A stretch of 62,748 nucleotides of DNA, counting the filler, from Klebsormidium nitens (Eukaryota; Plantae; Klebsormidiophyceae): NCBI GenBank assembly GCA_000708835.1. It is 9 parts of 9 records of this genome, joined end to end, with 100 filler letters (N's around TTAATTAATTAA, not from the genome) between each part and the next. Parts side by side here need not be neighbours in the genome. Positions count along the whole stretch, not along the records: positions 54,076 to 60,377 come from DF238365.1; 8 more parts are not named here. One strand, written 5' to 3'. A program made the position numbers and the translations under genes. The stretch's first letter is position 1, and the number at the start of each line of letters is the position of its first letter. Shown here piece after piece: positions 1 to 62,748 of this stretch. The notes beneath the pieces are model-generated. The model ran no database searches, was not told the DNA's origin, and saw nothing but the letters and a program-made list of their open reading frames with translations.

Positions 1-181
1 ACTTCTAACAATGCTCTCCAAGTTTTTTGCTATATCAAATCTAGTCACTGAATGGCTTTTGCTACTCCAGTTTCCTCAATCTTGTATCGTTTTTCCTCTC
101 CAACTTTATTGAACCCTTCTGACCCCGCCTGCAGGTGTTGCTGTCGCCCCAGCCACACGTTGTTCCTCGAGTATTTGGCGC

Positions 182-740
182 ATGTCCCCCGCTAGTTTGC
201 TTTTTATAGGTTGCTCTGCTCGTCCATCGGATAAAGAGGGGGTCGCCGCTCATGTGCCGGGCAGTGCCGCCGGCACCCACGGCACCTTACACAGATACAT
301 CGCCGGTCGGCAACGGCCCCCGTGCCGAAGCATGCCGGACTTCGGACTTCTGCCGGCCGTTTTTGGCGGCACCTGATGCGGCTTAGGGATATTTTTAGCA
401 GCAGGTAGAACCGGTCGGTACTTAGGTATCCGGCACTATGCACTCATGGTGGCCGGCATCCTTCTCGGCATTGTCACGGCATTGAAGTGTGCTGTGCATA
501 ATGCTGATACTGCACCACGGCCGGCATCACATTCGGCATCATATGATATATGCGGCATGCATGGTAAGAGTGGCGGCAGTGCTGCCCGGCGTCTAATGCG
601 GCACAGCCGGTGTGCCGAACATATGTAATTGGCGGCATGCAAGCTCGCCGGTCATACTGCCGAGCGGCAACTGGTAATGCGTCATGCTGTATGGCGCGGC
701 GATCGGATTGTGCCGCTCAGCGTCTGTCCAGCAGGCATGG
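182..740. repeat. CGGCA/TGCCG-rich low-complexity repeat, possibly a TE remnant
   Basis: Dense recurrence of gccggca/tgccg motifs on both strands; no termini identified. Confidence 0.4.
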
Positions 741-959
741 CGCACACATTCAACAAACATGTTCTCATGGGATTACAATTGAATACATGCGTGACGAAGC
801 TGCTCATGCGCACAGAATCAATAATCAATACAGGCGATGTGTATGATTGAATCCTTGCGCATGCAAGTGCGGTGATGGTGCTACAAGCCAAACAAGTCGC
901 ATTGGAAGCCAAACCACAAGCCCAAGTGTTCGTGTCGACTATTCTCCTTTCATGCAGAG

Positions 960-3369
960 TCTAAGCCTATTTCTTACCATCACTGTTGCCAAAGTTGTCC
1001 CTGAAAGCTGGAGGCTCTCTAGCTCAACCTCTACCTTGGCACTTTTCTGGCCCTTCTTCTTGCCCCCTAGCATGTCTTGATGTATGCCATGGTGGCGGTC
1101 GCTAGGTTAATCCTAGTGTCTATCTTCCTGATGTCGACTCCCAATTTCTTCTTTGCCTTCTTCGCGGCCACCGCAATGATCTTTCCTACCTCGACTCCGA
1201 CGGTGTCGAGGATCCTGGCATTGCCGTCTCTGTCAATGCTCAACTTCTTGTCCTGCAGCATCTTGTCCACCTGCAAGGGGCACAAGGTTGGTTAGATTCC
1301 GAATCTCTTGCGGAGGAAACTTCATTGTTGACTGTGTATTGTAATACAAGATGCAATACCTTCAAGCTATCATGGCAAATCTTTCAACTTCCTCATTCAA
1401 ACCGTTCGATCGAACAACTCTTTCGACTTACCACGACGCAAGTCCACACCAACTGCTTGGCCGTGATGAGGCAACCCTCCGTTCTCCACACGTTGTTGCA
1501 GATGACGGTGAAGGTGTCGGACGAGAAGGGGTTTCCCGCTCTGTCGGTGTGCCATTTCCCGTCTGCAACACAATATGTTGAAAGACTCATCAGTAAACTG
1601 TTCCTGAAAGGAAAGTCTCCACTCCACGTGCAAGTTCCGTACCCCTGCAATTGCTACCATGATTGCTTGCATCTGAATCAGTAACCCACCTTTCAGAAGC
1701 TCCTCCCCCCTGGCCTTCATCTCCGCCGTCTGCTCGTCAATCTTGCACAACTCAAGAGTGAAATGCTCATGCTGAGCAAAGGTCCCTCGGACCCCCTTAA
1801 CCCCTACATGCAAACTCCCCCCTGGTGCTCGACATTTTCTTACTAGTGTGATGGTGCATCAGATACTTGTTCGCCTCTCCTAGAAGGCGACGGGGTCAGA
1901 GGGGCTCCCATCTAATTCATACTCTGGCATCCTCTCAATCATTGCCCGATACTTCATGAGAGTCTCCGGCTTAGGGTAGGGGTCACAGTCCTTGGCCCAC
2001 CCAATCATGCAGACAACCGCCGTCGCTCTCTCCACACTCTGCATCGATAAGAAAGCACTGCTTGAATGACTCATGATTCCTCAAAACGGTAGAGGAGTAG
2101 CTATACAGCTTTGCGTACAGATCCGAACAATGACAATGTGGCTTGGCATGTGTGAAACATTGAGCGCTCTTTCTGCAAACTCAATCACCCACCGTTTCGG
2201 CGGCCCTGCCGGGGGGCATGACAAAGCGCTCGTCCACATCCGCAGCGACCACCAGTGCCCGGCCTCCTGCGGCCCGGCCACCATCTGAAAAGTAGTTGGG
2301 ACTACAGCGTGTCAGGCATCACAACCTTGTATGGAATACTGAGGTCGCTTGTCTATAGGTTTGCCATCTCGCGCAAGCGTTCACAAATGGGAGTACAAAC
2401 AGCATAATTGGAGCCCTTGCTTGCGCCTCTTGTCGAGCCATTTGACAGCACAGGTCTTCCCTTTGACTTATACATTTGCCATCTCGCGCAAGCATTCACT
2501 GATGGGAGTACAAACAGCTTTATTTGAACCCGTGCACGCGCCTCTTGTCGAGCCATTTTACAGCACAGACTTTCCATTGGACTCGCCGCGCAAGCATTCA
2601 AATAACATCTTGCATTGGGCACATTTTGAATCTCTGCGCGAGAGGTTACTAACCTGCCCTAGCCTGGCAAGGCTAGAGGCTGCTCCGGCTCATGCCTGGG
2701 TCCGCGCCTGCCAATGCCGATCCGGATCCGCTCGTCCTCCAGGTCCTCAGAATCGTTGCCACCCCGCGGGTTGTCACTTTCACTGCTAGAGCCGCGGTCC
2801 TCATCATCTTCTTCACGCCTAGCGAAAGGAATGGCGCGTTCGTCCAAATCATGGGGTTCATTCTCGTCCCCTCTATCAAAACCCGGATAATGAGTCTCAT
2901 CCTCGGGCGGAGGAGACTCCTTCCCTACCGCACTTCCCTTGCTTTTAGGAGCGGCCGCCAAAGCCCGAGCACTCTCCCGAGAAACACTGTTAGTAGGCGC
3001 GCCCTTGCCATTGGATGTCGGCCTACTGGCAACTTGGTCGTTGCCGGGGGTCACCTCGTAATATTGGTTTGTTGCGCGGTCCCTCTCAGATTCTAGCTTC
3101 TTCTTGGCCTCCTTTTTAGCTTCATCTGAAATTAGGCGCTCTTGCTGTAATCTTCTCTCCTTAGCATCCAGTGCTTTCAGGGCATCTTGCTTGTCTTTCT
3201 CGGCCTGAGCCCTAAGGCGCTTTGCTTGAACGCCATCCTCACGGGCGCGTGGCATGGTTGCTGGACGCACCTGCGGCGTTATGCCGGACCTACACAATGC
3301 CTTGATTGAATGTTCTTGGAGAAAGCTACTGAGAGGGTAGAATGCGCCGCTAGGATGCGCCGGGATCAA
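960..3369 (-). CDS. Uncharacterised multi-exon gene (boundaries approximate)
   Basis: Minus-strand ORF segments flanked by GT/AG sites (e.g. DGKWHTDRAGNPFSSDTF...WTCVV|gtaagt; VDKMLQDKKLSID...; a charged 236-aa ORF at 2659-3369). No family recognised. Confidence 0.3.
2360..2600. repeat. Tandem duplication, unit ~115 bp, about 2 copies
   Basis: tttgccatctcgcgcaagc at 2360 and 2475, each followed by gatgggagtacaaacagc-like and cgcctcttgtcgagccattt blocks. Confidence 0.8.
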
Positions 3370-4264
3370 TGTGGCGCCCTTCTCCTACTATCTCAAGCAA
3401 ATGTGACTTGTGACTGAGCCTGCAGGTCTACACTTGGAGTCTCCAGTCTAGACTTCATCATAGAGTGAAGTTTCAATTTGCCCGCCGTTATCTCATGACC
3501 GTCGATGTCGAATCGACGGCGCAAATCGCAGGACGAACGGTTGGTACCTTAAAGAGACCGGTACGTATATCGACGGTCATATGTGACCGGTGCATTGTAC
3601 GGACAAATCTACGATGCAAATCGCTCTCGGCGCCAAAAATTCAAATGACAACCAGAGTAAGCACCTGGTACGCACTGCCAAAAAGAAACCAATGTACTTC
3701 GCGGCACCAGCCATCACTCCCACACATTCTTCACTTGGGGCTGGCGACATTGCAACTCTCCTAGTAAGGGCGCACAATTCCGAGAAAGGTTGAAGGTGAC
3801 AATCGTGTGCCGCTCATAGCACAATTATCCTAAACATTTAAGTATAAATAGTTGTCATTGGCACGGCGCGCACACGTTCAAAAGGGCGCCTACTTGAATC
3901 CATTTAGGAGTTCATGCGCCAAGTCACTTTCACGGTGCCGCTGTTATGAACTTCATACTCCCGCTGCAAAATGGCGCCCGACTTTAAGATTTTGAGATAT
4001 CAATTTGCTGATTTTCTTAGATAGTTCAAAAGATTCATCCAGCCGAGCAGCACAGGCATGGCGTCGACTATGACGGGCGAAGGCTTTCGGTGTAGGCATT
4101 GCGGGGCGTCAAACTATCAGACGCAGCAGGATTTAGAGTGGCATCAATCTCAATCTTACGCTTGCAGGATAGCTCGGGCCATGGCCGCAGCCGTAGAGTA
4201 GCCAACTCCACCGCCTCCAGTGCACTTCGATGAGATCCATGTTCCAGCCCCTAATGGCCCGTTT

Positions 4265-4364
4265 NNNNNNNNNNNNNNNNNNNNNNNNNNNNNNNNNNNN
4301 NNNNNNNNTTAATTAATTAANNNNNNNNNNNNNNNNNNNNNNNNNNNNNNNNNNNNNNNNNNNN
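4265..4364. other. Assembly gap with artificial TTAATTAATTAA linker (same structure at 8561, 16334, 29088, 44108, 51307, 53976, 60378)
   Basis: 44 N + ttaattaattaa + 44 N = 100 bp, repeated identically eight times; the linker has stops in all six frames. Confidence 0.97.
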
Positions 4365-4491
4365 TATTGTTACCCGAAGAGGGACAGAGCTAGGAAGGAT
4401 CGGATATTCCGGGCTCAGATGCGACGCACATTTGTGAGCCTCCCGATAGTTGAGGAGGCTCAGACAGGGATACCAGCGAAGAACGCCGCAC

Positions 4492-4677
4492 CTCAAAAAG
4501 CTTCCTAGCTTTCGGCGTTTCCAGCACTAGCTGCGGGACCGGCGCCGCCTTGTCGTCCTCCCGTGACACCATGACGAAGTGCGCGCTACCCAAAACCTCC
4601 GGAGTGTCGCCCGGCTGCGGCCCAACGGTGGAAGCTTCCAGCGTGATCTCCATCGAAGACCGCCCCACCCACGTCAC
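4492..4677 (-). CDS. Exon of a HotDog-fold acyl-CoA thioesterase (ACOT9-like)
   Basis: Translates VTWVGRSSMEITLE...LGSAHFVMVSREDDKAAPVPQLVLETPKARKLFE, between acceptor ttccgcag and donor gtgcgg. VTWVGRSSME and A.FVMV.R are typical of this family. The rest of the gene is not found and may lie in the gap. Confidence 0.75.
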
Positions 4678-5413
4678 CTGCGGAACGGTTCGATGCAGAA
4701 GTTCGAAAACAATGCCCGGCTGAGGGACGCTTGCAGGGTACTCTCACTTGAACGCTTTCAGTGTAATCTCCGTGGAAGAGCGCCCTACCCACGTCACCTG
4801 CGAAACGGGTTCAATGCAAAGCTTCGATAATTGTATCCGGATGGACGATGGACGCTTCGAGAGTAACCCTCATCGAAGAGCGCCCCGCCCACGTCACCTG
4901 CACGAAGATCCAGCCTCTTCTCAATCTCAATCTCTTCTTTCTTCGGACGTCCATTCTGTTTTGGTCCAGAACAGATTTTCATGATGACTGAATCTAGTGC
5001 AGTCTTTTGCGTTGAGCTGTCAGGATCTCTCGACCACATATGACGCAACCTCGTAATCATTCTCAATGGTCGAGATCGATCAAAACTTCCTCCTGATTTT
5101 GCTGCTGGGGTTTGCTCGCAAAAAGGTTGGGATGTCTCTCAAAACCAGATCCCGGTGGACCAATCTGACGCCGATGATTTGACAAGAAAAGGCAGCATCA
5201 ATCAATAGCACAAACGACACGTGTCCTTCACCTGACCCTGTATTCGCAGGTCCTTGTCGAGCCGAATCAACTCGCCAGCCCAAGCCAAATGGTCCACAGC
5301 CGCGGTGGCTATCAGCCGGTCTTTCCTCCGGAGGTGCCGCCAAACAACGTCACCAGCCATAGCGTCCACTGTGAATAGAGTATTCTTTTATGTCAGCATA
5401 TTCGGGAATGAGG

Positions 5414-6200
5414 CTAGAGCAGTAACTCCTGTAGCTTAGGATGATGCTGATTGCGATGTCGGACTGAGTCATCAATACGAAGCAGTCTAGATTCTCTACA
5501 TCGTGGTAAGATTGAAAACGTTGAAGTAAAGCAGGAGAGTCTCAGCAGCTTGACGAACGGAGTTGTCCATATGAAGCAGTTTAGCAGCTCAGCAGCGTCA
5601 GCAGATTGATTCGTCAAAGCGAAGCAGTTTGGAAGCGTGACAAGACTGGATTGTCAAAACAATCTGGTTGAATTTTGACAGTTCGGTTTATTGGAGTCTG
5701 TCGGAAGCGGAGCAGCGTGAAAGACTGAGCCGTTGAAACGAATCTTTTTAGAATCTCAGCAATGTGATAACTAATTTGTCGAGGTAAGCAGTTTAGAGAC
5801 TCGGCCTCGTGGGGCGACCGCATCGTCGGGTCGAAGCAGTGTTGAGCAAACGCAGAAATTTTGAAGTATCGGCAACGAGATGTCGGAACCATCATCCATC
5901 ACTTTCGTACTTTCAAGTTTCAAACAATGTCGAGGGAAGAAGACTCGAGGAGCTCCGGCAGAGGGCCTGTCAAGACCTTCTCTTTGAAGGTAGCATCTTT
6001 TAGCAACTTCGTGTTGCAGTGGCAACTTACTGTCCTCGAGAATTTTCCCGAACCGTACATAGCCTGTCCCAAACAATCGGTACTGCTCTTTCAAGCTTGC
6101 CGATCTGGTGAATGGATATCGAATTTCGATCCAGGACTCCTCTGGTCGTCTTTCTGTTATGCTGCAGATTGAGAGGAGCTGTTAGTCTCATTGTTGTGAC
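5414..6200 (-). pseudogene. Degenerate Leu-rich (F-box/LRR-like) gene fragments
   Basis: Overlapping Leu-rich ORF pieces in different frames (5771-6094, 5614-5895, 5414-5617). Family guess only. Confidence 0.2.
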
Positions 6201-7592
6201 CTTACCTGCAAGTCAATCCATGGCTTACAAGGTAAGTGGCAGGTTCTCTTGATCTCTTCGACGCTGATGGGCCCTTTTCTCAAGTAAAGCATGTGTCAAA
6301 AAGTCCCATAACCAATATGTAAAACACGCACTGCTAAGATGCAGACTTTGTCTGAGGTGCTGAGCCATACAAGTATGGATGGCCTTGAGGCTGGTGCTGA
6401 CTTTTGCTCACGCTTTGTCTTGCAGTGGCCTCAAACAGTAGCGCCTCATTTCAGGAGGATCTGAAGCAATCAGTCATCATAACGGTTGCTTCAAGTACAA
6501 TAGTGGCTCACCTCTTGGTCACTTGAGGGTTTTCCTGGGCATCTCCTGCGTAGTGCACTTCCAACTCGTCCACAAGACCTGTGCGTATGTTGCATATTAA
6601 AGACAACCAAGGCTCTCCAACCAGAATCTACTGGGAGTCGGGATTTGCAGATTGTGGGGCCGATAATGATCAGAGCAGTGTGTACGGATACCTGGCGGCT
6701 ATGGGGTTCTCATCTGAAAGTACAGTGCCTTGCAGAATAAAGGCAATTAAGGTCACATCTGAACGTACAGCGGCTGACAGAATGGCGCAGTTCCGCACCA
6801 TCGAATCAAAATAGACTCTTGAAATATGTCACGTAAGAAGCATTCGCTGTCAGAAGAAATTCACTCTTACTGATGACAAGTGGTGCACTCAGGAATCAAT
6901 CCAAGCAACCATCACCTACGAGGTGCATCAATAAGAAGGCCAACTGAAGATCATCAGAGGACTGACCTTTGTTCCGGTGAGACAGGTCAAGAGTGAAGGG
7001 GATCACACTAGGTAAGTCCGAAGCGCTGGCGACTTGAGGAGTGAAGCTGCTGACATTGATCTCATCCCCCTCCATCAGAGCAAGTGGTGGCGAGCTAGTG
7101 AATGACGCTACCTGGCATGGATTTCTGTTTTCATGGAAGCGGGCAACTAATTTCGCTGCTGGCTGTGTTGATCCATAAGGGTAAGCCAACTCCTGAGTGC
7201 AACTCCCTATCTTCTTCAAAGGCCATAAAGTTGGCGAACAAAGTGGCGCGACACCGCCAGACTTTGCCAGCTGAGAATCGGACAGTCGAGAGCCTCCTTT
7301 TGCTGCACCACCAAATACCAAGTTCTCCTCAACTGTGGCTGTCAATCTGCTGAGCCTGCAAGCCACGCTTGTGGAAATTTCAACCTCCTTGTTTGAATGG
7401 AAGCTATGCTTTGAGCAATTTATATCCAAAAACATGCGCAAAAGTCCAGCCGCTCTTTTCGATTTACAGGCCAGCTTATGAAGATGCAATGCGGCCATAG
7501 ATTGATCACCAGGCCTTCTCTGCAATGTTACAGTTGGAACTTCATGTTGGACTTTGATGCATCGCCATCAGCCCAGAAATGGATGGTGGTAG

Positions 7593-7675
7593 AATTAGAA
7601 TTAGAATTAGGTTCGGTAAGTCGTCCTTGCCGCCCTAATAGTACCTAATACCTAATAGTACCTAATAGTACCTGA
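7593..7675. repeat. Short tandem repeats (TAGAAT)n and (CTAATAGTAC)n
   Basis: tagaattagaattagaattagg followed by ctaatagtacctaatacctaatagtacctaatagtacc. Confidence 0.7.
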
Positions 7676-7768
7676 AGGTAATAGGCTTCAGGTGGAATCG
7701 CCGCGCGCGCGCGCCACTAATAGCATCATCATCGCTGATCTGTGACTCTAGAGTCTAGTCGTATTTAA

Positions 7769-8426
7769 GGCTCTGTTCTCATTGGCGGCGGACGGCACAA
7801 CAATTAATAAATCCTTTTTTGCCCGGAACTTGCCCGGAAGTGCCCAAAAAAGCGAAAAGCGTGAAGTTGTGCCGGCCGCAAGTGAAATCACACCACGGCA
7901 CAAGTCCAGGTACAAAATCGGGAATTGCCCGGCGGCTGGCATGCAAAACCCTAAACCCCGAGCAGTATCTCGCGCCACAAGTCACACTTGCTGAAAGCTG
8001 ACCTCCTCTCCTTCGCGCTCCTCCATGGTGGTTTCCAGGCTTCTTGATGTGGTCAGGAAGACAGCAGGCAAAAGACCAGCTAGGTACCCTACAGGCTATC
8101 CTACAGCTGCTGTGCTTGCCTCCTGTGCACAGTCATCACTACGTTGCAACTTGCAGCCCTGGCGCGCCAGAATCTAGCACCTCGGGCTGTGAGTGGCCAG
8201 TTCAACCACGTGGTTGACCGGCACAGAAAAATAGGAGTTCGACCCAAGGGGGCACAAGGGTCGAACTTTTAATATTTTTGTGCCGCTGACGTAAGCATTT
8301 TTTTATCGAGTTCCGCCGGCACAACTGCTAGTGGAAGCGCGGTAGAAGTTTTCCACATTCGCCGGAGCCAATCTGAAGATTTAGATTAAAATTGTTGTGC
8401 CGTCCGCCGCTAATGAGAATAGGGCC
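7769..8426. mobile_element. PIF/Harbinger (Tourist-like) MITE, 658 bp
   Basis: 37-bp TIRs with 3 mismatches (GGCTCTGTTCTCATTGGCGGCGGACGGCACAACAATT vs reverse complement of 8390-8426), TAA on both flanks (7766-7768, 8427-8429), no long ORF, internal GGCAC/GTGCC repeats. Confidence 0.82.
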
Positions 8427-8661
8427 TAATTATTCGATACCTTCATGTGTAAATACCTTCATGCAGTATCACACTTTCAAGTGTTCCGTACAATGAAGTT
8501 CACACCGTGGCGTGGGGCTTCGCGTCGTCTGTCGCGTTTAACTTTTTACGGGCGTTCGCANNNNNNNNNNNNNNNNNNNNNNNNNNNNNNNNNNNNNNNN
8601 NNNNTTAATTAATTAANNNNNNNNNNNNNNNNNNNNNNNNNNNNNNNNNNNNNNNNNNNNA

Positions 8662-9750
8662 TTTACGACCCTCCCCGCCCATGCACAGGAGCTGTGCCTC
8701 GGGCTTCTCCTGCAACTCGTGCGTCTGGCCCCTCTCGTGACGAATCCGGAGGGGAGTGACGGCACGGAGACGGCAAAAGAAGTACTCGGCAGACTTTCTG
8801 GTGCCGCTCGGAGTTATTCGACGTCCGAGCAACCCCCCTTCCTGGTGCGCCTCCTCGAAAAACAGAAGGTCTCCCCGGATGATACCATCCAGCACGCCTG
8901 GAATGCAAAGTGGACCCTAGAACTCGGGGAGATCCTGGGGTGTGGCGAGGCTGCAGCGTGGCTCCGGGGCATCGAGACGGCTAGGGGAGTCGACAAACTA
9001 TTGGCAAAGGCCACCCAGTTGGAGGAGGGTGGCACGCGGGCGCAGAAGAGCAAAAGCAAGAGGGTTCGGGAGGTACGGCAGGCGCCTGCGAAGAAGCCCA
9101 AGGCCACGGTGGTCGGGGGCGAAAAGGTACGGTCGAAGGCACGCGTCGAGGCGCCGGTCGAGGAAACGTCCGAAGAGCACGAGCGAGCTACGCAGGAGTC
9201 GGAAGCGGACGGAGGCAAGATCGAAGCAGAGGAGGAGCGAATCCGGGCGCAGTTCGAGGAGCTGGAGCGGGCCAAGAACGGAATCGAAGCGGAGAGGGCT
9301 GAGGTAGAGGGGGAGAAGGCGAGTCTCCGGGCGCAGTTCGACGAGCTGGAGGGGGGCAAGAAGGTCGCTGAAGCGGAGAAAAGGAGGCTAAAGCGAGCGA
9401 CGGCGAGTATCCGGGCGCAGTACGAAGAGCTGGAGCGGGCCAAGAAGAGCTTCGAAGCGGAGAGGGAGAAGTTTGAGGAAGAGAAAGCAATTCTGCGAGC
9501 GCGGTTAGAGGAGCTGGACCAGGTTGATGCGGCGGAGGCGGCGCGGAATGAGAAGGGCAATGAGCAGCGTGATCAATTGGAGGAGCTGAAGACAGCACTG
9601 AAGGCGCGGGAGAAGGAGTTGAAGAGAAAGTGGAAAGACGAGAAAAGGAAGCTGGAAAACGAGAAGAAGGATCTGGAAGAACAAGTTCGCGGGTACGAGA
9701 ATGTAAACGAGGTCCTCAAGAAGGAGCTTAAAAAGCACAAGGCCAAGTGA
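8662..9750 (+). CDS. Coiled-coil protein with four 28-aa repeats, 5'-truncated at gap
   Basis: Frame open from the contig start. E/K/R-rich, with (I/L)RAQFEELE.. units at 9241, 9325, 9409 and 9493 (84-nt period). Confidence 0.65.
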   Translation, partial: FTTLPAHAQELCLGLLLQLVRLAPLVTNPEGSDGTETAKEVLGRLSGAARSYSTSEQPPFLVRLLEKQKVSPDDTIQHAWNAKWTLELGEILGCGEAAAWLRGIETARGVDKLLAKATQLEEGGTRAQKSKSKRVREVRQAPAKKPKATVVGGEKVRSKARVEAPVEETSEEHERATQESEADGGKIEAEEERIRAQFEELERAKNGIEAERAEVEGEKASLRAQFDELEGGKKVAEAEKRRLKRATASIRAQYEELERAKKSFEAEREKFEEEKAILRARLEELDQVDAAEAARNEKGNEQRDQLEELKTALKAREKELKRKWKDEKRKLENEKKDLEEQVRGYENVNEVLKKELKKHKAK

Positions 9751-10429
9751 TAATACAGCGTAACATTCAGGACATACGAAATCAGTATGTTGACGCTGTC
9801 AGGTAGTGTGTCCCGAGGAAACAGACTTCCCATGGACATTGATGGGTGAGGAAGATCGGAACGAGTTGCAGTATGAACCGGTCGAAGGAGCTCGAGAAGG
9901 ACAAATGGCACACAAAAAGTCTACTTCGAAGTATACCATCAGCATACTTATGCAAGTCATGGACGCAAGAAAGCTATGCATATGTGTATTCTCACATGCA
10001 TGATCTTGAAAGCTACCGTTCCGAGTAAGTAATCGAAGCGCGTTCAAACGAAGCACAGATAGGACCAAGCTGTGAAGACTGTACTGTTTATAAGACCGCA
10101 TATGATGCATTCATCTACAGTAGCTTTTGTAATGATCACGTCCAACTTCTGATTGCGCGGATCTCAGTGTATATTTATAAAGGAGGCTCTCATGAAGAGC
10201 ATCAGGCACATCAGTCCTTATGTAGTCACTTTATGTGATTGCCATATTCATCCTGCCCCTAACTTCTGACATAACAACACTCGTCTTTACCATAGGATTC
10301 AATCCCCACATCCGTGCGCTGTTATGTTCAAACTTCACAATCTTGTTTTACGCTGGGCGTCTATGCTATAACATCTTCCTCACTCTGCTTATCAATAATA
10401 TTTCAACTCTAATGTTTATACCCCGCCGG

Positions 10430-10959
10430 CGAAGCGTCGCTCGGCGTTTACCACACCATCTTTGCCGCGCTCAGCAGTACCACAAAAACCAGCATCTAAC
10501 ATCAGTTTTTACAACCCGCCTGCGAAAGTTCGCTCGGCATTTACGAAGTATCTCCCCCTCGCTCAAGGATACCAGAAAGCCGTGACAACAAACTCATTTA
10601 CTCGGCTGACGAAGCCTCGCTCGGCTCAGTTTTACTACCAGAACTCTAAATCTAAGATGAAGTTCTTAACCACAAACTTGATCAACCCGCTGGCGAAGCC
10701 TCACCCGGCTCAGTCTTACCAGACCTAGGACGAAGTTTTTAACCACATACTCATATGTTCAGCCCGACAAAGCCTCGCTCGGCTTAGTCGAACCGGAACT
10801 AGGACGAATATGTATACCACAAACTCAATCACCCCGCTGACGAATCCTCGCTTGGCATCTATCGAGAAACCTGCCCTTGCTCAGCAATACCAGAGATCGC
10901 AAGTGAGATGATGAATTCAACCACAACTTTGATAACACTCCGACGAAGTATCGCTCGGC
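10430..10959. repeat. Degenerate minisatellite with a conserved CGAAGCCTCGCTCGGC core (7 copies)
   Basis: Core variants at 10430, 10523, 10610, 10694, 10768, 10841 and 10944; spacing 73-103 bp. Confidence 0.75.
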
Positions 10960-11777
10960 GTTTACGAGACAAGACAAGTTTTGAGATCATGGCGTTTCAA
11001 ACCCCTGCCACAGAGCCTGCCCGTACGTCTGTGGAGGCTGGCTTCTAAGGGTTTCCTTGAGTCCAGTCAAAACCGCTGCACGAAGAAGAGGGGTCGTAAG
11101 TCGGCGAAGGGCAAACTGTATCACTTCAATGAGTGATACATTTTGGCAACAATGGCAATATTCCAGCAAGAAAGCCTCTCTTCGGGTTCTCACCAGATCC
11201 ACCATCCGGAGAGTTGATGCCACCGGGACTTGTAAGACTGCCCTCCGCTGCGTGGAGGAAAACTCGTATGGATCAGCATCCTGTTCCGTCTTCGTCAAAA
11301 GCGTCGACTATGTATCAGAGCAGGGAAATCACATTCCACAGAAGAATGCAACCCTTAAGATCCATAGCAGAGACGAAACAACTGCTCACTTGGCAGTAGA
11401 TTGTGATCAGGGATGTCCATCAAATTCCAATCTTGCACGTCGATTCCCTGTTCACTGGTGCCGTCTGTCCCGTCATGACCTGTAAGGAAAAACAGTCTTT
11501 CCAATCATGGGTTCTTGATCGTTCTAGATTCAAGTAGAACACCGATTGTACCTTTCAAGAACAGCGGATGAAACAACTTGACAGGCGCATCTATGATTGA
11601 ATCCTAAAGGTGATTCTCATGGTCTCATTTAGCTACATCACTCACCCGGGCTTGTTCTAAACCTGGCTGGTCGTGCAGCGCATCCATTCTGAAAGAGGGC
11701 AGCAGTCCCTCCCTGAAACAAACCCACGCCTGCATAAAAATATGCTGTCTCATCAACACAGATTCAGTCAATTTCCA

Positions 11778-12098
11778 TCATAAGCAAGCGAACCATTGCC
11801 AATATACCGCATCAAAGTGCTTGCATTGACTTCCACATAGAAGGACAGCTCCAGGTTTTCTGCTTTCATAATCAATGGTAACACCGAATTCACCTGCCAC
11901 TTGGGGTTCCATCATGGCCAAGAGTTGGCGAATCTGGTCTCTGAGTTCTCCATCCTTGGCATCATTAACTTCTTCAAGGAACTGTACTCGTTTCATCAGA
12001 GCACCCATCTCCTCCCTCAGAGATTTCATTTCGATGTCTTGGCTATCAATTCGGGTTCTCAGCACCTCGCACCTGTGACAAGACAACAACATGATCAC
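11778..12098 (-). CDS. Exon(s) of an uncharacterised coiled-coil protein
   Basis: ORF CEVLRTRIDSQDIEMKSLREEMGALMKRVQFLEEVNDAKDGELRDQIRQLL has heptad character; no family recognised. Confidence 0.3.
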   Translation of the reverse strand: MIMLLSCHRCEVLRTRIDSQDIEMKSLREEMGALMKRVQFLEEVNDAKDGELRDQIRQLLAMMEPQVAGEFGVTIDYESRKPGAVLLCGSQCKHFDAVYWQWFACL

Positions 12099-14733
12099 GT
12101 ACTGCTAATTGCCAAGATATGCAAAAAGTCTCTTGCTTTAGCTACACTCTACAGTAAGAGTAGAGCGTTCCCATCTAGTGTTATCTTGGTTGTAATTCAC
12201 ATCAGAGTAGGGCAATCTGATGCAAAACAATTCAGGAGTGCAATTTGTTGCTCACCATCGGTTCTGTGCAGCCTCGTCAGAAGTTTTACGAGGAGGTGAC
12301 GTGTAGTGGCGCGACATTCTGAATTATGCAGAGAAGCTTGAGCGTCGCTGAGAAGGGAGCACTGCGCCGTGCTGCAGGCTTTTCAACAAGTGGCGCCTTT
12401 GTTGCTCAAGGAGGCGCATTGCTGCTCGGGGCTCACTGTTGTTCGAAATGATGAAGTCTCTTTCACCGTTATCAAAGTCTCCATACATGCAAACGTGAAT
12501 GTGACGTCAACCTTTCTCAAATGACTCTCTCAGAATCGGCTCTGAAAAGCTTTGAACTCGACAGCACTGGGGGGCTTGCGGCATCATGCATGATCACATT
12601 TGGTGCCACTGAGGCGGGGCGATGATTGCTTTTCCCTCTACGTGCGAATTTGCGGTTTTGCTTTATGGTGCGCAGACTAGCGTAAACGAGATGCAGTGAC
12701 TGAATAGGATGCTAGGTGGAGGCTTTTGATTAGATTTCGCGTTGTGTGCTTGATCCACCTGGTGATGACTTGGCATGAAATGGGGGCCGTTCGTACAGAT
12801 CATCATCAACTTCCTCATAGCCAAAGAGTGTCGAGTACGATTGCGACACGTGTGAGACACATCATGCTTTCCGTACATGTTTTAGTTAGCAACCGTGGAT
12901 TAGGAGGTTGAGGTTTGTCGCCATTTGCCTACGTGGAAGTCGAGAGCTACCGGTACAACCCTCCCCCGGTCTGAGTTCGTTGAGAATTGACGCCCTGAAA
13001 ACATGCCCGGGGACTTGGGCGGTTGAGGGTCACCGAAGCAGGCGGATAAGTATCCAGCAGGGTTACGTCCCAATCCGGGTTTCTAGTGCATGCTATTTTA
13101 CAGGCCTGAACTTTTGATGATGTAATCAGTAGGGATAGCTCGTTGAGCATTCGGGGTAGGTCAATACTTTCACATCTACATGTTGACTTTAAATACGGCC
13201 GAGTCTCCGTAACCCCAGTCCCAACGGGGTTTATCTACATGTACAAATTGTACTTTTTGCAGTTCATCAATCGGGCGTGCCCGTCTAAATCCGTACCTGA
13301 CAACGCGCGAGAGTTGCGTGCAGAAATTTGGAAGGTCCGCACTTTGATTGCTCTCAGCAGAGCCGTCGACTCTGGACCTTTCCTAGCTCAATCGGGTCAT
13401 CTAAAGCTAAGGAGACGCTTCCAGCATACAATCAGCTGCTGCGGTGAGGCCGAACTCTGGAACCGGGAGGCCATAGACAACAGTGGGCGAAAGACCACGC
13501 CACTTTGCTTATCAGCTGGACTGCAGTGTCTCCTCAGCTCCCCTGCGCTTATAGGCTCTCCCGTTTCAAGCATTAGCATCCATTGGGTTTCATCAGCGTC
13601 AGCATGTCAATTGATCTGTCTTGCAGAATGCTCTCCGCTTGAGCAGGTTCTCGTCTGTCTAAAGCTGAGACAAGCTCGTGCCAAGCTCAAGTCTACTGTG
13701 ATTTGATCCACCCCTTTCCAGTGAGAAGAACAGTTGCTGAAGTGAGGAACAGCTGCTGAGGTAAGGCCAGGCTCGGGAAATCAATCAGAATCGACCTGTC
13801 TGATGTAAGGTGTCAGTATTTGCATCAGGAACCCCAGAAGGCATACAAGCTGAGGTGACAGTCTAGCTGATAAACAAAACGACTGGAAAAAACCAACCCC
13901 ACACTCACTACCAAGCTCAGACGTTACATGTCAGCTTGATCATCATCAAGCATCTGGCTTATCTGTCTTGAAGAACTAAACTTAAGTTGAGGTAAGGCTG
14001 AGCTTATGTATCGGAAGCTCTGTCGTGAAAAGTCTGATTGGGATGCTCTATAGTGATGTGTGGGTACTTTTGTCGCCATAATGTTACACGCTGGACTATC
14101 TCCTTAGCTCCCATGTCTTCTGTGGCAAACATCGACATCATTCAGCTTCATCAAGCGCATGCTCTGTAAGTGATGTGTGGTATTCTTCCCGTCAGACTGA
14201 TATTCCCTTCGAAGCTCCCTTTGAAGTCTTCTGGGGTTACCTGTTTGAGTATCGATTTTCAATTACAGAATGAGGCCGAGCTCAAGAGTCCGGAAACTCG
14301 ATTGAAATCAGCGTGAATCCTGAGCAGGATGAGGCTCTGTAAGGAATTTGTCCCGCCATTTTCCTTATTAGTTCAACTGTCCCAGATTCTTTGGAAATTT
14401 CTGCTTAACACATCTATCAGCAATCTCGACTGGATCTACCTTGCAGGATGCGCTGCACGACCAGCCAAGATTAGAACAAGCCCTTGCTCAACGTCCCATG
14501 AGAGATTGACTCCTTTTAAATGAAGAGAAAACTTGCTGAGGTAGGTTTAGATCGTACGATGAAACAGACCGTATTGCACTGTACACCTGGGCAAGATGTT
14601 TTGTGGCATTGTGCGGGGTTTCATTTTCCCACAAAATCTCCGATTCTGCACGTGCTTATCTTGTTTCTATCATCAGCATCGCAGCTCTATCATCGTTAGC
14701 ATCCATTTCGACGAAATTGATGATGTCCTCATT

Positions 14734-15585
14734 ATGCAGTCTGGAGCGGTGATCGAAGAACTTGAAGATCCGGCTTGGTATCCCGAGCTGAATTCCATTG
14801 ATTCGATCAATCGTCGTCAGGTCATGAGAACATGCCCATCGACTGGGAGAGCACGTAGGTGCGGGTATTTGACTGTCGAGCGCAGGAAGAACTCGACGAA
14901 ATATAAAGTAAAGGGGAGGATAACTGTAATGCGTACCAAATTCTTAGTCAGGGACTGGTTACGTGAGAGGAAGCTACCTATCTTCGACGAAGAGGATCGG
15001 ATCAGACTGGAAGATGGCTTCAATGCGAACTTTTCAGTAATCGACGACCCCATGGCGAGCCTGGAGTATGAAGATAGACCACCGCCCCCGCAGCAGCAGC
15101 AACTTAAGCACGAATTGGAGGGCAATGGGGAAGTTCTGGGGGGTGGAGCTAGGCACACGGACGAACAGCAGCAGAAAGACGAAGTCAGCGACCAGCGCAG
15201 TGAAGGACCGTCTGCCTTTTGGGGAATCGATGATTTTTCAGCCATACTGCAGAACTGTCCGCCCATGGACAGTGACGAGATCTGCAACTTGGACCTGAGC
15301 AACGACGTGGACCTGCTGCTGGACGGCGTGTTGGGCTCGAACGACGAGGTGACTTCGCCGTCGTCGCTGCCGCCCGTTGACTCGGGCGCAAGGACCCGCC
15401 CGTCCGTCGTGCTAGGTCCGCGTCAACAATTTTTGGTCGCGTCAATGAGGTACTACATGCGCATCGTGGGAAGCGCGAAGAAGCATTCCAGGGATTGCGA
15501 AGGAAAGCGCCAGCAGACGTTGCTGAGGCTAATCGAATCAAACCTGCAGTTGGTGAGGGAGGTTCAACGTTGCATTCTGCAGTAG
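14734..15585 (+). CDS. Intronless hypothetical protein
   Basis: 329-aa ORF (likely ATG 14734) with a basic N-terminal domain, a Pro/Gln/acidic middle and a helical C-terminus; no recognised family. Confidence 0.5.
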   Translation: MQSGAVIEELEDPAWYPELNSIDSINRRQVMRTCPSTGRARRCGYLTVERRKNSTKYKVKGRITVMRTKFLVRDWLRERKLPIFDEEDRIRLEDGFNANFSVIDDPMASLEYEDRPPPPQQQQLKHELEGNGEVLGGGARHTDEQQQKDEVSDQRSEGPSAFWGIDDFSAILQNCPPMDSDEICNLDLSNDVDLLLDGVLGSNDEVTSPSSLPPVDSGARTRPSVVLGPRQQFLVASMRYYMRIVGSAKKHSRDCEGKRQQTLLRLIESNLQLVREVQRCILQ

Positions 15586-16014
15586 AAATTGCGGACACAG
15601 TAAAAGCGAGTAAGACTCTTCGTTTTTGGTCGTCATCACGACGATCGGTCCGAAAGTAGTTAAAACTATCACACCCTCTTCAGTGTCGTCGGGATGGTTG
15701 TATAACATGAGTGAAACCTGGTATAGATATGTTTGTAAAAACGACTGTGAAAGAAATTAGTGTACAGCATCACCAATGGATGAAACTTATAATAAGTAAT
15801 CCTACTCAATTTCTGTGTACCGTGCTATCTCTTTCCTCTAGCCTAGTACCGAGTCCCTCATACTTCTTGGACTAGGAGCCATCTCTCCGACCCTCTTTTG
15901 TTCACCAATGGCAGTTCCAGCACGTCCACCTGTGCCAATCAATTCTAACATGTGCGAGTGAGACCTGACATTGCCGCGTTTCTGACTTGACTCATTTCAT
16001 TGTCTTTATACAAC

Positions 16015-16333
16015 ATGGCTTCTGACTATTCATTCATGAAGGCCGGACTGCATGGCGCACCGAAGGGCATAGACCCTGTGTTCGTTGCCAACGTCGAGGC
16101 CCTCGTTTATACACTCGTTGGACATGCGGCAGAGAGCGCTTGCAAGTACGCCAAGCACTCTGGCAGGCACAGGGCGAGTATAAACGACGTTTTTTCCGCA
16201 CTCAGATATCAAGTGAGGCGTTTCTTGCACTACGACGCTCTGGAAAGGGACGTCAGGAGAACGGCCGAAATATTGGACGCTCTAGCCCAGGAAGACCCAG
16301 AAGACACAGCGGAATCGGATGCAGAGTCCGCAG
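16015..16333 (+). CDS. Histone-fold-like protein, 3'-truncated at gap
   Basis: VYTLVGHAAESACKYAKHSGRHRASINDVFSALRYQ parallels histone-fold helices 2-3 (compare H4 [26 protein letters not shown]), followed by an acidic tail. Resembles small histone-fold ORFs of algal NCLDVs, from memory. Confidence 0.62.
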
Positions 16334-17873
16334 NNNNNNNNNNNNNNNNNNNNNNNNNNNNNNNNNNNNNNNNNNNNTTAATTAATTAANNNNNNNNNNN
16401 NNNNNNNNNNNNNNNNNNNNNNNNNNNNNNNNNTATCCTGAACGGTGACATCGGCTCACTAAAGCCGATCCATCCGGGATATTACGCCGTCTTGCAGACA
16501 GCTACGCAGTGCGTCGTTAGGACGTAACCACCGCCGTTTCGCTAACCCGCGGTCAACGAAATCCTGTCGAGAACGAGGTTAGGCTTAACCAGTCGTAATC
16601 GTTACAGGGCAGCGTTCAAACCCGTCCAACCGTCACATCCCACGCCTCTCACAAAGGTCATCGGCTTATGGCATCCTTGGCGTTCCAATTTCCGCCACCC
16701 TTGATTCAAGATAATATGTGATGTCCACCAAAAAATGAAAAACATGCTATGAAAACTTGCACACTGACACGGTGACAATGATCATACATTCAATTGTCGG
16801 TCTGCATGTGCATCATCGCTTATATTGTTTGGAAATCGATCGAGTTCGTGGCCCTCCTGAGTAGTGCACAGTGCAGGCATGGGCATAAAGTACGATGTCG
16901 TTGCGGCCGATCGTCTTGTGATGTGCATTCGATTGCCAATTTCGCATTATACCGTATCAGATTAAAACGTCGCAACCGAACCATGTGTTTCAAGTTTCAA
17001 CATGATTTGAGTGCCTGTTTATAGTATAAGGGAGGCAAATAAGTCGCGATTACGTATACGTATACGCAGCTAGACAGCTTTAGAGCGCATGATTTTCCAG
17101 AAGTTTCTTTATAAACTTGAATTTAAAGACCAGCTCAGTCACGAGTCGCTGCGCGATTTGCACATGTCAGCTTGGAGCGAGCTGTAGCCAGACGAAACTT
17201 AGAAGGAAACAGCTCGAAGCTTATGTAACTCATATAGCGGAGTGTTTAATTTTTCTTAGGTTAGTACGTATGGCATGTGATCCGATCAATGTTGTTAAAC
17301 GGCATGGCACTGCATATATATCATGCAATCCGGCGCGGATTTGCAGGGCACACGAAATCTACTTGAATTAATTAAGGACATATTGAGCTTCACAGCTCGC
17401 CCCTCAAAACCGTCGCGATCAGGCCCGGCATGCATGGAGGTTTTACTTTTGCATGAATGGGACACGGAATGATATGACATAGTACGTTACTATTCGAAGT
17501 TGGCATGACATAGTATGTCACAGTGTACGGACGATTTATAGTAAGCCTGCCGCCAGTAATTGCTAATAAACTACTGAACTACCGGGCCGTACAACATGTT
17601 CCAATGTATAAGCCGGCCAGCTCGGTAATTGGACGGCTGGCAACACCGGGCCGGCACTTCCCCGCTACATGACATTATGTACTCCGACCCTCAAAGAGCA
17701 TGGTCGATGTTTAAGGGTACACACTAAGCTTGATTAGATTCTGCTAGTGTATCCGCTGGTGGGATTGTATTACATCGTTTTCTTTTATCGAGCTCACAAT
17801 ACCGTATCACACCCGGTAGCTGCTAGCACCTGGGCCTGCTTCGGGCCTAGCTCCGTTCAAAAGTGCTAGGTAT

Positions 17874-19769
17874 CTATGCTTGCGACAACTTTGATATTTC
17901 CGACTCCCTGTTGGTATGTCGATAAATAGTTGCAAGAAGTCGATTCTTATCACGAGTTGCAAATGAGTCTACCAACTTCCCACCTTTGTAGAAGTGGAAT
18001 AAGGGCACCACCTGGAGATCAGCACCCAAAGAGGAAGATTTGATCACATCAATTCAAGGGCAACAATATACTTATTGCCATAACCAACGTTCTCGGGGTG
18101 CAACATTCATCGCAAATCATGTCATTCAAACCCTCGAATGACCAGATGAACCGTGGTGAAGTTGAACCGGCAGTTGTTGCTCGAAAGTTTGAAAAGTCTG
18201 GCAACTATGCATGTAAATCTTGGACAGCTCACCTTTATTCGAAGGTCTTCGGCAATGTCACTCTGTTCATCATATTCGTTCATGACCTGCATAAAGATGC
18301 TTGGAATCGAAACTCAAACTGTGCAAGGCAAAAGGAGTGCCTGCAATAGTAGACTGGAAGCAAACAGGGAATACCAGATCTTTGGACCCACAAGCCAGAT
18401 AACTTGCCCTGTACTCTGGAGCCATGAACTTTTCAGCTGTTTGATTCAAAACATGAACCTCTGGGACAAGGAAGCTACTCAGCCAACCACAAACAATAGT
18501 CTACAATCATCTGAACGGATGTACCCAAATAGCAAAAAACCAGAACGATAACAGACGAATCAGGAAAAGAAGCTAAGGCACGTACGTTATGTTTGAGAAA
18601 GACGACATGGTGCTGGCCCCCCTCCTCTTCATCTTTGCTTTCTCCTTTGCACAGCTTCATGAAGCCTTTCTCAATATATTTGCAACTGCCACATGCCGTG
18701 CGGAAGAAGTCGACCACCACGAGCGAATTTGGACCAGCCTCGTCCAGGTGATGTTGAAGCTCGTCCTGGCTGTAGATCTCTTTGACCTGTAATACATCGA
18801 GGCTTGACTTCCAGAACCCAGAAGGCTTGATTTATCGCAGAACAATCATTCTATCTCCCTTGTTGGTGCATCTGGTGGAAAGAAAGACATACAAGGTTAA
18901 CCTGGTGAACGAAATCCGCTGCTAATGTAATCCTTGAGCATCATACTCAATGCAAAACATAAAATGGAAACAAAGATCTCAGAAGACTATGATTCCAATG
19001 CTGAAGTATCAATACCACACAAAAAGCTCAGAAGACTATGGTTCCAATGCTGAAGTATCAGTACCACACAAAAACCAAGCAAGATACTCACGCACTCCAG
19101 TGGACAGACTTCGTCATCGTCATTACCCCTTTCCAACTCGTTCGGCTCGAGGGTACTCGATCGATTGATTTTAAGAGCTTGCGCCACAAGTATGTGCCTC
19201 CTTTGATGTGAGGTCCGCCTAGATGCAACCTGGCAATCAAGTACAACACTAGTGAGTTAAAGAGCAGATTGACAAGCTGCACCACTGCACCACTGCTCAC
19301 ACCTTGGGGCAACCGACATACAAGCTCCAGTTTGCTTGGCATGTTGCCCTGTCTCAACCTCAGCTTACAGATCCCAGCTGCTTGCAATCACAAGTGCCCG
19401 GTTTGCTCCCCCCAACCATCTGACTCCCTGTAAGCTTAGTGCTGCAATTGCAAACCTGTGAATCACGGAGCAAGCTAGATGCCCCCAGAGGTCTAAGTTG
19501 AAGCAGCCCTTCTTAGGAATAAAACTTACACTTGGTAATCCCTCCCTCCAACCAGAAGCTCTCTGTGCAGATAGATTGATTGCATGCACAGATCCTCTGC
19601 AACTCCAATATCTGCTCGGACTGTGCTGGGAGAGGGTGCAAGACGTTTTGGAGAAGCAGGGAACACCAGCGTCACTGCAGATATTGCGAAACTGGTCTTG
19701 GCCAATCGTTGACGGAGTTGTCCAAGGGGCACCACATCTAGACTTGCTCACTGAATCCATGAGCTCCAT
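17874..19769 (-). CDS. Thioredoxin-like 4, chloroplastic (atypical CGSC active site)
   Basis: Exons 19229-19092 (...DDDEVCPLEC), 18786-18586 (VKEIYSQDEL...VVVDFFRTACGSCKYIEKGFMKLCK...VFLKHN), 18286-18233 (VMNEYDEQSDIAEDLRIK) and 18011-17874 (VVPLFHFYKGG...FATRDK...stop), all GT-AG and phase 0. Matches the Arabidopsis At1g07700-type protein. The 5' transit-peptide exon (ATG 19769) is tentative. Confidence 0.9.
18978..19075. repeat. Intronic tandem duplication, 49-bp unit x2
   Basis: ctcagaagactatg(a/g)ttccaatgctgaagtatca(a/g)taccacacaaaaa at 18978 and 19027. Confidence 0.85.
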
Positions 19770-21450
19770 TATGAAGTCAGAAGAAAGCAGCAAACGAAGC
19801 CTGTTAAAAGCTGGGCAGCAACCAAAGTAAAATTTTCTACGAAGGCCAATGCTAGCATTTCAGTGCGCCTTGAATCTTGATGACCTTAGATCTTCTGCGT
19901 AGGCAGACATGAAGTTGAATGTTGCAGAACTGAAGCACTACCAGCCTCCAGGTAGCAGAGCCAGACATCGACACTGGCACCAGCCCTGCATGAGACAGCA
20001 CAGATCAGAGTCTGGGCTCCATTCACCTGGACTAGCTGTGGAGACCAAAACAGGTACCCATGGTAGCCTGGTACCATACCGATTTGGCAAACATTCAGAG
20101 GGCGGTATGTACACGTGGTCCATGTGGTCGATGAAAAGCAATTTATTGGCCGGCCGCAAATGGTTACCTAGATCCCAAAAGTGGAACGCACATTATACAC
20201 AGCACCTTGCAATGTGCAATTTGCAATTTGCAGTTTCTCCCTCTTCTCTCTAGCTCCTCCCTCTCTCATGTACGATCAGAAGACTGAAGCGCGCTCTGCG
20301 GGATCGGGTCTCATGGTTGCTTGTGTAACAGGTACGCCAGGCCCAGGCATGTGAAAGGGCCATCAGACTGGGTGCATAAAGGATTTGGCCCACAAAGGGG
20401 CCTAGACATTGAAGCATGGTCGCTGTCAGTCGCTCTGGCCAGTACTGGGTTAAAACGCTTATCGCTTCAATAATTAGCAAGAGCACGTTGCAAGGGGTCC
20501 GTAGATCCTAGAGCCCTTAAGTTCCTTGTACTCACGAGGGATCCCAATGACATGGACATGGACAAAAACGATCATCCCCATCTTTAAGGCAACCTGTGAA
20601 TCACGGAATCCTCTACTTTGGTGTGCAAGCGCTGTCAAAGCAGACTGACTATGAAACACCAATCTTGACTGGGTGTTTCTGATGAGCACCATAGGAATGA
20701 CAGCTTGATCGTGATACTGTGGCAAATAGTGCACGCCTGGTCGCAGGGGTTTCACCCCTGCTGCCCAGCTCATGCTGGATTCTTCCTCAGAGGTTGTTGC
20801 TCGCAGCCCGACCTGGGTGCATCTGCGGAAGGTTGGAGCAGCGGGCCGCCACCCCTCAGATCTCTTCTCAGGTACAGCGGGTGTCACAGTATCTCCTCAG
20901 ATTGCCCTTTGCGTGCTCAAGCTGCGCCAGTAATCCCATCAACCACTAATTGGACGATGCACCTGCTTCAAATCAGAGGCAAGGAAGCGGTCAAGTAGTT
21001 CGGATTCAGGAGCAATGGCCAAACTGGTGCATTCCGCATTGGGCTTCTATCCAACCGAAGGTGGCCTCCTAATACTAAAGTTAGTTTGCGCTTGGTGCCC
21101 AAAAAACCTTACCTCTCAATTCTAGACATTGAATTGGGGGCTTCAACTTGGTGCGGCCAATGGGGTGCAACGTATGTCTGCCAACTTGGTCGTTGGGTGT
21201 GATGCTTGCATGGAAGCAACTTGCAAAGAAGTGTCCTTGTATCACAAGTCTGCATCTTGTGTCCCCCTGAGATCTACCCTGTCTGCAGGACAAGCTAGTC
21301 ATCACCTGGTGATACTAGTGCTCAACAGGAGCATGGACAGGTCCCATCACCAGTGGCAGGATGGCCCCCATGGTGGCCTGTCTTTCTGCAACAGACTCGG
21401 GGTTGCATTCCCGACCGCTGCCTGACTCGCTGCTGCAGCGGTACGTGCAG

Positions 21451-24400
21451 GTGGTGACGAGAAGGAGGAAGAGGCACCTGGCGTGGAGGCTGCCGGCGTG
21501 GCTGCGGGGGCGCCTGGCAGTGGGGCCATGGCCAGCCTGAGCGGCAAGGGGGAGGCGGGGGTGGCGGCCACGCGCGCCGCCCGGTGGCAGTGGGCCGTCC
21601 TCGCGGCGGTGGCGCTCCTCATGCTCAAGGTGGGGGGCGCAGCCGGACAGTCTCGAGGATGAGGCACCCAGCATCTGAGCATGCAAAGAAGGGCACAGAG
21701 GAGTCTGTCCTCTCAAGTTGCGTCTTGTGATGGCCTGCTCCTCCTGGCTGGCTCTTGCAGACTATCCATGACTCCACTGCCCTTCTGGAGCCAGCCACGC
21801 GCAACACCTTCCTCTTTGAGGTCTTCCTCTACTACAACCCGCTCGTCACCGTCGTAAGTCACCTGCGTCCTGTCGGCGCCGCTGCCTGAGGCCTCACAGG
21901 GCCAGCATCCGCGGGGACTCGGTGTGAGGATCAGCCGCGCCGTGTGGGTGCCCCTTTTCTGCTCCCCTGCCTTTTTTGCCCCTCCGTGAATGTTGCGCTG
22001 CTTGCGGTGATGGTGGGAGCAGTGCGATGGTGTGCAGTGCGATGGTTGTTGTGCAGGCGTACATGGTGGCACTGTGGGGGGTCAACTTGTGGGCGTTTGC
22101 GCACTCGCGCGTCAGCTACCCCAAAGTCTTCAACATCGATCCCGCCAGCCACCTCACACAGCATGATCTGTGGAAGGTCCGCCCAGCAACCCCACTATCT
22201 GCAAGTGCGCCTAGCAAATCACTGCCTCCACCTGCCATCAGGATCTGGCCGGTTTTGTGACCGGGTCCACTCGATATCCAATGTTGATACTGCTGCACAC
22301 ACCGTCTCCCGTTGAGTAGGCTTGCCACGCAAGCCAGCATGTCATGGCCGCTGGCCCGCCTGCTCCCCCGGCTCTCGTGAGGAGCGCCCATCCTTCGCTC
22401 CCCTCACATCACTGCGCATCGTGCCCCAGATTGCGGCCTGGCTGGGCGTGGCGGTGCTGTCCAGCGCCGCTGCCTTTTTGTACTGCTTCACGCACGGCGC
22501 CCCGCGTGCGGCTGCGGCCCAGCCCATGCTGCTGTATGCGGCGCTGCCGCTGGTCCTGGCGCTGCCGTTCGACGTGCTGTACGCGCCGTCGCGCTTCTTC
22601 TTCCTCACCACGCTCGGCCGCATGCTGCTGCCGCTGCAGCCCATCAGCTTCCCCGACTTCTTTGTGGCCGACGTCCTCACGTCCATGTCCAAGGTCCTCT
22701 CCGACCTCGAGCGCGCCACCTGCCGCATGCTCAACGGCCAGGTCAGGGCCGCACCGGCAGGCATGAACAGCACCCCGCAGATTGTCGGTTGTTAATGCAC
22801 TCTTAATCGGGCCTTCTCGGGGGAATCAAGCTGCACGGGATGGGAGCCTCATATTCTGGACGCTGCTGTATTTCATTCTGCTGTCTTTGCAGTGGCTTTG
22901 GCGCTCAGAGCAAGCCAAGAGAAGGTCACCTACTTCTCACACGCTCATTTTCGATCACGTGCATGGGTTCCGGTGAAAGTGGCACAGTAGTGTCATTTCT
23001 GACGCACACCGCCTCGCTTTGATCTGCAATGGAGAGTGTTCATCACTGTTCCCGTGGCAGGCCCAACGAGCCCGTTGCGAACATCTGACGTGGCTCTTGC
23101 CTGCCCAGGTGGCGAGCCTGCTGTGGCTGGGCCCAGACGACGTGTGCGGGGGCCACGCAATGGCCATCCCCTGCGTGCTCGCGCTGCCTTACGCCTGCCG
23201 CTTCTTCCAATGCTGCCGCCAGTACAGCGACACCAGGGAGAAGAATTGCCTCTTGAACGGTGGGCTCTCCGCCACCATCCTTTTTACACGGCGTTGTCAA
23301 CAGGGATGCGGAGGTGCTGGCTGGCTGGTCCGACATGCTGAGGACTGAACCAGGGGCGTCTTCATGCATCACACATCTCATCGAGCAAAGAAGCTCAGAT
23401 GCTCGAAGTGTTTCCACAAAAAGCCGTCTTCTCGATTTGCGAGGAGTAGACTGGCTGGGCTTTTTTGTTGGCAGGAGGGCATGAAGGGAATGAGGACATT
23501 TCAGAAGAAGATAGAAATGTTGGTAGTTGGACGGCTCTCGATGCAGAAGGGGTTCTCGTGTCACTCGGGGAGGCAGTTTCAGTCCAGCATTCATTGGATT
23601 TGAGTACGTGGCAGTACGGTGCTCGCCGAGCGCATGAAGCTCGTTGCGGTCTCTAGCAGGCGTCCTCTGCAGGGGGCAAGGTGGTGCCAGTACACACTGA
23701 AGACAGCACGGTGGCTAGGTCCGCGTTGTGAAGAGTACACGAGGACTCGGGCTGAGGGCCATGTTTGCATCCGAACAATTGTCTTGCGGGCGCCCAGCCT
23801 CTCCGAGCCAGGCGTTCAGCTGGCGGCCCGCATCCTGACGTTATCAAGAGGGCCGTTAGGGCTCTGGGCTTTTGACCCCTTCCCAGGGCATGGCGTCAGC
23901 CTCTTGCTTTGGCACTTGCCGCCGTGTCTGACGGCCTGCTCTTTTCGCAGCGCTCAAGTACGCGACGGCGTTCCCGGTGATCCTGTTCTCGGGCATCAAG
24001 TACCGCGTGCCGCTGGAGGAGTGGCGCGGCTTCTGGAAGCCGCTGTGGATTGTGGCGGCCGTGGTCAACAGCAGCTACAGCTTCTACTGGGACATCGCGC
24101 GCGACTGGGACCTCACCGCCTTTTCGCCCGCCGCCTGCCACGGCCGCCACCCGCTGCTGCGGGCCAACCTGTACTACCCGCATAAATGGGTCAGCCCACA
24201 CTGCAGTTCTGTATTTCAAGCTGTGGTGTGCGCCTTTCACCGGAAGTCCCGAACAGTTGCTTGCAGTTCTGAAAATGGTTATCTTTGCTTTCCCTGCTGA
24301 GATGGTCAAAGTGTCGTCCCGGTTGTGTGCTCTCGTTTGGCTTCTTGGGCGTTCTCCAGCATCTTCGCGTTCGTTGTTGACGTGGCAGTGGCGGCGTGCA

Positions 24401-24897
24401 GGTGTACTACTGGGCCATGGTGACCGACGGCGTGCTGCGCGCCAGCTGGACGTACAAGCTGAGCGCGCACCTGCGGCACAACCACCTCACCGTCTTCTTC
24501 TTCTCGGCCCTAGAGATCACCCGACGGTTCCAAGTGAGCGCCACAGCCATGCGCGCGAACACCGGGCCGGATAGACGCATTTTGGCCGTTGCAGGGGAGG
24601 TGACCTTGCACAAGCTGCGGACAAGAGTTGTGCAACTTGAAGAATACAAAAGAAAGCGTTTCTAGGTACTCACGAAGCATAAACTTTGTGAGCACGAAGT
24701 TCACGTTCTCTTACCTTGTGTCGCCTTCTCTTGCTTCGCAGTGGATTTTCTTCCGGGTAGAAACGGAGTGGTGCCGCATGCTGCTCAAGGCGGAGCAGCG
24801 GGACAGCGCACTGAACCTGCAAGCCCTGGCAGGCGGGGGCCGGGACGAGGAAGCAGAGCAACTGCTGCCACGAGAACAGAGCAAAGACAGAGTCTGA
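21451..24897 (+). CDS. EXS (ERD1/XPR1/SYG1) family membrane protein, multi-exon; 5' end unresolved
   Basis: Exons read FEVFLYYNPL, LWGVNLWAF, ISFPDFFVADVLTSMSKVLSDLER, LPYACRFFQCCRQYSDT, ALKYATAFPVI, NSSYSFYWDIARDWDL, LRASWTYKLSAHLRHN, LEITRRFQ|WIFFRVETEW, stop at 24895-24897. These are diagnostic EXS motifs. Confidence 0.92.
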
Positions 24898-26426
24898 CAG
24901 GTGCATTCTTTACTGATAGATTGAAGCGCTACACCGTTGGGTATGTAGGATGGAACGAGACCAATTGCCTCTCCTCATTGTGGATTAACAGAGGCCCAAA
25001 ACCGAAGACCATGCCGGACGGAGGTTTGAGAGGAATAATTACACATAACGAGGTCCGCTTGCAGGTGACTTGTGACTTGATGAGGCTGCCAGGAGCCCGC
25101 TCCGAGCTTGTTTTTCCGACAAACCAGGCGTTGCCCTTGAGCCGCCCAGCCCGCGCAGCTTTCAAGGCGTTTGTCTATCGTGATCAATATCTGGCGGAAG
25201 TGACTTGCTGGGTGATGCAACGTGACTTCCTCGAGAGAGCCTTGCTACTTCTATATGCAACTTACCATACATGCATGCGCAATAATAGTTGGTGCCAAGC
25301 GGAAGACACTAATTCTCATTTGAATCGAACTCAACTTATCAGCGTTCTAAAATTTCGGTCATCATTGTATACTATGCTTTCTTACTAGAAGTCGCACCAG
25401 AGTAGTATTCCATGACGGTGAGGTCTTATTGGATTGAATTACTTGAAATGAAAGTGAACCATGTACGCACTGATGTTGGTTATATATCTCGATATATACA
25501 ATTGGTCATAAGCCTGTTCACCATAGCTACATTCAAGCTTAATTTAGAGTGCTTTAATTCTTATAATTGTCAGCTAGAACATGGCCAATTTAATGGATCA
25601 TTTAATCGGCTTAATGCATTCGAGTGTACGTCTTGCGCAGTACGCCATGCGCGCGGCCGCGCGGCTGCCCAGTTCCGACAGCTAGAGATGGCATGCACGG
25701 TTCAACTTATACATCCGTGATTATAGCGCATGTATACGTTGCAATGTTACGACGTACTGTTGCGGCCATCATGCACGCCGTGATGATGCATGAATTAAAT
25801 GTTCGAGGCCGGATCGTTGAACATTCAAGGGAATTGTTGCACTCCGGCCGGTTCTGCCAACGTTTGGCATCTTATTTATGATTCTCCACCTTCGATGCAA
25901 TTGTTGTTTCTGCTTGGCCGATCTGAATTGACTGGCATGAATATTGTGCACCTATACTCGATTGTGCACCTTGATAAGAACCAAGCAGGCTGCCCAACCG
26001 TTTCTTTGAACGTGTCCTCAACACGTTCATGCAAAAATCTGCCGCTTCAGGGCCTACCAAATGAAGTTCGGTGTTAAATAAACGGGCGCGATGCGCCCGC
26101 TCCGATCGGACGGTGGAGAGACGTTAACGATCGTGCCGGATTTGGCAGTGACGGCAAATTTTATTACATGTACCGGAGAGGACGCCACGTAGGCTCCCCC
26201 CCACGACGGTACCGGACATTTTCGATCACCGGTGCGTCGAACCATCGGAACTTAGGGCTAAGCGACCGGGACCACCGGCCGAGGTCGGGCTTTAGGTACT
26301 TAGGGAGAGGGCGTCGGGCCAAATAGGCAAGTTCCAGGGCCCGGTATTCCCGGACCGGTGTAGGAGGAGGCAGGATGGAGGCGCACGGGGCTTAGGAAGA
26401 TCCGGCCCCCTCAGAGTAGGCCAGGG

Positions 26427-29087
26427 GTGGTAACCATGGAGTCTCAAGCTAGTCTTCCGCATTTCAGCAGTGGGCTTGGCCACATTGAGCAAGGTAGCCT
26501 GAGGGGGATCACCTCAGGTGAAATCAGGGTTGACTTTGTGAGCTGCCAGGAGCGGGTTGCTGTCAAGTGTCTCACTTGCGCTCACCGCATCTGGGTCAGG
26601 AGCAAAAAGCCTGCTGGCCTCATGACGCTCGCATGGCGCAAGAGTGACCGCGGCGTGCTAATGGGCTACCTGATCAGTGCTGGAGTTCCGAAGAGCAAGC
26701 AATGCAAGCAAATTGTGTGCTTGAGTTGCGTCCATAATCTGCTCGGCGTGGTGGCAGAGAGCGCAGATGGGTTGTCGGTCACGTTAAGTGGCAGGAAGGA
26801 TGGTGGGCAAGACACGCCCATCTTGCAGCGGCAGAGGGGGGAAGGGCCTTGGAGCCAAAGCTTCGAGCTCACGCACGAAGTGCTGAACTTCCTCTATCGA
26901 GAGAACGCAACGACGGGAGTGGGGCAGAGGTCAATGGCCAACGGCAGCAACCCAGATCGGCGAGCGAGGCATTGCGAAGGGCGTACGGCCAAGAGCAAAA
27001 GGAGTTGCACAGGAGATGAGCATCGAGGCGAGCTTCTGGATCCATTTTTTCTTGATTAATATCAGAACNNNNNNNNNNNNNNNNNNNNNNNNNNNNNNNN
27101 NNNNNNNNNNNNNNNNNNNNNNNNNNNNNNNNNNNNNNNNNNNNNNNNNNNNNNNNNNNNNNNNNNNNNNNNNNNNNNNNNNNNNNNNNNNNNNNNNNNN
27201 NNNNNNNNNNNNNNNNNNNNNNNNNNNNNNNNNNNNNNNNNNNNNNNNNNNNNNNNNNNNNNNNNNNNNNNNNNNNNNNNNNNNNNNNNNNNNNNNNNNN
27301 NNNNNNNNNNNNNNNNNNNNNNNNNNNNNNNNNNNNNNNNNNNNNNNNNNNNNNNNNNNNNNNNNNNNNNNNNNNNNNNNNNNNNNNNNNNNNNNNNNNN
27401 NNNNNNNNNNNNNNNNNNNNNNNNNNNNNNNNNNNNNNNNNNNNNNNNNNNNNNNNNNNNNNNNNNNNNNNNNNNNNNNNNNNNNNNNNNNNNNNNNNNN
27501 NNNNNNNNNNNNNNNNNNNNNNNNNNNNNNNNNNNNNNNNNNNNNNNNNNNNNNNNNNNNNNNNNNNNNNNNNNNNNNNNNNNNNNNNNNNNNNNNNNNN
27601 NNNNNNNNNNNNNNNNNNNNNNNNNNNNNNNNNNNNNNNNNNNNNNNNNNNNNNNNNNNNNNNNNNNNNNNNNNNNNNNNNNNNNNNNNNNNNNNNNNNN
27701 NNNNNNNNNNNNNNNNNNNNNNNNNNNNNNNNNNNNNNNNNNNNNNNNNNNNNNNNNNNNNNNNNNNNNNNNNNNNNNNNNNNNNNNNNNNNNNNNNNNN
27801 NNNNNNNNNNNNNNNNNNNNNNNNNNNNNNNNNNNNNNNNNNNNNNNNNNNNNNNNNNNNNNNNNNNNNNNNNNNNNNNNNNGGCTCGGATGAGACGGGG
27901 AGCTACTTTGCAGTGGCCGACAACCTCCAAGGACCTCCAAGCCCTCAGAGGCGCATGGTCTTTCGCAGCAGCAAGGGGGCTTGGTATTGCGAGGGGAAGC
28001 GCGACGGGTGCCCGAGCCTCACCGACTGCTCGCACGTCATAGCGGCAAAAGCAGCTCTGAGGAATGACTCGGGAGACCTTTCAGTTGCCGATCAGATGGT
28101 TTTGAGGCTCTCGGAGCCGCTGTCGGAGGCTGCGCTAGGCTGGCTCGAGCGGTGGAACGGAGAATTGCCAAAGATTGGGGTCTGTCCCGCCGTGGGCACC
28201 TCCTCGCAGGGGGGAGGTGATGCGGGGCTGTCGGAGGAGGAGCGGTATCTTGTTGGCTTGCTGGAGCGGCGGCCCCATGAGCAAGCGACCTGCGCCGGCG
28301 ACTCGTGCTTCTGTCGTCAGCACGATCGCCTCTTTGGAGAGGCCGCCGCCGCACAAATCTTCAACGATCGCAAGAGCAAAGGGGGCGATTGTGGCAGGGA
28401 AGGGGGGTCGGCTGAGGAGGATGAGCCCCCTCGCAAACGGGCGAGGCGCAATAAGGCTTTTTGGGAGGCACACAAGCAAGGCTCGCAAGGTCCAGCCACA
28501 AGAGTGGGGTGGGGCGCTCGGCCGCCGGCGGAAGCGAGGGGCAAGGAGGCAATCCGAGGCTGGGTGGACGCGTGCACGAGTTGTTCGGTTGCCTCCTTGG
28601 CAGCCCTGAACGGCGGGTGCGAGCATGGAGAGGCCTCGAAGGTTCGCACCCCCGTCATGCTCCTCACAACTGAGGCCGTCCAGGTTACAAAACCCAAGCT
28701 GGCACGGTTGAGCGATGCGCACGCCGTCCACGACCCACTCGTGACTTCGCTCGACCGCCCCGTTCCTGTGAGCAAGCTGAGGGATTGCCACTTTCAGGAG
28801 CTGTCCGAAAATTGGTTGTTGAGCGCACCGTGTCCCCTCGAGTCGCCGGCGTGCGGAGGTTCGTGGGTCGAGGCATGGATGGAGGCCGACGTGACGGCCG
28901 CCCAGTGGAGCCAGCGGGTGCGAGTGCGGATCTACCACTGCCAGTGCGTTGACGAGGCGCACACAATCCACTTTGACGGCGAGCACCTTGGGCTGTACAC
29001 GTGGACTCGGCGGACCCTCTTCGTCCAGGAGAGCTTGCAGCTGCTCTTGCGGGGGATGCAGCACGGGCACAGCTTCAAGGCGGAGTT
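26427..29087 (+). mobile_element. KDZ (Kyakuja/Dileera/Zisupton)-type transposon ORF fragment: SWIM finger + CxC4-like cluster
   Basis: WYCEGKRDGCPSLTDCSHV fits SWIM (CxC..CxH). CPLESPAC...YHCQC...HFDGEHLGLYTWTRRTLFVQESL fits the CxC4-like domain that precedes KDZ transposases. The frame is broken by the 814-N gap and ends at the next gap before any catalytic domain. Confidence 0.68.
27069..27882. other. Sized assembly gap (814 N, no linker)
   Basis: Uninterrupted N run. Confidence 0.97.
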
Positions 29088-29187
29088 NNNNNNNNNNNNN
29101 NNNNNNNNNNNNNNNNNNNNNNNNNNNNNNNTTAATTAATTAANNNNNNNNNNNNNNNNNNNNNNNNNNNNNNNNNNNNNNNNNNNN

Positions 29188-29286
29188 CCCACCGTACCCG
29201 CGCACAGGATGACCTCACCGCGGCCGGGGTTGACGTCAGCGTGGCGGGCGGTGTTGTCGGCAGCCGTGAAGTCGACGCCCACCACT
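29188..29286 (-). CDS. Orphan exon of a GMC oxidoreductase (FAD-binding region), truncated at gap
   Basis: VGVDFTAADNTARHADVNPGRGEVILCAGTVG matches the GMC 'VGV....EVILxAG' motif. Confidence 0.55.
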
Positions 29287-31904
29287 TTGAGGTCAATGAG
29301 AAAAATCTCGTCATAGCTGACTCCGCACTGCTGAAAAGGCGTTCGCTTCGATTGGATTCCGTTCACAGTACGCATTGTGCTCACGACAGTCGTTGCGCTG
29401 GGTCGTTGCCATACGCCGAAAAGAGCCGCGAACCGGCCAAATATTGTGACTAAATGAGATCTCTCAGGTAACCTTGCACATCTAGAACGGATGGCAGTTG
29501 TTGAAAATGCTGGGAAGCACTACTCTGATATGATGCGCACTTTCTGCCTGTCCAACAAAATCAACTGGGCTTCCGCACCTAATCTACGAAGTTCTTCCTG
29601 TGCAAAAAGAGAGCCTCCTCGAGTGGTCAGCAACGAACGTCTTCAGTCGACCCAGATCCGGTTTCAATTCAGTCTTCTAAAGTCCTCGATGCAGGTTTCA
29701 TATTTTACGCCAATATCCTGGGTTGTTCAATGAGAGCATTGGACAGCGTTGGGCGTGCAAAGTCTACGTGACGTTCTGCTTCAGGTAGAGTTTGCACGCC
29801 AAAATCTACGTGAGCCGTTTTCAATCGAATTTCTTAGGAACTTGATTGAAAACAGCTCGTTTGGAACTTTTGTTGATACACTCTCACTCCCTTCTTGACA
29901 GCAAGGAACACCAGAGGCTCCACTGGGCGAGCCACAAGAAGCAGTGCAGTGACAACTTGTCCCACGCAGATCTTTCACCAGATTACCAAGGTGAGAGCTG
30001 GGATGAATGCTTTTAATCTTAAATATGTTGGTATTGTTTTGTTTTCGATGCAACTTCGGAGCTGCATCAGCTTCCTTACTTGCTTCAGCAGAGATATCGG
30101 TCGACGCAACTGGAGAGCAGCATTTTGCAAGGGAATGAGAGACGAACGGTATTCTTCTCTGCCCATCTTGAATATTTCTCTTGCACTTCCCGTATTCATT
30201 CTGCAGAACGGAAGGTACTTCGTACTTACGGCGGCTCGTGTCGTCTGAAAGTCTGATTTCTAACACTCGTAAAGTATCTGCTGCCTGGACCGTTTGAGTG
30301 TACGAAAGTTTGATCGCACGCTCTCGGGATACGTTGTTGCAGGTAGACGAACCGGAAACACGTCTGTGTAGCCTGCCACGGTTCGAAAAAGGGTGGATTT
30401 TGATGAGTAGATTTATATTAAGGGGATGGGAACAGATAAGTTTGAATAGAGTGGCGCAAAGCTGTCCGACTCGTTAAAGCTAATCTGGGCGCCAGTTAGG
30501 CAGAAGGTCTGGTGGCTACCAATTTGATTGGTTTGTAGAACGTATCTTGGTGGCCGATGAATGTCACGTGTCTAAAGCTCTTCTTGTATGTAGCAATCTT
30601 CTGATGAACGGACTCATGATCCAGATTACCAGCTAGCCCAATCGAACCCTCATCAATCTGTCCAATCTGATGCGAAGCGGCCGCCATTCCAAATGAAAGA
30701 CGTCGTTGTATACAGTTCCAGTCGGAACAGAAAGTAAAGGTATCAGCCTGGTCGACGCACGGCGACTTCCATATGACGGCTGCCTTTTGCCTTGGGTTCA
30801 TACTCGTACTGCAGCTAGAAGAGGCCCGCAGCTTGCACATGCTATGGGTGGAAAGAAACAACAAGAAATGTTGGCCCGGCGACCAACCGACTGTCCAATA
30901 TCTGCTGCCGGTCAGGTGCCTAAATATACAGAGCTCAATATGGACATGCTGTATGGCGCGATCCGCTACCTAAATAAGTTTTCCGAGGTAATCAGCGACC
31001 AATCCAAGCACAGCACACTCTCAGGTCCCATGAATAGGCGCTGCCTCAAAAGTATTCCCGCAGGGCGCCGCGCCGACATGCACAAGCACTTCAAGAGAAT
31101 TCCAAGGCTCGCTCGACCGCGACTCTGATTCGCCTCTGCATTAGAAAGCCGACCGCGTATTCCCGTACGACAGGACCATGTCCCGGCCCGGAAGCTGTTG
31201 CTTGTGATTGACCGCTTGGGAACGGACATCTGCACCGGTTCCCTTTGTATACGAGACGACGATCGAGAAAAGCATGCATGTTGACATGGAAGCCCTAGCT
31301 GCAACGGATGCACAAGGTCTTGCATATGGACTATGCATGGGAGCTCGAATGGCGTGCTGTAAGGCAGCCGCCTCAGACGCTTTCAAAACATGCTCCCACG
31401 ATTAGGAGACGCGTAGTGCAAGTAGAAGGAAAGGGTGCACGCAAAGAAGCTCGATTTACCTCTGCATGTGTACAGTGTAAGGCTTGCTCAACAAAGTACT
31501 CAAACTCACTGTGCGGTATACTGGCAACGTCAAAAGCGATCGTACGAAAGCTTGAGCCTTGTCGCAAATTACATAACTCGATCACTACAACGACGCTGTC
31601 CAACTGTACAAACGTCGCTCCTTTCAGAGCATGGTCCACCCTGAAGTAGTCTTCACTGGAGTAAGGTTCCCTTCTAGCGGAGTATATATGCGGGTCCACT
31701 GACCCGTTCATTATACATACACGGAAAAATACTTAGTCAACAACACATGCTCCTGTCTATTGCTGCGCACGTACTACAAAATAGATTACTGTAACTCTTG
31801 ACAACCTTACGTCTCTATATATACGGGCTCAGGCTGTGAAGCCCTCTAGCGAGACTCCAAAATCGAGCCCGTTGGCAGTTGCCCAGAACGTCTCCAGATC
31901 TTTC

Positions 31905-34400
31905 TAAAGAAACGCAGCTTGCATCTCCAGATCATGCGCCGCATCAACAGCGTCCTCGCCTTCCGCCATTTCCATGGCGACAGGGCCGAGGCAGTCGAGA
32001 ACGAGGGGCGCGTCTCCGTTGCGAACCAGGTCGCGCGCTACGTCGAAGGGCGACCACGGCTTATCCACCTGCAAAACACGCAGGGCGCTTTAGACTTCAA
32101 CTGCGTCACGTGCCGCTATCTTCGCAAGCCTGTTCTTGAGGATGATTGTGTTTTAAGCCGCCAGCAGGAAGGAGTCTAGCAAAACAATCATATTTTTATG
32201 TCGTCCCGCATTCCGATCTGTTTAAGGCGCCGTGGACCCAGATGTTCAACACGAAGTTGAAAAGCAAGAAGAGCGTCCAAGGTCCTCGACCGCTTTCACC
32301 GGACGAAAGACAATCCAATCGTGGACCAAAGTGAAAAGGCTCAAAAAGACGACGCTGTTTGTAGAGCTTACTACGTGTCTCTTGTCTGCGCTCACCTGCT
32401 GGAAGATGTCGTCGCCTGCGTCCGCAGGGAGCAGAGCGCCGTTTTGGGTGAAAAAGTCGACGTCCTGGGTGGCAACGTCAGCGGCACCAAGGAGCACAGC
32501 GCCGATCTGGCTGCTGACGTCTGCATCCTGGGTGGTGTCGTCAGCGGCACCGAGGAGGTAATTCAGGCAGGCGCGCGCGCGTGCTCGCACCGCAATGACG
32601 CAGTGGCGGCTGCTGGGGTCGCTGAACCAGTTGTCAAGGTAGGCGAGGAGGGCCCGGCACAGCGCGGGATCCTCCTTGGCGCGGGCCAAAAAGTAGTCGA
32701 TTGCCGCGAGGAGGCCGCGCCGGCCGAGTTTTTGGCAGCGCGGCACACCGAATGTCCTGGGCCATGAGATCTGCGAAGGAAAGTGATGGAGGCGAGTCTG
32801 TTGGAAGTAGCGCAAGCCTGTCGTTCGGAGAAGCCTTGGATGCCATTAATTGGGATCAGAAAAAAAGGAATGAGCTTTCAGAATGGACGAGGTGACCGCA
32901 TTCATAAGAAAATCCGGACTTCAAGTCGATAAAGGAGGTCTGTAAGCGGTTGTACCTGATGATTTTGAACACCTGATAGCTACAGCCCTCCTAGAAGCCC
33001 CACTGCTTCTTCTCTGCACGACGCATAGGCTTGACACTGCATATTCTGAACGGCCCCCACGTGCACACTGGCCTTCTTCACTTCAGAGCACAACCAGCTT
33101 ACTATTGGCCTTCTTCAAGCATGCATGCTCCCAAAACCCTCAGCTTCCTTTTCTGCTCAAAAGCATACAGGTCTGAGGACTTGTTGTGACGAGGCAAGAC
33201 ACCAATTTTACAACGTGAAAGCCCGCAGTGAATCTCCATCTACTCGAGAAACCACCTTCACACAAGCATGGCCCGTTCACACATCCTCTAGCCTCACCTT
33301 GTCGGTCAGACTTTTGTTGTCCGCCATATACTGGTTCAAACCATGGTACAGGCCAGCCACGAGGCTTTCCAACGAGAGGGTGTCTCCGTCTTTGAAGATG
33401 ACGTCAGCAGCTCGTATGTTCTCATTGGCGTCAGCGACAACGTCGTCCAGCCTGCATAAAAATATGTCACGTTTCTGTCGTTCTGTGAGCTTCTAGATTG
33501 AGATGCAGATGGACGTTTGGTGAGCCCACTACATTGGAAACCCATTGGGATGCCCTATGTACTGCAAACAGACTTTCTGGTGATGAATCAGCATCATTCT
33601 GAAATCTGAGAAAGAAAGGACACTGGTCACTCAAGTTTTCACCTTTCATCAAGCTCAAAAAGTCGTAATGTCAAGAGACAAGTTTCGGACTTCTGATTGA
33701 TTCGCAGGCACTGGTCATGCCCTGCTTGGCTCATGATTTGTTGATTACTCTGCCAGTGGGCCCTTTCACTAAGCTTTTCTGGGTGTGAGCAATTGGATTT
33801 TTGTAAGTAAGCTTTCTCAGGTTTCCTTGATGGAGCAGGTGTGTATGAGAAGTGCACTGCCAAGAATCTTTCAGACGAAGGCAAAGCTGGTAACCATGTA
33901 TCAATTTGAGCTTACCCGCCGGCGCTTGTGTCCCTCAGAAGGTCGTCCACCATGCTGTAAAGGTAGTGGACCACCATTGGCTTGCGCCCCCCACCGCAGT
34001 CCTCGATGCCGGCCGCATTCAGGAACTCCTCAATCTTTTCTGCATTTGGAAACAGGTCGAGCAACACTGCTCGCAGGAAGAGTACAACGAATGTGGAGCT
34101 GCCCAGCGGATCCATGGCGGGCAGATTCTAGTTGCAGCACTTTGTGCGCAGCAGCTAGAGCTGGCTGCTGTTGCTTCGGTGTGCCTGTGCTGAGTTGGAA
34201 TAAGCGCACAAAGCGATTCACTGCGCTATATATATATATGCTTGAGTTGGTCACGGCTTGGTCACGCACCTCTCAAGGCTCAAGCTTGTGTCTGCTGAAA
34301 TGGTCCCCATCGCCTCTTGTAGCCAGTCTGTCCATGATCTTCACACGCACTGGCTGGCCGCCACTGGGCTCGACTTTTGGAGTACTGTAGTAGCTACATA
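31905..34400 (-). CDS. Uncharacterised multi-exon gene(s)
   Basis: Exon-like segments with GT/AG ends: LDLFPNAEKIEEFL..., LDDVVADANENIRAAD..., AIDYFLARAKEDPALC...DIFQQ|gtgagc, and VDKPWSPFDVARDLV...AAFL*. Product unknown. Confidence 0.4.
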
Positions 34401-34613
34401 CACATAGGTCATCGGCTCTTACCGTCCGATATATACACTGGTGAGGACCCACTATGTGGTCCCACATTGCACAGCTCCAGCTAGAGCATCATCGGGAATC
34501 CCAGACGCAGATATCCACCCGGTGAGCAGGGCATAGAAATACGAACGGTTTTGACGGGTGACAATGCCCAGGTCCAACTGTTTGTCTCGGCTCTCGACCG
34601 TAGCTACGGTATA

Positions 34614-34935
34614 CCGTACTACCAAGGTATGATTCCGAATAAATAAATAATTATTTGCATTCGGAAAGTTGGAAACTCCAAATAAGCAGTCGGAATCTGC
34701 TTTTTCGGAAGGGGAAATTAATTGCTAAATCCTGTTCGGAAAGTGATGTAAAAGCCCATATGAACTGAGGTACGTACCGGTAGCCCTTGAAAAGCCAGGA
34801 GATAAGGGTACCTGGGTACCTTTGAACCCATTCGGATCTACGGTCGGATTCCGGAAAATAAGACAAGATTTGGACTCGCATTCTGTAAAATAATTGCATA
34901 TTTTGAGCATTCGGAATCATACCTTGGTAGTACGG
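34614..34935. mobile_element. Tc1/mariner-type MITE, 322 bp
   Basis: Perfect 27-bp TIRs CCGTACTACCAAGGTATGATTCCGAAT, TA on both flanks (34612-13, 34936-37), AT-rich non-coding interior. Confidence 0.83.
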
Positions 34936-35376
34936 TAGTTCCCGACTTTTTCAATTTAACCGGTTAACAGGCCGAATGATTGCCTGCCCCACGTCGGATC
35001 CGATCGTCGGCGGGGTGGGGCGGGGTGGGGTGCCAGGTGGCTTGCTGCCATTGGGCGCAACTACAGTAGAGGTAGTCTGCTGCCATTCTTTGCAATGCGC
35101 TCCATTGCCACTGGCCAGCATTGGAGACACGATACCTTCAGTACTGGACCTGTGGTAGGTACCTGTGGTAGAACATGCTTTCTATCCAGATTTCCCTACC
35201 TGAGGCTGTAGGACAATGGCGCCATTGAAGCGGCAGCACGGGTGGCAGCACCCTGTCTGTCCGTCAACAGTTCCTATACCCGACCAAAACCTTATAGCGG
35301 TCTGATGGCCCGCTGCCTGCCAGTCTTTTGAAGGCAAAAAAGCAATACGTTGGAAGTCTAAAGCAGGATTTGCAGG

Positions 35377-37335
35377 ATGGATGCTCCACGCACCGATAAT
35401 GAATCAACTCGGCTGGTCTCTGAGCTGACTAGCGCACACGAGCAGGCCCTGCAAGACCCTCATGGGTCAGCTGGGCAAGGTCCTGCTGATGCTGCTTCCC
35501 TTCAGCATCCAACCACCACTCAGGAAAAAGCCGCTTTGATAAACTCATCGTTCCTGATGGCCCTTGTTCTCAAGCGAGCAGGTTGGAGTCATGACGAAGT
35601 TGATAGATGGAGCCTTGACAAGGCTTGGTGGGACGGGGTTGAAAAGCGGAGCAATGTCCTATGGGATGAGATATTGCGCGCTCGTAGACAGTGCGGATCG
35701 AATGGGCCCTGCCCCCAGCTGTATGCAAAATATTTCTGGCCAAAGGATGCCCTGAAGAAGAGATTTAGGCATGATTCCCCGGCAGCTTTCAACGAAAAGT
35801 TCAAGGACAAGTTCTTCAAGGACGAGATCACAATGCCCACTCCGATGACAAGGGAGAAGCTGACTGTGTCATTCTTGAGGAAGCTGGAAGCATTACAAGG
35901 TAAGCCTTCCATCTTGAGTCCTGTCAATTATATTTGGTCAGTCTTAGCTATTTATGCACTTTTGTTTGGATTACATGACTCCTCTCTAGTGCTGCACATT
36001 TTGATCCTGTCAGCTGTTGATTCACTGCTATGTAATCACTCCCAAGATGTTTCCAAGCTGTCCACTTGATCTTGGGAGTTGGTAATGTGAACGTAGAAGT
36101 TGATCATCGGGAGAAGCAGTTGCTGATACGAGTCAAAGGCAAAGTCTCAGTTGGGGCCTCCCATGAGATCAGAGCAAACGGGCAGAGAACTATCCAATGC
36201 ATGTTGAGTAGGCAATGATGTTCTTCTATGCTTCTCAAGCCTAACCGAAGATTGCAGATTTTGGCGGCGATCTCAACACCGGGTGCCTTTGTTACACTGT
36301 GACACCACGCACCCCAACAACCCCAGGTAACGTCCGTTCTTGCTGCTGAGAGCATGGTCAACATAGACTAAATTCGTGACAAATGAGCCCAATGTGTATC
36401 TGCAGGCTTTTGCTGTCTTCTCAACGTTAGGCTGGTCAATAAGTTCGTATGATGCTGATTACGAGCTCTGGCAATATTAACCTCAGTAAATTCAGAAGAG
36501 TGTGATGTGAGCGAACATCATTCGCTTCTAGCAAGCCTAAAGTGTCTTTGGTCTTTGGCATGTTTTCAATACATCCTGATATGATGCAGTCAGGTCGTGC
36601 AGAAGAAGGGTGATTAAATAGTGGAGCTTCACAAGGTCCAGGTTGTTGGCAGACAAAAGGGCAGGGGAACGATATGCAAGATCTGTAGACAACATTGCTG
36701 CTTGCTATATGTTGCTTGCTTGCATGATCTGGGGGCTTACACACCCTGTGATGGTCTAGTGTGCAGATTTGATCTTTCGTCTGATGAAGCAACTCATCCT
36801 CAGCCCACTCTTTCCGTGAATAGGTAGCTTGCTCCCAGGGTATGCCTGCGTCTTCGACTTCAAGGACGATCTTTGGGTGCCAATGAAAAAGCAACCAACG
36901 CCAGGCAGTCTCCAAGAAGGGGCTAGACAGGAAGAATTGGTGGGTGTGGCAAATCACGGGCTATCCGGGATGCCAGAGCAACGGAATCCAACGCCCTTCG
37001 AGCCATGGAGCCAGAAGCAACAACGGGGTAGTAACATTTGGGCGCCTGGGAACGGGGCGAACAGCATGGCCGGGCAGTTAGAGGCCACCTGCACGAGAGA
37101 GGGCCTCAACGGGGAAAATACGAGAAGCGGGTCTGCACCTTCCAGTGTTGGAAGATTCCTTAACCTGAAACCTGAGGCCCTGACTTGCGAAGTTTCGCAG
37201 CCAGTGCGTACCTCATCCGAGCAGGATGTCGGTGGAGACAATTTTTCGTCTGGAGGAGTAGCTTGGGCAAGGGGAGGCGAAGTTCGGACACAGAGCTTTT
37301 CCGGGGAAGATGGAGCGAGCGGTGATGCGATGTAA
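35377..37335 (+). CDS. Uncharacterised gene, probably multi-exon
   Basis: ORF from ATG 35377 to a donor (CAAG|gtaagc, ~35900), plus a further Ser/Gly-rich ORF at 36829-37335. No family recognised. Confidence 0.35.
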
Positions 37336-39914
37336 GCTGATGCAACTGACTTTGCAGCTTCAAAAGACTCGGAGTCCAAGCTCGATCTCTGTATTGTTTC
37401 ACTCCTCATCAAGAGCCATGTACCGGTGTGAATTGTTCATAAACCTGCATTCTTGACGTATACCTGTAATGAACGTGGCTCAACCAAGACTGCTTTTGCT
37501 CTTCCAAGCAGTGAACAGTGAAAGGTCCCATCAGAAGCAAGTCGTAAAGAAGTCTGCTGTATCTGACATAGTAAATCCCACAAAGACATCTATCTGCTTG
37601 CTCTTGTCCGTCTTCGAGCTCTAGAGATTCTTGCAGATTTGTTCTTTTTCACCGAGTCTGTTCAGAAGAGTTATATTTCTTAAGGGTCGAGAAGGATCTC
37701 GTGTATCAAAACGAGAACCTGGCACCATTCTTAGCAATTGAATACCGTGCTCATCATAGAAGTGGAAGACTCGTTGTCAACCTGTTGTTTCTCAAATGGC
37801 TTTTGCATATGCTATTTGGTTGCAGAAACACGGTCATCTCCCGGCATGGGAAGATTCTACCCATGTCCAAGCTTCTTGAGGACGTCGCTTCCTACGATAT
37901 CCAGCCCCTTGTCGCTCAGATGATGATGTCGCTCCAAACCGGTCCAAGGGGGTCAGCCAAAGAGGTGCGCATATCATTCGGTGTTTGTTTCAGCATCTGG
38001 TGGCGGATTCACTCATCGGATCATCTCCGAGTCCTGACCGTGTGCACAAACCTACAATAGATGCTGCTCGTCAAAACACATCCAATTTGGAGTCGGATAG
38101 AAAGGGGCAAATTCGTCAAAAGCTGAACGCAATGTTGGCAAAGGCTTTTAGCTCGACGACCTTGCCGTTCAGGGAAAAGATTTTGAAGGTGCAAGTCCGC
38201 AACCCATTGCCAAAGCTCTCCCCACAAATACCCTCTACAGGTTCCAGTTTGGTTCCCTCTATCTCGGGAGCTATACCGTGGGCGAGCGCAAAATTTGACG
38301 AGAGCGGATCTCCTGGCAATTCTGGATGCAATCCTTGCGTACCTGGCCAGCTCCAACGATCTCGCACCGATTCAGGTGTTGCTTCAGAAAGTGCAGCAGA
38401 CGCTGGACGAGAAGTGGTCAAGGTTGAGACGCTTGACCCTCATCGAAGATGCCTTGACGCTCCTGACGTTGCAGGTCAGTCATATTCGAAGCCGCTCAGA
38501 AAACCGCCTCGTTCAGACGCCTTTGAAGTTTTGCGAGCCCGCATGGACGCGACTCGACCACAAAAGCCCATCTTGCTTTTCGCTTGGTTCCGAAGAAGAC
38601 GGGTCTTTGCGTTCCGATCTCCATTCCAGAAAATTCTTATAAGCTCTTCGTCGCAAAGTGGTCCGGTAAATAGAACCCGCTTCTGTCCCGCCGTTCCTTC
38701 AAAGAAGCATGCAATTTTCCTGCCGTGAACGTCGAGAACGTTTTCAAAGTACAAACCAAGGCATCCGAGAGCATTAAACCGCATTAATCTGCCACGCTTG
38801 CAGCATCTTGTTTAAGAGCAGCGTTTCAGTCTTCCTTTGACCTCCATTTCAACCTTTCGTCCATCATTGGCAGACGCCAGCAGAGACCTCAACGAAGCCT
38901 TCACCTTGCAACCCAATGAGCGGGCCACCTCCAACAGAGTCGTAAGATGTGCGGGACCCTTTAAAGTGTAGATTTGCTTCTCCATGAAACCTGATCTAAT
39001 TGAACTTCTACATTGCTTCATCATCGGTACACTTTTGTGGGCAACGAACGAAGGCTATATTTGAACGACTTGCTCTGTCAGTTAACCAGTGCTAGCTGCA
39101 CAGCTCGAGGCAAAGATTGCACTTTGTGTGTGGATTGGATTGGGCGTCTGTAATTCCCAGTCTGAAAGTTTTGGGGCTCCCTCGATCTAACATTGGATTT
39201 TTCAGAAGAAGTGCGTCCATGCGGTGGAGGGTTTGGCAGGTCCCGTTCAGATACTTTGATCAGATTCTAATGGATCCTTAACAAACCTCATCACGTCGAC
39301 GTCGCGATGCCGCTTCTGCAGACGGGTGGCCTGAGTTCTCATATATATATCTTCTCCTCAGGTTGGGTTCTGGTGTTGGTTTTGCTCTTTTAAAAAGTTT
39401 CACTTTCCTTGATGTCTAGACTTACGCTGAAGTTGCTTCGCTTGCGTGTCTTGAAAATTTTGGCGTTAGTTGCATTGAAAAGTCCCTGCTTACAGGGCTC
39501 GAAGCGCAAGGGGTCTGAACAGCCACCTTAGTCACGGCATCTGATCATCCAGAGTAAGGTGGTCCCGTGTGGTTCCCATCGTTTCGTTCGCAAGATCGTG
39601 GGCAATTCGGAGCTTTTTAGCTGCCTAACTGAACACTGAACAATCTTGAGTCGACCTCGGGGGTACAGGCGGAGGGCTGAGTCGGATGAGAGCCTGCGTC
39701 CGCGGGCTCGACGGCGGTCTCCAAGCCTTGTAGTTAAGAAACCCTTCAGGTGCGCTCCATCTTCGTTGGCTGCTGCTTGCTACTGAGCCACCGTAATGTA
39801 GAGGACACGGTTAATGAGACGCTTTTTGAAAAGATCACCTTGTGCTTGTTCCGCCTCAATGCATGGGCGACCTACCCGCCCTGCATCATCCTCACGCCAT
39901 TCCTGCAGGCAGCC

Positions 39915-40018
39915 GATGGCATGAATCGATAGGTGGGTAAACGTTTGGAGATCGCAGTGCTCTGGTGATGGCATGAATCGATAGGTGGGTAAACGTTTGG
40001 AGATCGCAGTGCTCTGGT
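39915..40018. repeat. Direct tandem duplication, 52 bp x2
   Basis: gatggcatgaatcgataggtgggtaaacgtttggagatcgcagtgctctggt at 39915 and 39967. Confidence 0.9.
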
Positions 40019-43000
40019 GGTATCTGTTGCGCCTGATTTTTGCTTGTCTTTTCTTGCCAGGCTAGGAAAGAAAGCAAAAACCTCGTTCGACGCAGACCAG
40101 CTCCTGGCCGAGGGACCCAAATGGTAAGAGCCTGCAATTAGCAAACCGGGCAGATATCCATTTTGACTGTGGAGATGCCAAGCTACACTTTGACAAGTTC
40201 AACGATAGTTGAAAGTGGTATTTTAGCCTCTTCAAAGACCAACTTGGTGGCAAAGCGCAAGTGTTTGCGTGTCGTGCTCTTTAGGGAGTCTCGTTTCTCC
40301 CGCTCTCCGGGCTGATTGGCATGTTCCGTAACGTTTTCGACGGTCCTATCTCTGCAAGCAGCTCGCAGGCTTTGAATGTTTAAGCAGGTCGGTGGAATCC
40401 GTGATTGCCAATTGTCTTCTTGGGTTAATAGTCAGGGTGTACTATACCAGTGCACCAGGCCACAAATGCTTTAAGAGATTGGGTTCTCCAAAGTGGAGGC
40501 CGTTGGCAAGCTAAGGCAGTCCGACTGGCCAAATCTTACTTTTTCCGGTCTGATACTGGCTGTCTGACACACAGTTGGGACTGGGAGTTTGACTTGCCAG
40601 AGGACCTCGACGTCCCTAGGACATCAGGCTAGCTCTGGCGCAGTTATCGGATTCAACCACTTACCAAACGCGGTAAAGACTTCACTCCTTCTTGAGTGCT
40701 AGGATATGTGTCCCCCGATGTTTCATTAGGATAGAGCTTCCAGAACATCTTGAACGCCCAAAAGGCAGCTTCAGATTATACTCAGCTTGGAAGGGGTTCC
40801 CAGGACAATTCGTGGACTCATATGTTGGTTGTCGTCCGAGGTCCTCACTTCCAGTGAGCTTCTTGCATCGCTCGCTTGTACGCTAATTTCCCGAGGCTGC
40901 CTACGTCAACCAGTTTCTCGTGTAGAGAAGCTTGAATTAAAAGCAAGTGGCGATTGCTGGCAAAATACCCTTCTCTGTCGTCAGAGCGACTGCAGCAAAG
41001 TCTGCGGAAGGTAGTCTGGGTGACGAGTCGTGCTGGTCAGAGCGCTTGTAAGAGAAAGACGTGGGCGATGTTTTGCAGTTGCTTGAGTGCTGAATATTAC
41101 AAGGCTTTAGCAGCCCGCTGAGCATTTATGCTCTTGTCGGCGTTGGCAATCGACGCCCTCATCCCTTCAGTACGAAAAGGAGAGGTCTTTTCTAGTTCCT
41201 TGGTTTCAGCGTCGGTCTTGGAAGCATACGTGTGGCTTTAAAAGTGTTGTCAAGTCTCCTCCTTTCTCAGTATCTTCCCATTTTTGTACCTTGTATTCAG
41301 GCCGGGGTTACAGCCACCGATGCAATTCAGCTTGGGCCCGGGCGGGCATGTAGCTGAAGCCACCGGCAAGGTTTAGCAGATATTGACATGCAGTATTTAT
41401 CCACTTAATGATCCCCTTGATAAGGACAAGGGTCTCTCACGCTGTAATACAGTAAACAACTATTAAAGCACATCGGACACTGATTATCATGGGTTGCTCT
41501 GTGGAGAGGTAACGTGGATGGCTATTTGTTCGTAGTATGATGAGTCTGGTCTTGCACGGATAGATTATGTACATTGAGACTGAACATCTTGAAGTTCTAG
41601 GTTGAACATAGTGTACGTACATCAACGAAATAGCTCGACTCTGTTCTAATACATATTAGTGTCAACCGACGTGTTGGATTGTTAGGTACACACGCTAGCC
41701 TCACTGACACGGAACAAAAGAACCGTACATACCCGTACACTCAAGCGTTGGGTTGCATACAATTGATTTAATCAATGACAGAGTATCCGTGACAGCTTGG
41801 GAAACTGAGATGCCTCTGGTCGCGCACGTCTGATTTCCGACTCTGATTACCTCGTTAGGGGTTTAGACAAGTTGTTTCACATAGGGTTGCTCAGTGCTAG
41901 CCGCGGCTGCACATGGCCCGCTGCCGCTTTGCTGACGTACAATCCTCAGGCTGGCAGGCGGACTCACTGACGAACGGAAAGTTCCTTCATTCCTAACTTA
42001 ATCCTGCATTTGAAGGCTATAATTGGATCATGCAACGTGTGCACAACGAAGGTTTTATTGCGAACTGAATTAAATCGTAAGTGCGGCTCATCTCCGTTGA
42101 AACGTGCGTTCTACTGCAGCTTGCAGGCCAAAAGCATGCGTGCACAGTGAGTCGATCGATCCCGTCTGCTCACATGCTATGGGGCTGCTAGGGGTGCAGC
42201 AGCCGCTGTCTGAACGACAGTCAACTCGGACTCAGTGACTCGTTCAGCTTAATGTATCACGTCATGCAGCAGAGTCCCAAAGCTTTCAATCTAGATAACG
42301 ATGTCAGTGAGAACGCACTCAACATACGTCGCAGCCTCACATGCATGCGGTTGACAGAGGCTGCTAGAGACTCGGTTGCAGCCTGCATCGCTGATCATCA
42401 GAAGTCGTGTAGACTCATAGCATGGGCGCGGCTTTTCGGTACGCTGATCCGCGTGTGAAAGCCGGGGATGCTATTTAAACTCACGCTGGTTGACTTGTAT
42501 CATACAACCAACAGTAGTATATAATCGTGCTCGTGCCGGCTAGCTCATGTCATGTAAAAGGCGCAATGGCCGGCTTGCGGCCGATCAAATGATGTCACAA
42601 GGTCACTTGCATCATTTTAAATCTGACACCTCGCAGAAATAGACGTACACGCCTGAAACGGTGCATGACGTACTCATACGAGGACATCAAGAAGGCAGCC
42701 TGCACATGAACGAGCCGGCACGGCAATTCTATGTTCGGAAAATTATATGCACGTGAGCGTGCAGATCCTAGTAAAGTAGAATCCGACTTAATTTCAATCC
42801 CGAACAATCTCACTGTCTCAAAGACCGGATTCAAACTGTCTCCCTGCTACTGCAAGCAATCCTAGTATAGTCACTCACTGAGCTTCCGTCGTGCATACTG
42901 GCATCGCTGCATCGTTGCATCCTAACTGAATCTCTTAGATTAAGTGCTTCAAGCTGTCAGTTATACCAGCCAGATCGGGCAAAGCCAAAAATCCAAGCTC

Positions 43001-43019
43001 TCTTTTTAAGCGATATACA

Positions 43020-43580
43020 GATCACTTGCGCAACCTTGGTACCGTAAACTTTTAAGAGACCACTCGCCCGGGCCTCGCCTTCGCAGCTTTCTCCTTCAGG
43101 CCGAGCGGCCCCCCCAATGGCCATGATGGTGGCCATGGGATTAGTCCCCGGGGAGTGGCGGAAGACCGACGCGTTCATTACGCCAGTCCGCCGACGCCTT
43201 TCACCCGGTGCTCTTTTTCCACGACCTCCCCCACCCGGCACGTGCCGTGCATGTGCCAGCTTGTGCACAAGTTTTCCTCCAGCCACGTGGCAGCCGCCGA
43301 CTCGTTGTCGAGGTCGGGATTCAGCGGCAGGGCGCGCGGGTACGCCCCGGGGGGAAAGTTCGCCAGGCCGGGGACCAGCCGGAGCATCGTCCCGGGCACT
43401 TTTTCGCACTTCAGGGGGTTCAGGGCGCGGGAGTCGCGGACGGCTTCGAGGATGCGGACGCCTTCCATGCCGTCAGAAACGTCGTCGGATGGGCGAAGTA
43501 CGCGAAGTCGACTGTCGGCTGGGCGGCCGGGTCGGTGGATGTGACGGTCACCGCCCCCAGGGACTTGACCCGGTACAGCT
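43020..43580 (-). pseudogene. GMC oxidoreductase C-terminal exon (HOTHEAD/mandelonitrile lyase-like), frameshifted
   Basis: LYRVKSLGAVTVTSTDPAAQPTVDFAYFAHP / DVSDGMEGVRILEAV...TSWHMHGTCRVGEVV..HRVKGVGGL / VMNASVFRHSPGTNPMATIMAIG. At least two 1-nt deletions (~43485, ~43180). WH..G.C and PGTNP.AT are GMC C-terminal signatures. Confidence 0.82.
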
Positions 43581-45251
43581 GCGGGTCAGAATAAGATGGA
43601 GAATTAACTAGTCCAGAATCAGGTTGCCAAGTGTTTCTGTGTTAGGATTACAAGCCTGGTATCGCTGTTCAGAAGCACTCCCTACAAAAGGGGTCTTGCT
43701 TTGGGCCCAATTACGAGACCCCCAACGGGGCTGGATCCATAAGGAAACTCGACAAATACGCGTCTTGGAACGGATCGAGAAACTCAGCGTGTCGGATACC
43801 CGTCGGACAGGGCCAGACTGCAGTCGCGCCGCTTGAAGAGCAATATATTTTGTATGCTTCGAAGTTCGGGAAGGTGAAGCCTATTAGGGACTGGTGTCAT
43901 CGGAGTTATCTGACGGCCCGGGGGAAGCCTCCGGAATAATATCCACCGTCCGATGGACCCCCCCGCCAGAATAAAATTCGACTCGGAACACACTCGCGAA
44001 CCGAATTCCGGACCAGGTTAAACCTCGGTTAAATCAAAACCCGCTACGAATTCACTCGCGCCGCAAACGGCGGAACCTCGAACCCGACTCGACCCGCCGG
44101 GCATTGTNNNNNNNNNNNNNNNNNNNNNNNNNNNNNNNNNNNNNNNNNNNNTTAATTAATTAANNNNNNNNNNNNNNNNNNNNNNNNNNNNNNNNNNNNN
44201 NNNNNNNGGCTTTGGCGAAAATTCGGGGGGTCGGGCCGGCCATCGCCGGAGGCGATAAGGGGTCGGGCCCGCAGGGCCCGACCCCTTCCAGTTCCTCAAA
44301 CGTAGTAGGGTGCGGCGCAGCCGCGACTGGGGCAATTTAAATCTCTGACAGTACTTGTTCCGAAGAGGAGCTGTTCAGGAGTTTGTCCACTTTCGATACC
44401 ATGTCCGGGCAATTTTAGCAGCGGTTCGGGCTGCGATTTATCGTTATCGAAAATGGATCTTAGAGCCTCTTAGTACGTCGCCGCTTTTCCCGGATTCCGG
44501 GTGAAAACGGCTACGTGTCCACAATTGGCTTGCGGCAGCATCCCGAGCCCGCTCATTAGTGGATCAGTCACTGCTCACTCAGTGCTAGTACCGTTAGTAC
44601 TGGTACGAGAACCAGGCTCATATGTTTATCCATGAAAATATCTTAAACTGCATCCATATGCGTAGGCTGTAGCTTAGGCATGTGATACCGAAAGAAAGGC
44701 CATACCGATATTGCACATGTGCGCTTATTCTCAAGATCAGCAGCATGATTCTCAAGGTCAGCAACTCGTGCACATACTGTGCTTAGTGAAAATACAGTGG
44801 ATTATGCAGATTATGCAGCATGCTGCACATTTAGTAGGCCCATTGATGCACTGATGTTCCGTGGTTTATGCAAGATACCAAAAAAACAAAAGCCTGCGCG
44901 GACGTCAGTAAAAATCCATCGGTCCGAACGTTTTGAGTAGGTGCGGAACTCGTACTTTCATTGATATCCGTTAGAGTCGTAGATCGGCAACGTGCAAGAT
45001 CATCGGCATGCAGGTACGAATAGCCCTAGACGCAATTCAACAGAATGCACTCACATGGTTTGAAGTGAAACAACACTCGAATATCGCTATGAATGTGTTA
45101 GGGCCTAGCCGCTGTAAAAAGGTTCACATCAACGATGAAAGATTCATAGATTGGCATGTATCACAAAAACATACCTTATATACTTGTACACAAGTACTAC
45201 AACTTTCAATGGCTGGTTGTAGCAATCTAATAAATAAGCAAATGTGTCTCC

Positions 45252-48200
45252 CTACTCTCGTTTCCTCTTTAGCATGTTCTTTTTGCTATAGGGGCAATTA
45301 TGCTCCGCGCCTCGCATAATTCCAAGCGTCCCATCCGGATCACATTTTCTGCATCTCTTTCCCACTCCCTTACCCCCTTGATTGCCCGCCTTCGGTCGAG
45401 AGCTCTCCACACCCGGCGGTCGGACAACAAGTTGACAGGTGTACCCTTCTACAGGGGCTTCCGCTGCAACACCTGATGGACCGTCTCCCTGCGCACGACC
45501 TAACCCGCAGCCCGACGTCTGAGGAGGAGAAACAGTAGCATGCTCAATTGCCGAACTCAGGGCTATGCTTGTGTTGTCCGCTTCGCGTGAGAGCAACGAG
45601 CGTACTAGCTGGCGTTCGTAGCGGGTGATGTCGCGATAATCTTTGAAGTAGAGATCGCTGTCTATCGCTTGTTGATGACCGCCTTGCGAGAGGCCCCAAA
45701 GCTGCCTCGCGACTATCGAATTGAACTCCATCAGAACGGCTCTGTAATTTGTTCCGCCTTTGGTTGCATGCTTCATGTACAGCTCCAAGAACAGGTTGTG
45801 CTCGCTCGCAGTCGTGATAGGCCGCTTAAAGTGGACGAGGTTAAAGTTATGCAGCGGAGGCAACGTCCGCAGCTTCCTCCTCCGACTAGATGGCACATTG
45901 AAGTGAGGCGTGAAAGGAACAGTTGGAGTGCCACGTGGCTCGATCCCCACCTCGGTTGGGGAGACAGTGTGAAGACTGCCTGCGTTCCCTGGTGCGGGCT
46001 CGCTGCGTGCGCCCCCACTTGGAACGCCCGGCCGATCAAGAGTGGGCTGCTTGAGGCTTTCCGCCCCCCCTCTCTCAACAACAGGCGGTTGTAAGACGGG
46101 CTGGCTGTGAGCCCCCCTAGCAGGGACAGCGAGCGGCGAGACGATGACGGGTTGGCTCCGGATCCCCCAACCAGGGACAGCGGGCGGCAGCATGAAGGCG
46201 GGCTGGCTCCGGACCCCGCCCCTGGAACAGCGGGGTGCGGCGCGACGGAGGGCTGGCTCCGCCCCGCCCCACCAGGAACAGCGGGATGCGGAGCGATGAC
46301 GGGCTGGCTCCGCACCCCCCCCCCAGGAACAGCCGGGTGCGGCGCGAAGGCTGGCTGGCACCGACCCCCCCCACCAGGACCAGCTCCGCACCCCCCCCGA
46401 GGAGCAGCGGACGTTGGCGCGAAGGGTGGCTGGCTCCACACGCCCCCACCAGGAACAGCAGACGCCGGCGCAAAGGCTGGCTGGCTCCGCACTCCCTCAG
46501 CGGGACGAGCAGACGGCAGCGCGAAGGCTGGCTGGCTCCGCCCCCCCTCACCCGAGACGAACAGCGGTGGCGCGAGAGTGGGCTGACTCCGAACCCCACT
46601 ACTCGACACAACGACCGGCGACGTGAAGACGGGCTGGTTGGGCGTCCCCCCGGCACGAACGGTTGGCCGCAAGACCGCCGACTGGTGGTGCACGCTGTCC
46701 CCCAAAACAGGGAGCGCGGGCACGACGGCTGCCTGGTTCCGCGCGCCTCGATCATGCGCACTTGGCGGGCGCGGGATGGCTGGCTGGTCGGGCGCTTCAT
46801 TCCCCCCAGGGACAGGGTTTATTTGCGGCCGTGCAGCGCCCCCTGACTCCGGCTCGGAATTGGCGTCGAAGTCCAGACCTGCATTGAAGATAAGGCATAA
46901 TCGGCTGCATGGCCATGCAGATATATTCAAAAACGGCGCATCAAGGTAGGTAGATAAAAGGAGAATTACCCCTCAAGCACTCATAAGGGAACGCTTCCCG
47001 TGCGACCATTCTTGACTTGACTTCCAGTCGCAGTATGTTGGAAAATTCCGAATTCTCCAAGTCATGCAAAAGGTTGAGTCCTGATTGAAGCAACTTTCGA
47101 AGTTTTCAAGCAACATCCGAATCTGTGACTGTACACCCACGCAGGAAGCAACACTTCCAGTCACAAACGGCTTATCTCAGTTCGTCAACGCACAAGTCCA
47201 ATCTTGATATTGATGTGTTCCGAGTTGCGAGAAAACTTACCATCGGAGTCCAGGTATGCAACCTCTGGGAATTGGGTCGGAGCGAACTCCCCCTCTTGGA
47301 AGGCAGCGGCGACCTCTTGGAGCCCGGCAGGGGTGCAATGGATTCCGAAGCTCTCCGCAGTCTCCTCCATGGTGAATTGCACATCCCTGTACGCCGGGGC
47401 CAGACCGAGGGCTTGCATATGCTCTCCAATCCGATATAGGATTTCAAGATTGAAGGCGGGGCCATAGTCGGGTTCGCCGCAGTTGGTTTGCCGCATCCGG
47501 ATGTTCCACCCGTTCAGCCACGTGGCGGCCACCGCCCACGCAAGTTCCGCGCTGATGTTGTAGTTCTTCAGGATGGCCTGGAAGTGCACGTGGAAGCCCT
47601 CCAGTCTTGAGCCCACTCGTTTGCAGGCATACTGGGGGCGGGCGTTTGCACCGTTCGCAGGCTTGAGATAGTACATCTCCATGTTTGGCGGATCTGCAAT
47701 GTGGGTATATTGTCGATTCAAACAGAAAGTTGTATTCGTATTGCAGGCAAGCGAAAATAAAGTATCCGCAGGTCTCCTTGTCTCCTTGTAACGACCAGTC
47801 CAACAACGGCCCTGATGTCACTTTCAGATTGACGCTGATCTGGCTGCACATGCTGGATGTTGATGCTCATATAGATACCACTGATGTTCAAACTGTGATC
47901 AGAGCGAAGTACAGACGTTGTCAAGCAGACATCAACCAAAGACAGTAACCCAGAATAATAACCCGAATCCAACTGGAAGCCTCTTTACAGACACCAAGTA
48001 ACCCTGCAGATTGTGACTTAGTACCTTGAGAACGACAATCGAAACCAGATCCGAGAAAGTGCCAGAACTTTCGGACCCTTTGATTCCGCTCGTAAGCCAT
48101 TGGGTAGACATAGCGCCACTCACCGCTCAACAAGCCGAGCCGCGCTTGCTCAAGTAGACCCTGAAACGCTCGTTGAGCGTCAGACCCAAGGAGGGGCTCC

Positions 48201-50903
48201 GAAGTGAGCGGGTTGACCTTGGACGACGCCTCGTCGCCAACTGCCTGTCAAGATTGAAAACTAAGTCAACGATCAGAAAGTCTGTGACCGAGGGCAAATG
48301 CCGTACATAGGGTGAACCCGTGCTTCTCACTAGTGAGCTTGTCACTGTGCCAGATGACGGGACACTTACAAAATCAACAGCTTTGCGAGCCGGCTTATTG
48401 AAGCATCTCTCGAACCCACTCGGTTAAATTTGAAAACCAGCTGAGCATGCATTGACCTCCTAGGCTGACCAGTACGTCCGGCCAACCTCTCTTGAACCCT
48501 GTCGAGCTAACCCCCATCTGTAAGCCATCTTATGCCAGAGAGCTACAGTGATAAGCAACCCAAGAATTGCCTCCACAGGAGATTTCGAGTGCGGCGCACA
48601 ACCAAACATAAAGAAATGGAAACAAAGGCTTCTCACCTCAAGCCGCGCAAGCAAGACCTCCGGGGGTGGTACTGCTTTGCGGCATCTCCTCAGTGCATTC
48701 TTCCCAGATTTGTCCGAAAGTGTTTTCCCCTTCTGATCAAGCTCCTTCATAATTCCCACCATGTCCGCTTGGTTTTTGAGGAAGATGGCGTCGCTCAGCT
48801 TCCCTTGCAACCAACCTGCTCAAAAAGTCGAAGGGGTAATAAGCAACTCCATCAGAGGACCCTCTTGAATTGCAATTGCTCTCACAGCTTCCAACAAGCA
48901 TAATACTCGCATTCGGTCTTGTGATGAGGTAAAGTGAAGCAGTAAACATGTGCTGAACAGTTTCTCATTAAACAGGCGCGCTGCGGTCAAGGAGGATCAA
49001 ATCAACACTTTGCAAAGGTTTGATAATCGAGCTCGCTTTATAAAAGAAGAGCTCTTGTAATATAGAGCAGCTTGAAGAGCACACTGCATGGGCTAACATG
49101 CTTGCAACCCAGCTTGAACAATTACCTCTGAAAGGATGATCTTCAGGGATGCGCTTGGTCACACGCATGATAGCGTGCAAAATGTCCATGAGGTACGCCT
49201 CCAGCCCGGGCCAGATGCCCATGAAAAAGGGGCCCATCACCTCGGGCCAGTCACAGAATAACACCCGGGGCTGCAAGCAAGCAACATGCGCACTTGCAGT
49301 GAGGTGCACCTGTCTTTTAACATCAGGCGCTGATCTAGAAAAGATCTCTTGATCCGCAAAGTGCTGCAACCATGTAAGAGACCAGAGCAATGAACTGCTG
49401 AGCAAGAGTGAATGAGCTGGTGCACTATATGCTGGTGCAAGACGGCAAAGCGGAGCTTTCGAAGGGAGATAAAAGCGATTGTGGAAGCTCACTGCGCGGC
49501 CTGCTGCTGCCATCCGCTCGTAGACTTGACGGAGATTGTCTTTGACAACCTCAAGGGACGTACTGTGCGTCCAAAGGCTGGTTGCAACTTCTCCCGTCTC
49601 CGTCATCATGGTGAGGGTGGCCTCCAAAACACGCTGCCCCTCCACGCCTCTGAAAGAATGATGAGCACTGGATTTCGAACCTCTGCTGCATGGTTTAAGG
49701 TGCAGGCTGCAAATAGTTGCATCCACAGAACCTTCCTCTGTATTTTATGATATACAGAAAACAAGAAGAGCACGGTCTCACAGAATCAGAAGACTTGCAA
49801 GTGGCAGCTTGCTCATGCAATCAGACATCCAGAAGCAAAGAACCGATGTGCTGTCCACACTGGTCGCCCTTAAAAGCTGGTTTAACATACCTGATCCTCC
49901 GCATCAGTTTGTGGCAGTGGTCGACCCCAACGCACTCGCCTTTCACAAGCGCCATCTGCTTGTTGTATGTGGGTATATTCCCAGCAGCCTGCTGCAAGAA
50001 GACTGCTGACAGGAGCGCTGGACCAGCAATCCAGTCCGGAACTCGCTTCCCCATGGCCCAGCTTTGAACCAGCTGCTCAATGCCTGCCCCCCCACCAACA
50101 GTGCCACCGAAAAACCTGCCTATACCATTCTGGCGCTTCGCTTCCGCCTCAGCCCGCTTTGCCTTCAACTCGCACTGGTACTCATAGTAGACAAGCTCTC
50201 GTCGTTTTTCGGCCAACACATGCATCTCCTTCACCAGGCGTGCGATGCGAGGGAAACCGATTGCTTCCGGAGCGAGAAAGTGGATCAAATCCTGCAGCGA
50301 TCGCTCCACAGGCACGCCAGTCTCAGTGAAGTCAATGGGCAGCTGGTCCTTGACGAAGGGGCGCAACTGATTGAGGATATCTAGACTGTGAGCTAGATAC
50401 AACGTGCTGCCGTAGCCCCCCTTGCCATCGGGCTTCGCATGGCAGTCCTTGCAGCGGTAATCCTGAGAGAGAAGAAAGAGGGGTCGATGGAGCCCCAAAG
50501 CCCTGACTAGCTTAGAGTACCAGCCATTGCGTACCACAGTGGCCTTGCCACAGCCGCGGACACAGATAAACTTCTCAGGCACGAAACCCTTGAAGAAATT
50601 TTGCCAGGAAAGGACAATGACTGTGCAGCCCCAAGCTTTGAAGGGCTCTACCCGAGGTGCACCAAATGGGTTTCCAGACGAAGGCCCTGGCTTTTCAGTC
50701 TTTGCAGAGATTGTTGGATTGGGTGCCTCAAAGATGTAGCTCTCACAAGTCTCTTTGCCTCCAACCTTCAGCTTAACAAACTGTATGAAGGGCTCCAAAG
50801 GAGTTCCATTGTATGCAATCTCAGCAACTTCAGGAGCTGCATGTCCTGCTCCGTCCTCCATTCTTTCTGCAGGCAAGATTGCATAGGAGAATCTAGGAAG
50901 CAC
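45252..50903 (-). mobile_element. Multi-exon Mutator-like (DDE, DxxH-type) transposase gene
   Basis: Cys-rich N-domain (CVRGC...DYRCKDC); candidate catalytic triad GVDHCHK, VLFCDW, SRLEGFH; MDILHAIMR (DxxH) insertion motif; W-N-x-R motif; C-terminal PITTASEHNLFLEL and CRKC..HNCPY. GT-AG introns join most pieces in frame; one frameshift in the repeat region. Confidence 0.75.
46085..46660 (-). repeat. Coding minisatellite (~51 bp, about 11 copies) encoding 'GGVRSQPAFAPHPAVP'-like units
   Basis: ggctggctcc...caggaacagcgg recurs about every 50 bp; in the minus-strand frame it reads as repeated SQP units. Confidence 0.85.
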
Positions 50904-53900
50904 CTCTGAGCTTCATTCAGTCAGGGCGGCTGCATTCCTGTGACAGCAGAAGCCTTGGCGCCATCGCTTGCGGAAAGTTCAACTTCAGTCTTGAAAGACT
51001 GGTGACTTTGGATGGTCTTTGTGATTCAAAGAAACCCGTCGATGAATTTTTGAAAGTTTTCTGGAACGTCAGATCTGCCACCTTGGCTCTAAGCTGGGCT
51101 AATCTTGAGAAGTTCATGGTCCGTCGGATGATCAGCGGTGTTTACGGGATGATGCCGCCTGAAGTTTTCTTAAAGTTCTTGAAGATCTTTGATCCGTACG
51201 ATGGTCAGTGAAGAAGTTTTTGAAGTTTTGAATGCCGTACGATTGAGCAGAAAAGAAACTTCTGATTGATCCGGCGGGCCCGACGCTGGAAAACTTCCCG
51301 GGCTTTNNNNNNNNNNNNNNNNNNNNNNNNNNNNNNNNNNNNNNNNNNNNTTAATTAATTAANNNNNNNNNNNNNNNNNNNNNNNNNNNNNNNNNNNNNN
51401 NNNNNNCGTGGTCCAGATGTGGAAATTTGATGTGAAGAGCTCCTGTTGGTCTTCAGGATATGGTGAACTCGAGAAAGCGCCTCCTTGCCTACCTATGCCC
51501 CAATTTGAGCCTACAACCATGTCAAAAAGGAAGTTCCTCGCGCAATGAGCCCTGCCATTCTTTCCAGGACATCAAGCTAGACCGCCCTACCTAAGTGGCA
51601 TCTCTGTATCTTTATTTGTAGTGCTGCAGTAGCCATGTTTTGACACCCCCATTTTACAGCCAGAAATGCACAATTTGGGGCAATATTGCCGCGAATCATC
51701 AAAAACTCGGGGGGAATCGGTACCGTGAACTCACGAGTTACATACGAAGTACCAAATTTGACCGGTCAAATCTACATCGAACCGTCGCGATATCCGGCCA
51801 ACTCCGCCGCCGATAAATTCATCTGCGCCCAATTTGCCCCGGCCGCATTTTGCACCGTAGCGGTCCCGTGTGCGGACCGTCGCTTGATACCACTTTAAGA
51901 GGCGTCCGAAAGGTTTCTCGGACAGTCCGCTGTCCCGGAATTGGAAATTTTGGAAAATGCAGGATCACACCCGTGACCCCGGCCACTTCAGTTCGGCTGG
52001 GAGTTCGCGGCGACCACGGCAGGTTTTGAATTTCCAAATGAGTCGAAATGACCAATAATCGAAGGTGGCAGGGGGTTCAATTGAGCCGACATTGTCAAAA
52101 GCTGGCGACCGGATCTTGCCCCCTGCTGATTTCAAATTCGTCACCGTCATCCCTGTACCTATACATGCACCGGCCGTCTGGCGACGGCGGGGGCTTGCCT
52201 CTTCCGACTGGAAATCAGCACACAGAGACGACCGGGGCCCTGCATGCTCTAGCGCGCCGGACGGCCAAGTCATGCTCATTTCGGGGGGCAAGTACACACG
52301 TCTCCTCCCGAGCCTCGAGGTTTCGACGTCGGTACCCTTCCATGCACGAACTTCGACGGCGAAGCTGTCGAAGCACCCTTGCTTATCAGCGGCGACCAAA
52401 TTCGTCGCATAAACAAACGGAACCGCACGATAAATCATCGACGGACGACCCCAAACGCCCAGCTAGGGCTCTAGCGCAGGTAGCACCGTCCCGGCCAACC
52501 CAATAATTGCCAATCGCATTTAAAAACCAACAAATGCTGGTCGCCCAACACAACTGTACGTCGACATAAATTTGGCGACCGCCAACCACAACGCCCAACA
52601 AAGCTTGTCGCCAGAATAACACGCACGTCTCGACGCAAAGTCGAGCATCTACGCCGCTCCGCGCGCCAGTCTGCCATAAGTCTGACACGTTATATGGGAG
52701 GTATTCTCCTTTTGGCATGCCATTTTCTTGCTGTTCTGTGTGCGCCCCAAATGCGCGCGAGCGTACGCGTTATTGAAAAAGGCGAAGCCATCGTATTGGT
52801 GTCGTGCAAGTTCGCAGTATGACGTCTGAAAGTACCAGGCGACCACGGCTGTTGTATGTTGCATGTTATGTTCGCTCTTTTACCATTATAAATCCGGCGA
52901 ATCTGTGCGCGAGGGGATTTCGGTGACCACGCAATTCCCGGGTGTGCACCTAGGGCATTCAAAAGCAGGTGTACGACGTGTGCGACATGAACCGTGTGAT
53001 GAGAGGCCTGATAAATCGGCATCCAACACTGGCACCAGAAATCAATACAGCAGTTTTCCGACCGTCTTGTCGTATTGAGCGCTCAAAGCAGGTCGGCCGC
53101 CGGTCGCAGGTCGTGCGATTGGGATTTGCACGTGTGGTGAAAGGTCGCAGGCCGTCGCCGTGGACTGATTAAAAAATTCAAGGGGATGGCAGTCCCCTAA
53201 GAAAGACTTTGGTCGATCCCGTGTCAAGAAACGCGGCTGACGGTCTGTCCCACGTGGCTACGAGCGCGGTATTACATTGCTTACCCGTATATATTACAAG
53301 CTCTCAACGCGAAGCCAGGTGGCCGTCAATTTGGTATATCTAACGGCTGAGATCAATGACTGGCACGCCAAGTGCAGCACATGGCGTGCTGCCAATCTGG
53401 TTATGGATTGGGGGGGCTGCGGCCCCCCCAAGCCCCCACACCCCCCCGCTTCAGTGAGTAGTATATAACCCCTTTAATTATCAATAGCGCTCAGATCGTC
53501 CACATCGGACCAACATTCGTTTATCGGGGGGGCTGCCGCCTCCCCAAACCCCCCCGCTGCTTCTTTGAACCAAGTACGTTCAGCCTGTTCGTATTGGCAG
53601 CTCAAATGGCATGCCGGGTGCAGCATATCGTGCTACCAATCTACATGGGACCGCAGCGAAGGTAAACTTTGCGCAATTAGACCCTATATTTGAAAATTTT
53701 ATCCTGGCGCAAGCCAGAATTTTCCCGGTAAATCCTGGCTGGTTTTGGAATTTTTCCGGTGAAAACGTCAAATCCTGGCGGGCTGCTTGCCCGCTTACGG
53801 ACCTCCCTGGCTGGCCGCCAGGATTTTCCGATGATTTTTTCCTTGGCTGGCGCCAGAGTCGAAACCTTTCTTGCGCAGAGTTGCTGGCTCAGCCGTTCGG

Positions 53901-54075
53901 TGCGGTCCCCTGAATCTAGTTTCCTGTACGTTTTATTGTCGAACGTCGGCCAATCGAGCAAGGTCGAAGCGCCTCNNNNNNNNNNNNNNNNNNNNNNNNN
54001 NNNNNNNNNNNNNNNNNNNTTAATTAATTAANNNNNNNNNNNNNNNNNNNNNNNNNNNNNNNNNNNNNNNNNNNN

Positions 54076-54955
54076 TCTTTGTCTGCAAAAGCGGTGTGTG
54101 GAAACGACTCGTCCTGCTCATTGAGCTCTAAACAACGCACTATTCGGGATTCGTCATGTATGTCTATTTGTCCGTTACGACCAACTCGTCTAGCAGAAGT
54201 ATTTATGAGTTCAATCACCCATGCTGGAGCGGTTGCAATATCAGTGGTCCTCTTCGGTGTGACATTCCATTTGTATTCTTTTCCATCGCCAAGCGAGCTC
54301 GGTGGAGCAAACGCAATTCCCCCTTCACCACGACCATCAATTCCATAGACTTGACCATTCACATCTACACCCACAAAGTTCTTACCGGACTTGAGACCAT
54401 CTTTGAGGATGCTCGAAAACGAGAAGTAGTAATGAAATCCGCCACTAGGAGTAGTTGCTTTTAACGTGTTTGGCTCTCCATGTTTGTCAATCAAGCTCTT
54501 CAAAACGGCATTCCAGCCGATACGTCTTCGTCCTCTTTGTCCTTGACATCAATATCCAGAACATATACATCCGATATACAGCCAGTCTTGATTGCGATAA
54601 AATTGAACTGTTTTTCGTGTACGTATTCCTTTATTCTCTCTTTCGAAGCATTCCAATCGGAAGCTGACCGTATAGCTGTGCCCCCGTTCGCATGTGGCAT
54701 AGTTCCGAGTACCCTCTTACCAGACCCATCTTGCCCTAGTAAAGCCTTTGCCGGTATAGCATACAGGCCTTCGTTAGCGTACTCCTTGAATATTTTCAAC
54801 AGTTCCATCTCCGGCCACTGTGCAATATTTTCTATTCTAGAAAATTTTCTTGGTATTGAAACGCGCCCTAAGCCATCCGAAGTCCACGGCGCGCCTATGA
54901 ACGCCAACCCTCTCAAGATTTCCAAATGGTTTTCATTGTATGCATGAAGCATCAT
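54076..54955 (-). pseudogene. Bifunctional primase-polymerase (Prim-Pol) domain protein, frameshifted and truncated at gap
   Basis: FIAIKTGCISDVYVLDIDVK, then (after a 1-nt deletion at ~54501, MPF[W]KSLID) TLKATTPSGGFHYYF...IDGRGEGGIAFAPPS...YKW...APAWVIELI: the DxD, TxSGGxHxYF and DxRG.GG...PPS motifs. Confidence 0.85.
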
Positions 54956-55112
54956 AACACTTCAACACGACACTCAATCGACAGGTCCACAATCCACAAG
55001 CTGCTGGCATCTCAGAGGGAGAGTGGCACAACATGGTTCATTCTCCATATGAGTGCTGGAATGATATGTTGAGATGTTTGTTACACAATCTAAATAGGGT
55101 GACTTACGATGC

Positions 55113-55346
55113 TTAGACAGCAATGTAGATCTTTGCCTCGTGTAAACGTTCCATAGTACGTCTGTTGACTCGAACACCCTTCTCCATTCGTTCAAGAGCT
55201 TTCTTGAGCGGTATTCGATCTTTGTTAGAATCATAGTACGCGTGTGCATAGCTCCTGCTTTTGGCTTGTTGTTCCTCCTTATAGTTTGCAGATTCCAAGC
55301 ATGCTGCACACAAAGTGGAGCCTGAGTGGTCGTGATTGTCGGTCAT
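55113..55346 (-). CDS. Small hypothetical viral-type protein
   Basis: CAAC followed by a basic helix KSRSYAHAYYDSNKDRI; co-oriented in the viral-like cluster. Confidence 0.35.
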   Translation of the reverse strand: MTDNHDHSGSTLCAACLESANYKEEQQAKSRSYAHAYYDSNKDRIPLKKALERMEKGVRVNRRTMERLHEAKIYIAV

Positions 55347-55430
55347 GGTGCACGGCAACGACATTACCGTTACTTCCAGAGAAAGAAATTGTTTTTGATG
55401 AAAAACGCGCACCCGGACATCAAGTGCGGA

Positions 55431-56534
55431 TCAACGTGACCACCGCCGCTCGTAATGATTGAGGGCCGTTGAAAGCGAGTGCCCCATCCATTCACACTTT
55501 TTTCGTACCTCCCCTCGGGAACCCAGATCGGGTGTGAGCTCTGTATGCGAAATATGACGGAGCAACGTGCACGATAGATTCTTATCAAAGTGACGTTGAC
55601 CCAAATCGTTCAGTACAATGGTAAAATTATTGATTGGTTCATCTTTAAAGCCAAGATAGTAATGTTTCATGACCAAGTAGTATCTTGGAAAGAGATTAAA
55701 GCTTCGAAGAATGACATTGACTAGATTTTCAGGAATGTGCAATCTCCGTATGCCCACCTTGTTGAGTGTCTTGTGGCTGCTGATAACAAATTGGCAATGC
55801 TCAAGATCCTTTGTTAGGATACATGTATTGATGTCACCAGGTTTTGCTTTAAATTCTTCCGTTTCCTCCTTCATGAGGATTCGACAACTCCCAAACTCGT
55901 TTCGTAGGGGCCCGAGAGGCATTGTGTACAAGCTTAGGATCAAATGGTCGTTAACGAGTTCTTTATCGCTACGCGTCAATGCACGACCATTTCTAAATTT
56001 TTCAACGATTGTTCGTGTAATAATCTGATCAAGGTTGTCTCTTACCTTGATCATTTCTTTCCAAGGCACCCACATTTCAAGCTCCTTTGGTGTCTTGTGT
56101 TGCATTGTTTCATCCAGCTCGACCTCGGTAGGCTTTTTTGCTTCAATGAAATCACCGTACGCTCGTTGTGCGTCCTCGAAGCCCTTCTTCTGAGCAAGGA
56201 TTGAAAATGGTGCCGCATAAGAACTTTTTGTAAGCGATTTGATGGGTTTTCCTTTTCTGTCTAACAAACTTTCGATCGCATTTATCACGGTTCCATAATC
56301 TTTTATCCAATCTATAGACACATCGTCATCTAGTTGCTGGTTTGGGTTAAGAATTGTGTATATGTTTAGGATCTGGCGGAGGTATACATTCACGGTAGAG
56401 TCGGCCCGTAAAGTTGCCTCTGAACCATCACGACCATCTTTAACCTTGAGGATGCTCCTTAGTTTTGGTAACTGCGATGGCGATGCCTTCCTCTGATTGT
56501 GTGGCCCCTCGATGTGAACTACCCGTGTGGCCAT
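55431..56534 (-). CDS. Tyrosine recombinase/integrase, intact ORF (367 aa)
   Basis: Catalytic signature in correct order: R (GPLRNEF), K (SHKT), xxxR (TLLRH), H (MGHS), Y (LNHY). N-terminal core-binding region STVNVYLRQI. Style resembles recombinases of PLVs and NCLDVs. Confidence 0.85.
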   Translation of the reverse strand: MATRVVHIEGPHNQRKASPSQLPKLRSILKVKDGRDGSEATLRADSTVNVYLRQILNIYTILNPNQQLDDDVSIDWIKDYGTVINAIESLLDRKGKPIKSLTKSSYAAPFSILAQKKGFEDAQRAYGDFIEAKKPTEVELDETMQHKTPKELEMWVPWKEMIKVRDNLDQIITRTIVEKFRNGRALTRSDKELVNDHLILSLYTMPLGPLRNEFGSCRILMKEETEEFKAKPGDINTCILTKDLEHCQFVISSHKTLNKVGIRRLHIPENLVNVILRSFNLFPRYYLVMKHYYLGFKDEPINNFTIVLNDLGQRHFDKNLSCTLLRHISHTELTPDLGSRGEVRKKCEWMGHSLSTALNHYERRWSR

Positions 56535-56614
56535 CTTTCTTGTAGCTTCGCAGCCGGAGTCCTTCAGCTAAACTTATCGTTAGATTTATTTTTCGGCTAG
56601 AAAAGCAAGTCTAG

Positions 56615-57445
56615 TTAGATGCGTTCAAGATTGAGTGACTTTCCGTTGAAAAGAAGCTTACCGCAGAAATTGCTGTAATTGCTCCCTGACATTGGTGTTA
56701 GCGGATCAGACACTGAGGTTATAAAAAAGTCTCGAGGGATGAGCTCTAACGTTCTAGCAAGGTACTTACAAAACATTGTTGGAAGCTCGTACAACTCTTG
56801 TTGTTTCAGTAAACAAATCGTGTTATTTGACCGACTTGTCTGGATCAGTGCATCTTCGGTGTCATCGTGCTGGCCTCCACTCCTCTTGAGAATGATAGGT
56901 AAATGATAGATCTTCACACCTCGTCTGACGTGCTTTTTTATCAGAAGATGCCATTCAACGAGCAAATGTATCATTATGGTTTTCACATCCTTTCTGTCGA
57001 GGTCGTCTGCAACAACGTGTGACAAAGATCGGACCTTTCGAGCAAGCTTGCTACCCAAAAGATCAATGTCTTCACGTGACATCTCGAGTTGTTTCATAGG
57101 GTCATGCCCCGATTCAGCGGCTTGTTTCTCACGAAGTTCTTTCAACGGCTGATTATCCTTCTGAAAGGGCTGAAAATAAATCTGATAAGCTTCTGAGTTT
57201 CCGAGCTTTTTACAAGCGGCAAGAATAGGGGCCAATCGGGTCCTTCTCGATCCAGGATTTGCATATCGATCATGCACGAGCTGAGTGAAGACGTGTGCGT
57301 CTGTTTTCAAAAAGCTTAGATCATCTGTATTGGATAGTTGTCGATCATGGCACAATTGATAGATAAGGGCAATGCCCCTTACGTATTGATCAACGGATGC
57401 CTGAGTTCGAATGTTGTCGGTGAACAGCTGACGCAAGGCATCCAT
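56615..57445 (-). CDS. Degenerate paralog of the adjacent tyrosine recombinase, lacking the catalytic C-terminus
   Basis: Collinear similarity by eye: SVDQYVRGIALIY vs TVNVYLRQILNIY; DDLSFLKT vs DVSIDWIKD; IMIHLL vs VNDHLIL; LARTLELIPRDF vs ILRSFNLFPRYY; GKSLNLERI* vs DKNLSCTLLRHI. It stops before the H and Y residues. Confidence 0.6.
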   Translation of the reverse strand: MDALRQLFTDNIRTQASVDQYVRGIALIYQLCHDRQLSNTDDLSFLKTDAHVFTQLVHDRYANPGSRRTRLAPILAACKKLGNSEAYQIYFQPFQKDNQPLKELREKQAAESGHDPMKQLEMSREDIDLLGSKLARKVRSLSHVVADDLDRKDVKTIMIHLLVEWHLLIKKHVRRGVKIYHLPIILKRSGGQHDDTEDALIQTSRSNNTICLLKQQELYELPTMFCKYLARTLELIPRDFFITSVSDPLTPMSGSNYSNFCGKLLFNGKSLNLERI

Positions 57446-57597
57446 ACTTATTGATCATATAGTAGAGCTTCGACAATAATTTTCACATGACCAGACGTGC
57501 AGACCTATTTATATCAACCGTTGATGTCAAAAAATAATGACAAGGAAAAGTCGCACAACATTTATATCTTGAAAAATGCTATCGGCAGCGGCATTTG

Positions 57598-57638
57598 TTA
57601 GAGAAAAGTGCACTTTTCTCTAATCGATAACTAGTTAT
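57598..57638. promoter_or_regulatory. Perfect 26-bp palindrome plus adjacent 12-bp palindrome in a divergent intergenic region
   Basis: TTAGAGAAAAGTGCACTTTTCTCTAA (57598-57623) and ATAACTAGTTAT (57627-57638). Function unknown. Confidence 0.5.
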
Positions 57639-57835
57639 TCAAAAGTGCGTTACCACAATCTCATAGCTGCAGCATGTAGCAAAAATCGAGATTTGGTGCG
57701 TCAACGAAAGATGACCGTCAAGTATGTTCTATGATTGATCAAGCTCATTGTAAAGGAACAAAAGTGACTGAGGTGAGTGACGAGACAGATAGCAATTTTT
57801 TCCTCTTTGCAAGATTGAAAGGCACCTTGTACATT

Positions 57836-58330
57836 ATGGCTTCAGGTATCCGTTCATTCAGAGTCGAATCGGCTTTCTTGGGCACTTGCAAGTCGAATGT
57901 CACTGACAAAGTAAGAGATGCTCGATTAGAGATTAATCGTGAAAGCGGTCGTTCGCTTCAAGCAGGGGCAAGAGTGGGATCAATGTTGTATCGAAGCTTG
58001 AAGTCAACAGCAACTAGCACGTGCAGCCGAGCACCTCTAGTCTACTACGTCTTGCTTGTTGAGACAACACGCAATTCTGCTGGTAGAATGTTTGCATACC
58101 AAATAGATATCAAACTTCTGAAGAAGTCAGAGCAACCAATTGGTCTTGCTTTTACTGGAACATATCGCACATCCACAAGAAAGTTTTCGGTGGATACAAT
58201 GTTGAATTGGAATTCTAGTGGTGCAACAAAATCAAAACCTTCGTTGAAGACGACTAAGATTGCTCCTCGAAAGCTCGAATGGAAAAAGCGTAAAAACCAC
58301 GACGATTGCCCAAAAAGATCCGTTGTCTAA
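57836..58330 (+). CDS. MC1-like (non-histone chromosomal protein) viral DNA-binding protein
   Basis: GIRSFRV...LQAGARVGSMLYRSL...VLLVETTRNSAGRMFAYQI..KLL..P matches the RSF..AA.K..ETTRGS..F.Y pattern of MC1-like NCLDV proteins (PBCV-1 A437L type); Lys-rich tail. Confidence 0.6.
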   Translation: MASGIRSFRVESAFLGTCKSNVTDKVRDARLEINRESGRSLQAGARVGSMLYRSLKSTATSTCSRAPLVYYVLLVETTRNSAGRMFAYQIDIKLLKKSEQPIGLAFTGTYRTSTRKFSVDTMLNWNSSGATKSKPSLKTTKIAPRKLEWKKRKNHDDCPKRSVV

Positions 58331-58427
58331 ACCGAAAAAAGCTTCGTCGACGAAGATTACGCGATAAATATACACCGTCTGATTCAAATAGTACACAAAC
58401 AACATCCCACAGGATATTCAAAACCGT

Positions 58428-59129
58428 TTGATTTCGTTGATTCACGCCACCAAACCGCATCTACAATCATCTCTTCTTCTGAAGAGTCGATTTCAGTGTG
58501 TTATATTGCTTATGCACACTTTCTGTCGGCGTCACCCCAAGAAGACTACTCTAGGACTGTTGAGCAATACTCCGAATGCAGAAACGGAATGTGATTCTTT
58601 TCGAACATTCCTCCATCGTAAATTCCATTCAATAGGGTATACGCATTTCGACGGTCCAATGTCGCAGCTTACCATAGAGCCGCGCTGTTTGAAACCTCAG
58701 AAAGAAAGGCACAGTGGTGGTGAGGATTTATTGGGTAAAGCAATCAATCTAGATCGATGCAAAATCTTGTCAGATGGTACATCGGTAGATTGCTACAAGC
58801 AGGTTCTACGATTCGGACTCGAAGTGAAGAGTGCAGATATCATTAGTATTGGCTTAGCGCTTCTAGTGCGTCAAACGATGGATCTACAGACAAATGGAAC
58901 ACCTAATACATTCACAGTTAACGATCTTAAGGAACGGCTTACACAGCTGACACTTCCAAACGAACAATATCAAAGGTACACCATCATCATCAAAGATGCA
59001 GTGGTTTATGATCACGAGATTGAAGTGCTGCTAAGGCATGCAATGAGACATCTACTCCTCGAACCGGATGGTTCCATTGACAGTCATTCCGCAAGCCTAC
59101 CAAAGGCAAATCTTGAAGTACAGCAGTAG
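58428..59129 (+). CDS. Hypothetical protein
   Basis: 233-aa intronless ORF within the viral-like cluster; no motif recognised. Confidence 0.45.
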   Translation: MISLIHATKPHLQSSLLLKSRFQCVILLMHTFCRRHPKKTTLGLLSNTPNAETECDSFRTFLHRKFHSIGYTHFDGPMSQLTIEPRCLKPQKERHSGGEDLLGKAINLDRCKILSDGTSVDCYKQVLRFGLEVKSADIISIGLALLVRQTMDLQTNGTPNTFTVNDLKERLTQLTLPNEQYQRYTIIIKDAVVYDHEIEVLLRHAMRHLLLEPDGSIDSHSASLPKANLEVQQ

Positions 59130-59185
59130 TTCGTACAATCTTGAGTGTACATTTGCGGTGCAATAGCATTGTTAAGATCAATCGT

Positions 59186-60377
59186 CTATGCCGTGACGAG
59201 TTCCCCAAACTTCAATGGGACCCTCTCTACAAAATCTCTCATCTTGGTGTCTATTCTAGTTGCTAACCCTGGAGCTGCCATCACCTGCAGCTTTAGCAAC
59301 TGAGCCATGTGCTTGACTCCGAGCGTGCCCCGCGGATCGTACTCTACTTGCCACCCCCCGTAAATGCGCGCCCGCTTCTTGGTAACCGGATCCACCAACG
59401 TTTCCCGGCCTGCCTGAGAGAGCGAGATTCGAAGCCCTATCTTTTTGAAGATGTGGTTCAAAGCGTGCGTTACCCCTTTCCGGTCCCTGAGGTCGACCAC
59501 TGCGCGCTTAGCTCGGGTATTGAACAGACGTACACAGCTGTCGTACTCTTTGAAATACTTCGTAACCAAGAGCTTCGGTGCCAATGTCTCGAGAGGCTCT
59601 GAGATGTGCTCATGGTCGAGCGGATGCGCCAGACCTAGCGTGGAGAGAATCTCTCTCGTGATCTGGACCTCGACTGGTCGATAGCTAGCCCTTCCTATCT
59701 CCGTGATGTCCCACTGATGGAAAGGATCGATCACTTGCAGCAGAAACGTGAGAGACTCTAAGGGCTTTGCACCATACACGTCGAGGAACTCCTCGTTAAG
59801 GCGACGGATCTTGTAGAAGCGGATAAGTTTGAACCTGTCCATCTTTGCAACATCACCGTCCTGATGCGCCCGCTTCTGAACCAACCGCTCAATCCGTTGA
59901 AATTCTTGGCTCGAGATGTCGGTTGCTTCGAGCAACCGTTGCTTCAGAAAGCCCGTCGGACGCGTCTCCTCCTGCGTGCCATCGCCAACCTTCTCGGTCT
60001 CGTCGAACCGCAGCTGTAACAATCCTCTCACGATATGACCCTCACTCTTGAGCAGCTCTGTGAACGCTTCATAGAAGTGTGTTTGACCGTTGGTGGTTTC
60101 AGCGTCATTGTGTGCGAGCAACTTTGCAATTGGATCTTCAGGTGGGACGTACTCGAGCAGACCCCCCTCCCCCCTCCGCATGACTCGGGGAAAACAACGC
60201 CTTGCCTCGTCGCTGGCCCAACGATTAAACTGGTAGACCTCCTCTACGCTCTCCCGTCGAGTGCTGGTTATCCGCTTGTGCCCCATATGAGTCAGAAAGG
60301 AAGGGGGCTTAGGAGTCTCTGTAGAGAACGTATGATCAAGGTCATGGCTCGATTGAAGCACTATGAGGACGCAGCTC
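59186..60377 (-). CDS. Probable C-terminal half of a viral replication origin-binding protein (UL9/OBP-like helicase family); 5' part lost in gap
   Basis: Frame open to the contig end. DPIAKLLAHNDAE..N..THFYEAFTELLKSEGH and EATDISSQEFQRI resemble the post-helicase region of NCLDV OBP-like proteins. Helicase motifs are not visible. Confidence 0.45.
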
Positions 60378-60477
60378 NNNNNNNNNNNNNNNNNNNNNNN
60401 NNNNNNNNNNNNNNNNNNNNNTTAATTAATTAANNNNNNNNNNNNNNNNNNNNNNNNNNNNNNNNNNNNNNNNNNNN

Positions 60478-60904
60478 TCGTGACAAGCTCGTGCACCCTG
60501 TCCGCATCTTCCGCCCGCACATCCTTCAGACAAGCTTCTTTGGGCATGGACACATCTTGCGGCGGCATCCTGCTCGCTGGAGCGGAAACCTCTGCTCGAG
60601 GATCGATAATAGGGAACAGGATGCGCTCTCGCCGGCAGAACGGATCGAACCGTCTCTTTGAGTACGCCCTCAGTTGCAGGCGGTAATTTGTGGATATAGA
60701 CATCTGCCTGCGGTTGCCCTTGGCATCAGTCGCCGAATGGAATACCATCTTCGTCCTGCTGAAGTTCGTTATGAGCCAATCGAGGATCCGAAGGGACGGC
60801 AAACCCTTCTTCTGCTGTAAAATGTTGAGCAGAATGGCCGCGTTGTTCGGGACATCATAGAAGCTCCTCAACGACACGAGCAGTAGGTCCTCTCTCCCCT
60901 GCAT
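60478..60904 (-). CDS. Conserved NCLDV protein of unknown function (SLRxxDWxxTN...FDPFCRR family), truncated at gap
   Basis: MQGREDLLLVSLRSFY...PSLRILDWLITNFSR...YRLQLRAYSKRRFDPFCRRERI...ELVT; a motif set widely conserved in phycodna- and mimivirus-like genomes. Confidence 0.8.
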
Positions 60905-60991
60905 GTTGCTACTGGCCTTTCTCAACATTTGCAAACTCCTAAGTACGCAGGAGGCAAGCGCACCGCCCTTGGCTCCTTGACCCACGGAAGG

Positions 60992-62411
60992 CTAGTATAT
61001 TGCCTCTACACAGCAGTCACTGATGGTGAATGCTGGATCCTGCATGATTGCAGGCTTGCCGGAGACCACGTCATAGTACATATAGCGCACTTGCATGCCG
61101 TCCCCGTCCGCTTCTGATGCCTCTCGAATGGCTTCGAGAAGGCGTTCCTCCCGGGCGGCCCTCTTGACTTTCTGCTTCTTGCCATCCACGTGGTACGCGT
61201 TTGGGTTGTAGCGAAGGAATCGCACCGGCAGACCATTCCCTTCGAGCAGCCAGGCCTCATAGATCTTGGCCATCCGAGCAACGTCGCATGCCACCCCATA
61301 GGATTCGTGCTGGTACTCGTCGACCTCCAGCACGACAACCTTGCCATTCTGGATGATGACAAAGTCCGCGCGAGCGAACGTGCCTTGCAGACAGCCAAAG
61401 TTGACATAATGCTCCCGCTTGAAGTCGATGCTGGACCCCTCGAGGAGCTTCGCGATCCGTACCTCCTCGCGCTTGCGCTTCTGCTTGCCCTCGGTGGTGT
61501 GATAGTAATATGTATGTGTACGTAGGTGGGTGCTCTGTGCAAAATCGTCCTTGCACTCGGTGCAGGCATACGGGCGCTCGCCTGTGTGTGTCCGCTGATG
61601 CACCTGCAAGTGTTGTGCCTGGGAGAAAGTTGCATCGCACACGGTGCAGGCGTACGGGTGTGCGTCCGCTGGTGAGATTGCAAAGTGCCGGCTACAGCAA
61701 AGGTGGCATCGCACTCAGTGCAGGCGTACGGGCGCTCGCCACTGTGCGTCCGCTGGTGTCTCTGCAGATCGCCCGCCTGGGTGAATTTTGCATCACAGTC
61801 GAAGCAGGCATACGGGCGCTCGCCTGTGTGCGTCCGCTGATGCCTGTGCAGAGTGCCTGCCTCAGCGAATTTTGCATCACAGTCGGTGCAGGCGTGCGGG
61901 CGCTCGCCAGTGTGCATCCGCTGGTGGATTTGCAAGTTGCCTATTTGAGCGAAAGTGGCGTCGCAGTTGGTACAAGCATACGGGCGCTCGCCACTGTGCG
62001 TCCGCTGGTGGATCCGCAGATGAGCTGACTGATTGAATGTTGCGTCGCACTCTGTGCATGCATATGGCCGTTCGCCAGTGTGCCTCCTCTGATGGGTTCG
62101 CAAGTGGTCTGCCCGAGAAAAACCGCACTGCACTCTGTGCATACATGCGATTTCACCTTCTGAAGGTGCTCAACATTCACACATGATTTCTTGCCACAAC
62201 TGCGCCGACAATGATGCATAGTATCGAGCACATTGTCAGGATGCTCCAGATCCCAAAGAAAGCGATGCACGTTGAAGCTTCGGCTCTCTTGGTCGATTGT
62301 GACTTCCACTCTGCCCGACCCATCTCCTCTCCACAGGCAACAGCCATTTGCATCAGCAGGGGAGGTCTTTGTCTTGATTGCGAGCAGCACAGCAGCGTTC
62401 CAGTTGGCCAT
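60992..62411 (-). pseudogene. HNH-like domain + 8 C2H2 zinc fingers + PD-(D/E)xK-like endonuclease, two frameshifts
   Basis: N-terminal [29 protein letters not shown]; eight CxxC-x12-HxxxH(-like) fingers with TGERPY linkers; C-terminal [36 protein letters not shown]. Frameshifts at ~62120 (1 nt in a T-run) and ~61658 (~10-nt deletion in a linker). Confidence 0.85.
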
Positions 62412-62748
62412 TGATACTATTGACGTTCTAAGCACAAAGCTTGTCCCTAAGTGTTGACGCACCCTTAGCACCCTGAGCGCATTCTGGCCCTGCTCTTCCA
62501 CAATCTACGGTGCACTTGGGAAGCACCTCGCATACTCCTGTGCAACTACCTCGTACAACTCTGGTGGCAGGCCTTCTTGAGGTGCCTCTTGCCCCTCATC
62601 ATCACCAAGCGTATCAATACCAAAAACCCAACAGCGCTTTTTGAGCCGAAGACTCGAGTCCCTAGGATAAGGGGGGTCTATAGCCTCTCTGCCTGCTCTG
62701 AAGAATAGGAGGAGCCCCATCTCTGCCCAAATACCGTTCTGGGCCAAC

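Follow-up and report, generated by a model that had tools for sequence, protein, structure and literature searches.

Proteins that have the fold of tyrosine recombinases and lack the catalytic residues, and that are encoded beside recombinases that are still active, are already known in bacteria. Tfp and GinC have been described as such proteins, in operons with active recombinases (PMC10214605, partial text), and all of the gin genes are given as essential in an excerpt of PMC5385486. The locus that we describe here, in DNA of the alga Klebsormidium nitens, resembles these systems in outline: a protein that appears to be a dead recombinase (ORF A) is encoded beside a predicted active tyrosine recombinase (ORF B) and a small downstream gene (ORF C). 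It differs in that SE and GInt, the settings of Tfp and GinC, are bacterial four-gene operons that combine two active recombinases with Tfp or GinC and with Srap or GinD, whereas the A-B locus has one recombinase that is predicted to be active and lies in virus-like algal DNA. We found a single complete recombinase-like ORF in the window, by which we mean the whole stretch of 62,748 nucleotides that was analysed. Nor does the host appear to be bacterial, as none of the 159 pattern matches for A relatives in genome_contigs was confirmed, and the only A homologue with a species name belongs to Klebsormidium nitens, which makes a streptophyte alga the likely host lineage. That A descends from a lineage of viral recombinases suggests an origin independent of Tfp and GinC.

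Several other described systems share a part of this arrangement. MrpR (YopR) of the Bacillus phage SPbeta is likewise a protein with a recombinase fold and without recombinase activity in an integrating virus; however, it is full length and keeps Lys and Tyr in the absence of Arg and His, which is the opposite of the pattern in A, and SPbeta integrates by a serine recombinase (PMC10516654, partial text). In Tn554 (TnpA, TnpB and TnpC) and in the RIT trios several tyrosine recombinases occur together, and the available portion of PMC3414803 gives a possible catalytic motif in all of them, whereas A is without one. Domesticated Crypton recombinases (DUF3504, Cbf2/Ndc10 and Gcr1) lost Tyr and Arg-II and were kept, with a proposed role in the binding of DNA or proteins. 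These are host genes with extra domains that are detached from their elements (both statements from an excerpt of PMC3212892), whereas A is intronless and is linked to B in virus-like DNA.

Among the viruses, OLV11-like tyrosine recombinases are found in Polinton-like viruses, virophages and Aureococcus anophagefferens virus, and the excerpted text of PMC4642659 describes them as single genes and mentions no dead partner. The phaeovirus integrase is a tyrosine recombinase for which a role in the insertion of giant viruses into the chromosomes of algae has been proposed; it has approximately 800 aa, and its single gene lies close to the end of the element, the CC junctions of which are defined (PMC13236599, partial text), whereas neither element ends nor att sites were found at the A-B locus. 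According to the same excerpt, phaeoviruses are the worked case in a field in which the entry and exit of giant-virus-like DNA in algal genomes are mostly open questions, and Klebsormidium is among the genomes in which giant-virus endogenization is recorded (PMC11244446, partial text). Our search of the literature, mainly open papers without their supplements, found no report of such a pair in eukaryotic viruses or in Klebsormidium. The A-B pair is a real and conserved variant that is apparently undescribed.

Layout and setting of the A-B locus

ORFs A and B lie on the same (minus) strand with a spacer of 80 bp between them, and both are open throughout (Table 1), just as the first-pass annotation of this DNA had described them. 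That annotation had also called the neighbouring genes frameshifted. This is true of the Prim-Pol gene and of the zinc-finger/nuclease gene, each of which is read in two frames, but not of ORF C, which is intact.

Table 1. Coordinates of features at and around the A-B locus, in positions of the window.
Feature	Position	Strand	Description
ORF A	56615..57445	-	276 aa; derived from a tyrosine recombinase; has a core-binding-like domain and part of a catalytic-like one; Arg-I (R174) kept; without Lys hairpin, His-II and Tyr; stop conserved
ORF B	55431..56534	-	367 aa; predicted complete tyrosine recombinase of Polinton-like/giant-virus type; R211, K255, R326, H352, Y361; Thr at His-I position
ORF C	55113..55346	-	77 aa, intact; His/CxxC motif, basic tail; 84 bp 3' of B
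Perfect palindrome, 26 bp	57598..57623	.	about 150 bp upstream of A
Prim-Pol primase gene	54076..54955	-	PF09250, E 1.6e-12; two frames, break near 54500; enters scaffold gap
DUF7197 gene	60479..60991	-	giant-virus relatives; of 394 pattern matches in viral contigs 384 confirmed, many of them GVMAG
C2H2 zinc-finger array, nuclease-like tail (two frames) and HNH-like endonuclease	60995..62504	-	upstream of A

The viral-type genes present in the window are Prim-Pol and DUF7197, the second of which we take to be VLTF2-like, and on the left side the locus runs into a scaffold gap. No Pfam match to capsid, packaging ATPase or polymerase B was found among the 125 of 146 long frames that were scanned, and the repeats listed (25 of 46 inverted pairs, all gap filler) include no long terminal repeats flanking the A-B block. 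A step in the summed depth of run X6 near 57.7 kb, which does not reflect copy number, was not taken for an element end; run X9 continues across it. A 396-aa frame at 59189-60376 (minus strand) has no Pfam match, and a run X9 contig spans it at about 89% identity; presumably it resembles the C-terminal region of an origin-binding protein or a helicase of viruses.

The 26-bp palindrome may be an operator, a core site or the hairpin of a terminator. Searched with up to 3 mismatches, it has one match in the window and none in 100 shuffles, a count to be read knowing that the pattern was chosen from the same sequence. ORF C has homologues of 80 aa, and their longest-contig values coincide with those of A and B homologues. 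We use this 'longest contig' value, recorded for each protein, as a proxy for a shared contig; it shows neither adjacency nor independence, the latter because a single organism may be the source of many of the records, as copies. B and C are adjacent in P0071 and P0056, where the reading of a frameshifted B continues into ORF C.

Relationships and catalytic residues of A and B

B carries R211, K255, R326-H327, H352 and Y361, in agreement with the R-K-R-H-Y reported for the downstream gene. R211, K255, R326, H352 and Y361 are conserved among B homologues, which form 17 clusters at 47-78% identity among 2061 candidates. GenBank phages gave no match to B; sequence searches of the PDB returned no useful match. 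The clusters nearest to B in the Atlas are mostly Preplasmiviricota, and PF00589 is found in 16% of the members of one neighbouring cluster. The structural model of B (pLDDT 71) has 12 matches at E<=0.001 among the predicted viral structures of BFVD (best 2.7e-7). Most of these are from giant viruses, and two carry the names integrase or Tyr recombinase; virophage proteins and one protein from Aureococcus anophagefferens virus are also matched. Foldseek comparison with the PDB gave weak matches (best E 0.039), led by Cre, Tre, XerH and XerA, and VIA aligned 218 residues of the model with an archaeal Xer (Z 8.5, rmsd 8.5) and returned an integron integrase at Z 8.1. From its residues and its model we predict that B is an active tyrosine recombinase like those of Polinton-like and giant viruses, and that it likely belongs to the OLV11-like family, to which the links are indirect.

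Tyrosine recombinases of viruses can also have tasks other than integration, for which VLF-1 of nudiviruses and baculoviruses and the protelomerases are the models. The A-B pair might then act in the processing of the viral genome (resolution of concatemers or hairpin ends, or packaging) and not in integration into the host. VLF-1 (E 1.5e-3) and TelA (E 0.35) are indeed found among the weaker structural matches of B, a ResT/TelK cluster stands among the Atlas rows for A (score 0.93, 127 of 256 features shared, to be taken as a lead only), and a perfect palindrome and a primase gene are nearby. Nevertheless, the best matches of B are the giant-virus proteins, including the two named ones, and Xer, integron integrase and Cre, and the element is integrated in many related copies; we regard a role in genome processing as improbable.

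In the C-terminal 40 residues, the B homologues P0013-P0086, which are otherwise similar, differ by two or three alternative tails around His-II and Tyr. The combinations of these are mixed, and this suggests that copies have recombined with one another.

The first-pass annotation had proposed that A and B align along their length. Compared directly, the two are only faintly similar (BLASTP 25 bits, E 1e-3, 164 aa; hhalign probability 58%, E 1e-4, 219 collinear columns). Their homology is nevertheless secure, because an HMM built solely from A-clade sequences matches B at E 2e-4 (7806 frames, 87 sources) and because a third lineage, a full-length set that we call 'Y', is matched by both (hhalign probability 99.6% over 267 columns with A, and 99.9% with B). 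Comparison with phage-integrase profiles, which had been suggested as a check, was less informative: no integrase profile in Pfam or PHROGs matches A or B. When the A profile was compared with 1.84 billion representatives, the 13 matches at E<=0.001 were A relatives and members of the full-length lineage such as P0098 (E 1.5e-15), with no B protein among them. The model of A is poor (pLDDT 48, with residues 111-276 below 50), and with it no BFVD match was obtained at E<=0.001. The Atlas clusters nearest to A consist of hypothetical proteins of viruses, 268-273 aa long (score 0.96, with 144-154 of 256 features in common). As a lead only, this hints that viruses may have short proteins of recombinase type more widely.

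Alignment shows that A is missing the Lys hairpin with its FKT, the acidic residue that comes after Arg-I, and all that follows from about Arg-II on; its end (LNLERI*) falls at about the Arg-II/RH position, where it had been placed before. His-II and Tyr are gone with this tail, and His-II/Trp, Tyr and the catalytic Lys are absent in both of the A clades that we distinguish. The earlier statement that A has no clear first Arg has to be corrected, as R174 aligns with R211 of B; all 21 of the close homologues that are near full length have it, and so do 20 of the 21 rows that cover this column in an alignment of both clades (A8). A further Arg, R275, is found in 19 of the 20 rows that extend to the end, and in an ungapped alignment it lies 2-3 positions short of Arg-II. 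One homologue, P0094, is without both Arg residues. On the evidence of its sequence, A is a non-catalytic derivative of tyrosine recombinases. It is in this respect unlike XerC and XerD, two tyrosine recombinases that act together and that each have a possible catalytic motif.

The two conserved Arg residues raise the question of a composite active site, in which A would give Arg in cis and B would give the His-II/Tyr tail in trans, as an extreme form of Flp-type trans cleavage. Such a site would account for the retention of R174 and of the near-terminal R275, but it would have to be built without the Lys hairpin and without the acidic residue after Arg-I, with R275 out of register with Arg-II, and in P0094 with neither Arg. 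We see in it an outside chance.

The tandem paralogy of A and B that was first proposed holds as deep homology only. A tree of 19 rows recovers A as monophyletic (100/100), with the full-length Y lineage as its sister (99/98), and a clade of A and B is rejected (p-AU 0.01); a quick tree of 39 rows agrees. Because A and B are both on long branches, we consider this result good but not final. BLASTP scores of A are 71-86 bits against four Y proteins and 25 bits against B. The origin of A as a tandem duplicate of B is rejected at the p-AU value given above, and A is most likely a second recombinase that was recruited, and not a tandem copy of B. The members of Y (P0098, P0101, P0102, P0109, P0111, P0113-P0115 and P0117-P0125) come from the same kinds of data sets on different contigs, and the 8 members checked are full length with a complete catalytic set.

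The same relationships could point to A as a dominant-negative decoy directed against the Y lineage, which would bind the sites of full-length recombinases or enter their synapses and thereby block rival elements. A is nearer to Y than to B in the tree and by BLASTP, and 0 of the 16 proxy values of Y contigs match any A or B contig, as this reading would have it. Such an absence would, however, equally be seen if Y were merely part of other elements. The branch of A is moreover long (1.33) and its identity to Y proteins is only 23-25%, which makes a shared specificity doubtful, and we think that a decoy has little chance of being the answer.

Conservation of the truncation and of the pairing

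To judge the age of the truncation we surveyed 34 of the 37 cluster members that are close homologues of A. The terminal motif is reached by 23 of them; 22 stop exactly there, and the remaining one runs on for 12 residues that hold no catalytic motifs. The other 11 end early. The distant A clade (38-45% identity where measured) has 7 members that extend this far, and the stop is in the same column in all 7; the deletion of the Lys hairpin is common to the close and distant clades. Homologues in A's own clade are thus always short, where full-length and catalytic homologues would have indicated simple decay. Against the copy in run X9, A has 37 differences, distributed 25/8/4 over third, first and second codon positions (among the 40 of 64 differences that are listed), and dN/dS, which had been suggested as a check, is approximately 0.16 (binomial p 6e-7), a value from one low-depth contig. 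The stop codon of A is changed to another stop in this copy. We conclude from these comparisons that the truncation of A is old and under selection and not a product of decay.

A decaying pseudogene that hitch-hikes with B is accordingly the alternative with the least left to recommend it. It is true that many endogenous copies are broken, and that several B homologues end early as do the 11 close homologues of A, but the same stop and the same internal deletion recur across clades that are 38-45% identical, dN/dS is low, and A has diverged to the same extent as B; the idea is largely refuted. Rescue of the missing tail by a frameshift was rejected as well, since the 80-bp spacer has no frame that bears His and Tyr and the homologues have a common stop.

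The junction between A and B is bridged by contigs of runs X5 and X9 (2 of 4 runs, among the matches listed), which have different organism labels and come from different studies. By the shared-contig proxy, 23 of the 33 values for close A match close B and none match distant B, whereas 6 of the 9 values for distant A match distant B and none match close B. When B contigs of at least 3 kb are considered, 28 of 37 have an A match and 9 do not. We further compared distances in 20 pairs, namely the window pair and 19 of 23 matched pairs (4 were dropped as short fragments), and found equal divergence, with a mean of 0.215 for A and 0.226 for B, and correlated distances (Mantel rho 0.61, p 0.0005). 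These comparisons show co-inheritance of A and B. Co-inheritance would be equally expected for a repressor, or for any gene in a stable viral block.

The first-pass annotation saw in A a non-catalytic partner of B. Such a partner, selected and co-inherited, is therefore supported, as the two proteins are homologous, the clade of A is short throughout, and the pairing is found elsewhere, both in the bridged junctions and in the clade-by-clade matches of the proxy. The missing residues, the conserved stop and the dN/dS value are in line with it.

No second copy of the A-B pair was seen in the 86 loci that were fetched. The fetched loci with more distant B relatives have one recombinase-like ORF each (6 of 6, among them L003, a short contig that is matched only in part). 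A B scan of viral contigs gave two distant loci, a scan with the full-length sister set gave three, and a scan of one metagenome gave one distant locus from 44 matches. Pattern matches for A relatives in viral contigs were confirmed in 0 of 140 and 0 of 44 cases, and the Prim-Pol scan confirmed 0 of 18.

Run X6 has 1551 contigs on 54080-60370, and of 554 places with changes 430 show C>T or G>A, a pattern that is as expected for many methylation-decayed copies; silencing or decay of the endogenous copies appears to be due to the host. In the window's copy, CpG is close to its expected frequency (o/e 0.97-0.99), without depletion.

Possible roles of A, and other features of the window

Adjacency of a repressor and an integrase is common in temperate elements, and A might be a repressor of the MrpR kind, which would bind operators such as the 26-bp palindrome and keep the element latent independently of any contact with B. 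The palindrome is in place upstream of A, and the separate ancestry of A fits an independent job. MrpR itself, an inactive protein of recombinase fold, is the master repressor of SPbeta (PMC10516654, partial text). The likeness is limited, as MrpR is full length with its Tyr whereas A is without the tail, and as MrpR binds a repeated element whereas the palindrome occurs once in the window. The state of the endogenous copies in run X6 further suggests that silencing or decay was brought about by the host instead. We take the repressor as the main rival of an accessory role but consider it unlikely.

The reading that we prefer, at a probability of about 0.45, is that A is a non-catalytic DNA-binding accessory of the predicted recombinase B, and that it is needed by B or controls B in the integration or excision of the viral element. 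The ancestral element that carried B would also have held a second recombinase from the sister lineage, which would then have lost the Lys hairpin and the His-II/Tyr tail and been kept for its DNA clamp. A would bind DNA through the retained helices of the core-binding and catalytic domains, and would occupy sites at or next to the attachment region of the element, where it would shape the synapse while cleavage is carried out by B only. ORF C may take the role of TnpC, GinD and Srap, in an analogy by position only. Several observations temper this reading, among them the 9 larger B contigs that have no A match, the lack of any att site or element end among our results, and the single occurrence of the pair in the fetched loci. 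Because A is sister to a lineage other than that of B, its surfaces and its DNA specificity need not fit B, and the single recombinase at the 6 distant-B loci indicates that the recombinase family of B does not generally need a partner.

A stronger form of the accessory role, which we regard as doubtful, is that a family of DNA viruses of streptophyte algae integrates and excises by an obligate heteromeric recombinase. Dead A, from the other lineage, would give DNA binding and possibly an Arg, B alone would give Tyr, and C would set the direction. If this is true, the A-B pair would be a eukaryotic-virus counterpart of Tfp and GinC with an independent origin, as well as a natural two-part switch for viral latency, and an obligate two-part recombinase would be attractive as a tool for controlled integration. 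The A-B-C module is compact and intact and has many natural variants, and would permit a direct biochemical test of a dead recombinase controlling a live one in a eukaryotic virus. It would also exemplify a mobile element that re-uses a second recombinase lineage as a non-enzyme, with parallels in the bacterial Tfp, GinC and MrpR.

Elsewhere in the window we noted several further features. An EXS-family gene at 21928-24297 (plus strand) is in several pieces and frames, which fits an intron-containing host gene and indicates that the host is a eukaryote, and a fragment of a GMC oxidoreductase lies at 43181-43585 (minus strand). ORFs at 48971-50912 (minus strand) have a weak match to DUF6729 (E 0.017) and are possibly a transposon remnant. 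GC-rich hairpins at 44257-44287 and 53408-53431 (with arms of 14 bp and 10 bp) are beside or near scaffold gaps. Lastly, a histone-fold-like ORF at 15991-16332 (plus strand), with a weak match to CENP-S (E 0.002), and a thioredoxin gene at 18478-18831 (minus strand) share a low-GC block that is possibly a second viral remnant.
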